Positions 1 to 64,000 of a stretch of 64,000 nt of DNA are shown here, in pieces. This DNA is from an uncultured Bacillota bacterium (GTDB lineage: Bacteria; Sysuimicrobiota; Sysuimicrobiia; Sysuimicrobiales; Segetimicrobiaceae). The notes under the pieces are model-generated. The model was not told where the DNA came from, made no database searches, and was given only the letters and a program-made list of their open reading frames with translations. Each line of letters starts with the position of its first letter. Position 1 is the first letter of the stretch. The position numbers were made by a program, and so were the translations under genes. The DNA lies in contig CAWDRG010000011.1 in the NCBI GenBank assembly GCA_963804645.1, positions 1-64,000 of the forward strand, in the 5' to 3' direction.

Positions 1-236
1 CGGACATCGCGGAGCGTTTTCTCAGTCTCCGCGGCGCCCAGAGGGTTGCCCGTTCGGAACACCCAGACACCCCGTTCCTTTTGCAGAGGAGCGGCGGTGC
101 GCCTCGGCCGCAGGGTCACCACGTCACCATTCACCGCGAGATCGAGCGTATCCCCGGCCGAGAGCCGGAGCTCGTCCCGAACGGCCTTCGGAAGGACAAC
201 CCGACCCGCGCGGTCGACGATCACTTTACCATTCAT
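1..236 (-). CDS. AbrB/MazE/SpoVT-type DNA-binding protein (probable VapB-like antitoxin), runs off window start
   Basis: Not in ORF track. Manual translation from ATG at 236: MNGKVIVDRAGRVVLPKAVRDELRLSAGDTLDLAVNGDVVTLRP..., matching the AbrB fold motif (DxxGRvvlPKxvRxxLxLxxGDxL). Confidence 0.85.
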   Translation of the reverse strand, partial: MNGKVIVDRAGRVVLPKAVRDELRLSAGDTLDLAVNGDVVTLRPRRTAAPLQKERGVWVFRTGNPLGAAETEKTLRDV

Positions 237-275
237 AAACCCATTGTATCATGGTTCAACCCAGTTGGAAAATGG
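237..275 (-). promoter_or_regulatory. Extended -10 promoter, probably leaderless, for the antitoxin gene
   Basis: Minus strand TGaTACAAT lies 6 nt before the ATG with no Shine-Dalgarno; a CCAT-N6-ATGG palindrome overlaps the -10. Confidence 0.5.
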
Positions 276-454
276 CATCGCCTGTCTCCAGCGAGGAGAC
301 ATGACGCCGATGAGCGCGAGGGTTTTGGTCGGGGCAGTCGGACATGACACCGGCCGGTTGCTAACTAATGGGTTCAACCAACTGGCCACCCCACATCAAG
401 GGGATGAATAGAAAGCTATAGACCTCGTATCGCACGTCTTTCAAGCGTTTGAGG

Positions 455-500
455 TGGTCGGGGCGGTCGGACTTGAACCGACGACCTTCTGCTCCCAAAG
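455..500 (-). repeat. att site: duplicated 3' half of tRNA-Pro (island boundary)
   Basis: TGGTCGGGGCGGTCGGACTTGAACCGACGACCTTCTGCTCCCAAAG is identical to 26013-26058. Confidence 0.95.
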
Positions 501-634
501 TCTACACCGCCCACGTTGCCGCACATCAGGAAAACGCAGGCGGGGCCTGAAAACCCTTGTTCCACTTGCGTTTCCGAGGACCGTGACGTTTCGGGTCGCG
601 TCGGACTGTTCAGGTTGGTTTAGGCACTTTTCGC

Positions 635-660
635 CCGGCTAAGGCACGGGGAAGGCACGG
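635..660 (+). repeat. Putative integrase arm-type sites (left end)
   Basis: CCGGCTAAGGCACGGGGAAGGCACGG; near-identical to 25941-25966; contains AAGGCACG twice. Confidence 0.7.
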
Positions 661-750
661 ACTCGGGGGGGCGAACACGATGTGAAGACGATGTGCACTC
701 GTTCTACGCTGGAGGCACCGCTATGGGCCTGTCGACCCCGGCGATATGCC

Positions 751-1743
751 TCATGATGGCACAAGTATCCCACGCCCGAGCGACGACGCGCGGGCGTAGA
801 CCTGCTCAGCCAGGGCGATGTCGCAGGCGGCGATCCCGAGATTCAGGACCAAGATACGCTGCTCCGCGCTCGAACGTCCTTCCCGACGCCCGAGCAGAAT
901 CTCTCCGATCTCCGCGGCGATGGGCGGGACCCCGGTCGTGAAACGCGCGAGCACTTCCGCGTCGCCAAAGGGGCGCCGATCGTCGACGAACACTCGATCC
1001 ACGACATGAAGAATGCCGGTTTCCTTCCCCCCGTTGTCGAGGACGACGACGGTGACGCCCGGCCTGAGCCATTCCGGTTCAAGCAGGCGCGTGGTGACGG
1101 AGGTAGTCACCGTGATGATCACATCCGCCGCGCGCGCGGCGTCCCCGCGATCCGCCGTCGGAACGAGTGTCGGCGTCACGCGCGGCCCCATCTCATCGCA
1201 CAGCTGTCTGGCGGCGTGCCCGTCGCGACCAACGACAAAGACTGTGGCGAGCGACGGCATCGCGTGCCGCAGCATCGCCAGATGCGCTCTCGCCTGGACG
1301 CCGGTGCCCACGATGGTCGCGACCGCGGCCTCCGGCCGGGCGCACGCCTGAAGCGACACCGCGGTCATGGCGGCCGTCCGCATCGCGGTGACCACCGTTC
1401 CATCCATGACCGTGAGCACCGCCCCGGTATGAGGGTCGTTCAACACGATCAGCGCCGACAACGTCGGCAGCCCCAACGTCCGGTTGTTCGGAAAATCGCC
1501 GATCCATTTCATCCCAAACCCTGCGCTCCCGGGAAGCACCGCCGGCATGGCGTGCACGTGACGTCCTTCCGGTGGGTGGACGCCGAATTTCGGGGGCATC
1601 TCGACGCGCCCCTCCGCGCGCCACACGAGCGCGTCGCGGATGCACGCGATCGTGTCCGTGGGAGATAAGCTGGCAGCCTCCACGTCGGCGCGGGACAACC
1701 AGAGGATCCGTTGAGGCGGCACGCTGCTCTGGGTGTCAGGCAT
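751..1743 (-). CDS. Ornithine cyclodeaminase / mu-crystallin family protein
   Basis: EMPPK, HAMPA, GMKW, NDPHTG..vMDGT.vTAMRTAA, GTGVQA and C-terminal GIAACDIALA motifs. Confidence 0.9.
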   Translation of the reverse strand: MPDTQSSVPPQRILWLSRADVEAASLSPTDTIACIRDALVWRAEGRVEMPPKFGVHPPEGRHVHAMPAVLPGSAGFGMKWIGDFPNNRTLGLPTLSALIVLNDPHTGAVLTVMDGTVVTAMRTAAMTAVSLQACARPEAAVATIVGTGVQARAHLAMLRHAMPSLATVFVVGRDGHAARQLCDEMGPRVTPTLVPTADRGDAARAADVIITVTTSVTTRLLEPEWLRPGVTVVVLDNGGKETGILHVVDRVFVDDRRPFGDAEVLARFTTGVPPIAAEIGEILLGRREGRSSAEQRILVLNLGIAACDIALAEQVYARASSLGRGILVPS

Positions 1744-3106
1744 CGCGTCGCAGGAGACGCGTCAGCGTCCCGATGTCATCGAGTTCCTCGAGCCGGTCCA
1801 CCGCCGCGGTGATGGCGTCTCGGCGCTCCGGGGTCACCACGTCCTGAGTCAGCGTGGCAAACTTCTCGCGCAGCTCGGCGGACGCGAGCGGCTGTTGCGG
1901 CGCGCCCTTCGGGTAGGTGACGTCCCGACGATACGTGGCCGTCGGCGTTTCCACCTCGATGACCGAGCGGTACAGGTCCGGATATGTGCGATCCAGTTCC
2001 TGGTCCCCAATCACCTGCACGCGCTCAGACAGCGATCGAATCTCCGGGTCGGCTCGCTGATCGCGCAGAATATCGAAAAACTGGACGGCACCCCTGTGCG
2101 CCGCCAATGCCAGCACGTACTGCGCACAGTGCGAGCGCAAGGCGTTGCCGTCGATCACGTGGTACCCGCTCGCTGGAAACCGAAGGGTCACCCGGCGAAC
2201 GTCATGGGGCCGCACCTGCTCGGCACGAAGGATGTCGAGCAGGCCATCGAGGCCGGGGTGGATGAACGCGCAGCACGCGTACAACTTAAAGCACAGCTCC
2301 ATCACCTTGAACTGCTCGCCCAGCCCGTCGAACAGTGCCTCCGCATGCCATTGGCCGGTGAACGCCTGCCCAAGCGGGTACTTGCCTTCGAAGATCATCG
2401 GCGGCCCGCCAAAGCCGCACGACGCGAGATGCGCAGCAAGCACCCCGTGCCGCGACGCCAACCCCATGTTGAACGGACGCGAGTGCTCCGTGTCGTCGCT
2501 CACCCATGCGAGGAGACCCGACGCCTCGGTTCCGGCCAGCCCGAACGCGTGACGCAGCGCCGGTCCCCGGAGCCCGAACAGACGCCCCGCCGCCGCCATG
2601 GCCCCGAACGTCCCGGCGACGCACGACGGGTGAAACCCACGCGCGTACAGCGCCGCCCCGCCCAGCGCATAGCTCACGCGACACGCGACGTCGATGCCGA
2701 CAACGATCGCGGCGAGCACGTCCGGACCAGAGCGCCGCATCCGTTCGCCGACCGTCAGCGCGGCTGGCCCAACGATCGCGATCGCGTGCATGATCGCGCC
2801 CGGATGATGGCTCTCGATGTCGCAATAGTACCCGAAGGTCCCATTGACGAGCGCGGCGGTGGCGCAGTTGGTCCGAAGGTCAGTCCCAAACACCTGGGCC
2901 TCCGGGGCCCCTCCGGTCTCCCGGACGAACCGCTCCAAGACGGCGCCGATGTCGTAGCGCGACGACGTGGCGGAGAGCGCCGCGCCGAGGCCATCGTACA
3001 GAATGTCCTTCGTCCTCTGGATCACCGGCGCCGGAATGCGTTCAAACGGAAACGTCTCGACGAACTGCGCAAAGCGATCGGTCATGCCCGCGTGCCGGTC
3101 GTCCAT
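1736..3106 (-). CDS. MmgE/PrpD family protein (paralogue 3)
   Basis: AALVNGTFGYYCDIE, GFHPS, FKLYACCAFIH, YPKGAPQQPL...KF motifs. Confidence 0.9.
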   Translation of the reverse strand: MDDRHAGMTDRFAQFVETFPFERIPAPVIQRTKDILYDGLGAALSATSSRYDIGAVLERFVRETGGAPEAQVFGTDLRTNCATAALVNGTFGYYCDIESHHPGAIMHAIAIVGPAALTVGERMRRSGPDVLAAIVVGIDVACRVSYALGGAALYARGFHPSCVAGTFGAMAAAGRLFGLRGPALRHAFGLAGTEASGLLAWVSDDTEHSRPFNMGLASRHGVLAAHLASCGFGGPPMIFEGKYPLGQAFTGQWHAEALFDGLGEQFKVMELCFKLYACCAFIHPGLDGLLDILRAEQVRPHDVRRVTLRFPASGYHVIDGNALRSHCAQYVLALAAHRGAVQFFDILRDQRADPEIRSLSERVQVIGDQELDRTYPDLYRSVIEVETPTATYRRDVTYPKGAPQQPLASAELREKFATLTQDVVTPERRDAITAAVDRLEELDDIGTLTRLLRRDA

Positions 3107-3148
3107 CTCACGGCTCCTTGACGATCCGAACTCGAGCGCCGCGCGCGC

Positions 3149-4534
3149 TCAGGCGGGCCGCACTTGCAGCAGCGCGGCCACGTCGTTGATGTCCGAGACC
3201 GTCTCGAGATGATAGACCTGATCCATCAGCCGCTCCGCCGCGTCATGGGAAATCCGGGCTGCGGCCAGCCGGAGAAACTTCTCCTCCAGCTCCGCCCGTG
3301 TCATCGGGTTCTCACGGCGACCCTTGGCCCAGTCCACCCGTGCCGAAAACGTTCGGCCGCCGCGCGCGGTGACCTCGACCACCGCCGGCGACCCGGCTGG
3401 CCAGGGGTCCATCGCCGCGTCTCCGACAAGTGTCACCCGCTCGGACATCGAGCGGATCCGGGGATCGGCGCGCCGGTCCTGCAGGATATCGTTGGGTCCG
3501 ATCGTCCGGTTCACCGCGGCCACTGCCATGATGTATTGGGCGCAGTGCGACTTGAGGGGGTTGTTGTCGATCACCGGTGCCCGATCGGCTTTGACGCGGT
3601 GCACGATCGCGGTGATGTCGTCGGGCGGGATCCGGTGCTCCTCTACGATCCCCAGGAGTGCATCCAACCCCGTGTGGATGTCGCCGCAGCACGGATAGCG
3701 CTTGTAGCCTCCGGCGCGGGTGATCCACAGCGGGGATTCTCCCAATCCGTCGGTCACGCGCTCGACGTGCGCCTCCCCGGCATACGCGTCGTAGATACTG
3801 TACTTGCCCGGGTCGAGGATCGCCGGCGGCCCGCCGAAGCCCATCTGGGCGAGCAGGGCGGCCGTCACCCCGCCGCGCGCCGCCATGCCCAGGCCGAACG
3901 GACGGGAGTCTTCCGTCGGATCGAACACCCACGTCATCAACCCCGCCGCGTTCGTCCCCGCGACGCCCAGCGCGTTGGCAAGCTGCCGCCGATCGAGCTT
4001 GAGAATGTGCCCGGCGGCCGCCGCAGCTCCGAAGTAGCCAAACGTCGCGGACGGATGGAACGAGTGTGGATAGGAGTGCTCGGTGCGGCACGCTTCGCTG
4101 GCCCGGGCGCAGACTTCGTAGCCCACGGCCAGCGCCGTCATGAATGTCCGCCCGTCGGCGTGCTCCCGTTCTCCGACCGCGAGCGCCGCGGGCACCACGA
4201 CCGCCGGGACGTGCTGGCGCGCCACGCTGGCGCCTTCGATATCGGCCGCGTAGCCCATCGTCCCGTTGGCCAGGGCGGCACTCTCGCACGACGTTTTGAA
4301 ATCGCGGCCGATGACGGTGGACTCCGCGACACCGCCCGACCGACGCGCGAGGTCGCCGGTCAGCCGGGACGCGCTGTACTGGGGCGACGACCCTAAGAGC
4401 AGCGCGCCGAACGTGTCGAGCACAATCGTCTTGATCTCGTCGACCGCGGAGTGCGGCACGTCCGCGTACGTGAACGCCGCCGCGTAGGCCACCAGCGCCG
4501 CCGTGACGCCGTCCTGCCGGTTCGATACGGACAT
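3149..4534 (-). CDS. MmgE/PrpD family protein (paralogue 2)
   Basis: AALANGTMGYAADIE, SFHPS, YKRYPCCGDIH, KGRRENPM...EEKF motifs. Confidence 0.9.
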   Translation of the reverse strand: MSVSNRQDGVTAALVAYAAAFTYADVPHSAVDEIKTIVLDTFGALLLGSSPQYSASRLTGDLARRSGGVAESTVIGRDFKTSCESAALANGTMGYAADIEGASVARQHVPAVVVPAALAVGEREHADGRTFMTALAVGYEVCARASEACRTEHSYPHSFHPSATFGYFGAAAAAGHILKLDRRQLANALGVAGTNAAGLMTWVFDPTEDSRPFGLGMAARGGVTAALLAQMGFGGPPAILDPGKYSIYDAYAGEAHVERVTDGLGESPLWITRAGGYKRYPCCGDIHTGLDALLGIVEEHRIPPDDITAIVHRVKADRAPVIDNNPLKSHCAQYIMAVAAVNRTIGPNDILQDRRADPRIRSMSERVTLVGDAAMDPWPAGSPAVVEVTARGGRTFSARVDWAKGRRENPMTRAELEEKFLRLAAARISHDAAERLMDQVYHLETVSDINDVAALLQVRPA

Positions 4535-4559
4535 CGGATCTCTCCCTCCCCTGGTGCTC

Positions 4560-5921
4560 TCAGTGGTTGCCGGTCAGGCATCGCGCCAACACCGACACGT
4601 CGTCGAGCGCGTCGAGCGTGCCCACGAGTTCGATGATCTCCGCGGCGCGCTGTTCGGACACGATGTCGCGCGCCAGCAGTCGAAACTTCGCCTTGATCTC
4701 CGCGTCGCTGAGCGCGTTCTCCGGATCGCCCGTCGGGTAGTAGACAGCCTCGGTGAACTCGCGCCCATCCCGCGTCCGGACGGTCGTAATCCCGGCCCAC
4801 TGCTCCGGGAACAGTTGTTCCAATCCGTCGTCGCCGTGCACTCGCACGCGCGCCGCCAGCGCCGCGACGCGCGGGTCGTCGAGCCGTTTCCCGTCGAGCT
4901 GATCAACCTCGACCCGTCCGTCGTACGTCGCGACGGCCAGGACGTACTGCGCATTGTGCGAGGGGAGCTCGTTATTGTCGATGATGCCGGCCATGGACGT
5001 CGCGACCTTGGTCGAAATCTCGGCGATCTCGTCGCTCGCCAAGCCGTGTTCGCGGACGATCTTGAACAGGCCGTCCAACGGCGCGTGAATCTGGCGGCAC
5101 GCCGCGTATTTCTTGAGGCTCGTGCGCATGATCTCGAACCGCTGCCCGAGCGCGTCGGTCAGGATGTCTGAGACGTCGCGCTCGATCTCACTGAATGCCC
5201 GGAAGAGATTGTGCTTCCCATCGAGCACGTGCGGCGGACCGGTGAACCCCAACACCGCCAGTTGCGCCGCCGTCACGCCGTTTCGGGACGCGATTCCGAT
5301 CTGAAACGCCTTGCTCAACTGAGACGGCTCGGTCACCCAGGCCAGCAGACCGGACGCCTGACATCCCGCCAGCCCGAGCGCGTGCCCCATCTGCGGCGGC
5401 GCGAGCTGCAGGACTCGCCCCGCCGCGACCGTCGCCCCGAAGTTCCCGTCAATCGAGGACGGATGGAACGACCGCGCGTACAGCCGGACCGGATCCAGCG
5501 CGATGCCAACGCGTCCCTCAATATCGTAGGCGGCGACGAGCGCGGCGATCACCTCACGCCCGCTCAGGCGCCGCTCCTCGGCGATGCTCAACGCCGCGGG
5601 AACGACCACGTTCGCGACGTGGGCGTTCGCGGGATTGTAGTTATCGTCCAGTTCCAGGCAGTGCGACATCGTGGCGTTCGCAAAGGCCGCCGCGGTGGGC
5701 GACACCCGGAGACTTGTCCCCGCGACCGTGCAGGGGCCCGACTCCGCGAGCCTGTCGACGAATCGCGTCATGATCTTGCCGGCAGGGTAGCGTGACCCGG
5801 CCAGGAGCGTCCCGAGACAATCCAGCGTCACGTCCTTGACCCGGGCCACGACGGCCGCGGGAAGATCCTCGTATCGTAGCGTGCTTGCGTACTCGGCCAC
5901 CCGATCGGTCACGTGCGTCAT
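4560..5921 (-). CDS. MmgE/PrpD family protein (paralogue 1)
   Basis: AAFANATMSHCLELDD, SFHPS, KKYAACRQIH, PTGDPENAL...KF motifs. Confidence 0.9.
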   Translation of the reverse strand: MTHVTDRVAEYASTLRYEDLPAAVVARVKDVTLDCLGTLLAGSRYPAGKIMTRFVDRLAESGPCTVAGTSLRVSPTAAAFANATMSHCLELDDNYNPANAHVANVVVPAALSIAEERRLSGREVIAALVAAYDIEGRVGIALDPVRLYARSFHPSSIDGNFGATVAAGRVLQLAPPQMGHALGLAGCQASGLLAWVTEPSQLSKAFQIGIASRNGVTAAQLAVLGFTGPPHVLDGKHNLFRAFSEIERDVSDILTDALGQRFEIMRTSLKKYAACRQIHAPLDGLFKIVREHGLASDEIAEISTKVATSMAGIIDNNELPSHNAQYVLAVATYDGRVEVDQLDGKRLDDPRVAALAARVRVHGDDGLEQLFPEQWAGITTVRTRDGREFTEAVYYPTGDPENALSDAEIKAKFRLLARDIVSEQRAAEIIELVGTLDALDDVSVLARCLTGNH

Positions 5922-7295
5922 GCGATCCCTCCGCCCCCTCCCACACCTGCGAGTGCGAACGCCGAGAACAGACGTCCGACAAACTCGATGCCCGCGCAGT
6001 AGTCGTCCACCTGAATGCCCTCATCCGGTGAGTGAAATCGGGATCCGGGCGAGCCGATGCCGACATTGATCAAGGGGACATTGAGCGGCTGCGCCAGCTC
6101 ATAGTACGGCGCGCCGATCCACGGGGCGACCGGATAAATGACGGGCTCCTGGTGGTAGGCCTCGCGAATGGTGCGCGCGATGATGCCGACCATCGGATGA
6201 TCGAGCGGCACTTTCCCGGGGTGGCGCTCGCTGATCGGGCGCAAGGTAATCTGCTCGAATCCGTGCACGTCGAGGTGACGGCGGAGCAGCCCCTCCATCT
6301 CGCTCGGGCACTTGATTCGGCACGAGGCCGAACCGGACGACCCCGACCGCGCGCCGCGGCATCCCCTTGAGGGCGTCGAGCGTCCGTCCGGCACCGAAGC
6401 TCGACACCTCGAGGGTCGGCTCGAACAACAGACGCCGAACCGCCTCGCGACCGCCGACACCCAGCGTCAACCGCTCGAGACCAAGTCGGCGCTTCACGCT
6501 GTCGGCGTCGAACGACAGGTCGTCGAGCAGTCGCAGTTCGGCCTCAGACGGGCGCAGGGCATCGTCGTAGAATCCGTCGATGCGAACGCGCTCGTCGGGT
6601 CCCTTCATGCTCGCAAAGGCCCACACGATGTCCCACGCCGGGTTCGGCACAATCGAGGTCAGGCTGCTGTGAAACGTCTGCCGCGCGCCGACGCGCTCCA
6701 TTTCGAAGAGGATCCGCCCGCGACACCCCAAACTCATTGCCGGTCGACCCCGGTCGTCGCGGTCGCCGCCCTCGCCGAGCGCGGCGTCAGCCCGCAGCAA
6801 ATCCCGGTTCGCCTCCACCACTTCGCGCAGATGCGGGCTTCCCAGCTCTTCCTCACCGTCGATCACGAACTTGATCGTCAACGGGAGCGTCCCATGCACC
6901 GCCTGGTAGGCATCGACCGCGCACAACCGCGCCACCAGATCGCCCTTGTTGTCGCTGGCCCCCCGCGCGACGAGGCGTCCGTTCGCGATGGTCGCCGCAA
7001 ACGGCGGCGAGGTCCACGCCTCGAGCGGCTCCGCGGGAACCACGTCGTAGTGATTGTAGAGCAGCAACGTGCGCGGCGAAGCGCCGGGCAGCGTGCCGAT
7101 AATGAGCGGGTTGGCGCCCGCGGCCTGCCGGGTCGTCACATCGGCGCCAAGCGCCGTCAGCATCGATGTCAGACACGCGACCGATTCGGAAATCCCTTGG
7201 TTGTGGTAGGACACACTGGGGATCTGGCAGAGTGTCTGCAGCGTGGCGATGTACCGCTCGCGGTGTCGATCCACGTACGCGCCCAGTGCGCTCAT
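5918..7295 (-). pseudogene. M20/ArgE-DapE family metallo-amidohydrolase, +1 frameshift near 6307 (possibly sequencing error)
   Basis: YNHYDVVP, ARGASDNKG, DGEEELGS in ORF 6099-7316. The C-terminus (..GIGSPGSRFHSPDE..) is in ORF 5918-6460. Removing one C from GTGCCCGAGC gives continuous PNQVPSEMEGLL. Confidence 0.8.
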
Positions 7296-7346
7296 CGGAA
7301 CGCCTCCCGTCATCATGGCCGTGTCATCGGTGCCGCCCGCCAGTGG

Positions 7347-8225
7347 TCAGAGTCGGAGCCGGGGATCCAACGCGTCGTGCAATCCGTCGCCGAAGAGGTT
7401 CACCGCCAGCACGGTAACGGCAATCGCCGCCCCAGGGAACGTACTGATCCACCACGCAGTCTGAAGATTGTCACGGCCCTGTGCGAGAATGAGCCCCCAC
7501 TCCGGCGTCGGTGGCTGCGCGCCCATTCCGAGAAAGCTCAGCGTTGCGGCGGTGAGGATCGCCACCCCCACGTTCAGCGTGGCCAGGACCAGCGCCGGTC
7601 CATAGATGTTCGGGAGAATATGCCGCGCCGCGACCCGCGCTTCGCTGCACCCGCCGGCCCGCGCCGCCTCGACGTACACGTTCTCCCGCGTCGACAGCAC
7701 ACACCCGCGAATGAACCGCGTGAATCGCGGCGCTCCGGCCACCCCGATCGCCAACACAACGTTCCCCAAGCTTTTCCCGAGCGCGGCGGCGATGGCGAGC
7801 GCCAGCAGGAGCGTCGGCACCGCCAGCATCACGTCGACGCTGCGCATAATGACGACGTCGACCCATCCGCCACGATAGCCGCTCAGCAGGCCGAACACGA
7901 TCCCGGCCGACATCGTCATCGCGCTGGCGACGAGACCCACTGCGAGCGAGATGCGTGCGCCGGCCAGCACCCGGCTGAATACGTCTCGCCCGATCTCATC
8001 GGTCCCCATCCAATGCTGCGGGCTGGGTGATTCGAGTGCGTCCTCGGGAACCGGCCGCAGCGGCGAGTACGGCACGATGAGGGGGGAAAGGATCGCGGCG
8101 GCCACGAGGATCGCGAGCAGACCGGCGCCGACGACCGCGTGTCGATTGTGCCCAAGACTCCGCAGGGTTTCGGAGGCTCGCGACGACGAGGTCCACGTCG
8201 AACGCGAGATGTGGTCGACCGCCAC
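7347..8225 (-). CDS. Peptide/nickel ABC transporter permease (DppC-like)
   Basis: HWMGTDEIGRDVFSR, YVEAARAGG (EAA loop), PPTPEWG. Confidence 0.92.
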   Translation of the reverse strand: MAVDHISRSTWTSSSRASETLRSLGHNRHAVVGAGLLAILVAAAILSPLIVPYSPLRPVPEDALESPSPQHWMGTDEIGRDVFSRVLAGARISLAVGLVASAMTMSAGIVFGLLSGYRGGWVDVVIMRSVDVMLAVPTLLLALAIAAALGKSLGNVVLAIGVAGAPRFTRFIRGCVLSTRENVYVEAARAGGCSEARVAARHILPNIYGPALVLATLNVGVAILTAATLSFLGMGAQPPTPEWGLILAQGRDNLQTAWWISTFPGAAIAVTVLAVNLFGDGLHDALDPRLRL

Positions 8226-9155
8226 CTACGCCCCCCGCCCTTCCCGAATGCGGGGATCGAGATAACTGTACGAGATGTCGACCAGCATGTTGGCAAGGAC
8301 GTATCCGCAGGCCGCGACGACGAGGGTGGACTGCAGCACGGGGTAGTCGCGATAGGTGATCGCATCGATGATCAGCCGTCCGAGGCCGGGGCGGGCGAAC
8401 ACAGTCTCGACCACCACAGTACCCGACAACAGATTCCCGAGCTCGACTCCGATGATGGTGACCACCGGGATCAGAGAGTTCCGCAGGGCGTGCCGCAGGA
8501 CCACCGAGCGCGGCGCGAGTCCCTTTGCCCGGGCCGTCACAATGTAGTCCTGATGCAACGTCTGCACCAAACTGCTCCGCGCGAGGCGGCTGATGACACC
8601 CGCGCTGTACAAGCCAAGCGTCACGGCCGGCATGATCAGCTGCTGCCAGGTCGTGCCGGTCGTGACCGGCAACCACCCCAACCAGAGAGAGAACACAAAG
8701 ATGAGCATCAACCCCAGCCAGAAGCTCGGGATGGATACGCCCGACAACGCCGCCACGGTGCTCACGTTGTCGATCCAGCTGTGGGGACGCAGCGCGGCCA
8801 CGGTGCCGAGGGCGATCCCGAGCAGCACGGCCAGCCCCAAGCCGACCAGGGCCAGTTCCAGCGTGGCCGGGAGGAACTCCAGAATAAGGCTGCTGACCGG
8901 TTGATTGTACCGGATCGAACGGCCCAGATCCCCTTCAAGAAGCGCCCCCAGATCATCCGTGTACTGCCGCCACAGCGGCCGGTCAAGGCCGTACTCGTGG
9001 CGCAACGACACGAGCTGTGACTCCGATGCGCTCCCCTGCGAGATGAGCAGCGCCGGATCCGCTGGCAACAGATGGAGCACAGCAAAGACGAGTGTGTACA
9101 CGCCCAACAGGGCCGGCAGCGTCGTCAGTACCCGCCGGCCGACGAGCCTCACCAC
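8226..9155 (-). CDS. Peptide/nickel ABC transporter permease (DppB-like)
   Basis: GDLGRS, DYIVTARAKGL, RHALRNSLIP, DPRIR. Confidence 0.92.
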   Translation of the reverse strand: MVRLVGRRVLTTLPALLGVYTLVFAVLHLLPADPALLISQGSASESQLVSLRHEYGLDRPLWRQYTDDLGALLEGDLGRSIRYNQPVSSLILEFLPATLELALVGLGLAVLLGIALGTVAALRPHSWIDNVSTVAALSGVSIPSFWLGLMLIFVFSLWLGWLPVTTGTTWQQLIMPAVTLGLYSAGVISRLARSSLVQTLHQDYIVTARAKGLAPRSVVLRHALRNSLIPVVTIIGVELGNLLSGTVVVETVFARPGLGRLIIDAITYRDYPVLQSTLVVAACGYVLANMLVDISYSYLDPRIREGRGA

Positions 9156-9221
9156 GGCGGTGGTCGATATCGCTCGTGCTGCGTGGCCGGACCCCGACTG
9201 GCCCGCGGACGTGCCTGCTGC

Positions 9222-10895
9222 TTAGGCTTGGATCCACGCATCTTGGAAGTACGGATACCACGACCGAGCGTCCATGTGAAAGTTCTTCACGGGGGTCGCG
9301 GTGACCCATACAAAGAGCGTGATATAAATTGGCACGACGTATGCCTGCTCGAGGATCCGCCTGGTCGCTTGCGACACCAGCGTGAACCGCGCCTTGCGGT
9401 CCAAGGTGATATCCTGCTGCGCCAGAAGCTGATCGAGCGCCGGATCGTTGTTCATCGACCACGCAAAGCTGCCGATGTTCTTCGACGCAAACAGGTCGAC
9501 GAGGTAGTGTGGATCGCTCGCTTCAAACTCCCGGTTGATGACATGATACAATCCCTTGCTGCCCGCGACCGTCCGGTCGGCCGGCGTGCCGCTGATCAGG
9601 GTGGTCGAAAATCCGACGTCCTGGAGCATCGTGCACATCAGCTCTTTGTAGTTCTCGGTCTGGAAGCCGCTGGTAAACACATCCACGTGCAGCGGGGTGC
9701 TGCCCTTCATCCGGCGGCCGTCGGGACCTGGCTTCCAGCCGGCCGCGTCCAACGTCTCCTTCGCCTTCCCCGGGTCAAAGGTGAAGATGTGGTCCAGGGC
9801 GGGATCGTACCCATAGCTCGTCGGCCCGATCAGGTTCCACGTCGGGCGCGCGATGCCGGGATAGAACACTTTGACAATTGTATCCTTGCTGACCGCGTAA
9901 TTGATCGCCTGTCGAACCGCGAGCTCGTCGGTCGGCGGTTTCTGCACGTTGATGAAGTTGAACCACGTCGTCCCCGGAGAGACGCCTTCGTACATGGTGA
10001 ACGCGGGATCGCGACGCCACCCGGGGAGCATCCGGGGACCCGGCCACGCCTCAATCAGCAGCTCCTTCCGCCCGTTCATCAGCGCATCGCGCGTGCCCTG
10101 CTCGGGGAGGAACTTGAACGTCAGGCGCTCCAGGTATGGCGGGCCCGCGTTGGTCTTGCCCGGAAACGTCGTGCCCCACCGGTAGTCGGTGTTTCGCGCG
10201 AGCGTGATGTGGGTATCGCGCGCCCACTCGACGAACTTGAACGGGCCAGTCCCCACGAGGTGATTCTGAAAGTCCTGGCCGTACTTCTTCACCGCGGTGG
10301 GCGACGGAATCCCGAGGTACCCTTGGCTCAGCGAGTCGAAGATCGGTGCGAACGCCTCCTTCAGGCGGAGCTGCACGGTGAAATCGTCCACCACCACCGT
10401 CGAATCGTAGGGGCCCAGCAGCGACCTCGCGTACTGCGATTTGGTGGCCGGATCCACGCACCGGTCGAAGTGGAACTTCACCGCTGCGGCGTTGAATGGC
10501 GTCCCGTCGTGAAACTTGACGTCCCGGCGCAACTTGAACGTCATAGTCTTGCCGTCCTGGGAAACGTCCCACGACGAGGCCAACCCGGGATGGATGTTCA
10601 GGTCATTTCCCAAGTAGACCAGCGAATCGAAGACCATCTGGGTCACCATGGTTTCGGGCGGCCCCCAATACGACGCCGGGTCAAGCTGATCCAGCGTCCG
10701 GTACAACCCGACCGTCAGTTCCCCGCCCGGTCGCGGAGGGACCGTCGCGGGCGCGCTGGCCGCGCTCGCGGCCTCGGCGCGGCCCGAGAAGGCGGCTTGC
10801 CCCAGCATACCGAGCGCCGAGAGCGGCAGCATGGAGCCCATTCCGAGCGTAAGCGTCTTCACGAGCTTGCGTCGTGTCATGCCTGTCGCGCGCAT
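9222..10895 (-). CDS. Family-5 ABC substrate-binding protein with Tat-like signal
   Basis: MTRRKLVK N-terminus; PGLASSW, FKLRRDVKFHDGTPFNAAAVKF, VGTGPFKF. Confidence 0.92.
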   Translation of the reverse strand: MRATGMTRRKLVKTLTLGMGSMLPLSALGMLGQAAFSGRAEAASAASAPATVPPRPGGELTVGLYRTLDQLDPASYWGPPETMVTQMVFDSLVYLGNDLNIHPGLASSWDVSQDGKTMTFKLRRDVKFHDGTPFNAAAVKFHFDRCVDPATKSQYARSLLGPYDSTVVVDDFTVQLRLKEAFAPIFDSLSQGYLGIPSPTAVKKYGQDFQNHLVGTGPFKFVEWARDTHITLARNTDYRWGTTFPGKTNAGPPYLERLTFKFLPEQGTRDALMNGRKELLIEAWPGPRMLPGWRRDPAFTMYEGVSPGTTWFNFINVQKPPTDELAVRQAINYAVSKDTIVKVFYPGIARPTWNLIGPTSYGYDPALDHIFTFDPGKAKETLDAAGWKPGPDGRRMKGSTPLHVDVFTSGFQTENYKELMCTMLQDVGFSTTLISGTPADRTVAGSKGLYHVINREFEASDPHYLVDLFASKNIGSFAWSMNNDPALDQLLAQQDITLDRKARFTLVSQATRRILEQAYVVPIYITLFVWVTATPVKNFHMDARSWYPYFQDAWIQA

Positions 10896-11495
10896 ACGGA
10901 ACCTCCCGCGAGGTGTCCTCGGACTCCTTACCCCAGCTCTTCGGTTTGATCCTTGCCGATCCTTCCATTACGGATACGGGGCGGAGCCTCCAGCACGGAG
11001 GCGGCCGCGCCGCTTGGCTGCACGGCCGCGCCGGCGAGATTGCTCGGCAGCCCAGATGGACGGGCCCGTGGGGCTCGCCCGTCGCGACCCAGATGGCGCC
11101 CCGGACGGTGTCGGCGGTGCTCCGCCCGTCCAGCGTGTCGCTCCACTTCGTGATCGCGCCGAAAAATGGGTCAGTGGGAGACGCTGATGGGGGCCACGCG
11201 CGCTCTCTGGACGTGGCTTCGCACGATGATCCCGCTGTGATCGGAATGGCAGCGCCGCTGAGCCTGCCGGGTTCGTGCCAGCTCATCGACGCGCCTCGAC
11301 GTTGGTCGCGTCCCCCGTAAAGTCCACTGCACCTCGTGGCGCCGGGCAACGCACTTCACGATACCTCGCCGCGTCACGTCGGTTGCCTTGGGTTCCCCGC
11401 CACACCCGGTAGACTGTCCTCCGATGGCCCAGACACCTGTGCACTCCCCACACCAAGCGGTCCCGCCCTCCACGCGCCCTGCTCAAGGCCGAGTC

Positions 11496-11620
11496 GAGCT
11501 CCGTCCCGTATCAACTGGAGGCACTCGAGGCTGTAACGCGCGCCCATGCGCGTGGAGTGAGGCGGCTTCTGGTCGTACTGCCCGTTGGGACTGGGAAGAC
11601 GATCGTGGGCGCCTTTTTGA
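11496..11620 (+). pseudogene. N-terminal remnant of a superfamily-2 (DEAD/ResIII-like) helicase, cut off by the IS481 end
   Basis: With one C removed reads ELRPYQLEALEAVTRAHARGVRRLLVVLPVGTGKTIVGAFL (Q-motif + Walker A); stops exactly at 11621. Confidence 0.7.
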
Positions 11621-11633
11621 TGAACGGCCTGAG

Positions 11634-12444
11634 GTCGGGTAGCAGGGTGGCGCGCCGGTCAGGTTACCGTTAAGGAGCCTGACCACGGTTCCACCCCGCC
11701 CCCTATCATCCGGATAGCGGGTTTTCCCCAATCCGGCTGGAAGAGCACGCGCTCAGTTGCAGCGTTCCCGATCCTTCCCAGCCTGTACCTGGGGAGCGAT
11801 TGGTTTGCTGCAGCCTACAGCGTCGGTCCGGATCTTGGCGGTAGCCCGAGCGCGTTATCAGCACCCGCACCCTCTCCTTCTCCAACGCTGGCCTGCTCCC
11901 AGAGGCCCTTTGCTCCCGCTCCTTGTTATCGGAGCGATCATCGCTCCTACGGCCTCATGCGCCAGACTCTCCCCCACCAGTGAACTTCCCGAGTGAAGTC
12001 GGTTATATCACTGGCCTCACGGGTGAGAGCCCTTCCCCGCTTTGACCATCCACCCTTTGGATGTTGCCGCCACCCCTACGCCGGAGGGCTGGTTGCGTGC
12101 ACACGCCCAGCTTCTTCCGCAACCACACTGGCCTTCGTCCCCTATGTAGAAACTTGGCACCCTCATTCCCACTGTGGCGCTGAGCACTCCGTTACCGGAG
12201 CTCTGAGTGGGCCTGAATAACGACGCTGCAGTGTTCACTTCATGTTGCGGCCCCATCCATCGCTCGTCTCCTGGGCCACCGACCGCGGCCTTTATATCTC
12301 TGCCGGGCCGCCGAGACTTGTACGTCCGGGCTTCCGTCTCGCGAGTCACCTCCTTCGAGACGCCGGACAACACTACCGCGGCAAGTTGGGCGACTCCGCG
12401 GGTCGGACTCTCACCGACTGAGTGTATGGCTTTACGGGCTGCAC
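11634..12444 (-). ncRNA. ORF-less group II intron (811 nt)
   Basis: 5' GTGCAGCCCG...CGGTGAGAGTCCG. D3-like GAGGCCGTAGGAGCGATGA...GGAGCAAAGGGCCTC. D5 CAGCCGGATTGGGGAAAACCCGCTATCCGGATG (11707-11739, AGC triad). D6 ends CTACCCGAC. EBS1 loop ACATAG(G) at 12141-12147 is complementary to the 5' exon end (C)CTATGT. Confidence 0.92.
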
Positions 12445-12533
12445 ACATAGGTAACAGATTGTACCGGACACATGGGTAACACTTCCTCCTCCAAAATACC
12501 CCGTGTGAGGTAGCCAGGTCTAGTGTATAAGCG

Positions 12534-12983
12534 TTAGGCCGCTTCGACCGTGACCTTGTAGCCTAACCGTTCGAGCCGGTTGACTGCGTTGCGCACCACC
12601 GCTTCCTTCTTGCGCTCATCGTAGTAGTTGGCGCCCAGGTCCTCATAGGTGACACCGTCCCGCAAGACGTGATAGGCGATTTCCAAGATGTGGCGCCCCA
12701 CAGCGATGGCGGCCCGATTTCCCCCACGGCGGGCGGCGATCCGCCGATAGATGGCGCCGAGGTAGGTGGCCTTGGTCCGTCCTGCGGCCCGCCCCGCTTC
12801 TGTGAGGGTCCGCCGGAGGGTGGGGCTGCCTTTGCGGGTGCGCGCCCGGCGGCGTTTCCCAGCACTCTCATTGCTGCCTGGACTCATCCCCGCCCAGGCC
12901 GCCAGTTGGGCGGTGGTCGGAAAGCGCGTCATATCAGTGCCGACCTCGGCCACGATCACCTCAGCCACGTGTTGATTCACTCC
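12534..12983 (-). pseudogene. IS110 transposase, C-terminal half
   Basis: GVNQHVAEVIVAEVGTDMTRFPTTAQLAAWAGMSPGSNESAGK...AIAVGRHIL (Transposase_20-type, catalytic Ser motif). Confidence 0.9.
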
Positions 12984-12996
12984 CGGGACAGTGGCT

Positions 12997-15057
12997 TCAT
13001 ACTACACCTCCGGCAGTAGCCTTTTGGAGTGACGGTTTGAGGTGCACGGGGGTGGCGGTCCTCTGGCGACACGCCTCTTCGACCGCCGGAGAAAAAGGAA
13101 CACACAAGCGACCGCTCGTGTCGCGACGCGCTGCAAGCTTGCCTGCGTGGATCCAATCGTATACTGTCCATTTGCTGACCCCCAGTCGGCGGACAACCTC
13201 GCAGACCGTCAGCTCTCCTGGGCGAGGCTGAAAGGACGATGCAGGAATGTGGTAGGTGTGGCGGATCCAGCGGACAGATTTCACATCAAATGGCCGCCCC
13301 CCTTTCCGGGTCATTCCCGCCGTGTTGAGTGCGGTGACGATCTCATCATCCTGCTGCATCGCCAGCGCCCGAATCAGATCGACGACCGCACCCGGCGTCC
13401 GTTGAAGATCGCTGGCTGAGGCAGGGCGCTGGACGACGAGCTCCTCAGTCGCACCCGAGCGCCAGCGAATGCCGACGCCTACACGCGCACTGCCTGGAGC
13501 GGACCGTATCGTTACGTCCGCGACGAGCGCGCGAAGAATCCGCTTGCGGTCTCGGGCCGAGGTCGTAGGAGCAGCCCACAACGCGGGCACGTTGCGAGCG
13601 AGCGCCTCCAATTCTTGGCGCGATGGCAGCGGCGGCGCCTCCGCGCGCGCCCCCGCTAACGCGGTTTCCGCTTCCGCCAATGCGACGAGCGCAGTTTCCC
13701 ATCGTTGCTCCAGGCTCCGCGCCACCAGGCGGTTCTCCGGCTCACACTGATGGAACGCTCGCTCCGCCCGCGCCGCCTCATAGCGCGCCCGCTCCACCGG
13801 GAGTTCAGCGGCCCGGATGCGATTGGTCCGTCGTGCTGCGATCTCATCGGCGGCCTGGAGTGCCAGAGCAATCTGGTCTGTCGTGACCACGTCTAACATC
13901 CGCCGGGCCACGGCATCATCGATCACATCCGCCCGAACCGTGCGACACTGCGGAGTCTGGAGGTGCTCGACACGGGAATAGGAACAATCGTAGGCGGCCT
14001 TTCCGGAGGCATAGGAAGCATACCTCGGCGTCATCATCCGGCCACAGCCGCCGCACACGACGATCCCTTGCAGCAGCGCCTCGCCTTCCCGCGCAGGGCG
14101 TGCGCCTCCGCTCGTGTGGTTATGCGCCAACCGGTCCAGATTTGCAAGATAGGTCTCCCAGCTGATGTACGCGGGGTGATGGTGAGGGAGAACCACAAGC
14201 CATTCCTCCCGCGGAAGCTCTACTCGCTTCCGCCGAATTGAGCCATCCGGCTGTACGATGCGCCGGCATCGGTATCGTCCAAAGACGTAGGTCCCAGCAT
14301 AGACCGGGTTGGAAAGCATGCCAAGCACCCGGTAGTACGTGAGCCGGCCCCACCGGATCTCTCCCGTCCAGACGCCCCCGTGCACTCGCCGAGGAAACGG
14401 ACGCCGGCGAAAGATGCCCGCCGCGCCATATGCTGATCCGCTGGCCTCGAACGCGGCGAAGACGTCTGTGACGGCCTGCCGGATCTCCTCGTCCAAGTCC
14501 ATCACGGTACGGCCGTCCTGATCATACACGTAGCCGACTGGCAGCGGAACGCGTAATTCACCACGGGCCGCCGCGGCACGTTTCGACTCCTGCAACCGCC
14601 CGGCGAGGATATGAAGCTCTGCTTCGGACATTGCGCCCTTCAAGCCCAACAGGAGCCTGTCGTTAAAATGTTGCAGATTGTACACGCCGTCGGCATCGAT
14701 GATCAGCGTGTCCGTCAGGTTGCAGAATTCCAACAATCGTTGGAGGTCCGCGGAACTGCGGGCTAACCGCGAGACCTCCAACCCCAAGATGGCGCCGACC
14801 TCGCCCAGGCACACCCGACTGACGAGCTCCTGAAACCCCGCACGGGTGGTGCCGCTGCGACCGGACAGGCCCAGATCGGCATCGATCACGAGGATCTTGG
14901 ATGCTTCCCACCCCAATCGGGTGGCTTCCTCCGCCAGTGCATACTGCCGGGCGGTCGACTCGGTGTGTTCGCGCACCTGGGTCATCGTGGACTGTCGCAC
15001 ATACACGATTGCCAGACGCTCCCGGTGAGTGGGCGTGATCGTCCTCGCGTCGCTCAT
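12997..15057 (-). CDS. Large serine recombinase (resolvase + recombinase + Zn-ribbon + C-terminal HTH)
   Basis: AIVYVRQST (catalytic Ser), DLGLSG, EVSRLARS, LLQGIVVCGGCG...YDC, C-terminal excisionase-like HTH (EVVRRLGVSKWTVYDWIHAGKL). Confidence 0.95.
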   Translation of the reverse strand: MSDARTITPTHRERLAIVYVRQSTMTQVREHTESTARQYALAEEATRLGWEASKILVIDADLGLSGRSGTTRAGFQELVSRVCLGEVGAILGLEVSRLARSSADLQRLLEFCNLTDTLIIDADGVYNLQHFNDRLLLGLKGAMSEAELHILAGRLQESKRAAAARGELRVPLPVGYVYDQDGRTVMDLDEEIRQAVTDVFAAFEASGSAYGAAGIFRRRPFPRRVHGGVWTGEIRWGRLTYYRVLGMLSNPVYAGTYVFGRYRCRRIVQPDGSIRRKRVELPREEWLVVLPHHHPAYISWETYLANLDRLAHNHTSGGARPAREGEALLQGIVVCGGCGRMMTPRYASYASGKAAYDCSYSRVEHLQTPQCRTVRADVIDDAVARRMLDVVTTDQIALALQAADEIAARRTNRIRAAELPVERARYEAARAERAFHQCEPENRLVARSLEQRWETALVALAEAETALAGARAEAPPLPSRQELEALARNVPALWAAPTTSARDRKRILRALVADVTIRSAPGSARVGVGIRWRSGATEELVVQRPASASDLQRTPGAVVDLIRALAMQQDDEIVTALNTAGMTRKGGRPFDVKSVRWIRHTYHIPASSFQPRPGELTVCEVVRRLGVSKWTVYDWIHAGKLAARRDTSGRLCVPFSPAVEEACRQRTATPVHLKPSLQKATAGGVV

Positions 15058-15142
15058 GCGCGTTCCCCCCGGCGGCGAGCGCGGCCTCGAGCATGTTGGC
15101 CAGCGGCGCCACGAGTTCGCTCGTCGCGCCGCTGAACCCCAC

Positions 15143-15490
15143 TCAGGTCAGCTCCCCGCGGGTCAGCAGTTCCAGGTTGATCGCCGAGATCTCCGCCAGC
15201 GTCGCCTCGATGCGGGCGGTGAGCATGACCCGGCGGCGTACCGCCGCCGCCAGCGCCGCCGGAATATACAGGAGACGCCGTCCCGTTCCCCGCCGGACCG
15301 TCAGGAACACGTACGGACCGTGCAGCTCCCCCCGCGCGCACCGGCAGCCCGGTTTCCCACACCGCCGGTGCTGGATTACCAGCGCCCCGTGCATGACCGC
15401 CTCGAGCGTCGGGAGGCTGCGTGCCCGTTGGGTCCGGCGCGCGCGTAATTGCCTCGTGCTGAGCTTGGCGAGTGGTATCTTTTGTATCAT
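15143..15490 (-). CDS. DUF6788-like small basic Zn-binding protein
   Basis: GALVIQHRRCGKPGCRCARGELHGPYVFL...LYIP motif, typical of DUF6788 proteins next to transposases/recombinases. Confidence 0.75.
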   Translation of the reverse strand: MIQKIPLAKLSTRQLRARRTQRARSLPTLEAVMHGALVIQHRRCGKPGCRCARGELHGPYVFLTVRRGTGRRLLYIPAALAAAVRRRVMLTARIEATLAEISAINLELLTRGELT

Positions 15491-15519
15491 TGGTACCAAA
15501 GATATCACCTGCCGCGGGA

Positions 15520-15801
15520 AACGTCAAGGGGTGCGACAGCACCGCCACCACGCGGAGCACCTCCACCAGAATGGAGGCGGTGAGAGGGTGTGGCTCCGGA
15601 GGGGCGCCGCGATCGGTAAAAGCTTCTGGCAACGCAATACTGCCGGCTGGCCCGGCATCACAAATGTAGATACGTCCACGAGTGGCGTAGCGGCGTGTGA
15701 CCAGTATGGGAAGTCGCTGGTCCCTCAGCGGATGAAACGGATGGGTGACAACGAGGGAATCCGAAAGACTACTGACTGCACTCGTAGTTTGCGTGGACCG
15801 T
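15520..15801 (-). CDS. DUF5372 (Y4bD)-like ORF lacking a start codon in the integrated state; frame stays open to 15054
   Basis: ...SDSLVVTHPFHPLRDQRLPIL...SIALPEAFTDR; no ATG/GTG/TTG ahead of the THPFHPL motif, and an in-frame TGA lies just across the junction. Confidence 0.7.
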
Positions 15802-16575
15802 CGGGATCGTGTCGAGCTGCGTCATCTGGGCCTCGAAAGGGACGAGGCGGGCCGTCACCTCCGCATCCAGGGCCGCGATCTGCTGGTCGAGATGTCGAAT
15901 GTGCTCCAATTGGAGCCGCAGCATGAGGTGCTGATGCCGGGTGAGCCGCCCGCGCAATGCGTCGACCAACTGCTCTTGCGTGGCCCGCAACCGGGGATCC
16001 GCGAGCGCCGCGATGTCCTCAGGACTGCGCTGGCCCGTCGCGAGGGCCTCCAGCATCGCGCGGCCGGATTTGCCCAGAATGTCGGTCACCACCGACCCAA
16101 GTTTAATGTTGCCACCCTCCAAGACCTTGTGGATGCGGTTGGTTTCATCTGCCCGTTCGCTGACCATCGTGATGCGATATCGGATCAATTCTCGCAACTC
16201 TCGCTGCGGACGCGGAGGGATGAAGCTGGCCTTCAGCAGCCCGTGCCGCATCAGGTCGGAGATCCATTCCGCATCGTGCACATCCGTTTTGCGCCCCGGG
16301 ACGGCTTTCATGTGCGCAGCGTTCACGACATACACCGTCATGCCCGTAGCTTCCAACAGATTATAGAGCGGCTTCCAGTAGACCCCGGTGCTTTCCATGG
16401 CTACGTGCGTAATCTGCAGCGCCTGCAACCACTCCATTAGGAGGAGGAGCTCCGAGGTCGTCGTTCCAAAGGTCCGAGTTTCGCTGCTGGCCGGCACCAC
16501 CGCGTGGACGGTCACGGTTTTCTTGTGCACATCGCATCCTGCACACCGCTCGTACAGCACCTTCAAGTTCCCCAC
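15802..16575 (-). pseudogene. IS110 transposase, N-terminal half (DEDD RuvC-like domain)
   Basis: GTG start after GGAGG; CAGCDVHK, VAMESTGVYWKP, PGRKTDVHDAEWI. Confidence 0.92.
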
Positions 16576-16797
16576 GGCTATCCTCCCTGCGACGGTTCGC
16601 GGCGATCCGTATAGAGGAATTCTCCTCCGCATGCTCGCCCGAAGGCGGCGACAATGCGTGGTGCGCCAGATCGCCGGGGTCAGACTCCCATCCACGGGCT
16701 CTCGGCACCAAGGAAACTTCGACCTCTCGTCCCCCGCCGCAGTCATGTCCTTCGATGGGGTGGGCCGATTTCATTCTGCGTGGTGCTGGCTATGGCC
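16576..16797 (-). ncRNA. Candidate IS110 bridge-RNA-encoding non-coding end
   Basis: ~220-nt non-coding region upstream of the IS110 recombinase, the position known to encode bridge RNA; structure not folded here. Confidence 0.45.
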
Positions 16798-16830
16798 AGC
16801 ATGGGGGGCTCCCCGAAAGGGGGAGGTCGG

Positions 16831-18013
16831 ATGCCTTGGAAGGAGTGTTCGGTCATGGACGAAAGAATGCAGTTCGTCGCGCGTCGACTGGCGGGTGAGC
16901 CGATGGCGGAACTGTGCCGAGCGTTTGGGATTTCCCACAAGACCGGCTACAAGCTCTTCGAGCGGTATCAGGAATGCGGCCTTCACGGGCTCACGGACCG
17001 CAGCCGGCGTCCGTATCGCTACGCCAACCAACTGCCCTTTCAAGTCGAGAACTACATTCTCAATGTGAAGCGCGAGCACCCCAGCTGGGGGGCGCGGAAA
17101 ATTCGCGAGCGCGTGACGCGCCGGTTCTCGGGGATTCCCCATCCCCGCGAAGAGCACGATCCATGCGGTGCTGGATCGTCACGGCCGGGTGGAGCGTCGC
17201 GGTCGGATGCGGCGGCGGGCTCAGGGCACCCCCTTGTCGCTCGGGCACCGTCCGAACGAAGTATGGTGCACCGATTACAAAGGCGAGCTCCTGCTTGGCA
17301 ATCACCACTACTGCTATCCGCTCACGGTCACCGACCACGCCAGCCGGTTTCTGCTGGCCTGCGAAGCCCCCTCGTCCACCAAAGAACCCTACGCGGTGAC
17401 GGTGTTTGAGCGGCTGTTTCAGGAGCGCGGGCTCCCGGCCAACATCCGCAGCGATAACGGCGTCCCGTTCTCGTCCGCGCACGCCCTCTTTCACTTGAGC
17501 AGACTGGCGGTCTGGTGGTTACGCCTCGGCATTGGCATCGAACGTATCCAACCCGGCCATCCCCAACAGAATGGCCGGCATGAACGCGTGCACCTCACGT
17601 TGAAGAAAGAAGCCACCAAGCCCGCCGCGGCCAACTTCCTGCAGCAGCAGGTCCGGTTTGACAAATTTATCGACATCTTCAACAACGAACGCCCGCACGA
17701 AGCGCTGGGCATGAAATGTCCGGCGGAAGTCTACCACCCGTCCCAACGTCCCTACACCGGCTTGCCGGATATCGATTATCCGCTGCATGACAAGACCATC
17801 GTGGTCACCCAGTGCAGTCGCATCTGTCTGGACAACCACAAGATCAACTTCAGCCAGGTTTTTGCGGGACAAGCCGTCGGCATTAAAGAGGTGTATGATG
17901 ACATCTGGCTGGTCAGCTTTATGGATTATGACCTAGGGTACTTTGATCTAGAGACACGAGTGCTCGAACCGCTCGAAAATCCGTTCGGCCCGAAAGTGTT
18001 ACCTATGTCTTAG
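16831..18013 (+). pseudogene. IS481-family transposase, +1 frameshift at ~17140
   Basis: MPWKECSVMDERMQFV HTH N-terminus; rve core WCTDYKG / IRSDNG / QQNGRHER; ends KVLPMS within the right repeat. Removing one C from ATTCCCCATC restores GIPIPAKSTIHAVL. Confidence 0.9.
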
Positions 18014-18152
18014 GTACAAAGTGTCACCGATGTCTCCGGGCTGGACCTTTCCGGGACGCGCGGATCCCTGCATTCATATCGAAGGAATCATCGCTGCGTC
18101 GCTTCCTCGGTGAACCACCGCGAGTCCGGCGTCGCTCTCGGCGACAGGTGAG

Positions 18153-18904
18153 TTAGCTCATGAGCAGGCCGCCGTTCACATGGATGGTTTCTCCCACGAT
18201 GAAGCTCGCCGCGTCCGTCGCCAGAAACGCGACCACGTCGCCGATCTCCTCGGGGCGGCCGATGCGACCGACTGGAATGCTCTGCCGCTGTCGGGCCGCC
18301 GCCTCAGGACTGACAGAGGTCCGCTGGAACCCCGTGTCGATCGGGCCCGGCGACACGGCCAACACGCGGACCCCGTGAGGCGCGAGCACGCGCGCCAACC
18401 CGCGGGTCAGCGTCGAGAGCGCGCCTTTCGCCGATGCATAGCCGAAGATGGTGTCCGAGCCTCCGAGGTTCGCCGTGGTCGAGAGGATGTTGATCACGAC
18501 ACCGCTCCCGCGTTCGATCATCGCGGGCGTGAGGCGCTGGCAGAGATAGAGAGGAGCGCGGTAGTTCAGGTTGAAGACGAGATCCAGAAACGCGGGGTCG
18601 AGCGCTCGCCAGGGGATCCGCCGAAGCGGTGTGCCGGCGTTGTTCACCAGAATATCGATCGGCGCAAATGGCTGGCCTCCTGGGCGAGACGGTCGACGTT
18701 CGCGGCTACGGTCAGATCGCCGTCCAGCACGCATACGCGGCCGCCGCACGCCTCGACCTCCGCAGCGACGGCCTGCGCCCGCGCGACGTTGCGATGGTAG
18801 TGCAAGCACACGCTCGCGCCGCGTCTAGCAAGCGCGCGCGCAATCGCAGCGCCGATATCGCTCGTGCCACCGGTGACGAGCGCAGTGCGTCCGTGAAGGT
18901 CCAT
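18153..18904 (-). pseudogene. SDR oxidoreductase, -1 frameshift near 18668
   Basis: ALVTGGTSDIG in one frame; IDILVNNAG, YASAK, GRIGRPEE in the next; one extra T in CATTTG joins them. Confidence 0.85.
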
Positions 18905-18942
18905 GCGGTCGTTCCCCGTGCCGAGATCCGACGGACCTGTCC

Positions 18943-19263
18943 TCATACTCGAACGCGCTCCCCAATCCGCACTTCACGTTCCAAGAGGGCATGGGTCGCG
19001 AGATAGTCACCGAACATCCCCTGAGGAAGTTCCACCCCCGGCAATTCGCTCTGCCAATAGATACCATGCTCATACGGGTACGCATTGGCGGCCTTGCCCG
19101 GGCCCCCAGGCACACGGAGATCAGCGTACCGCTCGCCATCCGGATTCAGGACACGCATCGTACCCCGGCCGTCAACCGGGCAGTTGAAGAGGCCGGTCTT
19201 GACGAGCTTGCCGTTCCAAACAACCTCGCGCGGCACGCCCACGTGGACCGACACGACTCTCAT
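18943..19263 (-). pseudogene. Truncated, degenerate MOSC (YiiM-like) gene
   Basis: MRVVSVHVGVPREVVWNGKLVKTGLF...ADLRVPGGPGKA..AYPYEH...FGDYL; stops before the conserved CxK-type cysteine region. Confidence 0.7.
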
Positions 19264-19483
19264 GACTTTCGCCCTCCATTGGACCTGACGTGCTTGCGCA
19301 GTCGCAACGGGCGAGAATCCCTGTTGCGTTCTGTGCGCTCCGGTCCAGTCCAAACGTCGCCAATCATGTGCTCCACTACCAGGCGATGGCGCAGTGATTC
19401 CACGTCAGCCCCGCCTGGGCGGTCCGCAATCACGGCGGTCCCCTCAGTGCGATCGAGGATCGCAACCGCCGTGGAAGAGAGCC

Positions 19484-20278
19484 TTACCGAGTCACTTGCG
19501 AGGCCGCCAGCAGTGCTTGCCCGCGCGGATCGTTGATGCTGATGACTTCCCCCGTTGTATCGAGCGTCAGCAAGTGAAGAATCAACTGGGCCGGCCGCTC
19601 CGGCGGAAGCAATTGCCCGCTCGCGTGCGCAGCCCGGAACCGGGCCACGAGCGCTTCCCCCATCACCGCGGGGTCACTGGCTCGTACCTCGGCATTCATC
19701 ACCGTATCAACCCCGCCGGGTCGAACCGCATTGACGGTTACCCCCGTCCCGGCGAGTTCGGCCGCGAGGTTGACGGTCAACATTTCCAAGCCCGCTTTGC
19801 TGACCGAGTAGGCGCTGGCGCGAAGCATGCCGGTCCCGGATGCGGCCCCGGTACTGACGTTCACGATCCGTCCCCACCGGCGGGCAAGCATGCTGGGCAA
19901 GACGGCCTTGATGCACCAGAAGGCGCCCGCCAAGTTCACGGCCAAGGCGCGGTCCCAGGCGGTGGGGTCGATCTGCACCGTTGGACCGAGTGGAGCCACT
20001 ACGCCCGCATTGTTGATCAATATGTCGACCGGCCCGAGCGCCGCCTCGATCTCCTTCATAGCATCCGTGATTTTCGCCAGGTTGGCCACGTCGGCCACGA
20101 CGGCGTGGCTTGGTGCGCCGGAGACCGCGAGGCGGGCGGCCACCTCCTGCACCTGGTCGTCGGAGCGCGCCACCACAGCAACCGCAGCGCCTGCGCGGGC
20201 CAACGCGGCCGCCGTGGCCGCGCCGATCCCCCGTCCACCACCCGTGACAACCGCAACCCGCCCAGTGAACTGTGACAT
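19484..20278 (-). CDS. SDR oxidoreductase (copy B)
   Basis: VVTGGGRGIG, LINNAG, YSVSK. Confidence 0.9.
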   Translation of the reverse strand: MSQFTGRVAVVTGGGRGIGAATAAALARAGAAVAVVARSDDQVQEVAARLAVSGAPSHAVVADVANLAKITDAMKEIEAALGPVDILINNAGVVAPLGPTVQIDPTAWDRALAVNLAGAFWCIKAVLPSMLARRWGRIVNVSTGAASGTGMLRASAYSVSKAGLEMLTVNLAAELAGTGVTVNAVRPGGVDTVMNAEVRASDPAVMGEALVARFRAAHASGQLLPPERPAQLILHLLTLDTTGEVISINDPRGQALLAASQVTR

Positions 20279-20825
20279 CTGCATGTCCTCCTCAACTGGC
20301 AAATGACGTGCGCGTCATCATCAGTCATCGAGCAGCGGCGCGCCTCGCTTGCCCGGACGACTACAACCCGCCGCCGTTGCGCAGAACCGCCGTCTGCGTT
20401 CACCGCTCCGACTCTCCACGGCATAACGCGCGTGGGCCGGGCACCGATGCCCGAGCCGCCGTGGCAATTGGTAGCTCGTCCGGCTGTGCCTATTGCGCGG
20501 GTGCGCGACCGTTCGACCCGCCTACTGCCCGTTGCCGTCGCCTTGCGCGTTCCCCTGCCTGGTCGGCTGGACTTTGGATCGCGCCATCCATCGCGGCCCC
20601 GATTCCGCTGCCATTGTCCAGATCGTCCTGGACCAACGCGGCCCCGTTATCATTGCCACCACCGTCCCCATTGTCAACACGGTTTACGCACCGCCCACTA
20701 CCTTCCACAGCCGATCCGCGTCATCGTCTCCTCGAGTCTTTCGGTGCGCGTGCATCCTAGTTGCTACAGGACGAAATCGTAGGCGCCGTCGTTGACGGTT
20801 CTTTCGCGAAGTTCTCTGTTTGCAG

Positions 20826-20975
20826 TCACGGCGCGGACGTGTGATGTGGTGCCGAGACGGTCGGGAACGGCTCCTCGACCGTCTTGTCGATGAACAGCGG
20901 CGAGCCAAGATACCAGACGATCGGTGCCAACAGCACGGCCAAGACGACAATCAACCACCACAACCTTCTGCGCAT
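20826..20975 (-). CDS. 49-aa membrane peptide resembling the N-terminal anchor of DM13 proteins (fragment?)
   Basis: GAGGAG RBS, then MRRRLWWLIVVLAVLLAPIVWYLGSPLFIDKTVEEPFPTVSAPHHTSAP; below ORF-track cutoff. Confidence 0.55.
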   Translation of the reverse strand: MRRRLWWLIVVLAVLLAPIVWYLGSPLFIDKTVEEPFPTVSAPHHTSAP

Positions 20976-21060
20976 CGTCGGCTCCTCTCGGCGGTATCAT
21001 CGGCAGGGAGGGGCCAGGGATCGCCCTTCCCTGCCGTACCGCGGGCTCCGTCCGCGCCGC

Positions 21061-21531
21061 TCAGTTCTGAACCAAGGGCTGAACCAATGGCGCACTGCCG
21101 AACACCACGTGGAACTGCTTGCAGTAAATCACAACTGACTTGAAGTTAGAGAGGTCGAACCCCGCGGGCAACGCGTAGTTCTGGTTGCCGATATTGCCCT
21201 TCAGCCGGCCCACTTCAAAGTCCCCGGCTGCCGAGAGCCCTGCGCTGTTGCGCGGAGAGGCATTCCCCGACAGATACACGTAGAGGTTCGGCCCGTTCGT
21301 GGACTTGAAGTTCTCCAGACGCACGACTTCGCTGCCGTCAGCTAACCGATACACACTGGCGGTACCGTTGACGTGGTGGATCGGGTCGATCGCGCCGCCG
21401 AACTGTCCCTGTTCCACCAACGTGGCTTGCGCCGCTTGCACCTGCCCGACGATGAGCGCGCAGAGCTGGAAGGCCATGCCCACAGCCACCATCACACCCG
21501 AAGCAACAGCGACGAACCTGTTGCGATTCAT
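21061..21531 (-). CDS. Exported DM13-domain protein
   Basis: Signal peptide; HHVNGTA, NGPNLYVYLS, LKGNIGNQNYALP, SVVIYCKQFHVVFGSA. Confidence 0.85.
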   Translation of the reverse strand: MNRNRFVAVASGVMVAVGMAFQLCALIVGQVQAAQATLVEQGQFGGAIDPIHHVNGTASVYRLADGSEVVRLENFKSTNGPNLYVYLSGNASPRNSAGLSAAGDFEVGRLKGNIGNQNYALPAGFDLSNFKSVVIYCKQFHVVFGSAPLVQPLVQN

Positions 21532-21658
21532 TCCCGCACCTCCGCACAATGGATTGGCGAGGTGTTCTCGCCTCGATGTCCTGCTGATCCTATAGTCTCA
21601 TCGCCGCCCCATTCGTTACGGCCGCGATCGAACATCGCGATCGCTTGCGAAGAGAACC

Positions 21659-22456
21659 TTACCCATACCCGCTGCACGGCGCCGCCAGCAGTGCTTGCCC
21701 GCGCGGATCGTTGATGCTGATGACTTCCCCCGTTGTATCGAGCGTGAGCAAGTGAAGTATTAACTGGGCCGGCCGCTCCGGCGGAAGCAGCTGCCCGCTC
21801 GCGTGCGCAGCCCGGAATCTGGCCACGAGCGCTTCCCCCATCACCGCAGGGTCGCTGGCCCGAACCTCGGCGTTCATCACCGTATCCACCTCGCCGGGCC
21901 GGACCGCATTGACGGTCACCCCCGTCCCGGCGAGTTCGGCCGCGAGGTTGACGGTCAGCATCTCCAAGCCCGCTTTGCTGACCGCGTAGGCGCTGCCGCG
22001 AAGCAGGCCGGTCCCGGATGCGGATTTGGCGCTGATATTCACGATCCGTCCCCACCGGCGGTCGAGCATGCTGGGCAAGACGGCCTTGGTGCACCAGAAC
22101 GCGCCCACGAGGTTGAGGGTCAGGGTGTGCTGCCAAGCGGTGGGATCGACCTGCACCGTTGGACCGAGTGGAGCAACTGCTCCCGCGTTGTTGATCAATA
22201 TGTCGACCGGCCCGAGCGCCGTCTCAATCTCCGCCATGGCATCCGTGAGTTCATCTAGATTGGCCACATCGGCCACGACCGCACGGCTCTTTGCGCCGTC
22301 GGCCGCGAGACGGGCAGCCACCTCCCGAACCTGGTCGTCGGAGCGCGCCACCGCTGCAACCGCAGCGCCTGCGCGGGCCAACGCGGCCGCCGTGGCTGCG
22401 CCGATCCCCCGTCCACCACCCGTGACAACCGCAACACGACCGTCGAACTTTGACAT
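21659..22456 (-). CDS. SDR oxidoreductase (copy A), close paralogue of 19484-20278
   Basis: VVTGGGRGIG, LINNAG, YAVSK; C-terminal half nearly identical to copy B. Confidence 0.9.
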   Translation of the reverse strand: MSKFDGRVAVVTGGGRGIGAATAAALARAGAAVAAVARSDDQVREVAARLAADGAKSRAVVADVANLDELTDAMAEIETALGPVDILINNAGAVAPLGPTVQVDPTAWQHTLTLNLVGAFWCTKAVLPSMLDRRWGRIVNISAKSASGTGLLRGSAYAVSKAGLEMLTVNLAAELAGTGVTVNAVRPGEVDTVMNAEVRASDPAVMGEALVARFRAAHASGQLLPPERPAQLILHLLTLDTTGEVISINDPRGQALLAAPCSGYG

Positions 22457-23197
22457 CCGTATGCCCTCCCCACCTCGCAGGTAACGTGCGCGTCACAAGC
22501 AGGCATCGATCCGACTCGCGTCCCGGCCCTGCCGGGGGCTCGGGGATCCCTCGCCGTCGCGCGGAGCGGTGTCTGCTTTCGCCGAGGCGATACTCCGCGA
22601 CAAGCGCGGGTGCCCCGGGCACCGATGCCCAAGCCCCCCCGGTCTATTGCTACTACTGGTGCTGGTCCGTGGACCGCAGGTACGCGGGCACGCCCCCGCT
22701 GTCCTGACTCATCGCAGCGTTCCGGGACTAATGTCCGCGGAGTATGGCCGCAGCGCGGGACGGGTACGACGGGTCCGTGTTGCCGCGCGCAAGCGTCGCG
22801 GACGCCCCAAGCGCGAGAATACCTCCAGAATCGCCGCAAGCCACCATCTGTCGCATCGCCTTTCGTCCTTCCCGCGAATCCTCCAGCAGTACGATATGCT
22901 CGATAATGTAGTCTAAGTTTGGCCGCTACGCATTACAGATCCTCAGACCCGCCTTTGCGGAGACCCAGGTGGGGACGCGTTGGGACCAACCCTGGCACCC
23001 CCCCCGCTCGTCAACTGTAACGATCGAGACTCTACCGAGACTACACGCGTGGGATGGTTCGGCATCCACAATCCCCAGGAGTCGCGTGGGTTGCCATGGA
23101 ACGAGTTCACGTCCGTGACTACCGCTGGCGAAGGTTGCCAGTCGCGACTACGCCTGACCGTTCCGACTCAGAATACTTTCGTTCGGGAGAGCCTGCA

Positions 23198-23869
23198 GTG
23201 GCCGACGAGGAAGCGCTCCGTAGCTTGGAAGCCATCCATCGGCCCGAGCCCGAGAGCAAGCTTGTCGCTCGGCTTCGCGCCGGTGACGAGATAGCCTTCA
23301 TGACCCTGACAGACCGACATTACGCGGCCATGCTCCGGCTGGCCTCGGTCCACCTCCCCAGGGGCGTGGCCGAAGACGTGGTCCAGGACACCTGGGTAGG
23401 AGTGCTCCGCGGAATCGACCGTTTCGAAGGCCGCAGCACGCTCAAGACCTGGATCTTCAATATCCTCATGAACCGGGTGAGAACCCAGGTGCACCGCGAG
23501 AGCCGCAGTGTACCCTTCTCCGCGCTACGGGACCCAGCGATGGAATCGGAACCTGCGGTGGATCCCAGTCGGTTCCGCGGCGCGGACGATCCGCGGTGGC
23601 CGCACCGTTGGGCGACGCCACCCAAGAGTTGGGGGGATTCCCCCGAGGATCACCTGCTATCCAAGGAGGCCGGGGCGCAGATTCAGCGGGCGATCGAGGG
23701 ACTGCCGACGGGTCAGCGCGAGGTCATCACGCTGTGCGATGTCGAGGGATGGGACGCGGCGGAGGTGTGTCAACTTCTTCAAATCACGCCCAATAATCAG
23801 CGGGTGCTGCTGCATCGGGCTAGATCGAAGGTGCGGCACGCGCTCGAAGAGTACCTCGGAGAAGGGTAG
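23198..23869 (+). CDS. ECF RNA polymerase sigma factor
   Basis: AEDVVQDTWVGV..FEGRSTLKTWIFNILMN (region 2); LPTGQREVITLCDVEG..EVCQLL..NQRVLLHRARSKVR (region 4). Confidence 0.92.
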   Translation: MADEEALRSLEAIHRPEPESKLVARLRAGDEIAFMTLTDRHYAAMLRLASVHLPRGVAEDVVQDTWVGVLRGIDRFEGRSTLKTWIFNILMNRVRTQVHRESRSVPFSALRDPAMESEPAVDPSRFRGADDPRWPHRWATPPKSWGDSPEDHLLSKEAGAQIQRAIEGLPTGQREVITLCDVEGWDAAEVCQLLQITPNNQRVLLHRARSKVRHALEEYLGEG

Positions 23870-23873
23870 CGGC

Positions 23874-24131
23874 ATGATGCGCTCAGAAGAGATGCCTTGT
23901 CAGGAACTTGTCGAGGTGGTGACAGAATACCTGGAGGATACGCTCCCCCCGGCGGACAGGGTTCGCTTCGAAGAACACCTCCAGCAGTGCCCCCCGTGCA
24001 GGGTCTATCTGGCGCAGATGCGTCAGACGATTCAAGCGCTAGGCAGACTACCCCAAGAAGCGATCTCCAGGGACGGCCAACGGGGCTTGCTCCAAGCGTT
24101 TCGCAACTGGAAGAAGGAACGACGGCGGTAG
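23874..24131 (+). CDS. zf-HC2 zinc-binding anti-sigma factor (soluble)
   Basis: MPCQELVEVVTEYLE...FEEHLQQCPPC (C..HxxxCxxC), directly after the ECF gene. Confidence 0.88.
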   Translation: MMRSEEMPCQELVEVVTEYLEDTLPPADRVRFEEHLQQCPPCRVYLAQMRQTIQALGRLPQEAISRDGQRGLLQAFRNWKKERRR

Positions 24132-24383
24132 CGCAGCGTCCGACCCCGGGTCCGTCCCATATCAGATGTCGCTGAGTGGGCAGCGTTGGCGGGAGGATCA
24201 AGACGGCGAAGGCTCTCACGCGAGCTCGGCCTTGATCGGCGTCGCACGGGTGGGACGCGCACTCGCGCAGGGATCCGGATTCTTCGCTCCTTGGTCGGCA
24301 TCGTCTGGTGTCGTCGACAAAACCGCTCCGTGGCAGGGAACGGACGGGACCGCACAGGTGCCCGGCCGCGAAGGGAGAGCATC

Positions 24384-25361
24384 ATGCCGGAAGATCTGAG
24401 CACGAAGGGTCCGCGGATCGGAGAGGTGTTTCCAGACGTGAGGTTGCCCGACCAGACCGGCACTCTGATCAGTCTACACCAAGCACGCCGCCATCAACGT
24501 GCGCTGGTTGTATTCTACCGAAGCGCTCGCTGGTGACCCTACTGCAAAACGCAGCTCGTGGAGCTGCGCGGAATCGCGGACGATCTTGCCCGCGCCGGCA
24601 TCGCGCTCTTTGCGGTCAGTTATGACTCCGTAACCACACTCGCTTCCTTCGGCGCCAAGCACCGGATCACGTATCCCTTGCTCTCTGACGAGGGGAGCCA
24701 AACGCTCCGCCAGTTGGGGATGGTCGACGATGACTTGGACCGCCATGCCGCAGAGTTTGGGCGTGTCATACGGGACGACCAGCGCGGTGTCGCCTATCCG
24801 GCAGTCCTCGTACTCGACCAGGACGGAATCGTTGTCGAGAAACGTCTCCATCGCAACTATCGCATCCGAGACACGGGGACCGGGCTCCTTGAGGCTGCGT
24901 TGCAGATCGCAACTCCCGCCCGTGGCCTGGAGGCCGCGGCACGCGATGGCACCATCCAGGTCCGTGCCCATTTCGATGCGCCCGTGTACCGGCCGTACCA
25001 GCAACTGCGAATGACTCTAACGCTCGAGATTGCGGAGGGCTGGCACGTGTATGCCGAACCCGTTCCACCCGGATACACTGCACTGTTCGTAGAGATCGAG
25101 CCGGTCGCCGGGCTCGAAGTGGAACCGGTCACCTGGCCCATTGGTCGCAGCTTCCGAGTGACCGGCCTCGGGGAGGAATTTCGAGTACTTGATGGCACAG
25201 TGCGCGTAACGGTCCCGGTAACGTTCGCGGCCACCGCCGGAAGAGGGGACGTCACGGTGGATGTCACCATACGCTATCAAGCTTGTAGTCAGACCCTGTG
25301 TCTTCCACCGGCCATCGTGCGGTGCCGTCTTCCGGTCCGAGAGGCTCCCTTAGCGGAATAA
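24384..25361 (+). CDS. Selenoprotein: AhpC/TSA peroxiredoxin-like domain (UxxC) fused to DsbD N-terminal-like domain, 325 aa
   Basis: ORFs 24186-24536 and 24558-25361 share a frame, separated only by TGA 24534-24536 in VVFYRSARW-U-PYCKTQL; SECIS-like hairpin follows; C-terminal IAEGWHVYA...YQACSQTLCLPP. Confidence 0.88.
24550..24568 (+). promoter_or_regulatory. Bacterial SECIS-like hairpin
   Basis: CGCAGCTC-GTG-GAGCTGCG perfect 8-bp stem with G-starting loop, 13 nt after the in-frame TGA. Confidence 0.75.
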
Positions 25362-25538
25362 CCGCGCGAGCGAGAGTCAAAGGGTGTGGAAATTCAAGTG
25401 GCGTACCCTTTCCGAGATCCACCACAGCGGAACTCCTCCCTGGCCGGGGAGGGGAAGAGTACGCCAGTGCCGGCATACCAGCCGCCCCGGGTTGGACAAG
25501 GAGGAAGTACGCGCGACGCTGGATGTCCTCGCGCGTGA

Positions 25539-26006
25539 AGGCGCACGATCGACGTCTCCCCGACTCTGGTCCAGACACTCCTCGGGTTCCCCGCCGGTGA
25601 CGATCCGGAACGTGATTACGTCTTCCGCTCGCAGGCGGGCGGGCCGCTCGATCCCGACAACCTGGACCGGGCCTTCAAGCGGCACCTCGTGGCGGCCCGC
25701 GTGCCCGACATCCGGTTCCACGATCTGCGGCACACCCACGCCTCGCTCCTCATCGCCGCGGGCGTGCACCCGAAGGCGATCCAGGCGCGACTCGGGCACA
25801 CGTCGATCACGACTACGCTCAACCGGTACGGGCACCTGATGCCGAACGCGTTCTCCGGGGTGGGAGAGCGGCTCGACGCGCTACTCAGCGGGGGGCGAAC
25901 AAGAGATGAAGACGGCCCCATTCCGGCCTCGGTCCACGTCCCGGTTAAGGCACGTGGAAGGCACGAGACGCGGGAGCCGAAATCGGCGATCGTCGCAAAC
26001 CCTTGA
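25539..26006 (+). pseudogene. Tyrosine integrase C-terminal remnant
   Basis: RRTIDVSPTL..DYVFRSQAGGPL..IRFHDLRHTHASLL..QARLGHTSITTTLNRYGH; N-terminal part missing (stop at 25536). Confidence 0.9.
25941..25966 (+). repeat. Putative integrase arm-type sites (right end)
   Basis: CCGGTTAAGGCACGTGGAAGGCACGA, matches 635-660. Confidence 0.7.
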
Positions 26007-26012
26007 TAAATA

Positions 26013-26089
26013 TGGTCGGGGCGGTCGGACTTGAACCGACGACCTTCTGCTCCCAAAGCAGACGCGCTACCAAGCTGCGCCACGCCCCG
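26013..26089 (-). tRNA. tRNA-Pro (TGG), CCA encoded
   Basis: CGGGGCGTGGCGCAGCTTGGTAGCGCGTCTGCTTTGGGAGCAGAAGGTCGTCGGTTCAAGTCCGACCGCCCCGACCA folds as a cloverleaf. Confidence 0.97.
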
Positions 26090-26142
26090 ATCCATGCACA
26101 TCCTTACTTCCCGTCAGAGCGAGTATACACCGCCGCGGCGTT

Positions 26143-26709
26143 CTACGGCTTGGCTGCCGGCGCGGCGGGCGGCTCTGGCTCCTCCACCTCGGCTGCGGAC
26201 CGCAACGCCCGAACCATTTCATCCAGCCCCTGCTGCGCCTGATCGGGAATGCCTCCGACAAACGGCAACAGCAGACCGGAGAACTGTTCGTCCGCGGTCA
26301 GGTGCACCCGGCCCGCGCCTAGGTCGTCGATCGTGAAGGTCAGCGTACGTGACACGCCCAACAGGCTCCCGCCCCAGCTCAGGACGTGGTTCGGCGTCAC
26401 GCTCAACACGGTGACCTCTACCTCCGCGGTTTGGCCGCCCGCATGAAGCTCCAAGTCGAGCGTCTCGCCCGCGGCGATCCGGCCCGTCGCCGGATAGATG
26501 TAGGGGTTCCACCGCGGGTAGCCGGGCAGGTCGGTCAGCAGCGTCCAGACCACGTCGACCGGTGCCTGAATCTCCACGTCGGCCTTCGCGTCGCGGTGGG
26601 TACTCAGCGCCGGGAGGTTGAACAGGTTGAACGACTGCCCCGTCACCAGCGCCGCCGCGAGCACCAGCCCCTGCAGTGCCGTCGAGATGCCGCGCCGTAC
26701 CCGCCCCAT
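26143..26709 (-). CDS. SRPBCC (polyketide cyclase/dehydrase-like) domain protein with N-terminal signal/TM
   Basis: VEIQAPVDVVWTLLTDLPGYPRWNPYI...EQFSGLL. Confidence 0.8.
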   Translation of the reverse strand: MGRVRRGISTALQGLVLAAALVTGQSFNLFNLPALSTHRDAKADVEIQAPVDVVWTLLTDLPGYPRWNPYIYPATGRIAAGETLDLELHAGGQTAEVEVTVLSVTPNHVLSWGGSLLGVSRTLTFTIDDLGAGRVHLTADEQFSGLLLPFVGGIPDQAQQGLDEMVRALRSAAEVEEPEPPAAPAAKP

Positions 26710-26833
26710 CAGGGAGCACCCGCGCGGCCGGCGCGACCCGACCAGGCCGCCCCGCGGGCACGCGGCGAGGAACCTTGGGGCGCGGTGCGGAAATGGGGCC
26801 GGCGGGTCACACTCCGACCATGGAGCGTCTCGA

Positions 26834-28498
26834 ATGTCGCAACCGTCACGCGGCGCATCCCCACCAGTGGCCCTCGCACCCCTCGCGGACGAGTATCTGC
26901 CGGCGCTGTACGAGACATACCCTCCGCACGCGGCGTCCCTCGGCCTCCACGAGTACGACGGCCGGGTCCAGACCTACACGGACGCCGCGCGTGCCGACCG
27001 CCTCTCGGCGCTGTCCGCCTTCGCGGCGCGGCTCGCCGCCATCGACGCCCGCACCCTCGATGCCGACGACGGCCACGACTCCACTCTACTACGTCTGGCG
27101 GTCGAAGAGGAAATTTTCGACCTGACGTCGCTCTGCGAAACCGAGTACAACCCGATGGCGTTCTCGGGGTCGCTCGATGTCAGCGGCTACGTGAAGCGCA
27201 GTTATGCGCCGCTCGTCGACCGCGTGGCGCGGCTCACCGAGCACCTGCGTCAGTTTCCCGGAGTGCTCAGCGCCGCCCGGACGCAGCTCCGGCGCCCGGT
27301 GCCGGCGCCGATCCTGGACGCGTCCCTCGAGACGTACGACGGGCTCGTCCAGTTCCACGAGCAGGACCTCCCGGCCGCGGTGCGTGCGGTCGGCGCGGGA
27401 TCGCCCTGGACCGCGTTTGAGCGCGCCAACGAGGACGCGCTCGCGGCGCTGCGCGCCTTCGTCGCGTATCTGCGCGACGACCTCCGACCGCGGGCCATCG
27501 AGGCGTTCGCGATCGGCGAGGTCAGGCTCGAGACGATGCTCAGGCTCGGCGAGATGGTCGACATGCCGCTCGACCGCCTGCGCGAGATCGGCCGGGAGGA
27601 TGCGGCGCGCAATCGTGCCGACCTCGAGGCTGCGGCCGCGCGCCTGGACCCGGGGGCCCCGGTCGGGGACGTCATCCGCCGGCTGGCGCGAGACCATCCC
27701 GCGGCGGCCCAGCTCGTGCCGGAGGCCGCGCGGGTACTCGAGGAGATCCGCGACTTCGTCGTCACCCGCGGCGTCGTCTCCATCCCGTCCGACATCCGGT
27801 GCCGGGTGGAGCCCACCCCGCCGTATGCGCGGTGGGCGTTCGCGATGATGGACACGGCCGGTCCGTTCGAAACCGCCCCCGAGTCGTTCTACTACGTCAC
27901 GCCGCCCGACCCCGCGTGGACGCCGGAGGCCACTGAGGAGTGGCTCATGAAATTCGACTACGCCACCCTGCGCGACGTCGGGATCCATGAAGTGTATCCG
28001 GGACACTACGTGCACTTTCTGGTCGTGCGCGACGTCCCTCGCCGTCTCCGCCAAGTGCTGACGAGCTACTCGTTTGTCGAAGGATGGGCGCACTACTGCG
28101 AGGAGATGATGCTCGAGGCGGGCTATCGGGACGGAGACGACCGGCTGCGCGTGGCGCAACTGTCAGAGGCCCTGCTGCGCAACGTGCGGTTCGAGGTCGC
28201 GATCGGGATGCACGCCCGCGGCATGACGCTGACCGAAGCAACCCGCAGGTTCGTCGTGGATGCGTTTCTCGAGCCGCTGCCGGCGGAGAAGGAGGCCGTG
28301 CGCGGGACGTTCGACCCCGGCTATCTCAACTACACGCTCGGGAAGCTGATGCTGCGCAAGCTCCGCGACGACCTGCGTGCCGCGCGGGGCCCCGCGTTCA
28401 CCCTCCGGGGGTTCCACGACGGCCTGCTGTCCCTCGGCGCGCCGCCGATCCCGCTGGCGAGACACGCGCTCCTGGGACGCACCGGCAACGCCCTCTAG
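26834..28498 (+). CDS. DUF885 family protein
   Basis: PHAASLGLHEYD, IHEVYPGHYVH, FVEGWAHYCE, YLNYTLGKL, FHDGLL. Confidence 0.88.
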   Translation: MSQPSRGASPPVALAPLADEYLPALYETYPPHAASLGLHEYDGRVQTYTDAARADRLSALSAFAARLAAIDARTLDADDGHDSTLLRLAVEEEIFDLTSLCETEYNPMAFSGSLDVSGYVKRSYAPLVDRVARLTEHLRQFPGVLSAARTQLRRPVPAPILDASLETYDGLVQFHEQDLPAAVRAVGAGSPWTAFERANEDALAALRAFVAYLRDDLRPRAIEAFAIGEVRLETMLRLGEMVDMPLDRLREIGREDAARNRADLEAAAARLDPGAPVGDVIRRLARDHPAAAQLVPEAARVLEEIRDFVVTRGVVSIPSDIRCRVEPTPPYARWAFAMMDTAGPFETAPESFYYVTPPDPAWTPEATEEWLMKFDYATLRDVGIHEVYPGHYVHFLVVRDVPRRLRQVLTSYSFVEGWAHYCEEMMLEAGYRDGDDRLRVAQLSEALLRNVRFEVAIGMHARGMTLTEATRRFVVDAFLEPLPAEKEAVRGTFDPGYLNYTLGKLMLRKLRDDLRAARGPAFTLRGFHDGLLSLGAPPIPLARHALLGRTGNAL

Positions 28499-28521
28499 CC
28501 GTCCGGGAGTATTCCCTCAGA

Positions 28522-29184
28522 CTAGCGCGGCTCGTCCGGCGGGAGCGCGGGAGCCGTCGTGCCCTGCCCCCCGGCTGCGCGCTGTGCGTTCAGCGCCTCC
28601 GCCTTCGCGGCGGCAATCCGCTCCTCGCGGCTCATCTCCGCGCCGGCCGGCGCCGGAGCTGCCGCGTCGGCCGCTGCCGCGGGACTCGCCGCGGCGACCG
28701 GCACCGGCGCGGGGACCGGCTCCTCGCCGAGAAATTCGCGGCGCAGGTATCGCTCGACGCTCTGCCGGATCCGTTCCAGCTGCTCGGTCTTCCCCGCCCG
28801 GGCCTCATCGACCCACACGCGGTCGAGGCGGTACGTGACCAGCCGCTTGCCCTGCGTGAGGTACACTACGTAGTGCCCGAAGGTATCCTGCAGCACGAGC
28901 GTGCGGGCGCCGAGTCCCAGCCGGTCGGCAATCGGCGCGACCTCGCCCAGGACCCACAACTGTGACTCGGTGAGGGGGCGGTTCGTGAGCGTCTCGGCCG
29001 GGGTGCGCCCGGCCAGCGGATCGGTGAACGCCAGCTTGCTTCGAGCCGAGGAGGCCCAACGCCGCTTGAATGAGTCGAGCAGTTCGTCCTTCACGTCCCC
29101 GAGCGCGACGAGAATGGAAAATCCCCAGATCGTCAGCACCGCAAACAGCAGCGACCAGTAGGTCAGAAACTTGCTGAGCGTCAT
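28522..29184 (-). CDS. Hypothetical protein with N-terminal TM helix
   Basis: 220-aa ORF coupled by ATGA overlap; N-terminus duplicated in the upstream small ORF. Confidence 0.7.
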   Translation of the reverse strand: MTLSKFLTYWSLLFAVLTIWGFSILVALGDVKDELLDSFKRRWASSARSKLAFTDPLAGRTPAETLTNRPLTESQLWVLGEVAPIADRLGLGARTLVLQDTFGHYVVYLTQGKRLVTYRLDRVWVDEARAGKTEQLERIRQSVERYLRREFLGEEPVPAPVPVAAASPAAAADAAAPAPAGAEMSREERIAAAKAEALNAQRAAGGQGTTAPALPPDEPR

Positions 29185-29321
29185 CGCCCCGCCAGAGGCT
29201 TCTTGACCCTCGCCCGCAGTTCGTCCTTCGCATCGACGAGGGCGACGAGGATGGAGAACCCCCAGATCGTCAGGACCGCGAACAGCAGCGACCAGTAGGT
29301 CAGAAACTTGCTGAGTGTCAT
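29181..29321 (-). CDS. 46-aa single-TM small protein
   Basis: [58 protein letters not shown] overlaps on both sides. Confidence 0.75.
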   Translation of the reverse strand: MTLSKFLTYWSLLFAVLTIWGFSILVALVDAKDELRARVKKPLAGR

Positions 29322-30022
29322 GGGCGCCCTCCTACACGCGGGTCGTCGGTGGAACGTCCCGCTCGCCGCGGGCCGGTGGTCGTATTGGCGTCCAGCGGGC
29401 GCGGCTCCTTCCCGCGGGTCGCCAGCGCCGCGCGCAGGTGCGGCTCCGCCGCGCGAAGCGCCCGCGCGCGGTGGCTGATCCGGTTTTTCTCGTCGAGCGA
29501 CAGCTCCGCCATCGTGCGCCCGTCGGCCGTCGCGACGAACACCGGGTCGTACCCGAAGCCGCCGCCGCCGTGCGGGGCCCGCGCCACGCGACCCTCGCAG
29601 GTCCCTTCCACGACGTGCACGGCGCCGTCGGGGAGTGCCACGGCGACCGCGGCCCGGTAGCGGGCGGTCCGCCCGGCCTCCGGCACCTCGCGGAGCAGCG
29701 CCAGGACGTGCGCGTTGCGGTCCGCGTCCGATGCGTCGTCGCCCAGGAACCGGCGCGAGCGGGGACCCGGCGCGCCGTCGAGCGCGTCGATCTCGATCCC
29801 GGAGTCGTCGGCCAGCGCCACGCAGCCCGTCGCCGCCGCCGCGGCGCGCGCCTTGCTCACGGCGTTCTCGGCGTAGGTCGCCCCGTGCTCGGGAAGCTCG
29901 CCGAGCTCCGGCCAGGCGTCGAGCGTCACAAACTCGGCGTCCAGGTGCCCGTAGATCGCGCTGATCTCGCGCGCCTTGCCGGGATTTCTGGTCGCCAGCA
30001 CGACCCAGGCGCGCGCCGTCAT
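29318..30022 (-). CDS. rdgB: XTP/dITP diphosphatase (Ham1 family)
   Basis: [28 protein letters not shown]; follows rph. Confidence 0.93.
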
Positions 30023-30753
30023 GGAGCGGTCAGCGCGTCCCCGAGGGCCTCGCGCTGCTTGGCGATCAGGGTTACGATCCCGCGCTCGGCCAGCGCCATC
30101 AGCGCCGCGGCCTCCTGCTTCGTAAACGGCCCCCCCTCGCCGGTGCCCTGCAGCTCCACGAACTTGCCCGACTCGGTCATCACGACGTTCATGTCGACGC
30201 GGGCGCGGGAGTCTTCCTCGTACGTCAGGTCCAGCGTGGGGACGTTCTCGATGATCCCCACGCTGGTCGCGGCGAGGAACTCTCGAATCGGCAGCTTGGG
30301 GACGGCGCCGGTGCGCTTGAGCAGCAGCAGGGCGTCCACCAGCGCCACGAACGCGCCCGTGATCGCGGCGGTCCGGGTCCCGCCGTCCGCCTGCAGCACG
30401 TCGCAGTCGATCTGGATCGATCGCTCGCCGAGCTTCTCCAGATCGACCGCCGCGCGGAGCGACCGCCCGATCAAACGCTGGATCTCCTGGGTACGGCCGC
30501 CGACGCGGCCGGTCGCCGCCTCGCGCGAGTTGCGCTCGTGCGTCGCCCGCGGCAGCATCCCGTACTCGGCGGTCACCCATCCCTGGCCCCGGCCCCGCAG
30601 GAACGGCGGCACCCGCTCCTCCAGGCTCGCGGTGCAGACGACGCGGGTATCCCCGAGCTGCACGAGGACCGAACCCTCCGCGTACTTGTTGTACTTGCGG
30701 GTCAGCACCAGGGGCCGGAGTGCGTCCGGTCCGCGGCCGTCGCGACGCGCCAT
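30019..30753 (-). CDS. rph: Ribonuclease PH
   Basis: [43 protein letters not shown]. Confidence 0.97.
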
Positions 30754-30822
30754 CGTGGACTCCTTCGAATCGCAGTGGGGTGGAGCGTCTGTTCGGGGCC
30801 GGAGGCCGGCGCTCCTCCGGCG

Positions 30823-32958
30823 CTAGTGGGACGTGGCTTGAGACTGCCCGACGAGGTAGTCCTCGACGCCGCGGGCGATCGCGTCGGCGATCCGCTGCTG
30901 CACCGCCGGGTCCCGCAGCATCGTCTCCTCCTTCGGATTGCTGATGAACAGGGTCTCAATCAGGGCGGACGGCATCGGGGCGTTCACGATGACGTAGAAG
31001 CGCTCGGTCTGCACCCCGCGGTCGGGCTCGCCGAGCGCCCGCGCGACTTCCGTCTGCACGGCCGCGGCCAGCGCCTGGCTCTGCGGCGTATAGTAGTACG
31101 TCGTCGTGCCCTGCGCGCCGCGGTTGACGCTCGCATTTGCGTGAATGCTCAGGAAGAGGATCCCGCCGTCGCGCTGGGCCAAGTCCGGACGATCTTCCAG
31201 CGCGACCGAGCTGTCGTCGGTCCGGGTCAGCGCGGTGTGCACCCCCTGGCGCTCCAGCAGGTCGCGCACCATCTTGCCGATCGCCAGCGTCACGTCCGCC
31301 TCGTGCAGCCCGGTTGGGCCGATCGCCCCCGGGTCTCCGCCGCCGTGCCCGGGATCGATCACCACCGTGGGCGCCCGCGGGGACGCGACCGCGCCCGGCC
31401 CCGGCCCCACCGCGGCCTGACTGCGGACCGCGGCCCCCCCGAACGTCACGGTGAGCGTGCGCCCGCGGTCGGTCGACACGGTGGCGTACGCGATCTTCTG
31501 GTTCAGGTGCACGAGAATCCGCGTCACGTTCGGGCGAAGGTCGAACTGGGAGACGACGACGTTCCGGATCGACGAGGTGCCGATCTCCACGTCTTTGCGC
31601 CGGTCGAGAAAGACGCCGCCGGAGATGTCGATCGCCAGGCGGTCCGGGTAGACCCACTGCGCGACCGAGTACGTGATGTGCTGCGAGGCGTGGATCACGA
31701 GCCGGCCCGCGCCCTCGTCGTACGTGACGTCGTTCACGTGGAACGCACCCGGCCGGTCGGCAAACGGCGGCAGCGGAGGAAGCGCGAGCGGCTCAGGGAC
31801 CCCCGCGGGAAGGGCGGCCACCGCGGGCGCGCCGGACCCGGACGCGACCGGCGTCGGGGTGGCCGCCGGCGCATGCGCGGCGCCGGCAGGCGCAGGCGGT
31901 CCTCCGGCAGTGACGGGCGGGCGTGAGTCATGCAGCGGCGCCTGACGGATCGGCGGCACGTACGCGACCGTGGGCGCCGGCGGACGCGAGTCGCGCAGCG
32001 GCGCCTGAGGGGCCGGCGACACGGACGCGGTGGTGAGCACCGGCGGACGCGAGTCATGCAGCGGCGCCTGAGGGGCCGGCGGCACGTACGCGACGGTGGG
32101 CGTCGGAGGACGCGAGTCACGCAGGGGCGGCGGTTGCACGGCGGCGGGCGGTACCGTCACCTGGGTCGTTGCCGGCGTTTGCGGCACCCGCGCCGGGCCG
32201 GTCGCCGCCGCGCCGGGGATGGCGGACCCCACGACCAGGGTCACCGTCACCGTCCCCGGACTCACCGCGATCCGCTCGGGCACCGGGTGCGCGAGATCGA
32301 AGACCACGCGCGTCACATACGGATGGAGCTGAAACTGGGCCGCCCGCATGCCGACCACCGGGCCGGACCCGATCGCCCGGTCCGGGTCGGTGAGGCGAAT
32401 CACCGCGCTCGTGAGGTCGACGACGATGCGCTCCGGATCGTGGAACACGCGGTCCACCGCGCGCACGGGCCCGCTCGCGGCCACCGACACCACGACGGTC
32501 CCGGCGTCTGTGTGCCAGGCAACATCGGTGATCTGCGTCGTCGCCTCGAGCGTGCCCGCGGCCGGGTCCTCTTTGACGAACGCACCGAGGCGCCGCAGCA
32601 CGGACGCCACGGGTCCAACCAGCGTCCCGCCGCGCACGCTCGGGGGGACAGGCAGCGTCCACGACGCGGCGCCTGCGGTGGCGGTCGTCTGCCCCGCGAT
32701 CAGGCGGACCGTGGTCCCGCCGGCACCGGTGACGATCATCGTGGCGGCTGCGGGATCCCACGCGGCCGTGGCGCCAAACGCCTGCACGACCGGCGCGATC
32801 GCCGCGATCAGGACACCCTGCTCGAACTGCGCGGCCGCGGGGACGGGCACTTGGACGTCGTTCACGACGATGCGAACCGGCTGCGGCTGTGCGGAGCCCG
32901 TCCCCAATCCTGCGGCAAGGGACAGAACGAGCGCGAGCGCGGCCGACAACAGCTTCAT
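30823..32958 (-). CDS. N-acetylmuramoyl-L-alanine amidase (Cu-amine-oxidase-N-like + 2 AMIN + Amidase_3)
   Basis: Signal peptide; PERIVVDL / PDRLAIDI AMIN motifs; VVIDPGHGGGDPGA, SIHANA, SALIETLFISN. Confidence 0.9.
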   Translation of the reverse strand: MKLLSAALALVLSLAAGLGTGSAQPQPVRIVVNDVQVPVPAAAQFEQGVLIAAIAPVVQAFGATAAWDPAAATMIVTGAGGTTVRLIAGQTTATAGAASWTLPVPPSVRGGTLVGPVASVLRRLGAFVKEDPAAGTLEATTQITDVAWHTDAGTVVVSVAASGPVRAVDRVFHDPERIVVDLTSAVIRLTDPDRAIGSGPVVGMRAAQFQLHPYVTRVVFDLAHPVPERIAVSPGTVTVTLVVGSAIPGAAATGPARVPQTPATTQVTVPPAAVQPPPLRDSRPPTPTVAYVPPAPQAPLHDSRPPVLTTASVSPAPQAPLRDSRPPAPTVAYVPPIRQAPLHDSRPPVTAGGPPAPAGAAHAPAATPTPVASGSGAPAVAALPAGVPEPLALPPLPPFADRPGAFHVNDVTYDEGAGRLVIHASQHITYSVAQWVYPDRLAIDISGGVFLDRRKDVEIGTSSIRNVVVSQFDLRPNVTRILVHLNQKIAYATVSTDRGRTLTVTFGGAAVRSQAAVGPGPGAVASPRAPTVVIDPGHGGGDPGAIGPTGLHEADVTLAIGKMVRDLLERQGVHTALTRTDDSSVALEDRPDLAQRDGGILFLSIHANASVNRGAQGTTTYYYTPQSQALAAAVQTEVARALGEPDRGVQTERFYVIVNAPMPSALIETLFISNPKEETMLRDPAVQQRIADAIARGVEDYLVGQSQATSH
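31913..32127 (-). repeat. 63-bp coding tandem repeat (~3.5 copies) in amidase linker
   Basis: PLRDSRPPTPTVAYVPPAPQA / PLHDSRPPVLTTASVSPAPQA / PLRDSRPPAPTVAYVPPIRQA / PLHDSRPPV. Confidence 0.85.
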
Positions 32959-33077
32959 CCAGTCCTCCGACGAAAAATGCGACCTCGTGTGAACGCCGCG
33001 GGGGCCGTATTCGCGCCGCACGCGGAAAATCCTGCGTCGCCGGAGAGCGCGCCGGGGCACAGGACGTCGAACCGGCG

Positions 33078-34025
33078 TTACGAGACCTTGCGGGGGTCGA
33101 GCGCGTCCCGGAGTCCGTCGCCCACGTAGTTAATGGACAGCACCGCGAGGCAGATCATCAGCCCGGGGAACAACGCCATGTGGGGCGCGAGGTCGAGGTA
33201 GTTCTGCGCGTCGTACAGGAGGCGTCCCCACGACGGGATATCCGGCGGAAAGCCGAGTCCGAGAAACGACAGCGTCGCCTCCGCGATCATCGCGGTGCCG
33301 ACCGAGAGCGTCGCCGACACGATCACCGGGCTCAGCGTGTTTGGCAGGATGTGGCGGAAGATCTGCGAGACCGGGCCGACCCCGAGGCTGCGCGCCGCCT
33401 CCATGAACTCCCGCTCCTTCACCGCCAAGAATCCGGCCCGCACCAGCCGCGCGGTGGGCATCCAGTTGAGGCCGCCGAGCACGACGACGATCAGCCAAAA
33501 GATGCCGAGCTGCGGCCCGAACATCTTCGCCAGCCCGTCCCGGTACAAGTAGAGGACGAGCAGCAACAGCGGAAGGCTTGGCAGCGAGATGAACACGTCC
33601 GTGAGCCGCATCAGGACGTGATCCGTCGTCCGGCCGAAAAACCCCGCGATGGCGCCCACGAGCGTGCCCAGCGTCATCGAGACCAGCATCGCGGCGAAGC
33701 CCACCGCGATCGAGATGCGCCCGCCGTACAGGCAGCGGGCCAGCATGTCCTGGCCGAGGTCGTTCGTGCCAAACGGGTGCGCCCACGACGGGGTCAGCCG
33801 CGCGTTATGGAAGTCGATCGCGCCGATCGGCACATGGTAGATGATCGGGCCGATGATGGTCGCGGCGGTGAGAAACAGGAACATCGCGCCGCCGGCCATC
33901 GCGAGCCGGTGCTTCCGAAACCGCCGCCACGCGTCGCCCCACAGGGTGCGCGGCGGACGGCGGGACGCGCGCACCGCCGCCGGCAGCGCGGGCTGGCCGA
34001 CCGCGTCCGGGCGCACGCTAACCAT
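33078..34025 (-). CDS. Oligopeptide ABC permease (OppC-like)
   Basis: HPFGTNDLGQD, EFMEAARSLG, DGLRDALDP. Confidence 0.92.
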   Translation of the reverse strand: MVSVRPDAVGQPALPAAVRASRRPPRTLWGDAWRRFRKHRLAMAGGAMFLFLTAATIIGPIIYHVPIGAIDFHNARLTPSWAHPFGTNDLGQDMLARCLYGGRISIAVGFAAMLVSMTLGTLVGAIAGFFGRTTDHVLMRLTDVFISLPSLPLLLLVLYLYRDGLAKMFGPQLGIFWLIVVVLGGLNWMPTARLVRAGFLAVKEREFMEAARSLGVGPVSQIFRHILPNTLSPVIVSATLSVGTAMIAEATLSFLGLGFPPDIPSWGRLLYDAQNYLDLAPHMALFPGLMICLAVLSINYVGDGLRDALDPRKVS

Positions 34026-34963
34026 AGCGAATCCTCGGGTCGAGCAGCCCGTACAGCACGTCGGCGATGATGTTGAACACCACGACGAGGATCGCGTAGA
34101 CGAACGTGATGCACATTACGACCGGCGTGTCGCTGTTCTGGATCGCGGTGATCAACAGCGACCCGATCCCGGGAACGCGGAAGATCTGCTCCGTGATCAC
34201 CGCGCCCGTGAACACCGCGGGCAGCCCGAGCGCCAGCAGGGTCACCACGGGGATCAGCCCGTTCCGGAGCACGTGGCGCACGATCACCTTCCCGGAGCGC
34301 AGGCCCTTCGCGAGCGCGGTGCGCACGTAGTCCTGCTGCACGTTATCCAGCATCGACGACCGGACAAAGCGCATCAGCGTGGCGGACGTGAACAGGGCGA
34401 GCACCACCACGGGCATCACCGACTGCTTGAGGATCTGCACCGGATCGGTCACGGTCGTGTTGTAGATGAACGGCAGCCAGTGCAGCTTCACGCTGAACAC
34501 GATGATGAACAGGATCCCGGTGAAGAACGTTGGGAGCGAGAACCCGATGAACGCCAGCGTAGTGGCGACCTGATCGAAGATGGAGTACTGCTTCACGGCG
34601 GACAGGACGCCGATCGGGATCGCGAACAGCACCGCGATCACGTACGACGAGCCGACGACCGCCAGGTCCGTCGGCAGCCGCTGGCCGATCAGCTGGTCGG
34701 CCGGCACGTGACTCTGGAACGAATACCCCCAGTTACCCTCGACGAACGACGTCGCCCACTTGAACGTACCGCACGTAGACCGGATCGTCCAGGCCCAACT
34801 GGTGGCGGATGTTCATCCGCACTTCGGGCGGGATATCGGGGTTCGCGGCGAACCCCGCGAGCGGATCCCCGGGCGCGAGCGCGAGAATCGCGAACACCAC
34901 CATGCTGATCAGCACCAGCGTGGGGATCGCATGGAGCAGCCGCCGCCCGATGAAGTGCGTCAT
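34018..34963 (-). pseudogene. Oligopeptide ABC permease (OppB-like), +1 frameshift near 34765
   Basis: ORF 34733-34963 (LAPGDP..LGLDDP) joins 34018-34707 through KWATSFVEGNWGYSF if one base is removed. Confidence 0.85.
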
Positions 34964-34997
34964 CCCGACGCCACGCGCCCTCTCGTCGTGTCCGCCG

Positions 34998-36800
34998 CTA
35001 GCCCTTGCGCGTCCAGTCCGCGATGTTCCACGTCTCGTCGTCGAAGGCGGTCATGTTGCCCCCGGTGTCGAGCGTGTTCGCCCGCGCGGAGACGCTCTTC
35101 CGGTCGATCAGCGGGACGCTCGCGATCTGGTCGATCACGCGGTCGTTCATCTTGACCCACAGGTCGTGGCCCTTGGTCGGGTCGAGCTCGGACTGGACCT
35201 GATCGTACAGGTCGTTGTAGGTCTTATCCACCCAGCGGGTGCACGCGATCCCCGACCAGTCGTTGGACTTCTGCGGAATGTCCTGGGCCGTGTCGCCGGT
35301 GTAGAACCGCGCCATATAGCCGATCGGGAACGGCGAGCCGAACGTCGTGGTGAACATCTCGACGTCGGTATAGAAGTGCGCCCACGTGTCGTTGTTGCCG
35401 GGCCCGCTGCTGAAGAAGACGCCGGCGTCGACCGACTTGAGGGTCGTCGCGACGCCGACCTTGTCCCAGCCGGCCTTGACGATCTCCTGCTCCTTCTGCC
35501 GCAGGCTGTTGATGCTCGTCTGGAACACCACCGCGAGGCGCACCCCGCCCTTCTGCCGGACGCCGTCCGGGCCGCGCTGCCACCCCGCCTCGTCCAGGAT
35601 CTTGTTCGCCTGGTCGGGGTCGTAGACGATCTTCGTGTTCTTCGAGGCCAGCGTCGTGGGCGTCGTCAGCGTGTTCGCGGTGGCGACCCCCTCCTGCCCG
35701 TACAGCTGATCGGCCATCGTCTGCCGGTCGATCGCGAGCGCCAGCGCCTGCCGGACCTTCGCATCGGTGAGGAACGGATGCGGGGCCTTTACCGACGACC
35801 GCTCCCCGTCCACGGTCTTGTTTGGGTCGGTAAAGTTGAAGTAGATCTGCTCGACGCCGCCCCCAGCGCCGATCAGCAGCTGGCCCTTCCCGCCCTTGGC
35901 GATGTTCTGCAGCACCGGCCACTCGACCTGAAGGTTCCACGCGTAGTCGTACTCGCCGGTCTCAAACACGGCGCGCGCGGCGGAGGTCGCGTCCCCCCCG
36001 CCCTTCATCTGGACCTGATCGAACGCCGGCTTGTTGGGATCACGGTAGTACGGGTTGATCTTGTAGACCACGAGGTCGCCGGGCCGGAAGCTGTCCACGG
36101 TATACGGCCCCGTGCCGAACGAGAGCAGATTGAACGGCGCGCTGCGGGCGTTGCTGCCGATGTACGGGTCGAGCGCGTGCCGGGGCAGGATCATCCCGTT
36201 CTCGCCGACGAACGGCTGGTACCAGCCCGGGGTCGGCGCCTTGAACGTGATCTTCACGGTCAGCGGATCGAGCGGTTCCACCTTCGCGACGCTCACGTAG
36301 CTGCCGTACGTCGTGGCGCCGGTCAGCTTGTTCGCCACGAACTGATAGGTGAACACGACGTCGTCGGACGTAAACGCGCGCCCGTCCGCCCACTTGATGT
36401 TCGGCTTGAGCTTGTAGACCACGGATTTGCCGTCCGCTGCCACCTGGCCGTTGGCCCGGGACGGCACGTTCGCCGCGAGCACGGGGGTGAAGTTCCCGGC
36501 GGAATCCGCCGACATCAGCGCTTCGTTGACGATGTGCGCCGCGTGGTAGTCCTTGGTGCCCTGCGCGAGGTGCGGGTTCAGGATCGTGGGCGCCTGCCAA
36601 TAGAGCAGCTTGAGGGTGCCGCTCCCGCCGCGCTTGCCCGGCGCCGCGGCCCGCGCGACGCCCGGGGCGGCCGCGGACAGCACCGATCCAATGCCGGCCG
36701 CCGAGAGCCCGAGCACGGCCAACTTGCCGATCGCCTCACGACGGGTGATCCCGCCGGTCCGGAGGTCACGCACGATCCTGCGAAACGCGTCCCGCTTCAT
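34998..36800 (-). CDS. Peptide ABC substrate-binding protein (paralogue 2, Tat-like)
   Basis: ITRREAI; LLYWQAPTILNPH, KWADG..FTSDDVVFT, GTGPY. Confidence 0.92.
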   Translation of the reverse strand: MKRDAFRRIVRDLRTGGITRREAIGKLAVLGLSAAGIGSVLSAAAPGVARAAAPGKRGGSGTLKLLYWQAPTILNPHLAQGTKDYHAAHIVNEALMSADSAGNFTPVLAANVPSRANGQVAADGKSVVYKLKPNIKWADGRAFTSDDVVFTYQFVANKLTGATTYGSYVSVAKVEPLDPLTVKITFKAPTPGWYQPFVGENGMILPRHALDPYIGSNARSAPFNLLSFGTGPYTVDSFRPGDLVVYKINPYYRDPNKPAFDQVQMKGGGDATSAARAVFETGEYDYAWNLQVEWPVLQNIAKGGKGQLLIGAGGGVEQIYFNFTDPNKTVDGERSSVKAPHPFLTDAKVRQALALAIDRQTMADQLYGQEGVATANTLTTPTTLASKNTKIVYDPDQANKILDEAGWQRGPDGVRQKGGVRLAVVFQTSINSLRQKEQEIVKAGWDKVGVATTLKSVDAGVFFSSGPGNNDTWAHFYTDVEMFTTTFGSPFPIGYMARFYTGDTAQDIPQKSNDWSGIACTRWVDKTYNDLYDQVQSELDPTKGHDLWVKMNDRVIDQIASVPLIDRKSVSARANTLDTGGNMTAFDDETWNIADWTRKG

Positions 36801-36843
36801 CGGTGTCCCCCTTCATAATCAGCCTACGGCATCTGCCTCCCTG

Positions 36844-36900
36844 CGCTCACACGCGAACCGCGGCGGCATCGTGCGGCACGCCGCGGTCCGCGTGTGAGCG
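36844..36900 (-). terminator. 22-bp stem hairpin after first SBP gene (terminator / mRNA stabiliser)
   Basis: CGCTCACACGCGAACCGCGGCG...CGCCGCGGTCCGCGTGTGAGCG; the single mismatch is a G-U pair on the minus-strand RNA; no U-tract. Confidence 0.6.
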
Positions 36901-36901
36901 G

Positions 36902-38704
36902 TTACGACTTCCGCGTCCAGTCCGCGATGTTGCGGGTCTCCGAGTCAAACGGGGACATGTTCTGCCCCACATCCAGGCTGTTCACGTGGCCCGACACGAT
37001 CGTGCGGTCGATGATCGGCAGCGACACCGCCTGGTCGATGACCCGATCGTTCATCTTGATCCAGAGGTCGCGGTTCTTGTTGGGGTCCAGCTCGACGAGC
37101 GCCTGATCGTACCAGTCGTTGTACTGCTTGTCGATCCAGCGGCAGTTGTCGATCCCGGCCCAGTTGTTCACCTTCTGCGCCACCTGCTGGGACGGGTCCT
37201 TCGCGTACCACTGCGCCATGTACGACGCCGGGAACGGCGAGCCGAATGTGTCGGTGTACATCTGCACGTCGGTGTAAAAGTGGCCGACCGTGTCGTTGTT
37301 GCCCGGAGAGCTGCTGAAGAACACGCCCGCGTCGACCGACTTCAGGGTCGTCGAGACCCCGAGCTGGGCCCAGCCCTGCTTGATGATCTCCTGCTCCTTC
37401 TGCCGCAGGCTGTTCACGCTCGTCTGGAACAGCATCTGGAGCTTCACGCCGCCCTTCTGGCGAATGCCGTCCGGCCCGCGGGTATATCCGGCCTCGTCGA
37501 GGAGCTGATTGGCCATTGCGAGGTCGTACGCCATCTTCGTGTTCTTCGACGCGAGGCTGGTCGGCGTCGTCAGCACGTTCGCGGTCGCGTTGCCCTCCTG
37601 GCCATACAGCTGCTGGGCGATCGTCTGGCGGTCGAGCGCCAGCCCCAGCGCCTGCCGGACCTTGAGGTCCGTCAGGAACGGGTGCGGCGCCTTGAGCGAC
37701 GACCGCTCGCCGTCCACCGTCTTGTTCGGGTCGGTCTGGTTCGTGTAGATCTGCTCCACCCCGCCGCCCGCGCCGACCAGCAGCTGGCCCTTGCCCTCGG
37801 CCACCATCTGCTGCAGCACCGGCCACTCGACCTGCAGGTTCCACGCGTAGTCGTACTCCAGGGTCTCGAACACCGCGCGGGCCGCCGATGTGGGATCGCC
37901 GCCGCCCTTCAACTGCACCCCGCTGAACGCGGGCTTGTTGGGATCCCGGTAGTTGGGGTTGATCGTGTACACCACCTGGTCGCCCGGCCGGAAGCTGTCC
38001 ACCATGAACGGCCCGGTCCCGAACGACTTGAGGTTGAACGGCGCGTTCCGCGCGTTGCTGCCGATGTACGCGTCGAGGGCGTGGCGCGGCAAGATCATGC
38101 CCTGGGCGCCCACGAACGGCAGATACCAGGCCGGCGTTGCCGCCACGAACGTCACCTTGACCGTGAGCGGATCGAGCGGCTCGACCTTCGCGACGTTGAC
38201 GTAACTGCCGTAGGTGTTCGCCGCGGTCTGCTTGTTGTGCACGAACTGGAACGTGAACACGACATCGTCGGCGGTAAACGGCCGGCCGTCGGCCCACTTG
38301 ATGCCCGGCTTCAATTTATAAATGACCGTCTTGCCGTCCTTCCCGACCTGCCCGTTGGCCATGGACGGTACGTTGGCCGCAAGCACCGGCGTAAAGGTCC
38401 CGGCCCCGTCCAAGGTCATGAGCGGCTCGAGGACGACGCGCGAGGCGTGAAAGTCCTTCACACCGTCGGCGAGATGCGGGTTCAGGATGGTCGGCGCCTG
38501 CCAGTACAGCAGCTTCAGCGTCCCCTGCGAGCCGCGCGTCACCGCGCCGGCGGCCCGGGCCGCGCGCGGCGCGGCCGCCGAGAAGAACGCCGCGATCCCG
38601 GTCGCCGAGATGCCGAGCGCCGCGAGGCGCGTGATCGCCTGACGGCGGTTCAGCCGCCCCGTCCGAAGGTCTCGAAGCAATACCTCGAGTTGGTGATTGT
38701 TCAT
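36902..38704 (-). CDS. Peptide ABC substrate-binding protein (paralogue 1, Tat-like)
   Basis: LNRRQAI; same length and motifs as 34998-36800. Confidence 0.92.
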   Translation of the reverse strand: MNNHQLEVLLRDLRTGRLNRRQAITRLAALGISATGIAAFFSAAAPRAARAAGAVTRGSQGTLKLLYWQAPTILNPHLADGVKDFHASRVVLEPLMTLDGAGTFTPVLAANVPSMANGQVGKDGKTVIYKLKPGIKWADGRPFTADDVVFTFQFVHNKQTAANTYGSYVNVAKVEPLDPLTVKVTFVAATPAWYLPFVGAQGMILPRHALDAYIGSNARNAPFNLKSFGTGPFMVDSFRPGDQVVYTINPNYRDPNKPAFSGVQLKGGGDPTSAARAVFETLEYDYAWNLQVEWPVLQQMVAEGKGQLLVGAGGGVEQIYTNQTDPNKTVDGERSSLKAPHPFLTDLKVRQALGLALDRQTIAQQLYGQEGNATANVLTTPTSLASKNTKMAYDLAMANQLLDEAGYTRGPDGIRQKGGVKLQMLFQTSVNSLRQKEQEIIKQGWAQLGVSTTLKSVDAGVFFSSSPGNNDTVGHFYTDVQMYTDTFGSPFPASYMAQWYAKDPSQQVAQKVNNWAGIDNCRWIDKQYNDWYDQALVELDPNKNRDLWIKMNDRVIDQAVSLPIIDRTIVSGHVNSLDVGQNMSPFDSETRNIADWTRKS

Positions 38705-39046
38705 TAAGCGCCCCCTCCCCTACGTGTGATGTTCGGTCCGTGCGGGCCGCCGACTGCGGCCCGGGTGACGTCGGGGTCACCTCATGGGTTCTGTACGTGC
38801 GCAATTGGGTGGGGGTTCGCGGTGTTGCTACGAACTCCTCCGCCCCCGGCGCGGTTCGGCGGCCCCACCGGCACCCCGTGCGCCGCCGGGGATCCCGCGA
38901 ACGAGGGCAATCCCGCCGCCCGCCCGCGCACGAACCACAGGATATTGGACCCCCACCCGGCGCCGAAGGTCTCGATCGCGTCCCCGGCCAACACACCGGT
39001 GAGCGTGGGCCGGCGGGCGTCGCGGCCCGACACGGGAGGGAGCCGG

Positions 39047-40030
39047 ATGCTGCTGGCGGGAGACATCGGAGGCACCAAGACGGCGCTCGGCGTCTTCTCG
39101 CCCGAGGCAGGCCCCCGCGCCCCGCTGGCCGAGGCGACGTTCCGCAGCGGCGACTACGAGAGCCTGGAGGCGATCGTGCAGGAGTTCCGCCGGCAGCTCG
39201 CCCATCCGATCGACCGGGCGAGCTTCGGCGTCGCGGGTCCGGTCGTCGGGGGCACGGCCAAGATCACGAACCTGCCGTGGACGATCGACGAGACGCACCT
39301 TCGGCAGCTGCTCGGCCTGCAGCGGGTGCGGGTCGTCAACGACCTCGTGGCGATCGCAAGCGCCGTGCCCGACCTGGACGCGTCCGACCTGCACACCCTC
39401 AACACCGGGCGCGCGGTTCCCGAGGGCGCGATCGCGGTCGTCGCGCCCGGCACCGGCCTCGGCGAAGCGTTTCTCACCGCGAACGGCGGACACTACCAGG
39501 CGCACCCCTCGGAGGGCGGCCACGGCGACTTCGCGCCGCGTGGCGCGACCCAGTGGGGCCTGCTCGAGTCGCTCGCGCGGGACGGGTCGCACGTCAGCTA
39601 CGAGCGGGTCTGCTCGGGCATCGGGATTCCGCGCCTGTACGCGCACCTCAAAGCGGCCGGGACCGCACCGGAGCCCGCGTGGCTGACCGGGCAGCTCGCC
39701 GCGGCGGCCGATCCCACCCCCGTGATCCTCCGGGCGGCGACCGAGCACGTGCCGCCGGCGGAGTTGGCGGTGGCCACGCTCGCGCTGTTCGTGTCGATCC
39801 TGGCGGCCGAGGCCGGGAACCTCGCCCTCAAGGTCCTGGCGACGGGCGGCGTCTACCTCGGGGGCGGCATTCCGCCGCGGATCCTGCCCGCGCTCGACGC
39901 GGGCGGGTTCATGGCGGCGTTCCGCGACAAAGGCCGGTTGTCGGCCCTGCTCGACGCGATCCCGGTGCACGTGATCACGCGTCCCGACGTCGCGCTCACA
40001 GGCGCGGCGCGCGTGGGGCTGGACCTGTAG
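39047..40030 (+). CDS. glk: Glucokinase
   Basis: MLLAGDIGGTKT, ITNLPW, APGTGLGEA, SEGGHGDF, GGVYLGGGI. Confidence 0.92.
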   Translation: MLLAGDIGGTKTALGVFSPEAGPRAPLAEATFRSGDYESLEAIVQEFRRQLAHPIDRASFGVAGPVVGGTAKITNLPWTIDETHLRQLLGLQRVRVVNDLVAIASAVPDLDASDLHTLNTGRAVPEGAIAVVAPGTGLGEAFLTANGGHYQAHPSEGGHGDFAPRGATQWGLLESLARDGSHVSYERVCSGIGIPRLYAHLKAAGTAPEPAWLTGQLAAAADPTPVILRAATEHVPPAELAVATLALFVSILAAEAGNLALKVLATGGVYLGGGIPPRILPALDAGGFMAAFRDKGRLSALLDAIPVHVITRPDVALTGAARVGLDL

Positions 40031-40113
40031 CGCGGAGCCCCGAAGGCAAGCAGGGGCCGCCGCGCGCGAGGCCAAATCAGTGTGGTGCGACCTCGCGCCA
40101 CCAACCACCGGAG

Positions 40114-41070
40114 GTGAGTCCGATTAACTACCGCCAGCTTGGACGTTCGGGACTTCGCGTGTCCGTCTACGGGCTTGGATGCAACTCGTTCGGCGGCCGC
40201 GCCGACGAAGCCACCTCGGCGGCCATCATTCATCACGCCCTCGACCACGGCGTCAACCTGCTCGACACCGCCAACACCTACACGGAAACGCGGTCCGAGT
40301 CGATCATCGGCCGGGCCCTCAAGGATCGGCGCGGGGACGCGCTCATCGCCACCAAGTGCGCGGGCAAGGTCGGCGACGGCCCCAACGACCGCGGCACGTC
40401 TCGGTGGCACATCATGCGCGAGGTCGAGCGCAGCCTCGGGCGGCTCCAGACGGATCACATCGACCTGTACCAGATGCACACCTTCGACCCGCACACGCCG
40501 ATGGACGAGACGCTGCGCGCCCTGGACGACCTCGTGAGCCAGGGCAAGGTCCGCTACATCGGATGTTCCAACTTCACCGCCTGGCAAGTGTGCAAGGCCC
40601 TCTGGACGAGCGACCGGCACCACTTCGTCCGCTACGACTCGGTCCAGCCGGCGTACTCCCCGGCCGACCGCCGGATCGAGCCGGAACTCGTCCCGCTGTG
40701 CCTCGACCAAGGGGTCGGGCTCGTCGTGTACTTCCCGCTCGCGGGCGGCGTCCTGACCGGCAAGTACAAGCCCGGCGCCGAGCCGCCGCAGGGCTCGCGG
40801 GCGCTGACCCAGCCGCAGTTTCGCGAGCGCATGAACGAACGCAATCTGGCGCTCTCGGTCGCGATGCAGCAGCTCGCGGCCGAGGCCGGCGTCACGGTCG
40901 CGCAGCTCACGCTCGCGTGGGTGATCGGCCGCCCCGGGATCACGACCGCGCTCGTCGGCGCGACGCGCGTGGCCCAGCAGGAGGAAAACCTCAAGGCGGT
41001 CGACGTGACGCTCGCACCGGACATGGCGACGCGCATCGACGAACTCACCCAGGAGTTTGTGACGTTCTAG
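40114..41070 (+). CDS. Aldo/keto reductase (start GTG 40114 or ATT 40123)
   Basis: YRQLGRSGLRVS..GLGCNSFG, DTANTY, DHIDLYQMH, GKVRYIGCSN. Confidence 0.9.
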   Translation: MSPINYRQLGRSGLRVSVYGLGCNSFGGRADEATSAAIIHHALDHGVNLLDTANTYTETRSESIIGRALKDRRGDALIATKCAGKVGDGPNDRGTSRWHIMREVERSLGRLQTDHIDLYQMHTFDPHTPMDETLRALDDLVSQGKVRYIGCSNFTAWQVCKALWTSDRHHFVRYDSVQPAYSPADRRIEPELVPLCLDQGVGLVVYFPLAGGVLTGKYKPGAEPPQGSRALTQPQFRERMNERNLALSVAMQQLAAEAGVTVAQLTLAWVIGRPGITTALVGATRVAQQEENLKAVDVTLAPDMATRIDELTQEFVTF

Positions 41071-41115
41071 AGGCGCGGCCGTCCGGCCGCGCCGGGGACT
41101 GAGGAGGCACCGCAG

Positions 41116-41766
41116 ATGGACACACCGCAGATGCACGGATTCCTGTTCTACCGCGTGCCGCCGGGGGAACGGACCCCCGCGGGAGCCGGGCGCGCCCGGG
41201 AGGCGCTCGAGGAAGCGTCGAGCGTCCCTGGAATCGCCGGTCTGTACACGTACAGCCTCGTCGGGTTCCGCGGAGACGCCGAGTTGGGTTGCTGGGTCGC
41301 CGCGTCCGATCCGGACGCGTTTCAGGCCTCCGCGGGCGCGCTCGCGCGCAGCGGGCTGGAGCTCACGTGGAGCTTGTGGGGATTCGTGCGCCCGTCGCAG
41401 TACACGGGGCGCGACGGCACGAACGTCACCGTCCCCGGATCGCGCCGCCGCTTTCTCATCGTGTACCCGTTCAGCAAGACCCATGAATGGTACCAGATGG
41501 CCCCGGAGATCCGCCGCACGATGATGATGGAGCACGCGCGCTTCGGGCACAGCTTTGAGGAGATCGAGCAGCTGCTGCTCTACTGCACCGGGCTGTCCGA
41601 CTGGGAGTTCGTCGTCGGCTACGAGACCGACGATCTGACCAAGTTCCAAGAGTTGGTCACCGGGATGCGGAGCACTGCGGGGCGGCCGTACACGCTGCGC
41701 GACACCCCGACGTTCACCGGCCGGCATGGGTCGGTCGACGAGACGCTGCGCCGCATCTTCGGGTGA
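41116..41766 (+). CDS. Chlorite dismutase / coproheme decarboxylase (HemQ-like) family protein
   Basis: YSLVGFRGDAE, IVYPFSKTHEWY, MMEHARFG, GLSDWEFVVGYE, RDTPTFTG. Confidence 0.82.
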   Translation: MDTPQMHGFLFYRVPPGERTPAGAGRAREALEEASSVPGIAGLYTYSLVGFRGDAELGCWVAASDPDAFQASAGALARSGLELTWSLWGFVRPSQYTGRDGTNVTVPGSRRRFLIVYPFSKTHEWYQMAPEIRRTMMMEHARFGHSFEEIEQLLLYCTGLSDWEFVVGYETDDLTKFQELVTGMRSTAGRPYTLRDTPTFTGRHGSVDETLRRIFG

Positions 41767-41782
41767 GAGGGAGGAGAGCGCC

Positions 41783-42295
41783 GTGGAGTTCGCGCGCGTC
41801 TATGACGTCCAGCTGCAAGCCCGCGAGAAGCTGCTGACCTGGGTGCGCCCGCTGTCACAGGCGCAGTACACGCAGGCGTTTCCCTTCGGCATGCGGTCCG
41901 TCCGGGGCTCGCTCGTCGAGATCGCCCGGGCGGAGTTCTTCCTGTCACACCGGCTCCTGGAGGAGCCGCTGCCGCCCGCCGGCGAGTGGCCGTTCTCCGA
42001 AGCCAAGCAGCCGACCCTGGCGGACCTCGAGCCGGTGTGGGCCGCGCAGTCGGCCGAGATCCGCGCGGCCCTTGCCCGCACGACCGATTGGGACCGCGAG
42101 GTGACCGCGCGGCTCGTGCGGGAGAGCGGACCGGTCCGGCTGACGGCCACGAAGGGTGACATCGCCGTGCAGATCCTCCTGCACGACGTCCACCACCGCG
42201 CGCAGGCGATGGCGATGCTGCGCCAGTTGGGGGTGGAAGCCCAGAACCTCGACTACATTCGGTTTACGCAGCGCGCAGAGCCGGATCCGCGGTAG
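41783..42295 (+). CDS. DinB family protein
   Basis: SVRGSLVEI..AE, ILLHDVHHRAQAMAMLRQLG. Confidence 0.8.
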   Translation: MEFARVYDVQLQAREKLLTWVRPLSQAQYTQAFPFGMRSVRGSLVEIARAEFFLSHRLLEEPLPPAGEWPFSEAKQPTLADLEPVWAAQSAEIRAALARTTDWDREVTARLVRESGPVRLTATKGDIAVQILLHDVHHRAQAMAMLRQLGVEAQNLDYIRFTQRAEPDPR

Positions 42296-42315
42296 CCGGT
42301 CGGGACAGCGCCCGT

Positions 42316-45300
42316 CTACGACACCGTTTCGTCCGGCGCGGCCGCGGCGTCCTCCACCGCGGCGTACACCGGGAAGATCCCGCCGAGCCCGGACGTGTCG
42401 AGCAGGCGGCGCGCGGGCGACCCCGGGGACGCAACGAGCACGAGGCGGCACCGGCGCGTGCCGATGCGGCGCCCGACCTGCAGCAGGGCCTGCAGGCCGC
42501 GGCTGTCGAGATAGGACACGGAGGAGAGCGACAGCACGACGACTCCGGACGCCTGCACCACCGCATCCTCGAGCATCGCCGCAAACCGTGCCACGTTGAC
42601 CTGGTCGAGGTCCCCTTCGAGCGAGACGACGGGGACGGTCCCCACGAATCCGACCACCATCTCCGCCAGATCGTCGACCCGCCGGCGGGCGGTGGGCCGC
42701 TCCCGGGGCGTCTCGGCCGCTCGCAGCGTGGGCAGGGCCGCCGCGCGCTCCCGCAGCGGCGCGGCCGACGGGATCGCGATCGCCAGGCGGACCACGGTGC
42801 CCGTCTCGGTCGTGGTCATGTCCATGGCGTCCACCAGGCCGCGCATGAGGGTAATGCCCCGGCCTCCCCGCGTATCCGCGCGCTGCGGCCGCCACCGCCC
42901 CCGATCCTCGATCTCGACCCTGAGCATGTCTCCGTCGCGGCGCGCCCGGAGGTGCACCGTCCCAGGACGGACCCCGTAGGCGTGCTCGATCGTGTTGTTG
43001 ACAGCCTCCCCGGTCGCGATGATCATCGCCGACGCCCGCGAGGCCTCCACCCCGAGGTTCTCCATCAGCTGCTGCATCGCGTGGCGGATCGGACGCAGGC
43101 TCGACATCGCCGCGGGGAAGACCAGGTCCAGGCGTTCGAGCGGGACGGCGTCCAGCGCGACCACGACGATGGCGATGTCGTCCGACGCGCGCCGGTCGCC
43201 GACGACGCGCTCCAGGATCCGCGCCGCGGGGTCGGCCGACGGCGTCTCGAGTTCACGCTCGACGGCGGACAGGAGCGCGGCGTGTCCCGCGACGGCGTCG
43301 CGCGACACCTCGACCAGACCGTCGGTGTACAGCACGACGAGCGAGCCCCGCGCGAGGTCCACGGTCCACGACGGCGCGGGCTGCGCTTCCAAGAACCCGA
43401 GCGGCAGCCCGCCCGTGGCGAGCGCGTGCGCGCGTCCGTCCACGGCCACGATCGGCGCGGGATGCGCCGCGGTCGCGTAGGTGAAGGTGAGCGCGATCGG
43501 ATCCAGGACGCCGAACACCGCGGTCGTCATCGCCTCGTCCGCGTGACTCAGGCGAAGCACCTCGCTCGCGGCCGCCAGCACGCCCGCGGGCGCGCGGTGC
43601 TCGAGCGCCGCCGCGCGCATCGAGTGCCGCACCTGTCCCATGATCACCGCCGCGTCGACCCCGTGGCCCACGACGTCGCCGATCACGAGCGCGAGGCGGC
43701 CGTCCGGCAGCCGAAATGCGTCGTACCAATCCCCGCCGATCTCGGCGCCCGGGCTCGCGGGCACGTACGTCGCATGCACGTGCAGCCCGGGGACCTCCGG
43801 CAGCGTGACCGGCAGCAGCGCGTGCTGCAGGGTCTCCGCCACGCGGTGCTCGTGCGCGTACAGGCGGGCCCGCTCGAGCGCCTGCGCGCACAGGCGGGCG
43901 ATCGCGAGCAGCAGCGCCCGGTCTCGGTCCGAGAACTCAAGCGGCGTCGGAAACAGGAACAGCATCACGCCAAAGGGGGCGCCCGCCGTCTGCAGCGGCA
44001 GCACCGCGCGCGCGCCGACCGGACGCGGCAGCGGCAGGATGCCCGGGAACGATTTGGCCATGACGTCGAGCGACTCGAGAAACACCGCCGCCCCGTCGCG
44101 CAGGACGTCGCGGATCGGCGTCTCGCGATCCTCGACCGGGATGCGCTGCCAGCGCCGGCCGAGCGCCTCCCCGAGGCCGATGTCGCGGATCGCCTCGAGC
44201 GTCTTGCCGTCGGCGCTCAACAGCGAGACCAGGGCCGCGCTCGCCCCGATCGCCGGCAGCGCCTGGTCGATGACGACCGACGCCACGTCCGCCGGCGTGA
44301 TGGCTTTGGAGAGGCCGGCGGTGATCGCCTGGAGCCGCTCGACCGCCTGCCGCTGAATCTGCTCCGCCTGGTGCAGGCGCGCGTTGTCGACGGCGACCGC
44401 GGCGTGGCTCGCGAGCTCCTCGGCAAAGGCCAGATCGGACCGGGTGTACCGCCGTCCCGACGCGGTCGAAATGAACCCGAGCGCACCGAGCACCCGATTC
44501 CCGACCGTCAGCGGGACCACCATCATCGACCGGCATCCGAGCTCCCGCATCACGGCCCGCGTGCGGGGATCGCCGATGCTCCGGGCCAGCACCTCGTCGG
44601 TCGCGTCCTCGTACAGCACCGGCCGCCCGGTGCGGATCACCTCGGTCGCGAGCCGGCGCGCGCCGAGGTCGGACGGAAATCCTTCGCGCAGGGCCGATGC
44701 CAGCGGCTGCCGGTCGGGATCGTGGTGCACCACGGCCACGGGCCGGACCCGGCCGTCCTCGCCGACCAAATCGACGGTGCACAAATCGGTCACCCTGCGC
44801 ACGGCGAGCGCCGCGAGACCCTCGAGTGTGCGCTGGATGTCGAGCGAGGACCCGAGCACGTTAGCCGCCTCGACCAGGAACTGCTGGTGACGCTCGGTGC
44901 GCTTCCGGTCCGAGATGTCGCGGACGACCGCCGAGGCGCCGCTCACGGAACCCGACGCGTCGCCGAGGAGCGAGACCGTCACGGCCACGTCGATCGGCGT
45001 GCCGTCCTTTCTGATCGCGACGCTCTCGTAGCGCTGGATCGGGCCACCGCGCCGCAGCAACTCCAGCCGCTGCCGCATGTTGTCGGGACCGTCCGCGGGC
45101 GCGAGCATCGTGATCGGCTTCCCGATCGCCTCCGCGGCGGAGTACCCGTATAGCCGCTCGGCGCCCGCGTTCCACGTCAGGATGACCCCATCGAGCGACT
45201 GGCTTAGGATCGCGTCGTCCGCCGACTCGACGATCATCGCCAGGCGGCTCGACGCCCCCTGCGCGACGCGAAGCCGCGCCGCGCCTTCGACCGTCGCGAT

Positions 45301-45630
45301 CAGCACCAACCAGAACAGCGCGAGAATCGGCAGCGTCTCCGGAGACACGACCAGGGTGTACGCGGGCGGAATGATCAGGTACCATCCGGCGACCATCGCC
45401 ACCAATCCGGACACGACCCCCGGCAGGCTGCCGAAGTAGTACGCGACGATGCCCACTAACGGGATGTCGAGAAATAGAAAGCCGTCCTTCGGGAACGACA
45501 AATGCAGGCACCATGCCACGACGGTGGTGAGCAGCGCCGCGAGGACGGCCACGATGATGCCCAGGACCGTCTCGCCGCGGTTCATCGACAGCGGAAGTTG
45601 CATTTGAAGAGGCCGACCAAGATTCGCCAT
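42316..45630 (-). CDS. Membrane sensor PP2C phosphatase: DUF4118-PAS-GAF-GAF-SpoIIE-HATPase_c-STAS fusion
   Basis: IVESADDAI..WNAGAERLYGY (PAS); GGDWYD, GDVVGHG, LYTDGL, DDIA (PP2C); EAVNNTIEHAY, GRGITL (anti-sigma kinase-like); YLDSRGL (STAS). Confidence 0.88.
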   Translation of the reverse strand: MANLGRPLQMQLPLSMNRGETVLGIIVAVLAALLTTVVAWCLHLSFPKDGFLFLDIPLVGIVAYYFGSLPGVVSGLVAMVAGWYLIIPPAYTLVVSPETLPILALFWLVLIATVEGAARLRVAQGASSRLAMIVESADDAILSQSLDGVILTWNAGAERLYGYSAAEAIGKPITMLAPADGPDNMRQRLELLRRGGPIQRYESVAIRKDGTPIDVAVTVSLLGDASGSVSGASAVVRDISDRKRTERHQQFLVEAANVLGSSLDIQRTLEGLAALAVRRVTDLCTVDLVGEDGRVRPVAVVHHDPDRQPLASALREGFPSDLGARRLATEVIRTGRPVLYEDATDEVLARSIGDPRTRAVMRELGCRSMMVVPLTVGNRVLGALGFISTASGRRYTRSDLAFAEELASHAAVAVDNARLHQAEQIQRQAVERLQAITAGLSKAITPADVASVVIDQALPAIGASAALVSLLSADGKTLEAIRDIGLGEALGRRWQRIPVEDRETPIRDVLRDGAAVFLESLDVMAKSFPGILPLPRPVGARAVLPLQTAGAPFGVMLFLFPTPLEFSDRDRALLLAIARLCAQALERARLYAHEHRVAETLQHALLPVTLPEVPGLHVHATYVPASPGAEIGGDWYDAFRLPDGRLALVIGDVVGHGVDAAVIMGQVRHSMRAAALEHRAPAGVLAAASEVLRLSHADEAMTTAVFGVLDPIALTFTYATAAHPAPIVAVDGRAHALATGGLPLGFLEAQPAPSWTVDLARGSLVVLYTDGLVEVSRDAVAGHAALLSAVERELETPSADPAARILERVVGDRRASDDIAIVVVALDAVPLERLDLVFPAAMSSLRPIRHAMQQLMENLGVEASRASAMIIATGEAVNNTIEHAYGVRPGTVHLRARRDGDMLRVEIEDRGRWRPQRADTRGGRGITLMRGLVDAMDMTTTETGTVVRLAIAIPSAAPLRERAAALPTLRAAETPRERPTARRRVDDLAEMVVGFVGTVPVVSLEGDLDQVNVARFAAMLEDAVVQASGVVVLSLSSVSYLDSRGLQALLQVGRRIGTRRCRLVLVASPGSPARRLLDTSGLGGIFPVYAAVEDAAAAPDETVS

Positions 45631-45785
45631 CCGAACTCCCCCCAGAGGGTGGCGCGCCGAGCCCGTGCCCGAGGGTCCGGGCGGCGGCTCGGCGTCGACT
45701 GTTGTTCGCCGCGGACCGCCCCGCACCCTGTCCCGGCAGAGGCCCCGGCCGGACGGCCGGAGAAGTGGCCCGGGGAGCCGTACGC

Positions 45786-47911
45786 ATGCCTCGACCGTAT
45801 CGGATCGGCCTCGACATCGGCGGCACGTTTACCGACCTCGTGCTGGCCAACGACGCGACCGGCGAGATCCGCCTGCACAAGCTGCTGACGACCCCGCGCG
45901 ACCCGGCCGAGGGGGCGCTCCGCGGCCTCGAGGAATTGTGCCGGGCCGCCGACATCGCCCTCGGCGACGTCGCGGCCCTCGTACACGGCACCACGCTCGT
46001 GACAAACGCGATCATCGAGCGCACCGGCGCGCGCACCGCCCTCATGACGACCCGGGGATTCCGAGACATCCTCGAGATGGGCAAGGAGCAGCGCTACGAC
46101 ATCTACGACCTCTTCCTCCAGTACCCGGCCCCGCTCGTTCCCCGGCGGTGGCGGATCGAGGTCGACGAGCGCCTCGCCCGGGACGGCACGGTGCTCAGGC
46201 CGCTCGATCCGGACGAGGTGCGGGCGGCCGCCCGGACGCTGGTCTCGCAGGGGGTCGAGGCGATCGCCGTCGCGTTCCTCCACGCGTACGCCAACCCCGC
46301 GCACGAGCGCGCGGTCCGGGACCTCCTCGCGCGAGCGCACCCCACCCTCAGCGTGTCTATCTCGAGCGAGGTCGATCCGGAGATCCGCGAGTACGAGCGC
46401 ACCTGCACCACGGCCTGCAACGCGTACGTACAGCCGCTGGCCGACCGGTACCTCGCGCGCCTGGCTCGGGCGCTCGACGCCCGCGGCTTCCGCGGCCGGT
46501 TTACGCTGATGCAGTCCTCGGGCGGCACGATCGCGCCGGACGCCGCGCGCCGGTTTCCGATCCGCCTCTTGGAGTCCGGGCCGGCCGGCGGCGCGCTCGT
46601 CACCGCCTTCTTCGGCGCGCAGCTCGCCCGGCGGGATCTCGTCGCGTTCGACATGGGGGGCACGACCGCGAAGCTGTGCCTGATTCGCGACGGCCGCCCG
46701 GAGATCGCGCCGAGCATCGAGGCGGCGCGCGTCCACCGGTTCAAGCGCGGGTCCGGGCTGCCGGTCACCGTGCCGGTCGTGGACATGATGGAGATCGGCG
46801 CCGGCGGCGGGTCGGTCGCGCGCGTCGACACGCTCGGGCTCCTGAAGGTGGGCCCCCACAGCGCGGGCGCCTCTCCGGGGCCGGCCAGCTACGGGCTCGG
46901 CGGGGACGACGCGACCGTCACCGATGCCTGCGTCGTCCTCGGCTACTTCGATCCCGGCTCCTTTCTCGGCGGGACGATGCGGCTCGACCGGGACGCCGCG
47001 GCGCGCGCGCTCGGACGCCTCGGCGCCCAGGTCGGGCTCGATCCGATCGCCGCCGCCTGGGGCGTGTACCAGATCGTGAGCGAGAACATGGCCGCCGCGG
47101 CGCGCGTGTATCTGATCGAACGCGGGCAGGATCCCCGGCGGTTCGCGATGGTCGCGTTCGGAGGCGCGGGTCCGGCGCACGCGCCCCGGGTCGCCCGGAT
47201 CCTCGGCGTCGAGGAGGTGATCGTCCCGCGGGCCTCAGGGGTCGCCTCGGCGCTCGGCTTCCTCGTCTCCCCCACGAGCTTCGATCTCGTCCACTCCCAC
47301 CCGGGCGTCCTCGATGCGCTCGAGTGGACGCAGGTCACGGCGCTGTACGAGGCGATGGAGGCGCAGGGCCGCGCGCTGCTCCGCGACGCCGGCGTCCGGC
47401 CCGAGGAAGTCACCTGCCGGCGCCGCGCCGACGCGCGCCTCGCCGGGCAGTTCCACGACATCGAGATCCCGGTCCCCGACGGCCGCCTCGCCGAGACCCA
47501 CGCGCCGGTGCTCGCGGCCGCGTTCGAGGCCGAATACCGGCGGCTGTACGGCACCTTCCTCCCCGGGCGCCAGGTGCAAGTGCTCAACTGGCGCGTCCTC
47601 GTGACCGGCCCGCCGCCGGCCCTCGCGCTCGCGCGTACCGGCGCGTCCCGGGAACCGACGGCGCGGCCGCGCTGCGGGGGCGACGCGCCGCCTACTTCCC
47701 CGAGACCGAGGGATTCGTGGAGGTTCCGGTCTACGACCGCGACCGCCTGGTCCCAGGCGCGCGCGTCCGGGGACCTGCGATCGTCGAGGAGCGCGAGGCC
47801 ACAACCGTCGTCGGGCCCGGCGACGCGCTGACGGTCGATCCCCTCTCCAACCTGATCGTCCGGGTGGCCCCGCCCGCGGCCCGCGCGCCGACCTCGCGCG
47901 ACGCGCGATGA
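45786..47911 (+). pseudogene. Hydantoinase/oxoprolinase subunit A, frameshift at ~47620-47670
   Basis: IGLDIGGTFTD, HGTTLVTNA, ESGPAGG, DMGGTT; C-terminus (AYFPETEG..GPAIVEEREATTVV) is in ORF 45665-47911. Confidence 0.85.
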
Positions 47912-49617
47912 CGCCTCCGTTTGATCCGGTGTCGCTCGAGATCATGTGGAGCCGGCTCGTCCACATCGCCGAAGAATGCTGGATCACGATTTACCGCACC
48001 GCGTTCAGTACGATCATCGGCGAAGCGCAGGATTTCGGGTGCGAACTGTTCGACGCGGACGCCCAGTCGATCGCCCACTCCACGCGCTCGATGCCGGTGT
48101 TCAACCTGACGCTGCCGCTCGCGGTCCGGCAGATGCTGCGGGCGTATCCGAAAGAGACGCTCGCCCCCGGCGATGTCTTGATCACCAACGACCCGTGGAT
48201 CTGCGCCGGGCATCTGCCCGACCTCGCCATCGTCACGCCGGTGTTCCGCCGGGACGCGCTCGTCGGCCTGGTGGGGTCGATCGCCCACGCGTCGGACATC
48301 GGCGGGACCCGGGACTCGTCCCTCGCGCGCGAGGTGTACGACGAGGGGCTGCAGATTCCACCGCTCCGCCTCTACCGGGCCGGCGTGCTCAACGAGGACC
48401 TCGCAGCGATGATCGGCCGCAACGTCCGGCGCCCCGAGATGGTGCTCGGCGACATTCAGGCGCAGGTCACGAGCAACCACGTGGGCGCGACGCGCCTCGT
48501 CGCGTTCATGGACGAGTACCGCCTCGACTCCCTCGCGGTGCTGGCGCACGAGGTGCAGGATCGGGCGGAGCGCGCCATGCGGGACGCGATCCGCGCGGTG
48601 CCGGAGGGGACGTACCGGAGCGAGGTCGGGTTCGACGGGATGGGCGAGCCGCTGCGGCTGCCCTGCGCGGTCACGGTCCGCGGAGACGAGATCACGGTCG
48701 ACTGGACCGGCGCGCCGCCGCAGCTGCCGCGCGGCGGCGTCAACTGCACGTACCACTACACGGCCGCGCACACCACGTACGCGCTGAAATCGATCCTGAC
48801 GCCCGAGATCCGGTCCAACGCCGGCTGCTACCGGCCGTTTCGCGTCATCGCGCCGGAGGGATCCATCCTCAACTGCCGGTACCCGGCCGCCGTAAACAGC
48901 CGCACGCATACGGGCTGGCACCTGGGTCCCGCGGTGTTCCTGGCGCTCGCCGGCGTCCTCCCGGACCGGGTGCAGGCGTTCACGGGTCTCCCGATCGGCA
49001 TGGGCGCGTACGGCGTCGACGGCACCGGGCGGGTCTTCAACGACCACCTGTTCCAGGGCGGCGGCCAGGGCGCAAGCGCCCACGGCGACGGCAAGTCTGC
49101 GCTCCTCTATCCGACCTCCGCCGCGAACGTCTCGGTCGAGATGTTCGAGAGCCGCACGCCGCTCCTGGTGGAATGCAAGGAGCTGATCCCCGACAGCGGC
49201 GGCCCGGGACGCGCCCGCGGCGGACTGGGCCAGCGGGTGCGGATCCGGCTGCTCGCGGCCGGCCCGACGCCGGCCCTCGTCGACTGCTGGCCGCTCGGCC
49301 AGCTCGTGCCGACGCCCGGGCTGCACGGCGGGCATCCGGGAGCCTTGGCGCGCGCCCGCCTCGCCGGCTCCCACGGCGGGGCGCACGGAGAGGCCGCCGA
49401 TCGATCGGGCGTGGTGGAACTGCGCGCGCCGGAGGAGCGCGCGACGATCGAGATCGCGGGGGGCAGCGGCTACGGACCTCCCGCCGAGCGGCCGCTGGAG
49501 CGCGTGCAGCGCGACCTCGACGAGGGGTACATCACGCCCACGGGCGCCGCGGCGTACGGGGTCATCGTGGAACGGGACGGACGGGCGCGGCGGCCGGCCG
49601 CCGGATCATCGGAGTGA
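47908..49617 (+). CDS. Hydantoinase B / oxoprolinase subunit B
   Basis: DPVSLEIMWSRL, NDPWICAGHLPD, HASDIGG, DSGGPGRARGG, GGSGYG. Confidence 0.92.
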   Translation: MTPPFDPVSLEIMWSRLVHIAEECWITIYRTAFSTIIGEAQDFGCELFDADAQSIAHSTRSMPVFNLTLPLAVRQMLRAYPKETLAPGDVLITNDPWICAGHLPDLAIVTPVFRRDALVGLVGSIAHASDIGGTRDSSLAREVYDEGLQIPPLRLYRAGVLNEDLAAMIGRNVRRPEMVLGDIQAQVTSNHVGATRLVAFMDEYRLDSLAVLAHEVQDRAERAMRDAIRAVPEGTYRSEVGFDGMGEPLRLPCAVTVRGDEITVDWTGAPPQLPRGGVNCTYHYTAAHTTYALKSILTPEIRSNAGCYRPFRVIAPEGSILNCRYPAAVNSRTHTGWHLGPAVFLALAGVLPDRVQAFTGLPIGMGAYGVDGTGRVFNDHLFQGGGQGASAHGDGKSALLYPTSAANVSVEMFESRTPLLVECKELIPDSGGPGRARGGLGQRVRIRLLAAGPTPALVDCWPLGQLVPTPGLHGGHPGALARARLAGSHGGAHGEAADRSGVVELRAPEERATIEIAGGSGYGPPAERPLERVQRDLDEGYITPTGAAAYGVIVERDGRARRPAAGSSE

Positions 49618-49668
49618 CGCGCGATCGACGCGGGACGCGCGGCGCCCAACAGGCCTGCGCCGCGCCGG

Positions 49669-50805
49669 CTAGGCGAGAGAGCCGCGCTGTTCCACCTTGA
49701 GATCGTCGGGCGCGATCCTCCGCTTGCCTCGCCCGGAGTTTTCCGCACCCACGGCCGCCGCCTCCACCTTGCGCTGGTCGGGGCGCACCTCCCGCTTCTG
49801 TCCTCGGGGGCGCCGCGGCGCGCCGGCCCAGTTGTCCCAGATGCTCTCCACCGTGTTCTTCAGCAGGGTCAGGTTCTCCGGCGTCGCCGTCCGGCACCGT
49901 AGGGCGATCTCGTCGACGAGGATTTCCATGCGCTCGATGGCATCGGCGAACTCCCGCACGGCGTCGGGCAGGTCGGCGCCCGTTCGCGAAAGATCACCGC
50001 TGCCCAACTTCTCGTCCCACAGCGTCCGGACGGCGCGCATTGTGTCGTCAAACTCCGCGGTGGCCTCACAGTCCGGCACGCTCACCACGGCCGCGCCGTC
50101 GAGCCGCACGATGTTCAGGGAGTCCCGCAGGCGGTCGGCGCTCTTCGGCAGCCCCCCGGCCGTTTCGATGTCCTCCAGAATACCCGCCAGCATCTTGGAC
50201 ACTACGCTCGACGCGATGAAACCCGAGATGTACACGTGGAGCTTTTGCTGCACGTCTCTCAGATCCCGCAGACGCGACGCCTCGACGGAGACCAGCCGGT
50301 CGGCGCCGTCGCCGGCGGCAGACGCTTCCCGGTCGACGTTCGTCACCGCCGACGTGTCGGCGGCCGGACGCACGTCGCGGGAATCATTTCTCACGAACAC
50401 CGGGTCCGGGCCCGCGACGTCATGACGGGCGAGGTCTTGATGGAAGGTATTGGTCGCGACCTCCGGCGCGGGCTGGTCGACGACCGGCCCGCCCGCCCTC
50501 GGGCCGTCTTGCGGCCGGCCAGACCGCAGGATGCCGGTGATGGTCAACCCGGCGATAACGACGCAGGCGACGATGAACTCGGGTTCGGTCAAGTGGCCGG
50601 TGATCGCTGCGAGGATGACCAAGAGGGTCACGATCGCGATGATAAACAGCAACACTTGGTTGTCGATGCGCTGGATCGCGGCCTTGAGGGCATCCGTCAG
50701 CCCGGACAGAGGCGAGCCCCCGGCATCGGACCCGGACGGCGAGCCATTGGAATCTCCGCGCGGTCGACTCACGGCATGCGCGCTCCCCGCCCGTGCGTCG
50801 TCCAC
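49669..50805 (-). CDS. Hypothetical protein with two N-terminal TM helices (start uncertain)
   Basis: 378-aa ORF, two hydrophobic segments then a helical acidic domain; no motif recognised. Confidence 0.55.
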   Translation of the reverse strand: MDDARAGSAHAVSRPRGDSNGSPSGSDAGGSPLSGLTDALKAAIQRIDNQVLLFIIAIVTLLVILAAITGHLTEPEFIVACVVIAGLTITGILRSGRPQDGPRAGGPVVDQPAPEVATNTFHQDLARHDVAGPDPVFVRNDSRDVRPAADTSAVTNVDREASAAGDGADRLVSVEASRLRDLRDVQQKLHVYISGFIASSVVSKMLAGILEDIETAGGLPKSADRLRDSLNIVRLDGAAVVSVPDCEATAEFDDTMRAVRTLWDEKLGSGDLSRTGADLPDAVREFADAIERMEILVDEIALRCRTATPENLTLLKNTVESIWDNWAGAPRRPRGQKREVRPDQRKVEAAAVGAENSGRGKRRIAPDDLKVEQRGSLA

Positions 50806-50914
50806 CCCATGGACGACTCTCGGGCCGCGCGACGACGTGCCGTCCCCCCGGCCGCCGCCGACGCGCCTCGCGCTATTCTAACATACGCCTCGCGTGGCGA
50901 GCGATCCGCGGGCG

Positions 50915-52924
50915 TCAGCGCTCCGCGACCGTGTACCGCTCCAGCCACTCCGCGGCCCTCCGGAACAGGTCGATCCGGTGGCTCGGCCGACCGCTGCCGC
51001 GAAACGCGTGGCTCTGCCCCGGATACCGGACAAACTCGGTCGGCACCCGCCCGATGGCGAGCAGCCCGATGTACCACTCCTCGCCCTGTCCAATCGGGCA
51101 CCGATCGTCGGCCTCGCCGTGCACCACAAGCGTCGGGGTCGTCACATGCTCGATGGAGTGGATCGGCGACAGCCGCCGGAAGAGCTCCCGGTGGCCGACC
51201 AGATCCCCCCCGACCTCGCGCGGCGTGAACCACGGCCCGATGTCGGACGTCCCGTGGAACGACTCCGCGTTCACGACGGGTGCGCCGACGACCGCCGCCT
51301 TGAAGCGGTCCGTGTGCGAAGTCGTCCACGCGGTCATGAACCCGCCGTAGGAGTACCCGCTGACCGCGAGGCGCGCGGGATCCGCGATGCCGTCCGCCAC
51401 GAGCGCGTCGACCGCGGCGAGCTGCTCCGGCAGATCGTGCTCGCCCCACCGACCGCGAATCCCGTCCTGAAAGGCCTTGCCGTACGAGCCCGATCCGGTC
51501 GGGTTCAGCGCGAGCACCGCCCATCCGCGGCACGCGAGCAGGAACATGTGGAGCGCCCCCCCGGGAAATGCGTTCCCGTGGTAGCTGTGGGGCCCCCCGT
51601 GGATCTCCACGAGGAGCGGCGCCGGACGCCGCCGGTCGGTCGGGGCGACGACCCACCCGTCGAGCGTCCCACCGTGCGGGCCGTCGAACAGCCGATGCTC
51701 CACGTGGGGCAACGCGACCGCCGAGAGCCAGGCGTCGTTGAGCCGCGTGAGGCGCCGCTCGTGGGTGCCGTCGCGATCGCACGCGTAGACGTCCGCCGGC
51801 GTCGACCAGTCGGTCGCGGAGAACGCGATCCGGTGCGCGCCGGCGGACAGCGCCTGGACCTGCCGCGCGCCCCCGACCACGGCCGCCACGGCCCCATCTG
51901 CCACCGCCACGCGCGCGACGTGCACACACCCGGCGTCGGCGATCGGCACGACGAGGGTGCGGCCGTCCGGCGACCACGCCGGGGGCGAGGTCGCCTCCGG
52001 CTGGCGCGCGAGCGCGACGGCCCGATCGTACCCCGCGGTCAGCGGGCGCGCGGGCCCGTCATCGACCGGCACCAGCCACACGCGCACCATCGCGTCCCCG
52101 AGCGCGGCGTCCTGCGTGTCGAGCGCGTAGAACGCGATCGTCCCGCCCTCCGGGGACCACGACGGGGCCACCGCGCGCCCGGCGTCCTCCGAAAGACGCC
52201 GCGCGTGGCGGCCGTCCGCGTCCATCACCCACACGTCGTACGCGCGAAGATCCATCGGACCGGTGCGCCCGCGCACATACGCGATCCGGCGGCCATCCGG
52301 CGACCACGCGGGAGCCGCGTGATCCGCCTCGCCGGCCGTGAGCGCGGTGACGGCGCCCGAGTCGAGCGCCGCGACGAAGAGCTGGGACACCGCGTCGAAC
52401 GTGTAGCCCGATCCGTCGGCCTTGTACGCCCCGCGGGTCACGACGCGGGGACGCTTCGTCCACATCCCCTGCGCCGCGCGGTCGTCGGGCGGCTGATCCT
52501 TGGACACCCGCGCGCAGAACGCCACGCGCGCCCCGTCGGGCGACCACGCGGCGGGCCCGGCGCCGCCGGCCAGCGAGGTCAGCCGATGGGGCTCGCCGCC
52601 GCCGACCGGCAGGAGGTAGAGCTGCCCGGGCTTGCCGTCCCGGTCGGAGAGGAACGCGAGCCACCGCCCGTCCGGCGACCAGCGCGGCGCCCAGTCGCGG
52701 CCCGCGCCGCGCGTGAGGCGCGCCGGCTCGCCGCCGCCCGCGGGCACGACGTAGATCGCCGACCGATACTCATCGTGCTCGAGGTCCACGTCGACGCGCG
52801 TGTAGGCGACGAGGCGGCCGTCCGGGGACAGCGCCACATCCGGCACCGCCACAATCGACGCTGCGTCCTCCGCGCGCATCGCGCGGCCCGCGGCGTGCGG
52901 CGCGGCTCCTGCGTGTCCAGTCAT
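50915..52924 (-). CDS. S9 family serine peptidase (acylaminoacyl/dipeptidyl peptidase-like)
   Basis: PD40/WSPDG propeller repeats; IHGGPH, GYSYGG, HGEADDRC, YPGQSH. Confidence 0.92.
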   Translation of the reverse strand: MTGHAGAAPHAAGRAMRAEDAASIVAVPDVALSPDGRLVAYTRVDVDLEHDEYRSAIYVVPAGGGEPARLTRGAGRDWAPRWSPDGRWLAFLSDRDGKPGQLYLLPVGGGEPHRLTSLAGGAGPAAWSPDGARVAFCARVSKDQPPDDRAAQGMWTKRPRVVTRGAYKADGSGYTFDAVSQLFVAALDSGAVTALTAGEADHAAPAWSPDGRRIAYVRGRTGPMDLRAYDVWVMDADGRHARRLSEDAGRAVAPSWSPEGGTIAFYALDTQDAALGDAMVRVWLVPVDDGPARPLTAGYDRAVALARQPEATSPPAWSPDGRTLVVPIADAGCVHVARVAVADGAVAAVVGGARQVQALSAGAHRIAFSATDWSTPADVYACDRDGTHERRLTRLNDAWLSAVALPHVEHRLFDGPHGGTLDGWVVAPTDRRRPAPLLVEIHGGPHSYHGNAFPGGALHMFLLACRGWAVLALNPTGSGSYGKAFQDGIRGRWGEHDLPEQLAAVDALVADGIADPARLAVSGYSYGGFMTAWTTSHTDRFKAAVVGAPVVNAESFHGTSDIGPWFTPREVGGDLVGHRELFRRLSPIHSIEHVTTPTLVVHGEADDRCPIGQGEEWYIGLLAIGRVPTEFVRYPGQSHAFRGSGRPSHRIDLFRRAAEWLERYTVAER

Positions 52925-52962
52925 CGGGCATCTCCTCTCAGGTGCCGGCCGTTCCCGACCGG

Positions 52963-54360
52963 TTAGTGACGGGCGCGAGTCTTGAGAAACGCGATCAGCT
53001 GGTCGAGTTGGTCCGTCGTGATGTTGCCGGCGAACGCCGGCATGTTCGTGCCGCCGTTCAGGATGCGCCACGTCATCTCGGCCGGCGACAGCCGGTCCGC
53101 GACGTAGGTCAGGTCCGGGCCGCGCTGGCCGCCCAGGCCGGCGATCGTGTGGCACGCCTCGCATCCCTTGTCGTGAAAGAGCGCGGCGCCCGCGACGACC
53201 GGGCCGCCGGAGGCGGCGACCACCGCCGCCGGCAGCGGCGGCGCGTCGAAATTCGGAGACCACGGCGACTCGGCGCCGGCGACCCACAGGGTGGCGATCA
53301 TCATGCAGACGACGAGCACGCTGCCCACCGCCCACGGCCGCCGGGACGGGCTGCGCTCACCCCGGTTCGAGACGAACGGGATCAAGAGCAGCACGACCCC
53401 GGCCACCAGCGGGCTGATGATCATGAACGCGTTCTCGAGCGCCGGCGGAATGAGCGCGAGCGCGCCGAAGTACCAGAGCAGATACCAGTCCGGCCGCGGG
53501 TCGGCGCTCAGCACGGTCGGGTCGGGCGGCTTGTCCAGCGCGGGCGCCCCGAACACCAGCGCGGCGAGCACGACCGCGGTCACCATGCACACTCCGAACA
53601 CGATGTCGCGCCACGCGGCATCAGGCCAGAACGGCTCGCCCTCCCGCTCCAGCATCGCCTGATACCACGCGCGGTACGTCTTCGGGTCCACGGGACGGCC
53701 CGCCTGCGGCGGCTCCGAGATGCCGTGGTGGAGTACCAGCCACAGGTGGATCGCGATGAACACAAAAATGATCGCGGGAATGAAAAACACGTGGAACGCG
53801 AAGAACCGGCTGAGCGTCTGGCCGCCCCAGGTGTCGCCGGCCAGGACGAAGTGGGCGACCGCGCCGCCGATCGCCGGGATCCGCCCCACCTGCTCGGCGA
53901 CGACCGCGACGGTCCACACCGCCGTCTGGTCCCACCGCAGCAGCTGGCCTGTGAACGCGATCACGATCGTCACCATGAACAGCACGACGCCGGTGAGCCA
54001 GTTCGCCTCGCGGGGATACTTGTAGGCGCCCATCAGAAACGTCCGGGCCATGTGCAGCCCGATCAGCAGCACCATCGCGGACGCGGCCCAATAGTGGATG
54101 CCGCGCAGCACCCGCCCGAACGGCGCCTGGGTCGAGATGAACTGCAGCGTTTGATACGCGTCGTTGGTCGAGGGAATGTACGCGAGCGCCAGCGCGATGC
54201 CGGTGACCACCTGCACGAGAAACGCGAACAGCGTCGCGCTGCCGAACACGTAGTACCAGCGGGAGTTCGGCGGCACGGGATGGCGCAGCACCGGCCCCAT
54301 CGCCTTGGACAGACCGGTCCGGTCGTCGAACGCCTCCCACGCGCGCCTCAGGATCCGCAT
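52963..54360 (-). CDS. Cytochrome b fused to C-terminal cytochrome c
   Basis: RGIHYWAAS..LHMARTF, FAFHVF..IHLWL, PDWY, CEACH. Confidence 0.92.
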   Translation of the reverse strand: MRILRRAWEAFDDRTGLSKAMGPVLRHPVPPNSRWYYVFGSATLFAFLVQVVTGIALALAYIPSTNDAYQTLQFISTQAPFGRVLRGIHYWAASAMVLLIGLHMARTFLMGAYKYPREANWLTGVVLFMVTIVIAFTGQLLRWDQTAVWTVAVVAEQVGRIPAIGGAVAHFVLAGDTWGGQTLSRFFAFHVFFIPAIIFVFIAIHLWLVLHHGISEPPQAGRPVDPKTYRAWYQAMLEREGEPFWPDAAWRDIVFGVCMVTAVVLAALVFGAPALDKPPDPTVLSADPRPDWYLLWYFGALALIPPALENAFMIISPLVAGVVLLLIPFVSNRGERSPSRRPWAVGSVLVVCMMIATLWVAGAESPWSPNFDAPPLPAAVVAASGGPVVAGAALFHDKGCEACHTIAGLGGQRGPDLTYVADRLSPAEMTWRILNGGTNMPAFAGNITTDQLDQLIAFLKTRARH

Positions 54361-54372
54361 CGTCGGCCGCCG

Positions 54373-54900
54373 TCAGTCGGTCGTGATGGGCAGCGGGCTC
54401 GTGAGGATCTCGACCTGCCCCTCCCGCACGCGCACCGGGTAGCGCGGCAGCGGGCGCGGCGGCGGGCCCGCCGCGACGGTCCCGTCGCCGTAGTAGACGC
54501 CGCCGTGGCAGGGACACATGAACAGGTTCGCGTCCGGCAGCCAGCGGACGGGGCACCCGAGGTGCGTGCAGTTCACCGAATACGCGATGAACGCGTCCTC
54601 ACCGTCGCGGCGGAGCCAGGCCGCGGTCCGGGCGACGACACCGGCCCACGGCAGCGGCGACGAGTCAGCGAAGGCCACCTCGGTCGTCGTGCCGACCCGG
54701 AACGCCGTCGCGGGGCCGACAGGACGCCACACCGGCTCCGTGGTCTCGAACAGCGGGGCGACGAGAAACCCCACGAACGGAATCCCGACGATCGCCGCAC
54801 CCCACAGGCTGAGCGCGACGCTCACGCGGGTGAGGAACTCGCGCCGGCGCACGCCCCCCGGGCCCTCGTCGCGCGCGGCCCCGCCGCAGGGGTCAGTCAT
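54373..54900 (-). CDS. Rieske Fe-S subunit (Tat)
   Basis: RRREFL, CTHLGC, CPCHGG. Confidence 0.95.
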   Translation of the reverse strand: MTDPCGGAARDEGPGGVRRREFLTRVSVALSLWGAAIVGIPFVGFLVAPLFETTEPVWRPVGPATAFRVGTTTEVAFADSSPLPWAGVVARTAAWLRRDGEDAFIAYSVNCTHLGCPVRWLPDANLFMCPCHGGVYYGDGTVAAGPPPRPLPRYPVRVREGQVEILTSPLPITTD

Positions 54901-55141
54901 GCGGCGTCCCCTCGCGCCGGATTTCGTTGATCCAGCCGACCGCGGAGAACGCGAGTAGGCCGAGGCCGATGACGAGGACCAGGTACGACGTCACGATCGC
55001 CCAGAAGACCAGCACCGTCCCAAACGCCGCGGCCACCGGCCACAGCGTGCGCCGCGGGAGATCCGCGGGCAGCGGGAGGTTCCACCCCTCCTGGCCGCCG
55101 GGCGCCGCCTCGCGCGCCGGGCCGCCGTGCTCAGATTCCAT
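54893..55141 (-). CDS. Small two-TM oxidase subunit (subunit IV/CtaF-like)
   Basis: LPRRTLWPVAAAFG...GWINE; operon position. Confidence 0.65.
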   Translation of the reverse strand: MESEHGGPAREAAPGGQEGWNLPLPADLPRRTLWPVAAAFGTVLVFWAIVTSYLVLVIGLGLLAFSAVGWINEIRREGTPHD

Positions 55142-55991
55142 GGAGATCTCCTCCGAGTACGCCGTCGCGGATGCCGCGCGCGGGCGTGCGGTCCGCGCCG
55201 GCCTGGGTGCGCTCGCCGGCGCGCCACCACCAGCCGAGCGTCGCCAGGATCGCGGTCAGATACACGAGGCCGCCGGGCACCCACATCAGCAGGCCGCCGA
55301 GCTGCTGGTCCGCCTCCGGCGACAGCCCCCACGTGGTGCGGAGCATCGGCAGAATGCCGATCGGATCGGCGGGATGCAGATACGCCGGATAGAGCCCGGG
55401 CGGCGTCACGGTCAGGACGATCCCGAGCCCGCTCGAGACCAGCGCGGCGGCGAGCAGATACACGACCGCGCCGAGCGGCGGCATGCGGGACTCGCCGAGC
55501 GGCGCGCAGACGGGCCACCAGAAGATCACGCTCGCCGCGAGAAAGGTCAGATGCTGGACCACGTGCACACGCTCGTCGGCGAGCGCGACGTTGTAGAGGC
55601 TCGGCCAGTGCCAGAGCACGACGATCCCCATCCCGACGGTCCACGCCACCAGCGGATGGCGCAGCACCCGCTCGACGCGCCGGAGTCCGGGGTGGCCGAG
55701 GAGCAGGCGGACCCACGAGGCGGGCAGGCCGAGGATCAAGAGCGGCGGGACGACCAGGACGAGCAGCATGTGCTGCAGCATGTGCGCACTGAACAAGTAG
55801 CGGTCGCCGAGGACGTCCAGCGGCGAGAGGAGCGCCAGGGCGAGGACGACCATCCCCGACAGAAACCAGCCCCCGCGCCCGCGCACGCGTCCGCCGGTCA
55901 GCCCGAGATACCCGCCGACGGCGAGCGCGCAGCCGATGGCCACCGACGGCTGCCACGACCATGCCGCGGCCAGGGCCGCCCACCCGGTCAT
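55131..55991 (-). CDS. ctaG: Cytochrome c oxidase assembly factor (caa3 CtaG family)
   Basis: SPLDVLG..LFSAHMLQHMLL, WHWP, DQQLGGLLMWVPG. Confidence 0.85.
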   Translation of the reverse strand: MTGWAALAAAWSWQPSVAIGCALAVGGYLGLTGGRVRGRGGWFLSGMVVLALALLSPLDVLGDRYLFSAHMLQHMLLVLVVPPLLILGLPASWVRLLLGHPGLRRVERVLRHPLVAWTVGMGIVVLWHWPSLYNVALADERVHVVQHLTFLAASVIFWWPVCAPLGESRMPPLGAVVYLLAAALVSSGLGIVLTVTPPGLYPAYLHPADPIGILPMLRTTWGLSPEADQQLGGLLMWVPGGLVYLTAILATLGWWWRAGERTQAGADRTPARGIRDGVLGGDLHGI

Positions 55992-58228
55992 TTGACGATC
56001 GCCCACACGTAGATCATGGTGTAGAGCACGATCCAGACCGCGTCGACGAAGTGCCAGTACAGCGCGACGCACTCGACGCCCACCGAGGTGCGGCCGCGGA
56101 ACTGGCCGGCGAGCGCCAGCACCAGCAGCGCCGCGAGCAGGACCAGACCGAGAAACACGTGCAGCCCGTGGAACCCCGTGAGGGTGAAGAACGTGGCGCC
56201 GAATAGATCGCGCGACACGGTGACGTTCGACTGGATCAGGCCCCACCACTCCTGCCCCTGGCCGAACAGGAACAGCCCGCCGAGGACGATCGTCGCGGCG
56301 AGCCACCCGATGAACGACCCGCGCCGGCCGCGCGTCTGCTCGCGCATCCCCCACCACAACGTCACGCTGCTGGCGATCAGGAACGCCGTGTTGAGGCCGG
56401 CCCGGTCCGGGTGCAGCACCTGCGCGGCCGTGGGGCCCGGGGACGGGTTCACATGGTAGTAAATGTACGAAATGATCAAGATCAGGAAGAACATCGCCTC
56501 GGACGCGATGAAGATCATCATCCCGAGCTGGGCCGCCGGCATCGGGAACGGCCGGGTCCGCTGCGCGAGCTCGCGCCACCACGGCGGCCGGTGCGACTCG
56601 GCCGGATGGGCGAGATCCCACAGCGGCCGGCGGCCCCAGATCGGCGGCACGCGGTCGAAGTTGTGCTCCGGCGGCGGCGACGCCGTCGCCCACTCCAGGC
56701 TCCACGCGTCCCAGGGGTTGTCGCCGGCCGGGGCGCCGTGGCGCAGGCTGCGCACGACGTCCACGATCCAGACCAGGACCGACAGCGCCAGCACGTACGA
56801 GCCGATCGTCGAGATCAGGTTGAAGAGGCCCCAGTACGGCAGATCGGGATAGGTGAACACCCGCCGCGGCATGCCCATGAGCCCGAGAACGTGCTGGATC
56901 ATGAACGTCAGGTTGAACCCGGCGAACATGAGCCAGAACACCCACTTGCCCCACCGCTCGTCCAGCATCCGGCCGGTCATCTTCGGGAACCAGTAGTAGA
57001 ACCCGGCGAACAGGGCGAACGCCGTGCCCCCGAACAGTACGTAGTGCATGTGCGCGACGACGTAGTACGTGTCGGTGACCTGCCAGTCGATGGGCACCGC
57101 GGTGAAGCTGACCCCGGTGATGCCGCCGATCGTGAACATCGCGAGAAACGCGAGGCAGAACATCATCGCGGTGGTAAAGCGGATGCGGCCGCCCCACAGC
57201 GTCGCGCACCAGTTGAGGATCTTGATCCCGGTCGGAATCGCGATCAACATGCTCGTCAGCGCGAAGAACGCGTCCCACTCGAATCCGAGCCCGGTCGCGA
57301 ACATGTGGTGCGCCCACACCGCGAGGCTGAGAAACGCGATCGCCGCGGTGGATGCCGCGACGAACTCATAGCCGTAGATCGCCTTCCCGGCGAACACCGG
57401 GATGACCTCGGAGATAATCCCGAACGCCGGCAGCACCATGATGTAGACTTCCGGATGCCCGAACGACCAGAAGTAGTGCTGCCACAGCACCGCGGAACCG
57501 CCGCCGGCCGGCGCGAACACGTGCGCATTCAGCAGCCGGTCGATCAGCAGCGTGACCAGGGACGCGTTCAGGACCGGCAGCGCCAGCAGCACGAGCACCG
57601 AGTTGACGAGCACCATCCAGGTGAACAGCGGCAGCCGCGTGAGCGCCAGCCCCGGGGCCCGGAGCGCCAGGATCGTGACCATCAGATTGATCGACGCCGT
57701 GATCGTGCCGATGCCGGTCGCGAGGAGCCCGAGCGCCCAGTAGTCTTCCCCGGTCGTCATGCTGAACGGCCGCTCGCTGAGCGGCGCGTAGCTGAACCAT
57801 CCCGCGTCCGGAGCGCCGCCGGCCAGATAGCTGTAGTACAGCAAGAGGCCGCCGAAGACGAGGAACCAGAAGCTCATCGCGTTCATCCGCGGGAACGCGA
57901 TGTCCCGGGCGCCGACCTGCAGCGGGACGAGATACGTCGCGAGCCCGATCAGCATCGGCATCACGACGAGGAAGATCATGGTGGTCCCGTGCATCGTGAA
58001 CACTTCGTTGTACGCCTGCGGGCTGAGGAACGTGTTCTCGGGACGGATCAGCTGCGTACGCATCAAGAGCGCCTGCACGCCGCCCAAGAGAAAGAACACC
58101 ATCGTGGCCATCAGGTACATGAGGCCGATCTGCTTATGGTCGAGCGAGGCGATCCAGGCGTACCACCCCGTGTCGTCGTGCGCCGCCGCGGGCGCCGCGA
58201 GATCACCCGGCAGAGACAGGTCGCTCAT
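55988..58228 (-). CDS. ctaD: Cytochrome c oxidase subunit I-III fusion (A1 type)
   Basis: DHKQIG, HGTTMIF, FGHPEVY, WAHH, AHMHY; then IASEAMFF, TGFHGLHV, YWHFVD (subunit III). Confidence 0.93.
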   Translation of the reverse strand: MSDLSLPGDLAAPAAAHDDTGWYAWIASLDHKQIGLMYLMATMVFFLLGGVQALLMRTQLIRPENTFLSPQAYNEVFTMHGTTMIFLVVMPMLIGLATYLVPLQVGARDIAFPRMNAMSFWFLVFGGLLLYYSYLAGGAPDAGWFSYAPLSERPFSMTTGEDYWALGLLATGIGTITASINLMVTILALRAPGLALTRLPLFTWMVLVNSVLVLLALPVLNASLVTLLIDRLLNAHVFAPAGGGSAVLWQHYFWSFGHPEVYIMVLPAFGIISEVIPVFAGKAIYGYEFVAASTAAIAFLSLAVWAHHMFATGLGFEWDAFFALTSMLIAIPTGIKILNWCATLWGGRIRFTTAMMFCLAFLAMFTIGGITGVSFTAVPIDWQVTDTYYVVAHMHYVLFGGTAFALFAGFYYWFPKMTGRMLDERWGKWVFWLMFAGFNLTFMIQHVLGLMGMPRRVFTYPDLPYWGLFNLISTIGSYVLALSVLVWIVDVVRSLRHGAPAGDNPWDAWSLEWATASPPPEHNFDRVPPIWGRRPLWDLAHPAESHRPPWWRELAQRTRPFPMPAAQLGMMIFIASEAMFFLILIISYIYYHVNPSPGPTAAQVLHPDRAGLNTAFLIASSVTLWWGMREQTRGRRGSFIGWLAATIVLGGLFLFGQGQEWWGLIQSNVTVSRDLFGATFFTLTGFHGLHVFLGLVLLAALLVLALAGQFRGRTSVGVECVALYWHFVDAVWIVLYTMIYVWAIVK

Positions 58229-59139
58229 TGACGCGTCTCCAAGTAGGCGACCAACGAGCGGACCTGGTCGGGCGTGAGGTGAAAGTTCGGCATCAGCACC
58301 CCGGGCTTCAGCGCGTTCGGGTCCGCGAGCCAGCGCGCCAGCGTCTCCGGGGTGTTCGCGGTGCGGCCGGCGGCCAGCGTCTGACGCGCGGCGAAGTGCG
58401 TCAGATCCGGGCCTACCGCGACCCCGGTGCCGTGGCAGCTGTCGCAGGTCATCGACGCGTACAGGTGCATCCCGGCCACCGCGTCGGGCGACGCGGGCGC
58501 CGGGGCCGGCTGCCGCTGGGCGGCCGTCCACGCCGCGAAGGCGTCGGGCGTCTGGGCGACGACCAGGATCCGCATCCAGGCGTGCTCGAGGCCGCAGAAC
58601 TGCGCGCAGGTCCCGATGTACTCGCCGGGCGCGTCGGCCTGGAGCCAGATCTCGTTCGGGTGGCCCGGGATGGTCTGGATCTTCGGCGCCAGCTGCGGCA
58701 CCCAGAACGTATGGATCACGTCCACCGAGTCGACCCGGACCAAGAGCGGGCGGCCGGTGGGGATGTGCACCTCATTGGCGGCGACGACGCCGTCCTGGGG
58801 GTACCGGATCTCCCACCACCACTGGTGGCCGATGACGACGAGATCGGGCTGGCGGGCGCCGGCGGACGGATCGACGGCACGCATCACACGCAGGGTCGGC
58901 ACGAGGATCACCAGCAGGATGAGCGCGGCCGCGCCGGTCCAGACGTACTCCCACTTGGGCGCGGCTTCGACCTGGGGCACGTCCGGCTGGCCGGGGCGCG
59001 CGCGGAACCGGATCGCCGCCACCACCACCAGGCCGGCCACGACGACGAATACGGCCAGGCCGAGCCACAGCACAAACTCGAACAAACCGCGCGTCGCATA
59101 GGCTGCGGGAGATGCAGGGTTGAAGGGGGAGCTGATCAT
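58225..59139 (-). CDS. ctaC: Cytochrome c oxidase subunit II with fused cytochrome c (caa3 type)
   Basis: GHQWWW, DVIHTFWVP, CAQFCGLEHAWM (CuA), CDSCH. Confidence 0.93.
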   Translation of the reverse strand: MISSPFNPASPAAYATRGLFEFVLWLGLAVFVVVAGLVVVAAIRFRARPGQPDVPQVEAAPKWEYVWTGAAALILLVILVPTLRVMRAVDPSAGARQPDLVVIGHQWWWEIRYPQDGVVAANEVHIPTGRPLLVRVDSVDVIHTFWVPQLAPKIQTIPGHPNEIWLQADAPGEYIGTCAQFCGLEHAWMRILVVAQTPDAFAAWTAAQRQPAPAPASPDAVAGMHLYASMTCDSCHGTGVAVGPDLTHFAARQTLAAGRTANTPETLARWLADPNALKPGVLMPNFHLTPDQVRSLVAYLETRQ

Positions 59140-59381
59140 CGGGTGCCGCCTGCCCCTTGCACGCTGGCGTGTACCTTCCGCGACGTCCGCGAATCACGCG
59201 ACTGCTTACACGCGCCGCCGCACCCTTCCTTCTTCCCGCCCGCTGTGCGCGGAGATCGCCGTCATTCGTGCGGAGTCCGCACGTGCCCCGTGGGACCGCG
59301 CGGTGGGAGAAGCGAACACGGGACCGGCCGCCGCGGCCGGTCCCGTGCCACATCGTGCCCGACGAGAAGCGGCGCCCGCCG

Positions 59382-60494
59382 CTACTGTCCCGCCGGGGTC
59401 TGCTCGAGCGTCACCGTCACGTACTGCGTGTGGCCCTGGCGCAGCACCATCAGCAGGATCTTGGACCCCACCTTGGCGCCGTGCACCGTCGTCACGAGCG
59501 TGGCGGGATCGGGGGTCGGATGTCCCGCGGCCTGCACGATCACATCGCCGCGCTGGAGGCCGGCCGCGGCCGCGGGGCTGTTGGGTGCCACGTCGGCAAC
59601 CAGCGCGCCCTTGGTGTCGACCGCCAGGCCGAGCTGCGACGCGATATCCGGCGTCAGCGGCTGCAAGTACACGCCCAGGTACGGCCGGGTCACGTGACCG
59701 GTCGCGATCAGCTGGGCCATGATGCCCTTCGCGGTATTGATCGGAATCGAGAACCCGATGCCCTGCGCGTCCTCGAACTTGGCGCTGTTGACGCCGATCA
59801 CCTGGCCCCGCGTGTCGATGAGAGGCCCGCCGCTGTTCCCCGGGTTGATCGGGGCGTCGGTCTGGATGAACGTTTCCTCCGGACCATTCGGCAGCGTCCG
59901 GCCCATGGCGCTGATCACGCCCGCGGTGACGGTGAAATTGAGGCCGTAGGGATTGCCGATCGCGATCGCCCAGTCGCCGGGTTGGAGCGACGACGAGTCA
60001 CCCAGCGGCGCGACGGGCAGTCCGGTGGCCTGAATCCGCACGACCGCCAGGTCGGTCGCCGTGTCGGCGCCCACCACGGTCCCGTTGAACGTCCGGCCGT
60101 CGAGCAGGGTCACGGTCAGCTTCTGGGCGCCCTGGACGACGTGCGCGTTCGTCAAGATGTAGCCCTCGGGACTGACGATCACGCCGGAGCCGATCGCCTT
60201 CTCCTGCTGCGGGCCGGACGGCATGCCCGGGACCCCGCCGAAGAACGGGTTCATCGGCATGGTGTCGTTCGAGGACTGCACGGTCTGCACCGTGCTGATG
60301 TTCACGACCGCAGGCCGCACCATCGCGACCGCGGCGACAAACGGGCTCCGCACACCAGTGTCGGGCAGCGGTTGGACGGGTACCGCCGCGGCCTCCACCG
60401 CGTGCGGCGCGACGTGCTGCGACAAGGCCGCTCCCGCGCCGCCGCCGACCGCGGCGACGAGCGCGACCACGACCAGCAATTCAGCGTAGCGCAT
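59382..60494 (-). CDS. HtrA/DegP-family serine protease, one PDZ domain
   Basis: LTNAHVV, DLAVV, IQTDAPINPGNSGGPL, PDZ. Confidence 0.93.
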   Translation of the reverse strand: MRYAELLVVVALVAAVGGGAGAALSQHVAPHAVEAAAVPVQPLPDTGVRSPFVAAVAMVRPAVVNISTVQTVQSSNDTMPMNPFFGGVPGMPSGPQQEKAIGSGVIVSPEGYILTNAHVVQGAQKLTVTLLDGRTFNGTVVGADTATDLAVVRIQATGLPVAPLGDSSSLQPGDWAIAIGNPYGLNFTVTAGVISAMGRTLPNGPEETFIQTDAPINPGNSGGPLIDTRGQVIGVNSAKFEDAQGIGFSIPINTAKGIMAQLIATGHVTRPYLGVYLQPLTPDIASQLGLAVDTKGALVADVAPNSPAAAAGLQRGDVIVQAAGHPTPDPATLVTTVHGAKVGSKILLMVLRQGHTQYVTVTLEQTPAGQ

Positions 60495-60893
60495 TCTTAC
60501 CATTCGTTCGTGCCTCCCAGCCCCCAGGATTCCGAAGCGCCGCGTCGGGGTGCCGTGTGCTCAAGTGGATCTCGCGCTTCGGGACGTTTCGCACGCTTCC
60601 GTGTTGTAGTCTCCACACAAGAACGAGCCCGATCTCGCGCAGGTTCCGTCGGAATCGAAAAAAATTCTGGGTACGGAGCCGGGATCGCGGACCGAGCGGG
60701 AGGCGGTGCCATGCTGCGGCGCCCCTCTCCCCCGGCGGCGCTCGGGTCGGCCTGCGCGATGGGATGGGGCGACCGCGTCCCGCCGCGGCACTCCGCGACC
60801 CTCGCGGCGGTCCGGCCTCCAGACCCGGTGGGCATACATTCCTGCGGGGGGACGAGCGCTCGCAGGCATGGGGCGGCGGCCAGGGTGACGGGG

Positions 60894-61775
60894 ATGGAGC
60901 GGCTCGGGCTGGGGATCGGCTTTGGCTTGGTGACCGGAGGCGTGCTCGCCCTCTCGGCGATCGCATTTACCCTCCAGTACTCGGTCAGCCGGATCCCCAA
61001 CCTCGCCTTCGGCGAGCTGTTGACCTACGGAGCCTACACGGGCTACCTGGCGAGCCGGTGGACCCACAACCTCGCCGCCGCGGCGGCGGCGGCGGCGCTG
61101 ACCGGGAGCGTGATCGGCTGGGCGATCAACGCGGGCATGATCGAGCCGTTCCTGCGGGCGCGCGTACGGACGTCCGCGATCTTCATCGGGACGCTCGCGG
61201 TCTCGCTCGTGCTCCAAAACATCATCCTGCTGGCCTTCGGCGGGGCGAGCATCGCGTACCCGCTGCCGCCGGAGGATTCGCAGCGCGTCGGGCCGTTCAT
61301 CTGGACGCCCCGGGATGAGCAGAGTCTGGCCGCCGCCCTCGTCGTCATGCTCCTGCTCTACATCCTGCTGCGGCACACGAAGTTCGGCAAGGCCCTGCGC
61401 GCGATCGCGGACAACCGCGACCTCGCCCGGGTCTCCGGCATCCAGGCGCACCGCATCATTGAACTCACGTGGGGGCTTGGGGGCCTCGTCGCCGGATTCG
61501 CGGGCTTCGTCCTGGCCGTCACCCTCGGCACGCTGACGCCGACCTTCGGCTTTACGTTTCTCCTCGTGACGATGGCGGCCGCGGTCGCGGGAGGTCTCGG
61601 TCGGCCCCAGGGTGCCCTGGTGGCGGCGCTCCTGATCGGGATCGCGATGGAGGTCAGCGCGCTGTATGTCGACGCGTCCTATAAGCTCCTGATCGCCTTC
61701 GGACTCCTCGTTCTCGTCCTGTTGGTCCGCCCGGCGGGCCTCGTCGCCGGCGAGGGAGGGAGCGCCGCCGCGTGA
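60894..61775 (+). CDS. Branched-chain amino acid ABC permease (LivH-like)
   Basis: NLAFGEL, TKFGKALRAIADNRDLARVSGI, VRPAGL. Confidence 0.88.
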   Translation: MERLGLGIGFGLVTGGVLALSAIAFTLQYSVSRIPNLAFGELLTYGAYTGYLASRWTHNLAAAAAAAALTGSVIGWAINAGMIEPFLRARVRTSAIFIGTLAVSLVLQNIILLAFGGASIAYPLPPEDSQRVGPFIWTPRDEQSLAAALVVMLLLYILLRHTKFGKALRAIADNRDLARVSGIQAHRIIELTWGLGGLVAGFAGFVLAVTLGTLTPTFGFTFLLVTMAAAVAGGLGRPQGALVAALLIGIAMEVSALYVDASYKLLIAFGLLVLVLLVRPAGLVAGEGGSAAA

Positions 61776-63505
61776 CGGCTTATCTCACCGCCCTCGCCAC
61801 CGAGGGGTGCATCTTCTCGATCATGGCGCTCGGGCTCAACGTCATCTGGGGCTGGGCGGGCGATCTTGACCTGGCGTTCTATGGATACGTCGCGGTCGGT
61901 GCCTACATGGCGATGGTGACCAGCATCGGCCGGCTCCCCGCCCCGGCGCAGTATGTGCTCGGATGGCACCTGCCGTTTCCCCTCGCCGCCCTGATCGCGA
62001 CCGCCAGTGCCGCCCTCCTCGCGCTCGGCGTGGGGGCCGTCGCGCTGCGGCGGCTGCGCGCCGTCTATTTCGCGATCGTGACGCTCAGCGCCGTCTTGAT
62101 GCTGCAGACCGTCATCAGTGACTACACACCGCTGTTCAACGGATTCGACGGGCTGTACGGCATGCCGCAGCCGTTCAACGACACGCTCCATCTCGCCCCC
62201 CAGGCGTACTCGGTCTTCTTCGTCGGCTTCGCGCTGCTGTGTCTGGCGGTCGTCTACGTGCTGCTCGACCGTCTCTCCCGGAGCCCGTTCGGCCGCGCGC
62301 TGCGCGCGGTGCGGGAGCGGGAGCGCGCCGCCGCCGCCTTCGGCCGGAGCGTGTACGCGCTCAAGCTTACCGCGTACGTGCTCGGAGCAGCCCTCGGCGG
62401 ATTCGGAGGCGCGCTGCTGGCCGCGTCCCAGGGGGCATTCAATCCGACCGCATGGCCGCCGACCGAGACGCTCGACCTGTACGTCGCCATCTTCGTCGGC
62501 GGCATGGGCAACATCCGCGGGGTCATCCTCGGGGTGTTCCTCGTGCTCGTCCTGTTTCAGGAGAGCACCCGCTTCGTCCCGGCGCTGTGGGGCAACCCCA
62601 ACGTCTCGGTGGCGGTGCGCGAGATTCTTCTGGGCGTCATGATCCTCGTCACCATGCGGTATCGGATCCAGGGGCTGTGGCCCGACGGCGCGAAGCGGGT
62701 CCGGCGGCCGGCGCGACCGGCGGCCGGCACCGGGCCGGTGCTGCTCGAGGTGCGCGGGCTCTCGAAGCGCTTCGGCGGCGCCGAGGTCGTGCGGGACTGC
62801 TCGTTCGAGGTGCGGGAGGGCACGGTCGTCGGCCTGATCGGGCCGAACGGCGCCGGCAAGAGCACCGCCGTCGAACTCATCACGGGCTTCGCGCGGCCCG
62901 ACGCGGGCGTGGTGCGATTTGCCGGCCGCGAGATCCAAGGCTGGGCCCCCGACCGCATCGCGCGTCTCGGCCTGATCCGGACCTTCCAGCTCCCCCACGA
63001 GTGGCCGGGGCTCACCGTCCTGGAGAACATGATCCTCGCCGCGCCGGCCAAGGGGCGGGACGCGATTTGGCGGCCGTTCTTCGCGGCCGGCGCGCTGCGC
63101 CGCGCCGAGGCCGCCGACCGGGAGCGTGCCGCGGATCTCCTGGACACGTTCGGGCTGCTGGAACATCAGGATGAGCTCGCGGGCACGCTGAGCGGCGGGG
63201 AGAAGCGTCTTTTGGAGTTCGCCCGCATCGCGATGGCCCAGCCCCGGCTGATGATCCTCGATGAGCCAATGGGCGGCGTGAACCCCGTCCTCGGCGCCCG
63301 CATCGCGGACGCGATCGCGCGCCTCGTGGCGCTGGGCGTCACGGTCGTCATCGTCGAGCACGACCTCGCCTTCGTCGAGCGGGTGTGCGACGTCGTGATC
63401 GTCATGGCGCTCGGCGCGGCGATCGCGACCGGGCCGCTGCCCGCACTGCGCGCCGACCGCGCGGTCATCGACGCGTACCTCGGCGAGGCCGCCGTCCATG
63501 CCTAA
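61772..63505 (+). CDS. LivM permease fused to LivG ATPase
   Basis: GLNVIWGWAG, SPFGRALRAVRE; then GLIGPNGAGKST, LSGGEKR, LDEP, YLG. Confidence 0.88.
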   Translation: MTAYLTALATEGCIFSIMALGLNVIWGWAGDLDLAFYGYVAVGAYMAMVTSIGRLPAPAQYVLGWHLPFPLAALIATASAALLALGVGAVALRRLRAVYFAIVTLSAVLMLQTVISDYTPLFNGFDGLYGMPQPFNDTLHLAPQAYSVFFVGFALLCLAVVYVLLDRLSRSPFGRALRAVRERERAAAAFGRSVYALKLTAYVLGAALGGFGGALLAASQGAFNPTAWPPTETLDLYVAIFVGGMGNIRGVILGVFLVLVLFQESTRFVPALWGNPNVSVAVREILLGVMILVTMRYRIQGLWPDGAKRVRRPARPAAGTGPVLLEVRGLSKRFGGAEVVRDCSFEVREGTVVGLIGPNGAGKSTAVELITGFARPDAGVVRFAGREIQGWAPDRIARLGLIRTFQLPHEWPGLTVLENMILAAPAKGRDAIWRPFFAAGALRRAEAADRERAADLLDTFGLLEHQDELAGTLSGGEKRLLEFARIAMAQPRLMILDEPMGGVNPVLGARIADAIARLVALGVTVVIVEHDLAFVERVCDVVIVMALGAAIATGPLPALRADRAVIDAYLGEAAVHA

Positions 63506-64000
63506 CGCGCCCGCCCTCGCGGTCCACGGGCTGACCGCGGGCTACTTCGGCCCGCCGATCATCCAGGATGTCGAGGTCCACGCCGAGCGGGCCAGGATTA
63601 CGGCGGTCGTCGGCCCAAACGGAGCGGGCAAGTCCACGCTGCTGCGCGCCGTGGCGGGCATCATCCGACCCGACCGCGGCCGGGTGTTCCTCGACGGCGC
63701 CGACGTAACCGGCGCCGCGCCGGAAGCGCTGGTACGGATCGGCATCGTCTACGTGCCTCAGGTCGCCAATATCTTCCCCGGACTGACCGTCCTCGAAAAT
63801 CTCGAGATGGGCGGCTACGTGCGCGCCCGCGGGGTCCGCCGCCGGATCGGCGAGGTCTGCGGGCTCTTCCCCGCGCTCGGAGCGGCGCTGCGGCGGCCGG
63901 CCGGCACGCTGAGCGGCGGAGAGCGCAGCATGCTGGCGATCGCGCGGGGGCTCATGGTCGAGCCGTCGGTATTGCTGCTCGACGAGCCGAGCACCGGCCT
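63498..64000 (+). CDS. LivF-like ABC ATPase (partial, runs off window)
   Basis: VVGPNGAGKSTLL, LTVLENLEMGGY, LSGGERSMLAIARGLM, LLLDEPS. Confidence 0.88.
   Translation, partial: MPNAPALAVHGLTAGYFGPPIIQDVEVHAERARITAVVGPNGAGKSTLLRAVAGIIRPDRGRVFLDGADVTGAAPEALVRIGIVYVPQVANIFPGLTVLENLEMGGYVRARGVRRRIGEVCGLFPALGAALRRPAGTLSGGERSMLAIARGLMVEPSVLLLDEPSTG

Follow-up and report, generated by a model that had tools for sequence, protein, structure and literature searches.

The DNA between positions 11621 and 18047 is very probably a record of successive insertions, each of which was made by the machinery of the arriving element itself. It is part of the window, a term used here for the whole analysed stretch of 64,000 nucleotides from an uncultured Bacillota bacterium. 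Boundaries, empty sites, the pairings of guide and exons, and recurrent target sites can be read base by base at this locus and in its relatives. An IS481-family copy (11621-18047) contains a group II intron in its left inverted repeat and an IS110-family element (12489-16808) in the hairpin of its 5'UTR, the IS110 gene is split by an element that encodes a large serine recombinase (LSR), and the whole nest lies within a tRNA-Pro island of 25.5 kb that has a 46-bp direct repeat at either end.

A first-pass annotation of the sequence had described this region as a four-layer nest of mobile elements. All four inner elements are indeed present at the coordinates that it gave, but the intron is a side branch within the IS481 copy and does not form a layer around the IS110 element. 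It had also been proposed that each element targets another mobile element as a safe harbour. This idea fits the intron and the LSR family, but not the IS110 element and not the IS481 copy itself.

Architecture of the nest

One end of the island is marked by a 46-bp direct repeat at positions 455-500, a 100% match in the same orientation to positions 26013-26058, which form the 3' 46 nt of a tRNA-Pro(TGG) gene on the minus strand (26013-26089; ARAGORN, Rfam and the repeat match). The tyrosine integrase is represented by a remnant of its C-terminal part (25539-26003, plus strand; a 155-aa frame matching positions 89-169 of the PF00589 profile), and an intact integrase adjoining the tRNA was not found. 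The island differs in composition from its surroundings: as far as 26 kb the GC content lies at 61-68%, and past that point mostly at 70-74%. The location of the nest in a tyrosine-integrase island is thus confirmed, with the integrase reduced to a C-terminal fragment.

The IS481 copy consists of three pieces on the plus strand: the outer 13 bp, or tip, of the left inverted repeat (11621-11633), the inner part of that repeat together with the beginning of the 5'UTR as far as the IS110 junction (12445-12488), which is collinear with uninterrupted copies, and the remainder (16809-18047), which comprises the second half of the 5'UTR hairpin, the transposase gene (start at 16831 or 16855, stop at 18013) and the right inverted repeat (about 17994-18047). 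The remainder is 91% identical to an intact copy in the same genome (C19:54680-55918). The transposase matches the Pfam families rve, rve_3, HTH_32, HTH_28 and LZ_Tnp_IS481 and, in two pieces, the NCBIfam profile transpos_IS481 (profile positions 2-92 and 102-284). The reading frame is broken by an additional C at 17137, a +1 frameshift, and the C19 copy has an intact frame of 400 aa. Compared by eye, the two ends remain collinear for about 45 bp, in which ACAT.GGT.ACA occurs as a doubled motif, and their outermost 7-9 nt differ. Position 11621 is the true tip of the left repeat: in six of six relatives the inner repeat follows this same tip without interruption, and removal of 11634-12444 therefore restores the repeat exactly. 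A similarity between the left flank in the window and a flank on contig C15 was considered as a chance resemblance, which was rejected, both being the canonical IS481 tip seen in relatives.

A 3-bp target duplication is absent from the IS481 copy in the window (left flank TGA, right flank TTT); around the relatives and three sister copies such duplications read AAT, GGA, CGT, TGA and ATC. The left flank is a truncated helicase-like ORF, and thus the two ends could derive from two copies that were joined by recombination. An empty site was not found, neither flank having a contiguous counterpart in six other genomes of the genus. The relatives favour the 3' flank of tRNA genes, with an apparent preference for a site 9 nt downstream of tRNA-Arg genes, which speaks against IS481 as an element that targets mobile elements.

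The IS110 element lies, as had been annotated, between the IS481 left repeat and the start codon. Its junctions had been called approximate; they are exact, and the same 2-4 nt are found at both. The element is on the minus strand and is composed of the right end with the C-terminal part of the transposase (12489-12984, gene part 12534-12984), the N-terminal part (15806-16575, with a GTG start at 16575) and a non-coding left end (16576-16808); the right end and the start of the left end are conserved in relatives. The N-terminal part matches PF01548 (4.6e-32) and positions 1-213 of NF033542, the NCBIfam profile for the IS110 RNA-guided transposase (173 bits), and the C-terminal part matches PF02371 (1.4e-16) and positions 232-342 of the NCBIfam IS110 profile. 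The element is single-copy in the genome.

The two parts of the IS110 gene are separated by the LSR element (12985-15805, minus strand), a repeat unit of 2821 bp including a shared GGG, equivalent to a net insertion of 2818 bp. Its junctions were read directly, and a second copy with 99.6% identity lies within an IS3-family gene (G000 C15:239299-242115). The element encodes, all on the minus strand, an intact LSR of 686 aa (12997-15057) with Resolvase, Recombinase, Zn_ribbon_recom and C-terminal HTH_17 domains, a DUF6788 protein (15143-15508; PF20586, 1e-21), which is a conserved partner of the LSR, and a small DUF5372-like ORF region (15600-15749; PF17342, 1.8e-8, in the frame 15057-15821), which is also present in the related locus L088. 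NCBIfam matches of the LSR to XisF and Ccr are below their cut-offs. The DUF6788 and DUF5372-like ORFs are candidates only for a recombination directionality factor, and full-text literature searches returned no paper for the names DUF6788 or DUF5372. The element splits the IS110 gene at the codons for IPGV, a point at which five of five IS110 relatives are uninterrupted, and removal of the 2818 bp restores both the frame and the IPGV motif. Because the gene is otherwise intact, it was the LSR insertion that disabled it. Excision of either the intron or the LSR element thus gives back the host exactly, as had been claimed, and comparison of the reconstructed empty sites with relatives retrieved intact IS481 repeats (6/6) and intact IS110 genes (5/5).

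The following order of events would account for this architecture. The island would have integrated at tRNA-Pro by tyrosine recombination, generating the direct repeats, and its integrase would have decayed later. An IS481-family DDE element would then have entered the island; later its transposase frame would have been destroyed, and its target duplication would have been lost via rearrangement of a flank. The ORF-less intron would have retrohomed into the IS481 left inverted repeat on the bottom strand, at the junction of bases 13 and 14. A 7-bp EBS1/IBS1 pairing would have served as its guide, and one of the 12 intron-encoded reverse transcriptases of the genome presumably acted on it in trans. 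The IS110 element would have entered the 5'UTR hairpin at an AG/CT core, a near-cognate site; the order of these two insertions relative to each other, like any present-day activity of the elements, we infer. Lastly, the 2.8-kb element would have integrated by serine recombination at ...ATCCC/GGG... in the IPGV codons of the IS110 gene. In metagenome contigs from four runs, in which parts without cover are uninformative, none of the nest junctions was bridged and a circular joint of the LSR element was not seen. The only contig with the junction between the LSR element and the IS110 C-terminal part (L107) has an unrelated left flank, from contig C9, and was set aside as a probable assembly chimera.

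Target choice by the intron and the IS110 element

The intron (811 nt; 11634-12444, minus strand) runs from 12444 to 11634 and splits the IS481 left repeat after base 13, with boundaries defined by empty sites and by divergent relatives that have the same ends. Its description as a group II ribozyme is borne out by a match to Rfam RF02003 at 12240-12420 on the minus strand (58.2 bits against a cut-off of 49), which covers the full model (1-138) of the domain I-IV core. The introns of the genome that carry intron-encoded proteins match the same Rfam family. The 5' end of the intron is GUGCA and the 3' end is ...CUACCCGAC, with AC at the terminus. The 5' end is thus not GUGYG; GUGCA is shared by the window type and two divergent relatives, and a third has UUGCA. 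A search of 11400-12700 with the D5-D6 model RF00029 was negative up to E = 1, and therefore D5 and D6 were placed by comparison with relatives. The alifold consensus of three sequences, in which 8 of 42 pairs have compensatory changes, contains a D5-like helix interrupted by a 2-nt bulge, and in its D6 an A is left unpaired 7 nt before the intron end. AGC is present in the D5-like helix of the window copy, but the catalytic triad there contains a G-A mismatch and the loop has 5 nt; in the relatives the sequence is AAC.

The intron is ORF-less, since its 811 nt contain no ORF with a Pfam match and the twelve RVT_1 genes of the genome are all located elsewhere; presumably it would be mobilised in trans by the protein of another intron. 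A full-length parent intron with an ORF was not found in the genome, the sole similarity being 30 nt, and a DNA search of 60 related genomes for the intron yielded a single 73% relative and a fragment of 53 nt. Ends of metagenome contigs fall at 11636 and 12457, and one contig has a different 3' exon that begins exactly at 11633. A contig from an RNA library, which may derive from DNA, covers 11898-12457 and is no more than a hint of self-splicing and retrohoming.

The first-pass annotation had suggested that other copies of the elements might occupy the same host motifs. For the intron this is the case, as five of five copies in the genome are found at one position of the IS481 left repeat. 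These copies are 99.6-99.9% identical and thus differ by <0.4%, while their IS481 hosts differ by 9%. The recurrent site is explained by the pairing of EBS1 (ACAUAGG, intron nt 298-304) with the exon sequence CCUAUGU over 7 bp; in a relative with 75% identity the homologous place reads UUAGAGU and pairs with ACUCUAA, the exon sequence of that relative. Covariation and recurrence support the view that the intron would target the IS481 left repeat, a site in a mobile element.

According to the accessible part of a study on Sinorhizobium meliloti (PMC4615759), RmInt2 homes into the inverted repeats of ISRm17 and RmInt1 into ISRm2011-2. The window intron is like both in that its natural homing site lies inside an insertion sequence and its target is set by IBS/EBS pairing, and like RmInt2 in that the site is within an inverted repeat. 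Unlike RmInt2 and RmInt1, as far as that part of the text describes them, it lacks an ORF and depends on a protein provided in trans, it occupies the left repeat only, of an IS of the IS481 family, and it has a non-canonical D5 and the 5' end GUGCA. Group II introns that lack an ORF, and introns nested in other introns, are said to have been reported by Dai and Zimmerly in 2003 and by Simon et al. in 2008. Proliferation with the proteins of other introns and the homing of mobile elements into mobile elements would be common to those introns and the window intron; unlike in the intron-in-intron cases, four different recombination chemistries are stacked at the window locus.

IS110-family transposases such as IS621 are RNA-guided and use a bridge RNA. 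The IS110 element in the window resembles the IS621 type in having DEDD and Transposase_20 domains, in lacking a target duplication beyond a short shared core, and in its non-coding left end with a putative guide that matches the target flank. The putative guide (about 16685-16692) is a 7-nt stretch between the conserved GAGCCCG and TCTGACCC. It covaries with the left flank in six elements, with matches of 7/7 in three of them, 6/7 in one and 5/7 in two, one of which is the window element. As five of seven guide bases match, the site in the window is near-cognate and not IS481-specific. In the window as in the relatives, the left flank terminates in the AG of the shared AG/CT core (up to GGAG in the sense of IS110), and so does the right end of the element. 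The element differs from the IS621 type in that its core reads AG in its own sense, that its guide specifies a purine run resembling a ribosome-binding site, that this copy is disabled by the LSR insertion, and that the guide identified in it is for the left target only; right-target and donor guides were not found, and short matches in the purine-rich flanks were unconvincing. Two of seven related IS110 copies lie in IS481, and the sites of the relatives are, like the guide, purine-rich and similar to ribosome-binding sites. Targeting of IS481 by IS110 is thus not upheld; judged from these sequences, the element would follow its RNA guide to a ribosome-binding-site-like motif that is not specific to IS481.

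The serine-recombinase family and its sites

A DNA search of 60 related genomes for the LSR element gave chance-size matches only, and therefore relatives were collected by protein-based locus searches. In 17 of 19 related loci the LSR has a DUF6788 gene upstream, and related 2.8-kb elements are multi-copy in several genomes. The sites of the family lie within genes of other mobile elements in 13 of 15 readable cases in genomes and in 18 of 19 in metagenome contigs (31/34), counts that leave out the genome loci L085 and L091 (contig ends) and L086, L092 and L093 (without a recognisable end) and the metagenome loci L114 (3 nt of flank) and L126-L149 (without a recognisable end). Most of these sites lie at one codon of group II intron reverse transcriptases, and the elements at this same codon represent 17 loci, or 14 lineages at 80% identity. 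Two related IS3 genes have been hit at the same site, and one IS3 site is empty in this genome and occupied in metagenome contigs.

A preference of the LSR family for genes of other mobile elements is supported by the sequences of these sites. It seems probable, though by a smaller degree than the insertion history itself, that the 2.8-kb elements with DUF5372-like, DUF6788 and LSR genes are an IS-like serine-recombinase family specialised for life inside other mobile elements. Their main site would be the DNA for the conserved G-I-P-T stretch that starts the reverse-transcriptase domain of group II intron proteins, with secondary sites in the transposase genes of IS110, IS3, IS5/IS1182-like and IS1595 elements, and as hyperparasites they would disable their hosts and perhaps also ride on them. 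If this is true, the window contains one such hyperparasite, caught in an IS110 that itself sits in IS481.

Multi-targeting, transposase-like LSRs are known from the TndX/TnpX clade, and in the accessible part of their description (PMC10083194) an LSR likewise moves its element to many sites that resemble the joined element ends around a short core. Unlike in that clade, as described there, the window LSR has no DUF4368, its element is a minimal one of 2.8 kb with DUF6788 and DUF5372-like partners, and the sites of its family are concentrated in mobile-element genes, above all in the reverse-transcriptase codon. The main text of PMC10083194 mentions neither reverse transcriptase nor group II introns, and literature searches found no report of LSR elements concentrated on one group II intron reverse-transcriptase codon. 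The target preference of the family looks new, and the nest as such richly illustrates a phenomenon that is already known.

Alternative explanations and implications

It should be noted that a nest of this kind could also arise by tolerance instead of targeting, if a dead IS481 copy in an accessory island were neutral DNA and insertions elsewhere were purged. The frameshift of the window copy would agree with this, as would the unrelated insertions at other positions in two other IS481 copies of the genome (the start codon in the case of an IS256-family element, the right repeat in that of a DDE_Tnp_1 element), the mere 5/7 guide match of an IS110 element whose relatives are mostly outside IS481, and the short LSR core motif, which alone occurs 9 to 62 times in the genome. 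However, base-exact recurrence is not produced by survival alone, and the intron is at the same base in all five copies, including hosts that are 9% diverged, the LSR elements share their reverse-transcriptase codon across the 14 lineages, and the same LSR site was used in the two IS3 genes. Tolerance as the explanation is therefore unlikely, and passive accumulation also contributes alongside targeting.

Considerably less probable is that parts arrived pre-joined (IS481 with the intron, or IS110 with the LSR element) and were copied from elsewhere. Three sister IS481 copies (C11:128.5 kb, C19:15 kb and C19:55 kb) are 99-100% alike, intron included, and have indeed been moved or copied as a unit, since in each of them tip, intron and IS are enclosed by a separate 3-bp duplication; furthermore, at C9:1098819-1100869 a fragment of an LSR (81%) and one of an IS110 N-terminal part (80%) adjoin each other, ordered and oriented as in the window. 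Nevertheless, the IS481 copy in the window is 9% diverged from the three sisters and has a different tip, yet contains the same intron, neither its IS110 element nor the full nest has a second copy in the genome, and the IS110 gene was intact until the LSR insertion disabled it. A misjoining of repeats during assembly (five intron, two LSR and four IS481 copies) is highly improbable. Metagenome contigs break at every element boundary, and L107 pairs unrelated flanks, but each junction in the window is exact to the base and gives back an open frame or a repeat that is intact in relatives, the IS110 halves are found nowhere else in the genome and thus cannot be borrowed from another locus, and the assembly has only 22 contigs despite its many repeats.

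The locus is a base-exact, dated record of five chemistries acting on one another, namely tyrosine recombination, DDE transposition, ribozyme action with reverse transcription, RNA-guided DEDD transposition and serine recombination. The nest also separates two causes, real target choice in the case of the intron and the LSR family, and near-cognate or tolerated insertion in the case of IS110. The covariation of IS110 guide and flank provides a testable guide for this IS110 subgroup, and the LSR family is a source of compact serine integrases with a defined protein-coding attachment motif. The occurrence of this family on one reverse-transcriptase codon in at least 14 lineages would, if confirmed, constitute a natural system for the inactivation of mobile elements by another mobile element.

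The nest and its island

The window corresponds to C11:1-64000 of the source genome (G000). The nest lies within a 25.5-kb island unit at tRNA-Pro(TGG) (26013-26089, ARAGORN). The 3' 46 nt of this tRNA are repeated at 455-500 of the window, GC is reduced up to 26 kb, and the tyrosine recombinase is represented by its C-terminal part only, in a 155-aa frame adjoining the tRNA gene. The cargo at 754-10967, which comprises three tandem MmgE/PrpD paralogues, an ornithine cyclodeaminase-like gene, an M20 peptidase and an oligopeptide-type ABC transporter, looks like that of a metabolic cargo island.

The left end of the nest is a 13-bp IS481 repeat tip on the plus strand, starting at 11621. It is followed by an 811-nt group II intron on the minus strand (11634-12444, from the intron match and domain searches) and by 44 bp of plus-strand IS481 sequence, from the inner repeat and the 5'UTR, that separate the intron from IS110. 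Domain matches place the IS110 right end and C-terminal gene part (12489-12984), the 2.8-kb serine-recombinase (LSR) element (12985-15805) and the IS110 N-terminal gene part with the left end (15806-16808), all on the minus strand, and the remaining IS481 (16809-18047) on the plus strand. The nesting order is thus island, IS481, intron beside IS110, and LSR element within IS110. The nest reported by the first-pass annotation is correct and beyond chance, and its depth of four holds, with five elements, but the intron is a side branch rather than a shell around IS110. Nested mobile elements are a known phenomenon, of which this locus is a well-resolved case.

IS481 and the intron in its left repeat

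In copies from six related genomes, the IS481 tip (TGAGCGGCCTGAG and variants) is joined directly to ACATAGGTAACAGG..., whereas in the window copy the intron separates TGAACGGCCTGAG from ACATAGG.... Position 11621 is therefore the true left end, and removal of the intron does restore the repeat exactly, as had been proposed. The right end (...CCGGGCTGGACC) is common to all copies. IS481 relatives and three sister copies carry 3-bp target duplications; the window copy has none (left TGA, right TTT), and the helicase-like frame that occupies its left flank is truncated, without continuation at the right. Either one end has therefore been rearranged or the two ends may derive from two copies, an origin that the first-pass annotation had listed as a possible refutation; the inner layers are unaffected by it. 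The empty site of this insertion was not found within the genus. An extra C at 17137 disrupts the transposase frame, which spans 400 aa in the copy on contig C19.

The window copy is also an exception in its placement. IS481-family relatives are located 9-10 nt from tRNA gene 3' ends, a tRNA-like 3' end begins 8 of 11 distinct right flanks (right flanks of loci L018, L019, L020, L021 and L014; C19:12611-12660 of the source genome), and ARAGORN finds complete tRNA-Arg genes (TCT, CCG, TCG) at five of nine loci. Two other IS481 copies have received further insertions: in one (C19:13868-15243; L015:3973-5157), an IS256-family element (Transposase_mut) has inserted at the start codon, and in the other (C11:130374-131863; L014:4477-5856), the right repeat contains a DDE_Tnp_1 element.

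Five intron copies, 99.6-99.9% identical, are present in the source genome, all at the identical base of an IS481 left repeat (5/5 repeats occupied, versus 0/6 examined in relatives, the genomes of which lack the intron). The IS481 body around the window intron is 91% identical to other copies, and the IS481 that hosts the copy on contig C15 is truncated and has the canonical tip. The other three reside in the sister elements (C11:128535, C19:16148 and C19:56776), which are 99-100% identical, are each surrounded by their own 3-bp duplication and share the variant left tip CCTCCAG, closer to the right-end tip than to the canonical left tip. This trio probably spread as a composite, IS481 plus intron seemingly having transposed as a unit, and would thus count once, leaving at least three independent intron insertions. 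For the intron, therefore, the view of IS481 as a safe harbour is borne out. PMC4615759 describes RmInt2 copies in the inverted repeats of ISRm17 and RmInt1 homing into ISRm2011-2; the occupation of an IS repeat by an intron is therefore already established. A perfect 16-nt palindrome inside the repeat (CGGACACATGTGTCCG; C15:243894-243930, L103) marks the point at which the truncated C15 host ends, which suggests a hairpin-mediated deletion.

The intron ends are confirmed by divergent relatives that retain the GUGCA start and the CUACCCGAC end while their exons differ; a metagenome contig diverges exactly at 11633, consistent with the intron boundary. Intron nt 298-304 (ACAUAGG) pair with the final 7 exon nt, and a 75% identical relative on contig C4 has UUAGAGU at the aligned position, pairing with its own exon. 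In the consensus fold of three sequences, a D5-like helix has a 2-nt bulge, a long D6 leaves an A unpaired 7 nt from the end, and compensatory changes occur at 8 of 42 pairs; the lack of a match to profile RF00029, a G-A mismatch in the triad and the GUGCA 5' end argue against full group II membership. The intron has no ORF. Twelve RVT_1 genes elsewhere in the genome belong to introns of the same Rfam class, among which a close parent was not found, and we infer that the intron is mobilised in trans. A contig from a metatranscriptome library extends over 11898-12457, taking in most of the intron together with 13 nt of 5' exon, and may represent unspliced RNA or contaminating DNA.

IS110 and its target

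Relatives at 71-78% identity define both ends of IS110 (family name from the NCBIfam profile). In element sense, it starts ...CCCCCCATGCTGG (from 16808 downwards) and finishes ...TTTTGGAG (12489); GGAG also terminates the left flank, giving a shared core of 2-4 nt. The junction, previously called approximate, is thus exact, and the flanks jointly form the two arms of a 5'UTR hairpin found in uninterrupted IS481 copies. IS110 transposases are RNA-guided and use a target guide. At the left end, a 7-nt stretch between the conserved GAGCCCG and TCTGACCC matches the left flank (7/7 in three relatives, 6/7 in one, and 5/7 in one relative and in the window) and behaves like a target guide of this type.

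In the nearest relatives, the insertion site has the sequence ...GGAG|GAGGAG..., in some cases immediately 5' of ATG, and the preferred target thus looks like a ribosome-binding site rather than IS481. IS481 hosts two of seven distinct related copies, a count that concerns IS481 alone: the single-copy window IS110 and L042, in the right repeat. Targeting of IS481 by IS110 is therefore not upheld. In genome G002 (L052:1-91, L041), a group II intron (RF02005, 54.7 bits), truncated by the contig end, interrupts an IS110 relative directly after the DVHK codons; a relative in genome G003 (L043) breaks at the same position.

The LSR element and its family

The LSR element encodes, all in one direction, a DUF5372-like ORF, DUF6788 and a 686-aa LSR. 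The IS110 gene is open on either side, and excision of 2818 bp leaves one continuous frame in which the IPGV motif is whole again, as it is in five uninterrupted relatives (e.g., ...GACACCATCCCGGGGGTCAGTGAA... in L040), so that the claimed exact restoration is confirmed. A second copy of the unit (GGGACAG...CGTCGGG, 2821 bp), 99.6% identical, interrupts an IS3-family gene on C15 just 5' of ...PSGFYAW (by eye; an rve fragment lies downstream). The homologous site in another IS3-like gene (C19:221.8 kb) is empty in the source genome but occupied in metagenome contig L106 (HTH_21 and rve by Pfam) and in sequencing run X1; therefore, the element has moved recently in the population.

Two further arrangements should be mentioned. 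At C9:1098700-1100869 (L017, L073), fragments of the LSR (81%) and of the IS110 N-terminal part (80%) are fused in the order seen in the window, with ~500 bp missing by comparison. A purine-rich low-complexity stretch, unusual at a genomic GC of 70%, precedes them, and the arrangement may represent an earlier copy of this nest. At C19:221000-223200, the IS3-like gene with the empty site has the end of an IS110-like gene immediately 5' of it, which may be another nest.

Protein-based searches yielded 19 genome and 44 metagenome loci of the family (38-100% identity). The family has a conserved right-end motif, ATGAAGCCACYGT, DUF6788 precedes the LSR at 17 of the 19 genome loci, and Solirubrobacterales genomes carry multi-copy units of 2819 bp. 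In raw counts, without a genome-wide null, 9 of 15 distinct readable genome sites, a set to which the window and C15 copies were added, lie in group II intron reverse transcriptase genes (L075, L077, which is the same locus as L090, L078, L080, L082, L083, L087, L088 and L089), and one each in IS110 (window), IS3 (C15), IS1595 (L084), an IS5/IS1182-like element (L081, by flank similarity only), cas3 (L076, split between its HD and helicase parts) and an unknown host gene (L079). The 19 readable metagenome sites, likewise raw counts from contigs that may be chimeric across the 2.8-kb repeat (the flanks of L107, L112 and L113 are discordant), comprise 12 in reverse transcriptases (nine by Pfam, three by eye), four in IS5/IS1182-like elements and one in IS3 (both by Pfam), one in IS110 (L107, flank identical to that of the window) and one in an unknown host gene (L108). 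At the nine Pfam-assigned sites, the RVT_1 match begins with profile position 15-19 and does so at the junction or a few residues from it. Seventeen reverse-transcriptase loci fell into 14 clusters (80% identity over 40 residues after the junction); thus, the same codon has been struck independently many times. About 500 bp downstream of the LSR, L077, L087, L089 and L090 carry another LSR gene with 41-42% identity, which is encoded on the same strand in L087 and on the opposite one in the other three.

The reverse-transcriptase host site (...GG[CT]AT[CT]CC|GAC[GC]GT...) resembles the joined element ends; for the IS110 and IS3 sites, the common part is reduced to ...TCCC and a few further bases. 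Since the short core by itself is found 9-62 times in the source genome, the LSR must read a longer site. Multi-targeting LSRs, most with DUF4368, have been described (PMC10083194), in a main text from which "reverse transcriptase" and "group II" are absent. Full-text literature searches returned no matching paper for DUF6788 or DUF5372, and at the title and abstract level an association between serine recombinases and group II introns was not found. The proposal that each element targets another mobile element is thus borne out for the intron and for the LSR family, but not for IS110 or IS481, and the target preference of the LSR family is the most interesting outcome of the analysis.

Follow-up and report, generated by a model that had tools for sequence, protein, structure and literature searches.

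Group II introns that lack an open reading frame (ORF) and are mobilised in trans, and introns that target IS elements, are both already known kinds. The TeI3 introns of Thermosynechococcus elongatus are ORF-less group II introns; they fall into lineages with diverged EBS sequences, have ORF-containing relatives in the same genome, sit in a genome with intron-in-intron arrangements and are moved in trans by a 'driver' RT, as proposed or shown (Mohr, Ghanem and Lambowitz 2010, PMC2882425). RmInt1 of Sinorhizobium meliloti has its homing site inside an IS, ISRm2011-2, and is a retroelement, not a gene intron, with an RT that has no endonuclease domain (PMC4238363 and PMC3035460). Two further systems link a ribozyme with another mobile element: the group IIC-attC integron introns are specialised on that element's recombination site (PMC3001079), and in the IStron, a group I intron fused to an IS, a self-splicing-type ribozyme is joined to a DNA transposon (PMC4227781).

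The intron described here is like TeI3, RmInt1, the IIC-attC introns and the IStron in each of these respects, mobilisation by a resident RT being the probable route in the present case. It was found in a window of 64,000 nucleotides, the whole stretch of DNA that was analysed, as a group II intron ribozyme of 811 nt on the minus strand, running from 12444 to 11634, exactly where a preliminary description had placed it. The element is very probably an ORF-less, non-autonomous group II intron that has retrohomed into the left end of an IS481-like element. In literature represented largely by abstracts, no case was found of a group II intron lying in a terminal repeat of IS481.

Identity and fold of the intron

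The intron begins with GTGCAG at 12444 and ends with CTACCCGAC at 11634. Five copies are present in the genome, each aligned over query positions 1–811 and differing from one another at 1–4 of the 811 positions, so that both borders are defined by repetition. The consensus termini of group II introns are GUGYG at the 5′ end and AY at the 3′ end. The 5′ terminus here is GUGCA (UUGCA in G006) and the 3′ terminus is AC; position 5 is off the consensus in all three lineages.

A BLAST search over 61 relatives gave matches in five genomes, counting G000. The only full-length relative among the 61 was in G006; G010 contained a 53-nt fragment, and G039 and G048 had matches of 25 nt. In an IS110-family element, a sister copy with 75% identity lies about 7 bp in from the right end. 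A full-length parent was sought in the genome collection with an invariant 18-mer and none was found among 47 loci, one of which (L065, on the same contig as the G006 copy) was a true member. Metagenome matches to the 17-mer TGCTCTTCCARCCGGAT, at least 120 loci, were also considered as members and rejected as chance, as 0 of 120 matched the family profile beyond the 17 bases.

The preliminary description had proposed a group II intron that carries no RT ORF, and the comparisons agree. Of the three ORFs within the intron, none matched any Pfam family, and tblastn of the intron with five resident RTs gave a best E of 0.4 and no ORF remnant, which leaves no tie from the intron to a parent element. 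Domain 4 (D4), at 164 nt, contains no RT/maturase ORF, so the intron is non-autonomous.

The 5′ part of domain 1 (12240–12420, minus strand) matched the Rfam model group-II-D1D4-4 (RF02003) at 58.2 bits (gathering score 49; E 3.4e-10), and two relatives, L006 and L018, matched the same model at 67.5 and 62.6 bits. A fold was then obtained with RNAalifold on an alignment of three lineages at 73–75% identity. It comprises six domains (D1–D6) with 254 pairs, of which 54 were changed on both sides, and 96.7% of the paired cells are standard pairs. Six slid controls gave only 3–6 both-side changes, and shuffled alignments gave a mean of 21.6, with 0 of 500 reaching 54. On the minus strand of the window, column mapping places D1 at 12036–12438, D2 at 11964–12032 (helices 20–22, six compensatory pairs), D3 at 11902–11956 (helices 23–25) and D4, a structured domain free of any ORF or remnant, at 11738–11901 (helices 26–32, 17 compensatory pairs).

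D5 (11708–11738, minus strand, helix 33) has an AGC triad, helices of 6 and 4 bp, a 2-nt bulge CU and the loop GAAAA; by comparison it reads AGC-CGGAU / UGGG-loop-CCCG / bulge CU / AUCCGG, with ten pairs, two of them compensatory. The two relatives have AAC at the triad position, which is atypical. D6 (11637–11704, minus strand, helices 34–37) is unusually long at 68 nt, and the same extended architecture is seen in the resident RT460, RT442 and RT446 introns. An unpaired A at 11640, bulged between helices 34 and 35 and 7 nt from the 3′ splice site, is the branch-point candidate.

The claim that all the ribozyme hallmarks were present was therefore upheld in part. RF02003 and the covarying fold bear it out, whereas the Rfam model for D5/D6 (Intron_gpII, RF00029) gave no match at E ≤ 10 to either the window copy or copy B, which has the canonical G.U pair. 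A plastid D5 model matched with 11.8 bits only. D5 and D6 are thus recognised by comparison and covariation and not by an Rfam model.

The copies differ at intron position 736, in D5 (11709, minus strand). It is A in the window copy and in copy A, giving G.A opposite the triad G, and U in copies B, C and E, giving the canonical G.U; U is also found in a metagenome DNA contig. With G.A in place of G.U beside the catalytic triad, the window copy may be the weaker ribozyme.

Contigs that cover both intron sequence and the 5′ junction come from the RNA libraries of two studies and could derive from DNA carry-over. Contig X11 covers 11898–12457 with no differences and contig X17 covers 11726–12489. 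No contig from three RNA runs or one DNA run joins 11633 to 12445, a result that cannot show the absence of splicing since it is drawn from contigs. Loose contig ends at 12443–12451 belong to intron-free IS ends of other organisms, with CTCGGG variants.

The IS481-like host and recognition of its left end

The transposase gene of the host element (16855–17977, plus strand) is frameshifted near 17140 and was recovered by tblastn in two pieces with 89–90% amino acid identity to that of copy A, which is a single ORF of 374 residues counted from Met. The best NCBIfam family was IS481 (NF033577), at 217.4 bits (E 2.8e-64) and just below the cut-off of 224, and the next was IS3 at 105.9 bits. The inverted repeats are imperfect, about 55 bp each, with two direct repeat units in each. 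Target duplications of 3 bp flank all four intact elements (GAT, TCA and ACG, plus TCC in G015) and this fixes the IS tips, which read GGTCCA... IS481 family members typically have target duplications of 4–15 bp and TGT termini (ISfinder). The 3-bp duplications and GGTCCA tips depart from both, and the host is for that reason best called IS481-like. With this transposase family and the insertion lying inside the left inverted repeat, the earlier identification of the host as an IS481 terminal repeat stands for an IS481-like element.

A truncated helicase gene (ResIII N-terminus, 11425–11620, plus strand; Pfam PF04851, E 4.3e-7) abuts the left IS tip, and no continuation of it was found beyond 18047. 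Between the left repeat and the transposase gene an IS110-family element has been inserted (12490–16800, minus strand, limits approximate, from NCBIfam matches and inspection), which is itself split by a serine-recombinase unit at 12997–15057. NCBIfam gave an IS110 match for 12534–12980 and serine-recombinase matches for 12997–15057; the N-terminal IS110-type ORF at 15769–16746 was assigned to its family by inspection.

The left inverted repeat has two direct repeat units, and the intron is inserted in the outer one, 13 bp in from the tip of the IS. It reads outward, antisense to the transposase gene. Its 5′ exon (12445–12489, minus strand) is the inner 45 bp of the repeat, is common to copies A, B and C, and holds two direct repeat units, with the IBS1 CTATGT at 12450–12445. 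Its 3′ exon (11621–11633, minus strand) is the terminal 13 bp of the left end, CTCAGGCCGTTCA, placed by comparison of the tips. It agrees with the intron-free IS tips CTCAGG(C/T)CG(G/C)TC(A/G) of G015, G014, G004 and G003; the intron-free tip of G010 reads CTCGGG. In the empty sites of related genomes the 5′ exon is contiguous with the tip, and the uninterrupted junction CTGTTACCTATGTCTCAGG is present in their intron-free IS copies. The ligated-exon sequence CTGTTACCTATGT/CTCAGG occurs uninterrupted as an exact 19-mer in G015 and G014, and with one mismatch in IS copies of G003, G004 and G010. The repeat that splicing was expected to restore thus exists, exactly or with one mismatch, in IS copies of five related genomes.

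EBS1 lies in the loop of the hairpin GTTTC-TACATAG-GGGAC (12137–12153, minus strand), where it had been proposed from complementarity to the exon end. The bases ACATAGG at 12147–12141 form seven Watson–Crick pairs with the last seven exon bases, CCTATGT. In one and the same loop column, pairing extends over the final 7 exon bases in the window copy, 7 in C4:158167 and 8 in G006:C144. EBS1 and IBS1 therefore co-vary in all three lineages, with contiguous Watson–Crick pairs in the same alignment column formed by entirely different sequences.

EBS1 alone does not account for the specificity. The right inverted repeat (17992–18047, plus strand) is free of the intron and yet contains, at 17996–18014, a near-identical site that is the same from −12 to +2 and is unoccupied. 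A second contact might come from the hairpin CUCCG-GUAA-CGGAG (12183–12204, minus strand), which contains either a GNRA-type tetraloop or a candidate EBS2: GGUAACGG is complementary over 8 nt, with one G-U pair, to exon positions −13 to −6, CUGUUACC. Such an EBS2 would explain the vacancy of the other three repeat units. The outer unit of the right repeat has C at −9, the window's inner unit of the right repeat has G at −13 and T at +3, and the inner units have C at −4. The loop, which reads GGAA in copy A, mismatches the exons of both relatives and resembles a GNRA tetraloop, and a search for EBS2 complementarity found no column common to all three lineages. Another candidate, GGGAAAU, is complementary to −18 to −12 of the two relatives' exons and was rejected; it is in D2 and absent from the window lineage.

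Independent insertions of the intron

In this genome the intron is present at the same bond in all four recognisable left repeats and in one remnant, and no empty left repeat was found. A single entry into one IS481 copy, followed by transposition of that IS with the intron inside, would fit a genome without empty left repeats. It would also fit copies A, B and C, which lie within IS limits bounded by intact 3-bp target duplications and whose IS sequences are 99.2–99.7% identical to each other, close to the identity of their introns. The window copy speaks against such a history: its transposase gene has only 91.4–92.3% DNA identity to those of copies A, B and C, yet the introns differ at just 1–2 of 811 positions. 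The same intron is hosted by three IS tip variants (YTGGAGG, CCGTTCA and CCGCTCA), and the groupings conflict, as A belongs with the window copy by its intron SNPs but with B and C by its IS sequence. A terminal repeat split 13 bp from its tip should, moreover, impede recognition of that end. We consider carriage from a single entry unlikely as a general account, while it is possible that copies A, B and C, judged by their sequences, spread among themselves as IS passengers. Host elements about 8% divergent and three tip sequences require at least three separate, precise insertions of the intron and not duplication of the IS.

Near-identity could also have arisen if the intron were an immobile, splicing-dead fossil and its copies had been homogenised by recent gene conversion between IS ends. 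The D5 change giving G.A in the window copy and copy A, the lack of a match to RF00029 and the state of the host transposase genes, three out of four of which are broken or separated from their left end, are consistent with this. Differences at −15 and +7 in the flanks, beside an intron that is 99.9% identical, mean, however, that any conversion tract would need to stop no more than 14 nt upstream and 6 nt downstream of the window intron. The fragment in G010, another genus, is a 5′-truncated 53-nt piece of the 3′ end at an unrelated site, as abortive reverse transcription predicts, and the RT460 introns, whose ORFs are intact in three copies, share the G.A next to the triad. A fossil is accordingly a very unlikely reading. 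That the sequence is not an intron at all, and instead a structured non-coding RNA or an extended end native to the IS481-like element, would suit its being only ever in an IS481 left end in this genome. This idea is hardly tenable and is refuted to a large extent by the contiguous, intron-free IS481 ends of five related genomes, by the Rfam group II match and by the 73–75%-identical homologues, which lie at sites other than IS481 and have an EBS1 matched to each site. Retrohoming of a mobile, non-autonomous group II intron into the IS481-like left end remains the preferred reading.

Possible helper, mechanism and comparison with known systems

As the intron encodes no protein, help with splicing and reverse transcription must come from the RT/maturase of another resident intron. 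The preliminary description had supposed an RT to be available in trans, and the genome indeed has 11 matches to the maturase domain (GIIM) in open frames of 406–460 residues; the resident RTs are of 460-, 442-, 446-, 419- and 406-residue types. In an nhmmer search with the family profile, three introns encoding the 460-residue RT (RT460) ranked directly after the family's own copies, with E values of 7.5e-13 to 9e-12 over profile positions 3–538; RT406 introns followed at 3.3e-06 and 2.4e-05 and RT442 at 1.5e-05. At the 5′ border of the RT460 introns, conservation in three copies runs on upstream for about 70 nt beyond the aligned 5′ end. RT460 has the Pfam domains RVT_1 and GIIM only, and no endonuclease domain was detected by Pfam in the resident RTs. 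Having the closest ribozyme, the 460-residue RT family is the leading helper candidate. Co-occurrence does not name the helper: RT460 with at least 90% identity was found only in G000 and G004, BLAST found no family member in G004 (completeness 65%), and in G006, where a family member is present, the best RT460 match is only 48% identical.

The excised intron RNA would reverse-splice into DNA at CTGTTACCTATGT/CTCAGG, pairing of EBS1 ACAUAGG with CCUAUGU being the main guide to the target, and would then be copied into DNA (retrohoming) with help supplied in trans, perhaps by an RT/maturase of the RT460 type. The terminal 13 bp of the IS end are parted from the rest by 811 bp, so that the end is probably crippled for transposition. 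Inactivation at the DNA level by the insertion is plausible, and the repeat is the presumed transposase-binding site.

In two of the three diverged lineages the intron reads outward from a point a few bp in from an IS tip: the IS481-like left end (13 bp) and the IS110-family right end (about 7 bp). The IS110-family sister copy suggests that IS tips may be a recurring target. A more speculative and distinctly improbable view is that the ORF-less lineage specialises on the extreme tips of DNA transposons and primes from transposition intermediates. The intron endonuclease normally nicks the opposite strand at +9/+10. With resident RTs that have no endonuclease domain, the primer could be a 3′-OH made by the transposase, or replication outside the IS tip; the position of the transposase's 3′-OH just outside the tip resembles the normal opposite-strand nick site. 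On the tip-specialist view this 3′-OH, or replication during copy-out, would prime reverse transcription, and the intron, if the view is true, would be a parasite that relies on the activity of the IS while disabling whichever IS end it enters.

In this soil bacterium, then, a retroelement without an enzyme of its own occupies all the left ends of one transposon family that can be recognised. The locus offers a natural system for asking how an unrelated-looking helper RT keeps ORF-less introns mobile, how few bases decide among four near-identical target repeats and whether splitting a terminal repeat lets one mobile element silence another. The copy in an IS110-family tip hints at a wider targeting of transposon ends which, if true, would link retrohoming to transposition intermediates.

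The TeI3 introns keep recognisable remnants of the ORF, N-terminal and C-terminal, on either side of a single deletion (PMC2882425), whereas none is detectable in the present intron. In contrast to TeI3, its D4 is conserved as a structured RNA across three lineages, the nearest full-length ribozyme in the genome is only a remote match (nhmmer E about 1e-12) and no endonuclease domain was detected in the resident RTs. The TeI3-type pattern of near-identical copies at matching IBS sites, with intact RT-encoding relatives in the genome, is nevertheless found here. RmInt1 reportedly homes to an IS interior or transposase gene; the present site is instead non-coding and lies within a terminal inverted repeat, at 13 bp from its tip, with the intron antisense to the transposase. 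RmInt1 also encodes its own RT, and the present intron has none (PMC4238363, PMC3035460). The IIC introns are small, depend on a stem-loop and a short IBS1 and have their own RT (PMC3001079); the present intron differs in its large D1, its 7-nt EBS1 and its RF02003 type. In the IStron the entire composite is cut out of RNA by the ribozyme, and mobility comes from the IS (PMC4227781). Here, in contrast, splicing would excise only the 811 nt and it is the intron itself that enters the IS ends.

The intron, its borders and its fold

The minus-strand intron runs from 12444 to 11634, starting with GTGCAG and ending with CTACCCGAC. A BLAST search of the 22 contigs of its own genome (G000) gave seven matches. 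Five are near-identical full-length copies (the window copy and copies A, B, C and E), all spanning query positions 1–811, and this identical extent at five places fixes both borders without any model. The sixth match, C4:158167–158962, is full-length with 75% identity, and the remaining one is a 247-nt fragment. A 240-nt internal piece of the family, truncated at both ends and 83% identical to intron positions 72–318, lies at C4:142244–142483 (L007).

Scanning the whole window with Rfam returned two matches, a tRNA gene (26016–26089, minus strand, 68.1 bits) and group-II-D1D4-4 (RF02003) at 12240–12420 on the minus strand (58.2 bits, gathering score 49, E 3.4e-10). The Rfam support that the preliminary description proposed to look for was obtained from RF02003 but not from the D5/D6 model RF00029, which had no match to the window copy at E ≤ 10. 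RF00029 also fails on a sister copy with a canonical D5, and the missing match is probably explained by a long D6.

For the fold, the window copy was aligned with two diverged full-length relatives (73–75% identity), the C4 copy at C4:158167 and one from the related genome G006 (contig C144), giving three lineages. RNAalifold on this alignment produced six domains with 254 pairs, and standard pairs occupy 96.7% of cells. Both sides have changed in 54 pairs, compared with 3–6 in slid controls and a mean of 21.6 in shuffled alignments, none of 500 of which reached 54. On the minus strand the domains of this comparative fold are D1 (12438–12036), D2 (12032–11964), D3 (11956–11902), D4 (11901–11738), D5 (11738–11708) and D6 (11704–11637), with a bulged A at 11640, 7 nt short of the 3′ end, as the candidate branch point. 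The sequence of D5 is AGC-CGGAU-UGGG-GAAAA-CCCG-[CU]-AUCCGG, with two compensatory pairs. Intron position 736 (window 11709) is A in the window copy and copy A, placing G.A opposite the G of the AGC triad, and U (the usual G.U) in copies B, C and E and in one metagenome DNA contig. The 5′ end, GUGCA (UUGCA in G006), deviates at position 5 from GUGYG, the usual start of group II introns. D6 is unusually long (68 nt); this is a class trait, as it is common to the resident full-length introns encoding reverse transcriptases (RTs) of 460, 442 and 446 aa (RT460, RT442 and RT446), in two of which a GGCGCGC-like stretch precedes the 3′ strand of D6. The feature and its core reading in the preliminary description were right.

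So was its claim that there is no RT ORF: none of the three ORFs inside the intron matched any Pfam family, and when the window and C4 copies were searched by tblastn with five resident RTs, no match was better than E 0.4. The 164-nt D4 is still structured, its helices 26–32 holding 17 compensatory pairs across the lineages, so the ORF-less state is older than the three-lineage split.

Guide pairing and the IS481-like target

The EBS1 hairpin that had been proposed was located at 12153–12137. Its loop, ACAUAGG, is exactly complementary to the last seven exon bases, CCUAUGU; in that alignment column, UUAGAGU of the C4 copy stands opposite the exon end ACUCUAA, and GCAGAAAG of the G006 copy opposite CUUUCUGC. 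With three differing guide/target pairs at a single loop position, EBS1 is confirmed, and with it the 5′ splice site.

In the five near-identical copies the 5′ exon reads ...GTGTTACCCATGTGTCCGGTACAAYCTGTTACCTATGT and the 3′ exon begins CTCAGG..., the copy on contig C15 retaining just ~30 nt of 5′ exon with a 2-nt insertion within it. The element behind the 5′ exon codes on the opposite strand for a 374-aa transposase, which among NCBIfam families fits IS481 best (217.4 bits against a cut-off of 224, E 2.8e-64; the runner-up, IS3, scored 105.9 bits). The inverted counterpart, ...GTGTTACCCATGTCTTAGGTACGAACTGTCACCTATGTCTCCGGGTTGGACC, is found at the opposite end of the element, bearing out the suggestion of two direct repeat units per end. 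The IS tips are fixed by three-base target duplications, GAT in copy A, TCA in B, ACG in C and TCC in an intron-free element of the related genome G015, with 13 bp between the left tip and the intron. Members of the IS481 family typically have 4–15 bp target duplications and TGT tips; as the 3-bp duplications and GGTCCA tips differ from these, the host is named IS481-like.

The ligated junction was sought in 94 genomes of the order, allowing up to two mismatches. It was matched in 11, including G000, all from one family. The exact 19-mer CTGTTACCTATGTCTCAGG is present in G015 and G014, and one-mismatch junctions occur at the identical position of the identical repeat in G003, G004 and G010. 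The empty sites end in CTCAGG(C/T)CG(G/C)TC(A/G) (CTCGGG in G010), which shows that the window 3′ exon CTCAGGCCGTTCA is the complete IS tip, ending at 11621.

All four recognisable left repeats in G000, and a remnant, are occupied by the intron, and a 25-mer search with up to four mismatches found no empty left repeat there. No right-repeat or inner unit is occupied, including window 17996–18014, which has the same sequence as the target from −12 to +2 yet is vacant. A candidate EBS2, the loop of CUCCG-GUAA-CGGAG (12204–12183), has a potential 8-nt pairing with exon positions −13 to −6 that would account for the vacancy of the other three similar repeat units. Against this candidate, the loop resembles a GNRA tetraloop, is GGAA in copy A and has no match in the C4 and G006 exons.

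The host element in the window is a wreck. An IS110-family element (~12490–16800, minus strand) lies between the left repeat, exactly at its inner edge, and the frameshifted IS481-like transposase gene (16855–17977). It is itself split into a C-terminal piece (12534–12980) and an N-terminal piece (15769–16746) by a unit encoding a 686-aa large serine recombinase (12997–15057) and a 121-aa ORF (15143–15508). A truncated ResIII helicase gene (11425–11620, plus strand), an N-terminal fragment with the Walker A motif, stops at the IS tip; its continuation is absent from the opposite flank of the IS complex, where an SDR gene lies beyond 18047. The two flanks have no mutual match and no target duplication. 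Among the sister elements, copy B has its left repeat separated from the transposase start by an IS256-like gene, and copy C has another transposase gene between its two right-end repeat units (families by inspection); these nested IS copies are at C19:13918–15153 and C11:130470–131852 of G000.

Homing or riding, and candidate helper RTs

The intron copies differ at 1–4 of 811 positions. The transposase genes of A, B and C share 99.2–99.7% identity, and among these three the intron may have spread as a passenger of the IS. The window transposase gene is 91.4–92.3% identical to theirs, and the window flanks diverge from those of A, B and C already at −15 and +7. Three IS tip types flank the intron, YTGGAGG (A, B, C), CCGTTCA (window) and CCGCTCA (C15), and the groupings are discordant: intron SNPs give one group of the window copy and A and another of B, C and E, whereas the IS sequence places A with B and C. 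Together these differences require at least three independent base-precise insertions, an outcome of the sort retrohoming gives. In another genus, an IS256-like transposase gene contains 53 nt of the intron's 3′ end, truncated on the 5′ side and 94% identical (G010:C46, L019:1501–1553), a pattern that would be expected from abortive reverse transcription.

The ORF-less intron had been proposed to use an RT in trans, and the genome offers candidates: 11 GIIM matches in open frames of 419 (three), 442 (one), 460 (three), 446 (two) and 406 aa (two). RF02003 also matches the introns with the 460-, 442-, 446- and 406-aa RTs. A profile of the ORF-less family ranked the three RT460 introns directly after its own copies (E 7.5e-13 to 9e-12, profile positions 3–538), followed by those of RT406 (E 3.3e-06 and 2.4e-05) and RT442 (E 1.5e-05). 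In Pfam, RT460 matches RVT_1 and GIIM but no endonuclease domain, and D5 of its intron too has G.A beside the triad. At ≥90% identity RT460 is found in G000 and G004 only; since G006 has a family member and its best RT460 match is 48%, co-occurrence does not single out the helper. RT460 is tentatively our first choice, and another RT of the RF02003 class is a serious contender.

The 406-aa RT frame is interrupted by the RT460 intron, an intron-in-intron arrangement present in two copies (C15:~385100–388700 and C5:~193100–196700; L012, L014, L017, L220). The GIIM match of this frame ends at position 38 of 80, the start of the inner intron, and a second canonical D5/D6 (RF00029, 41.1 bits) follows ~400 nt beyond that of the inner intron. 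Just ahead of where the RT460 introns begin to align, ~70 nt containing an 8-bp hairpin (GCGTGTCC/GGGCACGC) are kept in all three copies (C15:386230–386300, C15:~457070 and C5:~195070), and are either an intron extension or a conserved target.

The intron and its 5′ junction are represented in RNA-library contigs from two studies, with DNA carry-over possible and strand not given by the contigs; X11 spans 11898–12457 with no differences, X15 11828–12428 and X17 11726–12489.

Other lineages and known systems

A fragment of an IS110-family transposase gene, in the same orientation, precedes the C4 copy (L006) by ~170 nt. The 5′ flank of this copy recurs in G000, where two other IS110-like copies have intron-free ends (C15:~369713 and C15:~464447), with ...TTAA/TTAG running uninterrupted into CACACAC and divergence beyond. 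These sites place the C4 intron ~7 bp inside the right end of the IS110-family element, reading outward. In G006 the intron follows an SRAP-type gene (family by inspection), in single-copy DNA. IS tips are thus where two of the three lineages sit, a hint rather than statistical evidence of a possible habit of targeting them.

RmInt1 homes into IS elements, and IIC-attC introns home into recombination sites of other mobile elements. ORF-less introns driven in trans are documented too: in T. elongatus (PMC2882425), ORF-less bacterial group II introns proliferate via a driver RT in trans, their EBS sequences diverge and twintrons form. In literature searches, no group II intron lying in the terminal repeat of an IS481 element came up. 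What the window intron adds to these systems is exact empty sites, three co-varying guide/target pairs and one saturated IS end, to which its family may add IS-tip targeting.

Follow-up and report, generated by a model that had tools for sequence, protein, structure and literature searches.

A DUF5372 gene with its start signals and its body at opposite ends of a large serine recombinase element, and its possible restoration on excision

The start signals and the body of a DUF5372 gene were found at opposite ends of an integrated large serine recombinase (LSR) element in the window, by which we mean the whole stretch of DNA that was analyzed, 64,000 nucleotides of a contig from an uncultured Bacillota bacterium. 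The arrangement is real and recurs beyond chance, being present in 42 of 43 relatives as well as three other att types. We think it probable, though well short of certain, that attP splits the DUF5372 gene, that excision rejoins it, and that the product is a cofactor of the LSR in the circle phase. Large serine recombinases are one-way genome-engineering tools, and the control of their direction is an active question. If this explanation is true, directionality would be coupled to the recombination state of the DNA without a separate regulator.

Results

All coordinates are those of the window, and every feature given is on its minus strand. The element occupies 12985..15804 (2818 bp with the CC core counted once) and carries a DUF5372 gene, a DUF6788 gene and an LSR gene. 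It splits an IS110-family transposase gene, the target, whose 5' part lies at 15805..16746 (PF01548, E 4.6e-32, matched in 15769-16746) and whose 3' part lies at 12534..12984 (PF02371, E 1.4e-16, matched in 12534-12980). A second copy, at G000:C15, has flanks that differ from those of the window copy and so defines the element ends. A metagenome contig represents the empty site, with 12983 joined to 15802, 2818 bases skipped and 5 ambiguous letters. The ends are thus fixed by the split IS110 gene, by the second copy with its other flanks, and by the joint in the empty-site contig.

Insertion is precise, and the same 2-bp core, CC, was present at both junctions of both copies (12985-12986 and 15803-15804 in the window). 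The attP site is imperfectly palindromic and its arms mirror each other. Comparison of the arms placed the P arm, the half-site at the LSR end, at 12987..13008. It imperfectly mirrors the P' arm (15781..15802), the half-site on the DUF5372 side, which encodes the first residues after the junction (a stretch beginning RRS). An inner palindrome, ACCGTC-NN-GACGGT, was found across the family. The family is mobile: its targets are genes that belong to other mobile elements, namely those for group II intron RT and for ISL3, IS110 and IS3 transposases, and one genome holds nine copies with identical ends, no two of them in the same group II intron RT gene.

The LSR (12997..15057, 686 aa) was delimited from Pfam domains and an alignment of 32 LSRs. 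It contains a Resolvase domain at residues 16-167 (PF00239, 3.7e-19), a Recombinase domain at 195-311 (PF07508, 1.6e-11), a Zn ribbon at 328-387 (PF13408, 1.6e-10) and HTH_17 at 616-648, with a coiled coil at about 400-480 as judged by eye. The DUF6788 gene lies at 15143..15508 (PF20586, E 1e-21), and the ATG at 15490 is its likelier start. A promoter-like site, TTGACG-N17-TATCTT with a TG before the second hexamer (15499..15527), stands 5' of DUF6788 and 3' of the DUF5372 domain; it is the sole promoter-like site near DUF5372 on its strand, internal to the element and downstream of that gene. Five relatives have promoter-like hexamers at this position; those of L018, L084 and L091 were recognized by pattern matching and those of L016 and L093 by visual reading. 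An inverted repeat read from the sequence at 15476..15504, with arms at 15504-15494 and 15486-15476, surrounds the DUF6788 ATG (15490-15488) and is a possible operator. By inspection, a similar repeat of the form CTTGTAT..ATG..ATACAAG is visible in many relatives.

The sequence-only reading from which this work started had described a GGAGG-N6-ATG motif overlapping the recombinase stop, and we found it as described. The Shine-Dalgarno (SD) motif GGAGG (13007..13011), which also codes for the last LSR residues, ends 6 nt before a terminal ATG (12998..13000) that overlaps the LSR stop as ATGA and lies inside the P arm, 14 nt before the core. In the integrated state this ATG opens only a short frame (12977..13000) that runs into the IS110 flank and, as had been read, encodes MKPLSRE before a stop at 12977. 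When the two element ends were joined by script, the in-frame open peptide proposed earlier was reproduced. The crossover dinucleotide CC falls within the TCCCG named in that proposal, and the core separates codon 5 from codon 6 in the joined frame, which places the crossover within one of the element's own open reading frames.

Facing outward at the element end, the SD motif and ATG might instead serve the host by allowing translation to restart on the 3' part of the split target gene. We regard this as hardly credible, and reading frames led us to reject the ATG as a restart for the target gene. The ATG does not share the frame of the IS110 3' part and meets a stop after 7 codons, and in the group II intron RT targets the frame of the target begins at the core (offset 0) while that of the ATG is shifted by one base.

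At the other end, the body of the DUF5372 gene (15525..15803) consists of a linker (15803-15747) and a domain from 15749, and has no start codon of its own. The frame with the THPFHPL motif (T codon at 15746) matches Pfam PF17342, DUF5372, with an E value of 1.7e-8. The score exceeds the curated cut-off (34.8 vs 25 bits) over profile positions 1-49 of 78 only, and in the profile search of genomes it was 36.9 bits over positions 1-52. The claim that this frame lacks a start codon held: from the upstream stop to a TTG at 15632 it contains no ATG, GTG or TTG.

A very unlikely reading, in our judgment, is that the window copy is a decaying remnant, in which DUF5372 has lost both start and stop and the element moves without it, so that the in-frame ATG would matter in other elements, if anywhere. 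The window frame continues without a stop for 230 codons after THPFHP, unlike all relatives, whose frames stop 71-95 codons past the T of that motif. This run-on of about 157 extra codons (15054..15524) crosses DUF6788 in a different frame, and its final TGA overlaps the ATG of the LSR gene. The partial coverage of the Pfam profile points the same way, as do the other copies: the second has lost 4 bases, in DUF6788 and at about codon 11 of the LSR, and in a third copy DUF5372 is gone altogether. The copies in the window's genome may be decaying, and this possibility and the missing stop weigh against the split-gene explanation as well. Against this, the window domain aligns over its full length with 21 relatives, including 18 invariant columns, and its fold was modeled with a pLDDT of 79.9. 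The missing start is the norm of the family rather than a defect of the window copy, and the contigs of 4 runs, from 4 studies, contain nearly identical copies of the element.

The earlier reading had suggested that, were the joining meaningful, the terminal start should be consistently in frame among homologs. A tblastn search gave 233 relatives, from which the best 80 loci were taken; these yielded 43 distinct elements with credible ends. Eight loci (L039, L042, L050, L062, L066, L076, L078 and L086) were left out before this count because fuzzy matching gave no credible P arm for them and their cores disagree, L091 was left out because a contig end cuts its left end, and nine THPFHLL loci of one genome were read separately. 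The expectation was borne out in 42 of the 43 distinct elements, in which an ATG or TTG in the LSR-side arm opens in frame and without a stop into DUF5372; in L067, which departs from this, a homopolymer is longer by one A. The triplet 14 nt before the core in the P arm was ATG in 30, TTG in 12 and neither in 1 of these 43 elements drawn from the best 80 of 233.

An unlikely alternative is that site and coding sequence coincide. The ATG and GGAGG would then stem from the half-site ..GT(A/T)TGA.. and the LSR tail, DUF5372 would be made from an internal TTG, GTG or near-cognate codon, and the frame across the junction would have no function. The mirrored arm does carry an ATG at the equivalent place in 34 of 43 elements. 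However, an SD-like motif lies 4-16 nt upstream of the P-arm start in 42 of 43 elements, vs 3 of 43 in the mirrored arm, and a non-start triplet was seen in 7 of 43 mirrored arms vs 1 of 43 P arms. The SD motif and ATG are retained even where the LSR stop is far upstream (111-340 nt in L075, L085, L088, L089 and L090), and they are also kept in the L028 group, with the LSR stop 9 nt upstream.

Internal starts give the coincidence reading some support as well. At least one start-like codon was found in 40 of 57 distinct linkers, and PGAP sets starts at internal GTGs. At codon -6, TTG was counted 27 times and CTG once, an unexplained bias that could be the mark of a genuine internal start in that subgroup. 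On the other side, 17 of 57 distinct linkers, the window's among them, contain no ATG, GTG or TTG at all, so that starts upstream of THPFHPL, whose presence in homologs the sequence-only reading had named as grounds for abandoning the idea, are not conserved. Only 2 of the 94 internal start-like codons in the 57 linkers are preceded by an SD-like motif.

The linker also remains open and in frame, which speaks against coincidence. It measures 56, 59 or 62 nt and keeps the frame at each of these lengths, and among 52 distinct sequences stops were present in frame 0 in 1 (L091), vs 7 and 20 in the other two frames. Since the ATG belongs to a palindromic half-site and its frame relative to the P' arm is set by the geometry of the site, the independent evidence on frame comes from the three linker-length classes, that is, from few events. 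Gene callers gave no consistent N-terminus for DUF5372 among 106 representatives. For annotation this means that DUF5372 genes are called with arbitrary starts or with none, PGAP picking internal GTGs.

Three more distant att types were in frame as well: one in another genome of the window's phylum, one on a Burkholderia plasmid, and one in Sinorhizobium NGR234 and 1021. The in-frame reading uses a GG core in L126 and in the Burkholderia locus L133, and a CT core in L128 and L129. Two identical copies define the ends in NGR234. By eye, the ATG of the NGR234-type site has no mirror in the other arm, and the internal GTG annotated by PGAP as the start in NGR234 is GCC in S. meliloti 1021; both observations argue against a coincidence of site and coding sequence. 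L127 was not counted, and one trial placement of its ends put the ATG out of frame. The entry 'no annotated gene' under the S. meliloti matches was dropped as support: gene tables in PLSDB are incomplete, and the table for NC_003037.1 (strain 1021) holds a single annotated feature. Cultured strains with a copy are S. meliloti 1021, S. fredii NGR234, Burkholderia sp. PAMC 26561 and Amycolatopsis acididurans K13G38.

We searched for the joined attP of the circle in several collections. A degenerate pattern for the junction gave 32 matches over metagenome contigs, all attributable to chance and none with DUF5372. The same pattern gave 0 matches in the window's own genome and matched in 0 of 5 genomes with many copies. 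The Logan contigs of the 4 runs showed no go-back joint, and no RNA data set was listed among the runs that contain the element. These contigs and assemblies thus gave no attP junction, which counts against the explanation proposed here, and we infer the circle. A pattern search of IMG/VR for relatives of DUF5372 gave 50 matches, of which 0 were confirmed.

The LSR and DUF5372 were modeled as a complex, and the score was 0.70 in each of three runs, whereas the best of 3 controls scored 0.01. The mark used for this score is passed by 116 of 157 solved complexes vs 2 of 215 mismatched pairs, a calibration that is rough here, with our own alignments used. At least 80% of contacts agreed between runs, and the partner had a pLDDT of at least 73. 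The modeled interface involves LSR residues 334-341, 366-370, 390-406, 477-518 and 529-539 and DUF5372 residues 21-26 (the HPFHPL motif) and 67-90. DUF5372 is predicted to be a small SH3-like barrel with a C-terminal helix. Foldseek against the PDB returned no DUF5372 match at E <= 0.001, its weak top rows being SH3-like barrels (PsaE, NdhS, eS4 and the Lck SH3 domain), and a sequence search of the PDB gave 0 passing stretches, with matches only to designed 'Pizza' propellers. With no solved relative found by sequence or by fold, the complex score is unlikely to reflect memorized structures.

In this model DUF5372 is predicted to sit on the zinc domain of the LSR and at its coiled-coil base, where recombination directionality factors (RDFs) bind. 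The known RDFs, of SPbeta and others, bind the junction of DBD2 and the coiled coil of large serine integrases, according to the portion of PMC12286644 that treats them. The earlier idea that the accessory protein could control directionality gains support from this predicted placement.

Discussion

We propose that the attachment site lies inside the element's own DUF5372 gene, between codons 5 and 6. In the integrated state the SD motif, the ATG and five codons are found at the LSR end (attR), and the rest of the gene stands 2.8 kb away (attL), without a start and upstream of the internal promoter. Excision by the LSR would join the ends into an attP with a complete DUF5372 gene right behind the LSR gene, the two overlapping by ATGA. 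A transcript from the DUF6788-LSR promoter running round the circle would then allow DUF5372 to be translated. A terminator-like hairpin at 13121-13102 could block such read-around transcription, which would count against this explanation; 3 sites of this kind were found vs 1.9 expected by chance. Once made, DUF5372 would bias the LSR after excision, so that capture of a new target is favored or the back reaction disfavored, and integration would split the gene again and so reset the system. The data show the anatomy, its conservation and the mobility of the family, and binding is a prediction of the complex model. The circle, translation from it and the direction of the effect are the steps that we infer rather than observe.

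For excision to begin, an RDF should be makeable from the integrated element, and there the DUF5372 frame lacks a start codon. If a canonical RDF appeared only once the element had been excised, it would prevent re-integration, and the analogy with RDFs therefore does not fix the direction in which DUF5372 acts. One tentative version, possible rather than probable, is an 'inverse RDF': the LSR would excise without DUF5372, and DUF5372, present only together with attP, would bind the zinc-domain/coiled-coil junction and switch the enzyme to integration, which in turn destroys the gene of the cofactor. Across this widespread family, directionality would then follow from the recombination state of the DNA.

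DUF5372 could also be a canonical RDF made from the first excised circle and acting in trans, driving excision of sibling copies while re-integration is held off, in a burst of excision. The predicted binding site is that of RDFs, and many genomes hold several copies, one of them nine. Yet the first excision would have to proceed unaided by it, a 2.8-kb circle that does not replicate and prevents its own integration would be a dead end, and the window's genome has two copies only. We therefore consider a burst quite unlikely and retain a circle-phase cofactor of the LSR as the better explanation.

The sequence-only reading knew of no description of such an arrangement. A search of the main texts of papers accords with this, as none named DUF5372, DUF6788, y4bD or y4pK. 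Y4bD/Y4pK, the PGAP name for proteins of S. fredii NGR234 (pNGR234a), belong to the same Pfam family, DUF5372, and are likewise encoded at an LSR element's end, but their annotation gives an internal GTG as the start and names no function.

Among known systems, Tn4451/Tn4453 of Clostridium, with the LSR TnpX, reportedly form a promoter for tnpX in the circular intermediate (Lyras and Rood, 2000). The window element resembles Tn4451 as an LSR-driven excising element in which joining of the ends in the circle would yield an expression signal. In Tn4451, however, it is the promoter of the recombinase that is assembled, whereas here the body of an accessory gene would gain an SD motif, a start codon and five codons, and the recombinase of the window element has a promoter-like site of its own.

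In the excised forms of ICEclc and ICEKp1, and only in these, a terminal signal (Pcirc and P3'end, respectively) works across attP on a gene at the opposite end, as the relevant part of PMC13023037 describes. Signal and gene likewise stand at opposite ends here and would be joined only in the circle, an arrangement seen in 42 of 43 relatives. As far as that part of the source goes, those cases are transcriptional, involve tyrosine integrases and the int gene, and contain no split reading frame; in the DUF5372 elements a translation start rather than a promoter would be joined.

In the integration-dependent immunity of mycobacteriophage BPs, attP lies within the repressor gene, and the integrated and free forms of the protein differ (103 and 136 residues) and are both translated, in the account excerpted from PMC4557955. 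The DUF5372 elements share an attP inside a gene of their own. Whereas in that account a tyrosine integrase cuts off the 3' end of the BPs repressor gene, here the 5' end with its start signals is removed, so integrated DUF5372 should give no product.

The RDFs of large serine integrases, among them gp3 of phiC31 (PMC5814800), are a further parallel. DUF5372 is, like these RDFs, a small protein encoded in the element of its recombinase, and it is predicted to bind at the junction of DBD2 (the zinc domain) and the coiled coil. Unlike RDFs, which are needed in the integrated state to trigger excision, it has no start when integrated.

The archaeal SSV-type 'suicidal' integrases carry the att site within the integrase gene, which is intact only in the circle, and the portion of PMC8371274 that covers them calls this exclusive to archaea. 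As in SSV, the att site here lies inside a gene of the element with a predicted role in recombination, which would be intact only as a circle. Within the scope of that portion, SSV fragments the tyrosine integrase gene itself, whereas here a bacterial LSR remains intact and the gene of its predicted cofactor is split. If our explanation is true, the DUF5372 elements would be a bacterial serine-recombinase counterpart of the split integrase of archaea and the split repressor of mycobacteriophages.

The DUF5372 gene is divided between the element ends

The window holds a large serine recombinase (LSR) element of 2818 bp and three genes on the minus strand (12985-15804), whose ends were set from a second copy and from a contig with the empty site. 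The genes are a DUF5372 frame (Pfam PF17342, E 1.7e-8, covering 1-49 of 78 profile positions), DUF6788 (PF20586, E 1e-21) and an LSR of 686 aa whose domains are Resolvase, Recombinase, zinc ribbon and a C-terminal HTH_17. A transposase gene of the IS110 family is interrupted by the element, and domain searches placed DEDD_Tnp_IS110 within 15769-16746 and Transposase_20 within 12534-12980, both on the minus strand, on either side of it. One metagenome contig has a related IS110 gene free of the element, in which 12983 is joined to 15802 and 2818 bases are skipped; the joint includes 5 ambiguous letters. The second copy in the same genome (L002, G000:C15:239299-242115) had identical ends and another flank, an IS3-type orfA with HTH_Tnp_1. 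Comparing the two copies narrowed the crossover to CC, within the TCCCG at which the sequence-only reading had joined the ends.

That reading had proposed that a DUF5372-like frame acquires its ribosome-binding site and ATG only across attP, after excision. As it had described, a Shine-Dalgarno (SD) motif GGAGG (13011-13007, minus strand) lies 6 nt before a terminal ATG (13000-12998) that overlaps the LSR stop and, in the integrated state, encodes seven residues before a stop. The frame at the other end, which carries the THPFHPL motif, did indeed lack a start codon: from the stop upstream of it to a TTG deep within the domain, it contains neither ATG nor GTG nor TTG. When we joined the ends with a script, the proposed peptide was reproduced in an open frame. 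The DUF5372 frame of this copy continues without a stop for 230 codons; those of relatives stop after 71-95. At 15054-15524 (minus strand) it has no stop where more than 70 relatives have one and runs on for about 157 codons, crossing DUF6788 in another frame and ending at a TGA that shares two bases with the ATG of the LSR (ATGA).

The two copies differ by 8 substitutions and by 4 bases deleted in L002. The deletions sit in G runs, in DUF6788 and at about LSR codon 11, with loss of the invariant His11, and reflect decay or, alternatively, assembly errors in homopolymers. A third, decayed copy (L003) contains, at its positions 1060-2140 (G000:C9, about 1098380-1099460), a tract of about 1.1 kb that is almost free of C on the plus strand (GC skew 0.93-1.0, GC 26-30%). 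Nearly every C of the window's LSR gene is replaced there by A or T, which may result from hypermutation of one strand or from an artefact of assembly. In L003, DUF5372 is deleted and DUF6788 is joined to a fragment of IS110. The neighbourhood of the interrupted IS110 gene is a nest of insertion sequences, and beside that gene (16654-18013, plus strand) two overlapping frames look by eye like a transposase that carries an integrase-core motif and has been frameshifted.

The joined frame is conserved among relatives

Scanning one genome from each species, we obtained 233 relatives. The best 80 of these 233 loci were kept, most of them from metagenome-assembled genomes of Solirubrobacterales and other Actinomycetota, with a few that are, by record title, from Chloroflexota, Rokubacteria, Gemmatimonadota, Myxococcales and one isolate, Amycolatopsis acididurans. 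After leaving out 8 loci without a credible LSR-side arm and 1 cut by a contig end, we had 43 distinct elements. Around its 2-bp core (CC in most, and GA, CG or TC in subgroups), attP has innermost arms that are perfectly palindromic, ACCGTC-NN-GACGGT, and an imperfect mirror extends about 22 nt to each side. Exactly 14 nt before the core we found ATG in 30 elements and TTG in 12, and in 42 of 43 an open frame led into THPFHP. The frame across attP, which the earlier reading had suggested comparing among homologues, was not random. The exception, L067, has one additional A in an AAA run.

The terminal ATG is part of the half-site, and the mirror triplet of the DUF5372-side arm is also ATG in 34/43, where it is read as the CAT (His) codon of a conserved RRS.HT stretch. 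Because the geometry of the site fixes the distance from the ATG to that arm, the two being in frame is no evidence in itself. Independent of geometry are SD asymmetry, independence from LSR coding, linker length, linker stops, internal starts and non-start triplets. An SD-like motif stood 4-16 nt before the triplet in 42/43 LSR-side arms versus 3/43 mirrored arms, and the triplet was a non-start codon in 1/43 and 7/43, respectively. SD and ATG were kept where the LSR stop lies 111-340 nt upstream (five loci, L075, L085, L088, L089 and L090) and where it lies 9 nt upstream (the L028 group); at the level of sequence, the two signals are independent of LSR coding. The linker from arm to domain was 56, 59 or 62 nt long and in frame in all. 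Stops occurred in the joined frame in 1 of 52 linker sequences (locus L091, later dropped for a cut left end), versus 7/52 and 20/52 in the other two frames. ATG, GTG and TTG were absent from 17 of 57 distinct linkers, and only 2 of 94 start-like codons in linkers followed an SD-like motif. All of these geometry-independent counts fall short of probabilities, since few events lie behind the length classes and the sequences are related. In loci L019-L087, 27 distinct linkers encode the Leu six codons before the T of THPFHP as TTG and 1 as CTG, an odd bias for G+C-rich genomes; in that subgroup the codon may serve as an internal start lacking an SD, or the DNA itself may be constrained.

More distant att types had the same layout. 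In G046, a genome of the window's own phylum, and on a plasmid of Burkholderia sp. PAMC 26561, the core is GG, and an ATG preceded by GGAGG or GAGG at the LSR end is in frame with the body of DUF5372 at the opposite end. Genomes G050 and G020 share a third type (core CT, different arms) that is also in frame and whose integrated ATG frame stops directly after the core. Two identical copies on pNGR234a of S. fredii NGR234 set the ends to a shared CCTT with a continuous frame, and inspection by eye showed no counterpart of the ATG in the opposite arm; the pSymA copy of S. meliloti 1021 keeps SD and ATG, and has GCC in place of the internal GTG start that PGAP assigns in NGR234. Locus L127 was left out of this comparison; one guess at its ends placed the ATG out of frame. 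PGAP names the protein the Y4bD/Y4pK family, which is on 47 plasmid records, and DUF5372 matched 438 cluster representatives at E <= 0.001. Gene callers place its N-terminus inconsistently: among 106 representatives with the motif, 49 start no more than 8 residues before the His and the others 9-150 residues into the flanks. The split DUF5372 gene is a real, conserved arrangement.

Transcription and gene neighbourhood

A pattern scan of the region returned 2 promoter-like sites against 0.5 expected. The only one found on the minus strand near the gene (TTGACG-17 nt-TATCTT, with TG before the second hexamer; 15527-15499) lies downstream of the DUF5372 domain and immediately ahead of the ATG of DUF6788, which itself sits inside an inverted repeat. 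DUF5372 is upstream of this site and would therefore be transcribed from it only round a circle. On inspection, many relatives have a CTTGTAT..ATG..ATACAAG repeat as well as hexamers like these. Some other subgroups have a DUF5372 stop that overlaps the start of the following gene. The middle genes vary between subgroups, with an additional ORF of unknown function or an HTH protein replacing DUF6788; DUF5372 and the LSR are the constant pair.

Predicted binding of DUF5372 to the recombinase

The fold model of DUF5372 (pLDDT 79.9) has a disordered N-terminal linker, four strands and a C-terminal helix. Comparison with solved structures by fold and by sequence gave no significant neighbour; the weak top matches by structure were SH3-like barrels. 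We modelled the 686-aa LSR with a 93-aa piece of DUF5372 and obtained a score of 0.70 in three runs, whereas none of 3 controls scored above 0.01. For calibration, 116 of 157 solved complexes and 2 of 215 mismatched pairs attained the mark; these counts apply only roughly here because we used alignments of our own. At least 80% of contacts agreed among runs, and the partner had a pLDDT of 73 or more. Through its HPFHPL motif and C-terminal helix, DUF5372 contacted the LSR zinc ribbon (334-341, 366-370), both coiled-coil stems (390-406, 477-518) and 529-539. The model supports binding of DUF5372 to the LSR. Known recombination directionality factors (RDFs) bind the junction of zinc domain and coiled coil, and predicted binding there has been used to find RDFs (PMC12286644). 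On these contacts DUF5372 might be a canonical RDF acting in trans, a rival reading that we consider less probable.

A canonical RDF has to be available while the element is integrated, and it blocks integration. DUF5372 apparently cannot be translated in the integrated state and the family is mobile, so we take excision to be independent of DUF5372.

Mobility and targets

The family clearly moves: one genome has nine independent insertions, the window's genome has two, and flanks vary in other samples. The nine copies have the same ends, and each lies in a different group II intron RT gene. No circle (attP) junction was found in metagenome contigs, contigs of sequencing runs, the element's own genome or five multi-copy genomes. 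Insertion targets are conserved coding motifs of other mobile elements (flanks of L014-L093; window 12534-12984 and 15805-16746). Group II intron RT genes (RVT_1 and GIIM) are entered at ..RPLGIP|T.., ISL3 transposase genes at ..IGV|DE.. by the GA-core subgroup, a tyrosine-recombinase gene by the CG-core subgroup, and IS110 and IS3-type transposase genes in the window's genome. The element usually has the orientation of its target gene; the RT gene on the Burkholderia plasmid is annotated on the other strand.

Discussion

A 2.8-kb circle without replication genes must re-integrate. We propose that excision would proceed without DUF5372, and that DUF5372, made from the circle, would act as a cofactor in the circle phase, setting the LSR to capture a target or against the back reaction. 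Integration would then reset the switch.

Searches of main texts returned no mention of DUF5372, DUF6788 or y4bD/y4pK. Tn4451 reportedly has a promoter at its circle junction. Circle-junction promoters are also described for ICEclc and ICEKp1 (PMC13023037). In phage BPs, attP is described as lying inside the repressor gene (PMC4557955); here it lies inside the DUF5372 gene. SSV-type integrase genes are split by integration, a situation described as exclusive to archaea (PMC8371274). The arrangement reported here is a variant on these junction-activated and split-gene themes.

Follow-up and report, generated by a model that had tools for sequence, protein, structure and literature searches.

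Serine integrases are sought-after tools for genome engineering, and their use is limited by how much is known about natural att sites and about the control of reaction direction. The large serine recombinases (LSRs) of phages and genomic islands that act with a directionality factor (Bxb1, PhiC31, SprA/SprB, XisF, CcrAB) serve elements tens of kilobases long with one attB. IS607, too, is moved by a serine recombinase; its TnpA is a small enzyme (~190-220 aa) with an N-terminal HTH. Junctions can also govern expression: in mycobacteriophages with integration-dependent immunity the repressor gene loses its 3' end when the phage integrates, the circle joint assembles a promoter in insertion sequences (ISs) of the IS911/IS30 type, and the circle joint of Tn4451 creates a promoter for tnpX, so that expression is circle-specific. 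TnpX (Tn4451/Tn4453) and TndX (Tn5397) are of the type that Durrant et al. 2022 (PMC10083194) place in a 'multi-targeting' LSR clade; that paper gives DUF4368 as a typical domain, carried by 63% of the clade (PMC10083194).

The locus described here lies in a window of 64,000 nucleotides, by which we mean the whole stretch of DNA that was analysed. The locus probably represents a cargo-less, multi-target LSR insertion element of 2.8 kb, with genes for DUF5372, DUF6788 and the LSR, in which DUF5372 would be made from the circular form only. It resembles the TnpX and TndX elements in its LSR, in its presumed excision as a circle, in its apparent use of many sites with a dinucleotide core and a loose motif, and in being multi-copy. 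Unlike them, it has no cargo gene, a CC core in GC-rich sites, and DUF5372 and DUF6788 as partners. Its LSR differs from the typical enzyme of their clade in domain content: it has no match to DUF4368 at E<=0.01, a domain that is frequent there but not universal, and ends in an HTH_17/Xis-like domain.

With the phage and island integrases the element shares the Resolvase-Recombinase-zinc-ribbon architecture, an attP whose arms form an imperfect dyad about a non-palindromic 2-bp core, and small accessory genes beside the integrase. Unlike them, it moves 2.8 kb holding its own three genes only and uses several sites, its NCBIfam matches fall far below the cut-offs, and neither small protein resembles a solved structure. 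As in IS607, a serine recombinase serves as an IS transposase, has a MerR/Xis-type HTH attached and is relaxed in its choice of sites, but here it is a 686-aa LSR with the HTH at its C-terminus. As in the mycobacteriophages and the IS911/IS30-type circles, the att site or junction lies inside a functional unit and expression would differ between the integrated and excised forms; unlike in those cases, integration would part a gene from its ribosome-binding site and start codon, and the circle would restore an open reading frame with a ribosome-binding site rather than, as in Tn4451, a promoter alone. A literature search over titles and the openings of abstracts returned no LSR element of such make-up, and to our knowledge built-in directionality control of this kind has not been described for serine recombinases.

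A precise insertion in an IS110 transposase gene

The features of the locus are as follows.

12534..12984, minus strand: C-terminal part of an IS110 transposase, Transposase_20 (PF02371, 2.1e-18, model positions 7-80), starting PGVNQHVAEV...
12984..12988, no strand: attR crossover region, 5 nt (CGGGA on the plus strand, TCCCG on the minus strand) identical to 15802-15806, with core CC by family comparison
12985..15805, minus strand: inserted element, with CCC (GGG on the plus strand) at both ends, one CCC copy being the target's, which leaves a mobile unit of 2,818 bp
12988..13012, minus strand: right-end attP arm (P arm), with GGAGGTG at 13011-13005 and an ATG at 13000-12998 that overlaps the recombinase stop TGA at 12999-12997
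12997..15057, minus strand: large serine recombinase of 686 aa, with Resolvase, Recombinase and Zn_ribbon_recom domains, a helical stretch and a C-terminal Xis/MerR-type HTH_17
15143..15508, minus strand: DUF6788 gene (PF20586, 1e-21), with a listed start GTG at 15508
15499..15527, minus strand: putative promoter-like site TTGACG-17-TATCTT with TG, just upstream of DUF6788, a consensus match only
15510..15803, minus strand: DUF5372 reading frame (PF17342, 2.7e-09), beginning at the second base of the core at the left end
15778..15802, minus strand: left-end attP arm (P' arm), GACGGTCCACGCAAACTACGAGTGC
15806..16575, minus strand: N-terminal part of the IS110 transposase, DEDD_Tnp_IS110 (PF01548, 3.2e-32), with a GTG start at 16575, GGAGG upstream, and the end ...FEAQMTQLDT(IP)

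The element splits the IS110 transposase gene precisely, at QLDTIP|GVN, and only the crossover core is common to both junctions. Each half of the gene carries one domain, and together the halves match the two-domain protein of ~400 aa that characterises the IS110 family. When joined, they are colinear with an intact 409-aa paralogue (contig C19), with zero residues lost or gained: the N-terminal half is 57.6% identical to residues 1-255 of the paralogue and the C-terminal half is 55% identical to it from residue 257 onward. At the corresponding motif the paralogue reads VVDMIPGIG. The initial annotation had proposed a precise insertion whose excision would restore the IS110 frame, and this colinearity bears it out.

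A 167-nt contig from a peat-metagenome run (X2) joins window position 12983 directly to 15802, skipping 2,818 nt; its shorter arm spans ~50 nt, and its longer arm has 8 mismatches in 116 nt. This contig is an uninterrupted site in a diverged, 93%-identical relative of the IS110. A search of the genome found no second intact copy of the window's own IS110, and neither a circle nor an excision product of this very copy was seen in metagenome contigs.

The limits of the element, 12985-15805, are the exact start and stop of identity in a sequence comparison with a second genomic copy, and its ends are imperfect inverted repeats. The minus-strand sequence is ...GGAGGTGTAGTATGAAGCCACTGTCCC|GGGAGTGAATC at the right end (window 13011-12975) and ...CTCGACACGAT|CCCGACGGTCCACGCAAACTAC at the left end (window 15816-15784); a 19-mer from the left arm has a single occurrence in the window, where 100 shuffles give an expectation of 0. 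We place the crossover core at CC because these are the sole junction letters common to the relatives. The two attP arms match at 14 of 25 positions (binomial P ~0.002), and 13-14 of 25 positions match in three further lineages. In the relatives, the right-end arm takes the form (G/T)GAGGTN-N4-(A/T)TGAAGCCAC, also in those whose recombinase stop codon lies 12 nt earlier. An LSR att site should have arms of imperfect dyad symmetry flanking a non-palindromic 2-bp core and should duplicate nothing of the target outside that core, as is the case here. The att strings first proposed for this locus are present in place and the pair can be reconstructed, but the junctions share the five letters TCCCG rather than a bare CC, and the symmetry claimed for the attP arms, while real, is imperfect.

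The recombinase and DUF6788

All three frames of the element are open in the window copy. Judged by its domains, the enzyme is a large serine recombinase, for which attP x attB activity is predicted. It matches Resolvase (PF00239, 3.7e-19, residues 16-167), Recombinase (PF07508, 1.6e-11), Zn_ribbon_recom (PF13408, 1.6e-10) and HTH_17 (4e-07, residues 616-650), with no Pfam match to DUF4368 at E<=0.01. Across 16 homologues, the YVRQS motif keeps Y19, R21 and Q22 without exception and S23 in at least 90%, and the zinc-ribbon cysteines C335, C338, C358 and C371 are invariant. Among the NCBIfam models, XisF and Ccr match weakly (XisF with 74.6 against a cut-off of 375 bits), 'excise' reaches 28.6 against 28.8 bits, and the IS607 model NF033518 reaches 17.3 against 110 bits, through the HTH only. 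This additional Xis-type HTH at the C-terminus may play a part in selecting sites. The initial description as a minimal element driven by an LSR holds, with 2.8 kb, three genes and all LSR domains present.

The likely start of DUF6788 is the ATG at 15490, going by an alignment with relatives that begin M-x-HK. The family comprises 1,381 cluster representatives at E<=1e-3. An AF2 model (pLDDT 94) combines a Cys/His knuckle sheet with a 33-residue helix; in fold searches with this model the best Foldseek E was 0.48 and helical matches across VIA had Z <=6.5, with no function readable from them. Complex prediction for the LSR (16-row alignment) with DUF6788 (46-row alignment) gave a score of 0.00 in two runs made without controls, which speaks neither for nor against an interaction. 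NCBIfam has no family for DUF6788 or DUF5372, and a full-text literature search by name returned no paper mentioning either. Two promoter-like sites were found against 0.5 expected, and the one upstream of DUF6788 overlaps a 23-nt inverted repeat (I4, 15467-15513, 78% complementary).

Copies, relatives and their target sites

Near-identical copies of the element occupy unrelated sites, and its relatives are multi-copy with conserved, imperfectly symmetric ends around CC. A second copy in the same genome (G000, contig C15) is 99.6% identical, with 10 differences in 2,821 nt, has different flanks and sits in an IS3-family orfB at LGVSP|SGFYAW. Four 1-nt deletions break its DUF6788 and LSR start, which could be due to decay or to assembly error. 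No copy of this IS3 spanning the insertion site was found in the same genome. The orfB insertion is also present in metagenome data (locus L051, and loose ends in runs X2 and X7), and diverged IS3 relatives carry the identical element at the same motif. A degraded copy on contig C9, ~94-95% identical where comparable, adjoins an IS110 relative (80% identical) in the same order and orientation, to which it is fused via a ~500-bp deletion; the contig also has a C-free tract, which may be an artefact or a strand-specific hypermutation, and a metagenome scan for a 30-mer of this tract found nothing.

Three metagenome contigs are 100% identical to the element over 2,204, 2,820 and 1,381 nt, each with its own right flank. 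The one matching over 2,820 nt (L052) has an IS110 right flank and an unrelated left flank, so some metagenome flanks may be chimeric. Contig L053 encodes an identical recombinase and has a further right flank with no Pfam match. It could be argued that the element is an inactive fossil whose pair of ends is of historical interest only, given that neither a circle nor an empty site of the exact copy appeared in the metagenome contigs and that the C15 and C9 copies are damaged. Yet the frames of the window copy are intact, and contigs from independent metagenomes match it at 100% while having other flanks; we regard the fossil reading as highly improbable.

Of 22 genomes from the same bacterial family, none holds a close homologue; seven of 93 other genomes of the order have homologues, at 38-45% identity and on short contigs. 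Relatives were found at 19 loci in genomes, 14 of them (55-69% identity) with a classifiable flank. Nine of these 14 lie in the reverse transcriptases (RTs) of group II introns, at the motif LGIP|TV ( RVT_1 position 17-18; 7 distinct flank sequences), and the remaining five lie in another RT site (1), transposase genes (2), cas3 (1) and tRNA-Asp (1). Metagenomes contributed 44 loci; when the flanks of 11 were run against Pfam, the targets were RTs (5), DDE_Tnp_1-type transposases (3), IS3 orfB (1) and IS110 (1), with one giving no match. The RT sites follow the consensus GCTGGGTATC-CC-GACGGT...GAC (9 left and 13 right flanks), and the RT reading frame is continuous across the insertions (LGIP|TVxDR). 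Similarly, removing the element from locus L013 restores the tRNA-Asp(GTC) gene. One genome holds relatives that are 99.9% identical over 2,819 bp between unrelated flanks. The family lands repeatedly on a few short motifs, mostly inside the genes of other mobile elements. For the window's enzyme the sites comprise IS110, IS3, a right flank that is unclassified and a left flank that is odd; for a Solirubrobacterales cluster they comprise several RT genes, cas3 and tRNA-Asp.

These targets bear on the proposal of the initial annotation that the element is a dedicated parasite of IS110, acting as a reversible off-switch, with the conserved IPG motif of IS110 transposases as its single attB. The window copy does lie in the IPG motif, the C9 copy beside an IS110 relative suggests a second, independent IS110 insertion, and an uninterrupted relative of the site exists (X2). 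Against this stand the same element in IS3 orfB (C15, L051), the L053 right flank without a Pfam family, and the intact IS110 paralogue of the same genome, which has ATGATTCCCGGC at the motif and is unoccupied. The survey of homologues' insertion sites that had been suggested as a check gave IS110 in 0 of 14 classifiable genome relatives, which are mostly in RT genes, and in 1 of 11 metagenome loci, namely L052, which is the window's own element. No excision of the window copy was observed in metagenome contigs. The element is not IS110-specific, and we consider a dedicated IS110 parasite very unlikely.

A different objection is that the recombinase inserts almost anywhere at CC and that only insertions in dispensable DNA persist. 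The diversity of the sites (IS110, IS3, IS1595, DDE_Tnp_1, RT, cas3, tRNA-Asp and unclassified flanks) is consistent with this, as is the little sequence shared by the window element's two sites. It does not sit well with insertions in 13 distinct RT genes that share codon and orientation and show a clear DNA consensus to the left and right of CC, nor with the identical element at the same motif in diverged IS3 relatives, nor with two insertions in cellular genes. Such survivorship seems improbable as the source of the pattern.

DUF5372 and the predicted circle junction

The window's DUF5372 frame has no in-frame ATG, GTG or TTG ahead of the conserved VVTHPFHPL, of which THPFHPL is invariant in an alignment of 11. 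Its AF2 model (pLDDT 81) is a small beta-barrel with a helix, and a fold search with it returned generic small beta-barrels only (PsaE, NdhS, SH3, Tudor, KOW; best Foldseek E 0.19). No family or fold match (NCBIfam, Foldseek, VIA) pointed to a recombination directionality role for DUF5372 or DUF6788. The window frame is open to 15054 and relatives stop after ~98 codons; the window's DUF5372 may be altered relative to them. In six of the seven other genomes of the order with a homologue, DUF5372 is on the same contig as the LSR homologue. A plasmid search with DUF5372 found three Streptomyces records (37-46% identity), and the one plasmid inspected carries it without annotation, upstream of a split recombinase.

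The absence of a start is not peculiar to the window. No ATG, GTG or TTG occurs between the element end and THPFHPL in five lineages (window, L022, L020, L025 and L054-type), and 13 of 30 distinct leaders lack a canonical DUF5372 start. Gene callers give DUF5372 homologues differing N-termini built from flank sequence, and in L023, L054, L057 and L073 a stop codon stands in the DUF5372 frame just outside the element. The distance from the element end to THPFHPL is constant in all, so indels give no frame test. At the opposite end, the element always has (G/T)GAGGTN-N4-ATG or TTG, 14 nt before the core, and this start codon and DUF5372 would share a frame only when the ends meet in a circle, via a single core. 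From this arrangement we infer that DUF5372 is probably a circle-only gene.

The proposed cycle would run as follows. In the integrated element, an internal promoter would drive DUF6788 and the LSR, and DUF6788 could be an accessory factor of this state. The LSR would recombine attL with attR at CC, releasing a 2,818-bp circle and restoring the target gene. Circularisation would join the Shine-Dalgarno sequence and ATG of the right end, the latter overlapping the LSR stop as ATGA, in frame to the left-end DUF5372 as the last gene of a ring-shaped operon, and DUF5372 would consequently be made only from the excised form. It is tempting to speculate that it acts at this stage, either by promoting attP x attB integration or by preventing the reverse reaction. 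DUF5372 was downstream of the LSR, as at a circle junction, in 0 of 35 metagenome contigs, and the contigs of four metagenome runs contained no 'go-back' joint.

DUF5372 might instead be an ordinary gene of the integrated element, started from an internal GTG/TTG, from a non-canonical start or by read-in from the target, with the right-end GGAGGTG...ATG kept only as recombinase-binding DNA and as the recombinase C-terminus. In-frame GTG/TTG inside the element is found in 17 of 30 leaders (three lineages, mostly of the Solirubrobacterales type, with GTG GTG just before THPFHPL), and non-canonical DUF5372 starts may be present in the element. The right-end ATG/TTG lies within the symmetric T(A/T)TGA motif of both arms, so that its conservation could be due to recombinase binding alone. 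In the window, L022 and L015, GGAGGTG belongs to the recombinase coding sequence, and in L002 the upstream flank frame happens to run into DUF5372. The five lineages without a canonical start and the four loci with stops just outside the element speak against an ordinary gene, as does the target frame (IP|TV...), which differs from the DUF5372 frame in IS110 and RT genes. Moreover, GAGGTG lies outside the arm symmetry and is kept beyond the recombinase stop in the Solirubrobacterales lineage and, ~130 nt past it, in L025. We see the ordinary gene as a reading to be taken seriously, though one that we doubt. A separate candidate, in which the right-end ATG would start a target protein shortened at its N-terminus, was rejected: IS3 orfB is in frame (L002), IS110 is not (stop after 7 codons), and neither are the RT genes.

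Returning to the circle-only gene, we offer a broader proposal tentatively. The att site would split DUF5372 from its ribosome-binding site and start, yielding a protein that is made on the circle only, with its translation coupled to that of the recombinase, and reports the form of the element as a means of directionality control; the element would at the same time be a hyperparasitic IS that homes into the RT 'GIP', IS110 'IPG' and IS3 'GVSPSG' motifs.

As a resource, the family offers a self-contained 2.8-kb unit with defined ends and CC core and dozens of natural target sites, and its enzyme has an unusual extra C-terminal HTH. The circle-only gene, if true, would give the element a simple way to sense excision, and one that can be tested. 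That the family so strongly prefers the genes of other mobile elements is relevant to competition and mutual inactivation among transposons in soil bacteria.

Junctions, genes and surroundings of the element

On the minus strand around 12984-13005, the right junction reads ...GGAGGTGTAGTATGAAGCCACTGTCCC and then GGGAGTGAATCAACAC; the left junction, about 2.8 kb upstream on the same strand, reads ...CAGCTCGACACGAT and then CCCGACGGTCCACGCAAACTAC. Within the window the left-arm 19-mer occurs once, against 0 occurrences expected by chance. Junction reading, ORFs and Pfam domains confirm the attachment-site strings and coordinates proposed in the initial annotation, which had also given a bare CC as the sequence common to both junctions; that part needs amending, since both contain TCCCG (5 nt). 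The removable unit is 2,818 bp.

Features of the element and of the interrupted gene (window positions)
12534-12984: Transposase_20 half of the IS110-family transposase gene, outside the junctions (Pfam)
12997-15057, minus strand: large serine recombinase (LSR), 686-aa ORF with Resolvase, Recombinase, Zn_ribbon_recom and C-terminal HTH_17 domains
15143-15508: DUF6788 (Pfam, 1e-21)
Just upstream of DUF6788: promoter-like site, TTGACG-17-TATCTT with an upstream TG, overlapping a 23-nt inverted repeat (consensus match only)
15510-15803: DUF5372 (Pfam, 2.7e-09)
15806-16575: DEDD_Tnp_IS110 half of the IS110-family transposase gene, outside the junctions (Pfam)

DUF6788 is a large family (1,381 cluster representatives at E<=1e-3), and its confident model (pLDDT 94) combines a Cys/His knuckle sheet with a C-terminal helix of 33 residues. 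The DUF5372 model (pLDDT 81) is a small beta-barrel with a helix. Structure comparison of the two models gave no informative match to a solved structure, and a full-text literature search for both names returned no papers.

An intact 409-aa IS110 paralogue on another contig of the same genome (C19) has the motif ...VVDMIPGIGRR.... Against this paralogue, the window gene's N-terminal half aligns to residues 1-255 and its C-terminal half from residue 257; I-P is supplied by the sequence spanning the junction, and no residues are lost or duplicated. A second copy of the window's IS110 was sought in its own genome and none was found. When Logan contigs from four metagenome runs were mapped onto window 12600-16200, one 167-nt contig from run X2 joined 12983 directly to 15802, skipping 2,818 nt. 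Its shorter side is ~50 nt and its longer side has 8 mismatches in 116 nt; it is an uninterrupted site in a ~93%-identical IS110 relative.

The region around the insertion is a mobile-element cluster. An IS481-type transposase in two frames (HTH_32 and LZ_Tnp_IS481, then rve and rve_3; 16654-18010, plus strand) adjoins the interrupted IS110. A 578-bp repeat, 99% identical, links window 11902-12477 in inverted orientation to positions 5232-5809 of the locus on contig C15 that carries the other full copy of the element (L002); it lies on opposite sides of the two full copies, a few hundred bases away. Pfam searches of ORFs in the window part of this repeat gave no match, and the repeat probably represents an end of some other insertion sequence.

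Copies of the element in IS110 and IS3 genes

The genome comprises 22 contigs (5.3 Mb). In the copy on C15 (239304-242112), identity to the window is confined exactly to 12985-15805, with different flanks. It interrupts an IS3-family orfB at ...VLGVSP|SGFYAW..., with an HTH_Tnp_1 orfA upstream and rve fragments downstream. There are 10 differences between the two copies, nine of them at C on the plus strand; four are single-C (1-nt) deletions, which disrupt DUF6788 and the recombinase start in the C15 copy. These differences reflect either decay or assembly error. Their bias towards C could stem from homopolymer errors of long reads, and frameshifts in the assembly should accordingly be interpreted cautiously.

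Three contigs from JGI metagenomes match the window element at 100% identity over 2,204, 2,820 and 1,381 nt. In one (L051) the element runs into an intact IS3 orfB (HTH_21, rve, rve_3, rve_2), a relative distinct from the C15 IS3. Another (L052) has the window's IS110 flank on the right, but its left flank is unrelated and lies upstream of a secreted repeat protein (1-698 against 3519-3779); either the recombinase has rearranged DNA between two copies of the element, or the assembly is chimeric through the repeat. The last (L053) has a third kind of right flank, in which a Pfam search found no match. IS3-type flanks also occur at loose ends in runs X2 and X7.

A third genomic copy, on contig C9, is degraded and 94.9% identical to the window element where comparable. 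It is fused to an IS110 relative (79.8% identical) through loss of the equivalent of 15498-15998, with order and orientation as in the window, and from its sequence looks like a second, independent IS110 hit. Taken together, the window, C15, L051, X2/X7 and C9 copies indicate that the element's targets include both IS110 and IS3 transposase genes, either of them hit more than once, and probably further sites too.

The degraded LSR in this C9 copy also contains a 1.1-kb stretch with almost no C on the plus strand (A 50-61%, G ~29%; C9 ~1098394-1099461, locus positions ~4395-5462). Alignment with the window LSR shows A in place of C at 90/99 and 114/124 positions, with A, G and T conserved; if C and A are treated as one letter, identity reaches 93.6% over 1,520 nt. 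The tract begins and ends abruptly, with an unconverted CGTTAAG at each boundary. It is the sole one of its kind in the 5.3-Mb genome, and a search of metagenome contigs for one of its 30-mers found nothing. It is due either to an artefact of assembly or of the reads, or to a strand-specific G-to-T hypermutation of the coding strand.

Relatives and their targets

A scan of one genome per species yielded 19 loci with relatives (42-69% identity), mostly in Solirubrobacterales, Acidobacteriota and Dormiibacterota MAGs, at up to three copies per genome. Copies from the same genome share 99.9% identity across 2,819-2,820 bp, and their flanks are unrelated. The ends read CC|GACGGTCACGT... and ...ATATGAAGCCACCGTG|CC; because the flanks share only CC, the crossover core is CC. 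Homologues were found in 0 of 22 genomes of the window's own family and in 7 of 93 other genomes of the order (38-45% identity, short contigs); in six of these seven, DUF5372 and the LSR homologue lie on one contig. A plasmid of Streptomyces sp. NBC_01455 (L050) has an unannotated DUF5372-like frame at 5001-5174, upstream of a 'recombinase family protein' annotated in two pieces, and the same element type thus seems, by sequence, to be present in Streptomyces linear plasmids.

The initial annotation had proposed that the element is specific for IS110, to be checked by surveying homologue insertion sites. Flanks were classifiable at 14 of the 19 genome loci. Nine lie in group II intron-type reverse transcriptase (RT) genes at RVT_1 model position 17-18 (LGIP|TVxDR), co-oriented, and represent seven distinct flank sequences (L011 equals L024; L012 is close to L014). 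The other five comprise an RT gene hit at another site on the opposite strand; an IS1595 transposase gene; a DDE_Tnp_1_6 transposase gene; cas3, split between its HD and helicase domains (L010 3391-4230 and 7051-8589, minus strand); and tRNA-Asp(GTC) (L013 4231/7049), which ARAGORN detects only once the element is removed in silico. The last two are cellular rather than mobile targets, inactivated by the relatives. A metagenome scan added 44 loci. Pfam searches of 11 of their right flanks gave RT (5), DDE_Tnp_1-type transposase (3), IS3 orfB (1), IS110 (1) and no match (1), the lone IS110 match being L052, which carries the window's own element; two further right flanks (L066, L067) are RT by eye only. 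With the same element also in IS3 orfB and relatives mostly in RT genes, an IS110-specific reading is unsupported.

Survivorship alone is an unlikely account of this pattern: the RT flanks (9 left and 13 right) have a DNA consensus, GCTGGGTATC-CC-GACGGT...GAC, and target preference is therefore sequence-based.

A reading frame across attP and comparison with known systems

The DUF5372 frame starts at the second core base of the left end (CC|CGA CGG TCC...) and reads RRSTQTTSAVSSLSDSLVVTHPFHPL. In the window, no in-frame ATG, GTG or TTG precedes the conserved domain. The L022, L020, L025 and L054-type lineages likewise lack one, as shown by 13 of the 30 distinct leaders surveyed and by a separate codon comparison; L054 and L057 have an in-frame stop codon just outside the element. 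The remaining 17 leaders have an internal GTG or TTG, mostly of the Solirubrobacterales type, with GTG GTG directly before THPFHPL. Gene-caller N-termini of database DUF5372 homologues are mutually unrelated and drawn from flanking DNA.

At the opposite end, GGAGGTG is followed after 4 nt by an ATG overlapping the recombinase stop codon (ATGA), in frame with DUF5372 through a single core (ATG AAG CCA CTG TCC CGA CGG..., MKPLSRRS...). In relatives the pattern (G/T)GAGGTN-N4-ATG or TTG is kept, likewise 14 nt from the core. The Solirubrobacterales lineage still has it although its recombinase ends 12 nt sooner, which leaves GAGGTG non-coding; in L025 it is kept ~130 nt past the recombinase stop. 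The simplest reading, and a probable one, is that translation of DUF5372 would occur solely on the excised circle and be coupled to the recombinase; DUF6788, LSR and DUF5372 would then make up one continuous operon around the circle.

Some features temper this circle-only reading. The ATG/TTG falls within T(A/T)TGA, the symmetric motif found in both arms, end-to-domain spacing never varies, so that indels give no frame test, and the window DUF5372 frame is open to 15054, the stop expected after ~98 codons being absent. The circle junction was sought in metagenome contigs and found in none. Circle-specific expression is familiar from the joint promoter of Tn4451 and the junction promoters of IS911 and IS30, and an attP within an element gene from the integration-dependent immunity of mycobacteriophages. 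A broader literature search, at listing level, found no precedent for a gene parted from its start codon by a serine-recombinase attP.

Every sequence feature tested identifies the enzyme as a large serine recombinase. It is not of the IS607 type (17.3 bits against a cut-off of 110, matching over the HTH only). In behaviour it resembles TnpX and TndX, the 'multi-targeting' transposase-type LSRs portrayed in PMC10083194; according to that paper the clade typically carries DUF4368, whereas the LSR here lacks it and ends in an Xis-type HTH instead. The element is better described as a multi-target LSR insertion element without cargo; it lies mainly within other mobile elements' genes and probably carries a gene that would be expressed only from the circle.
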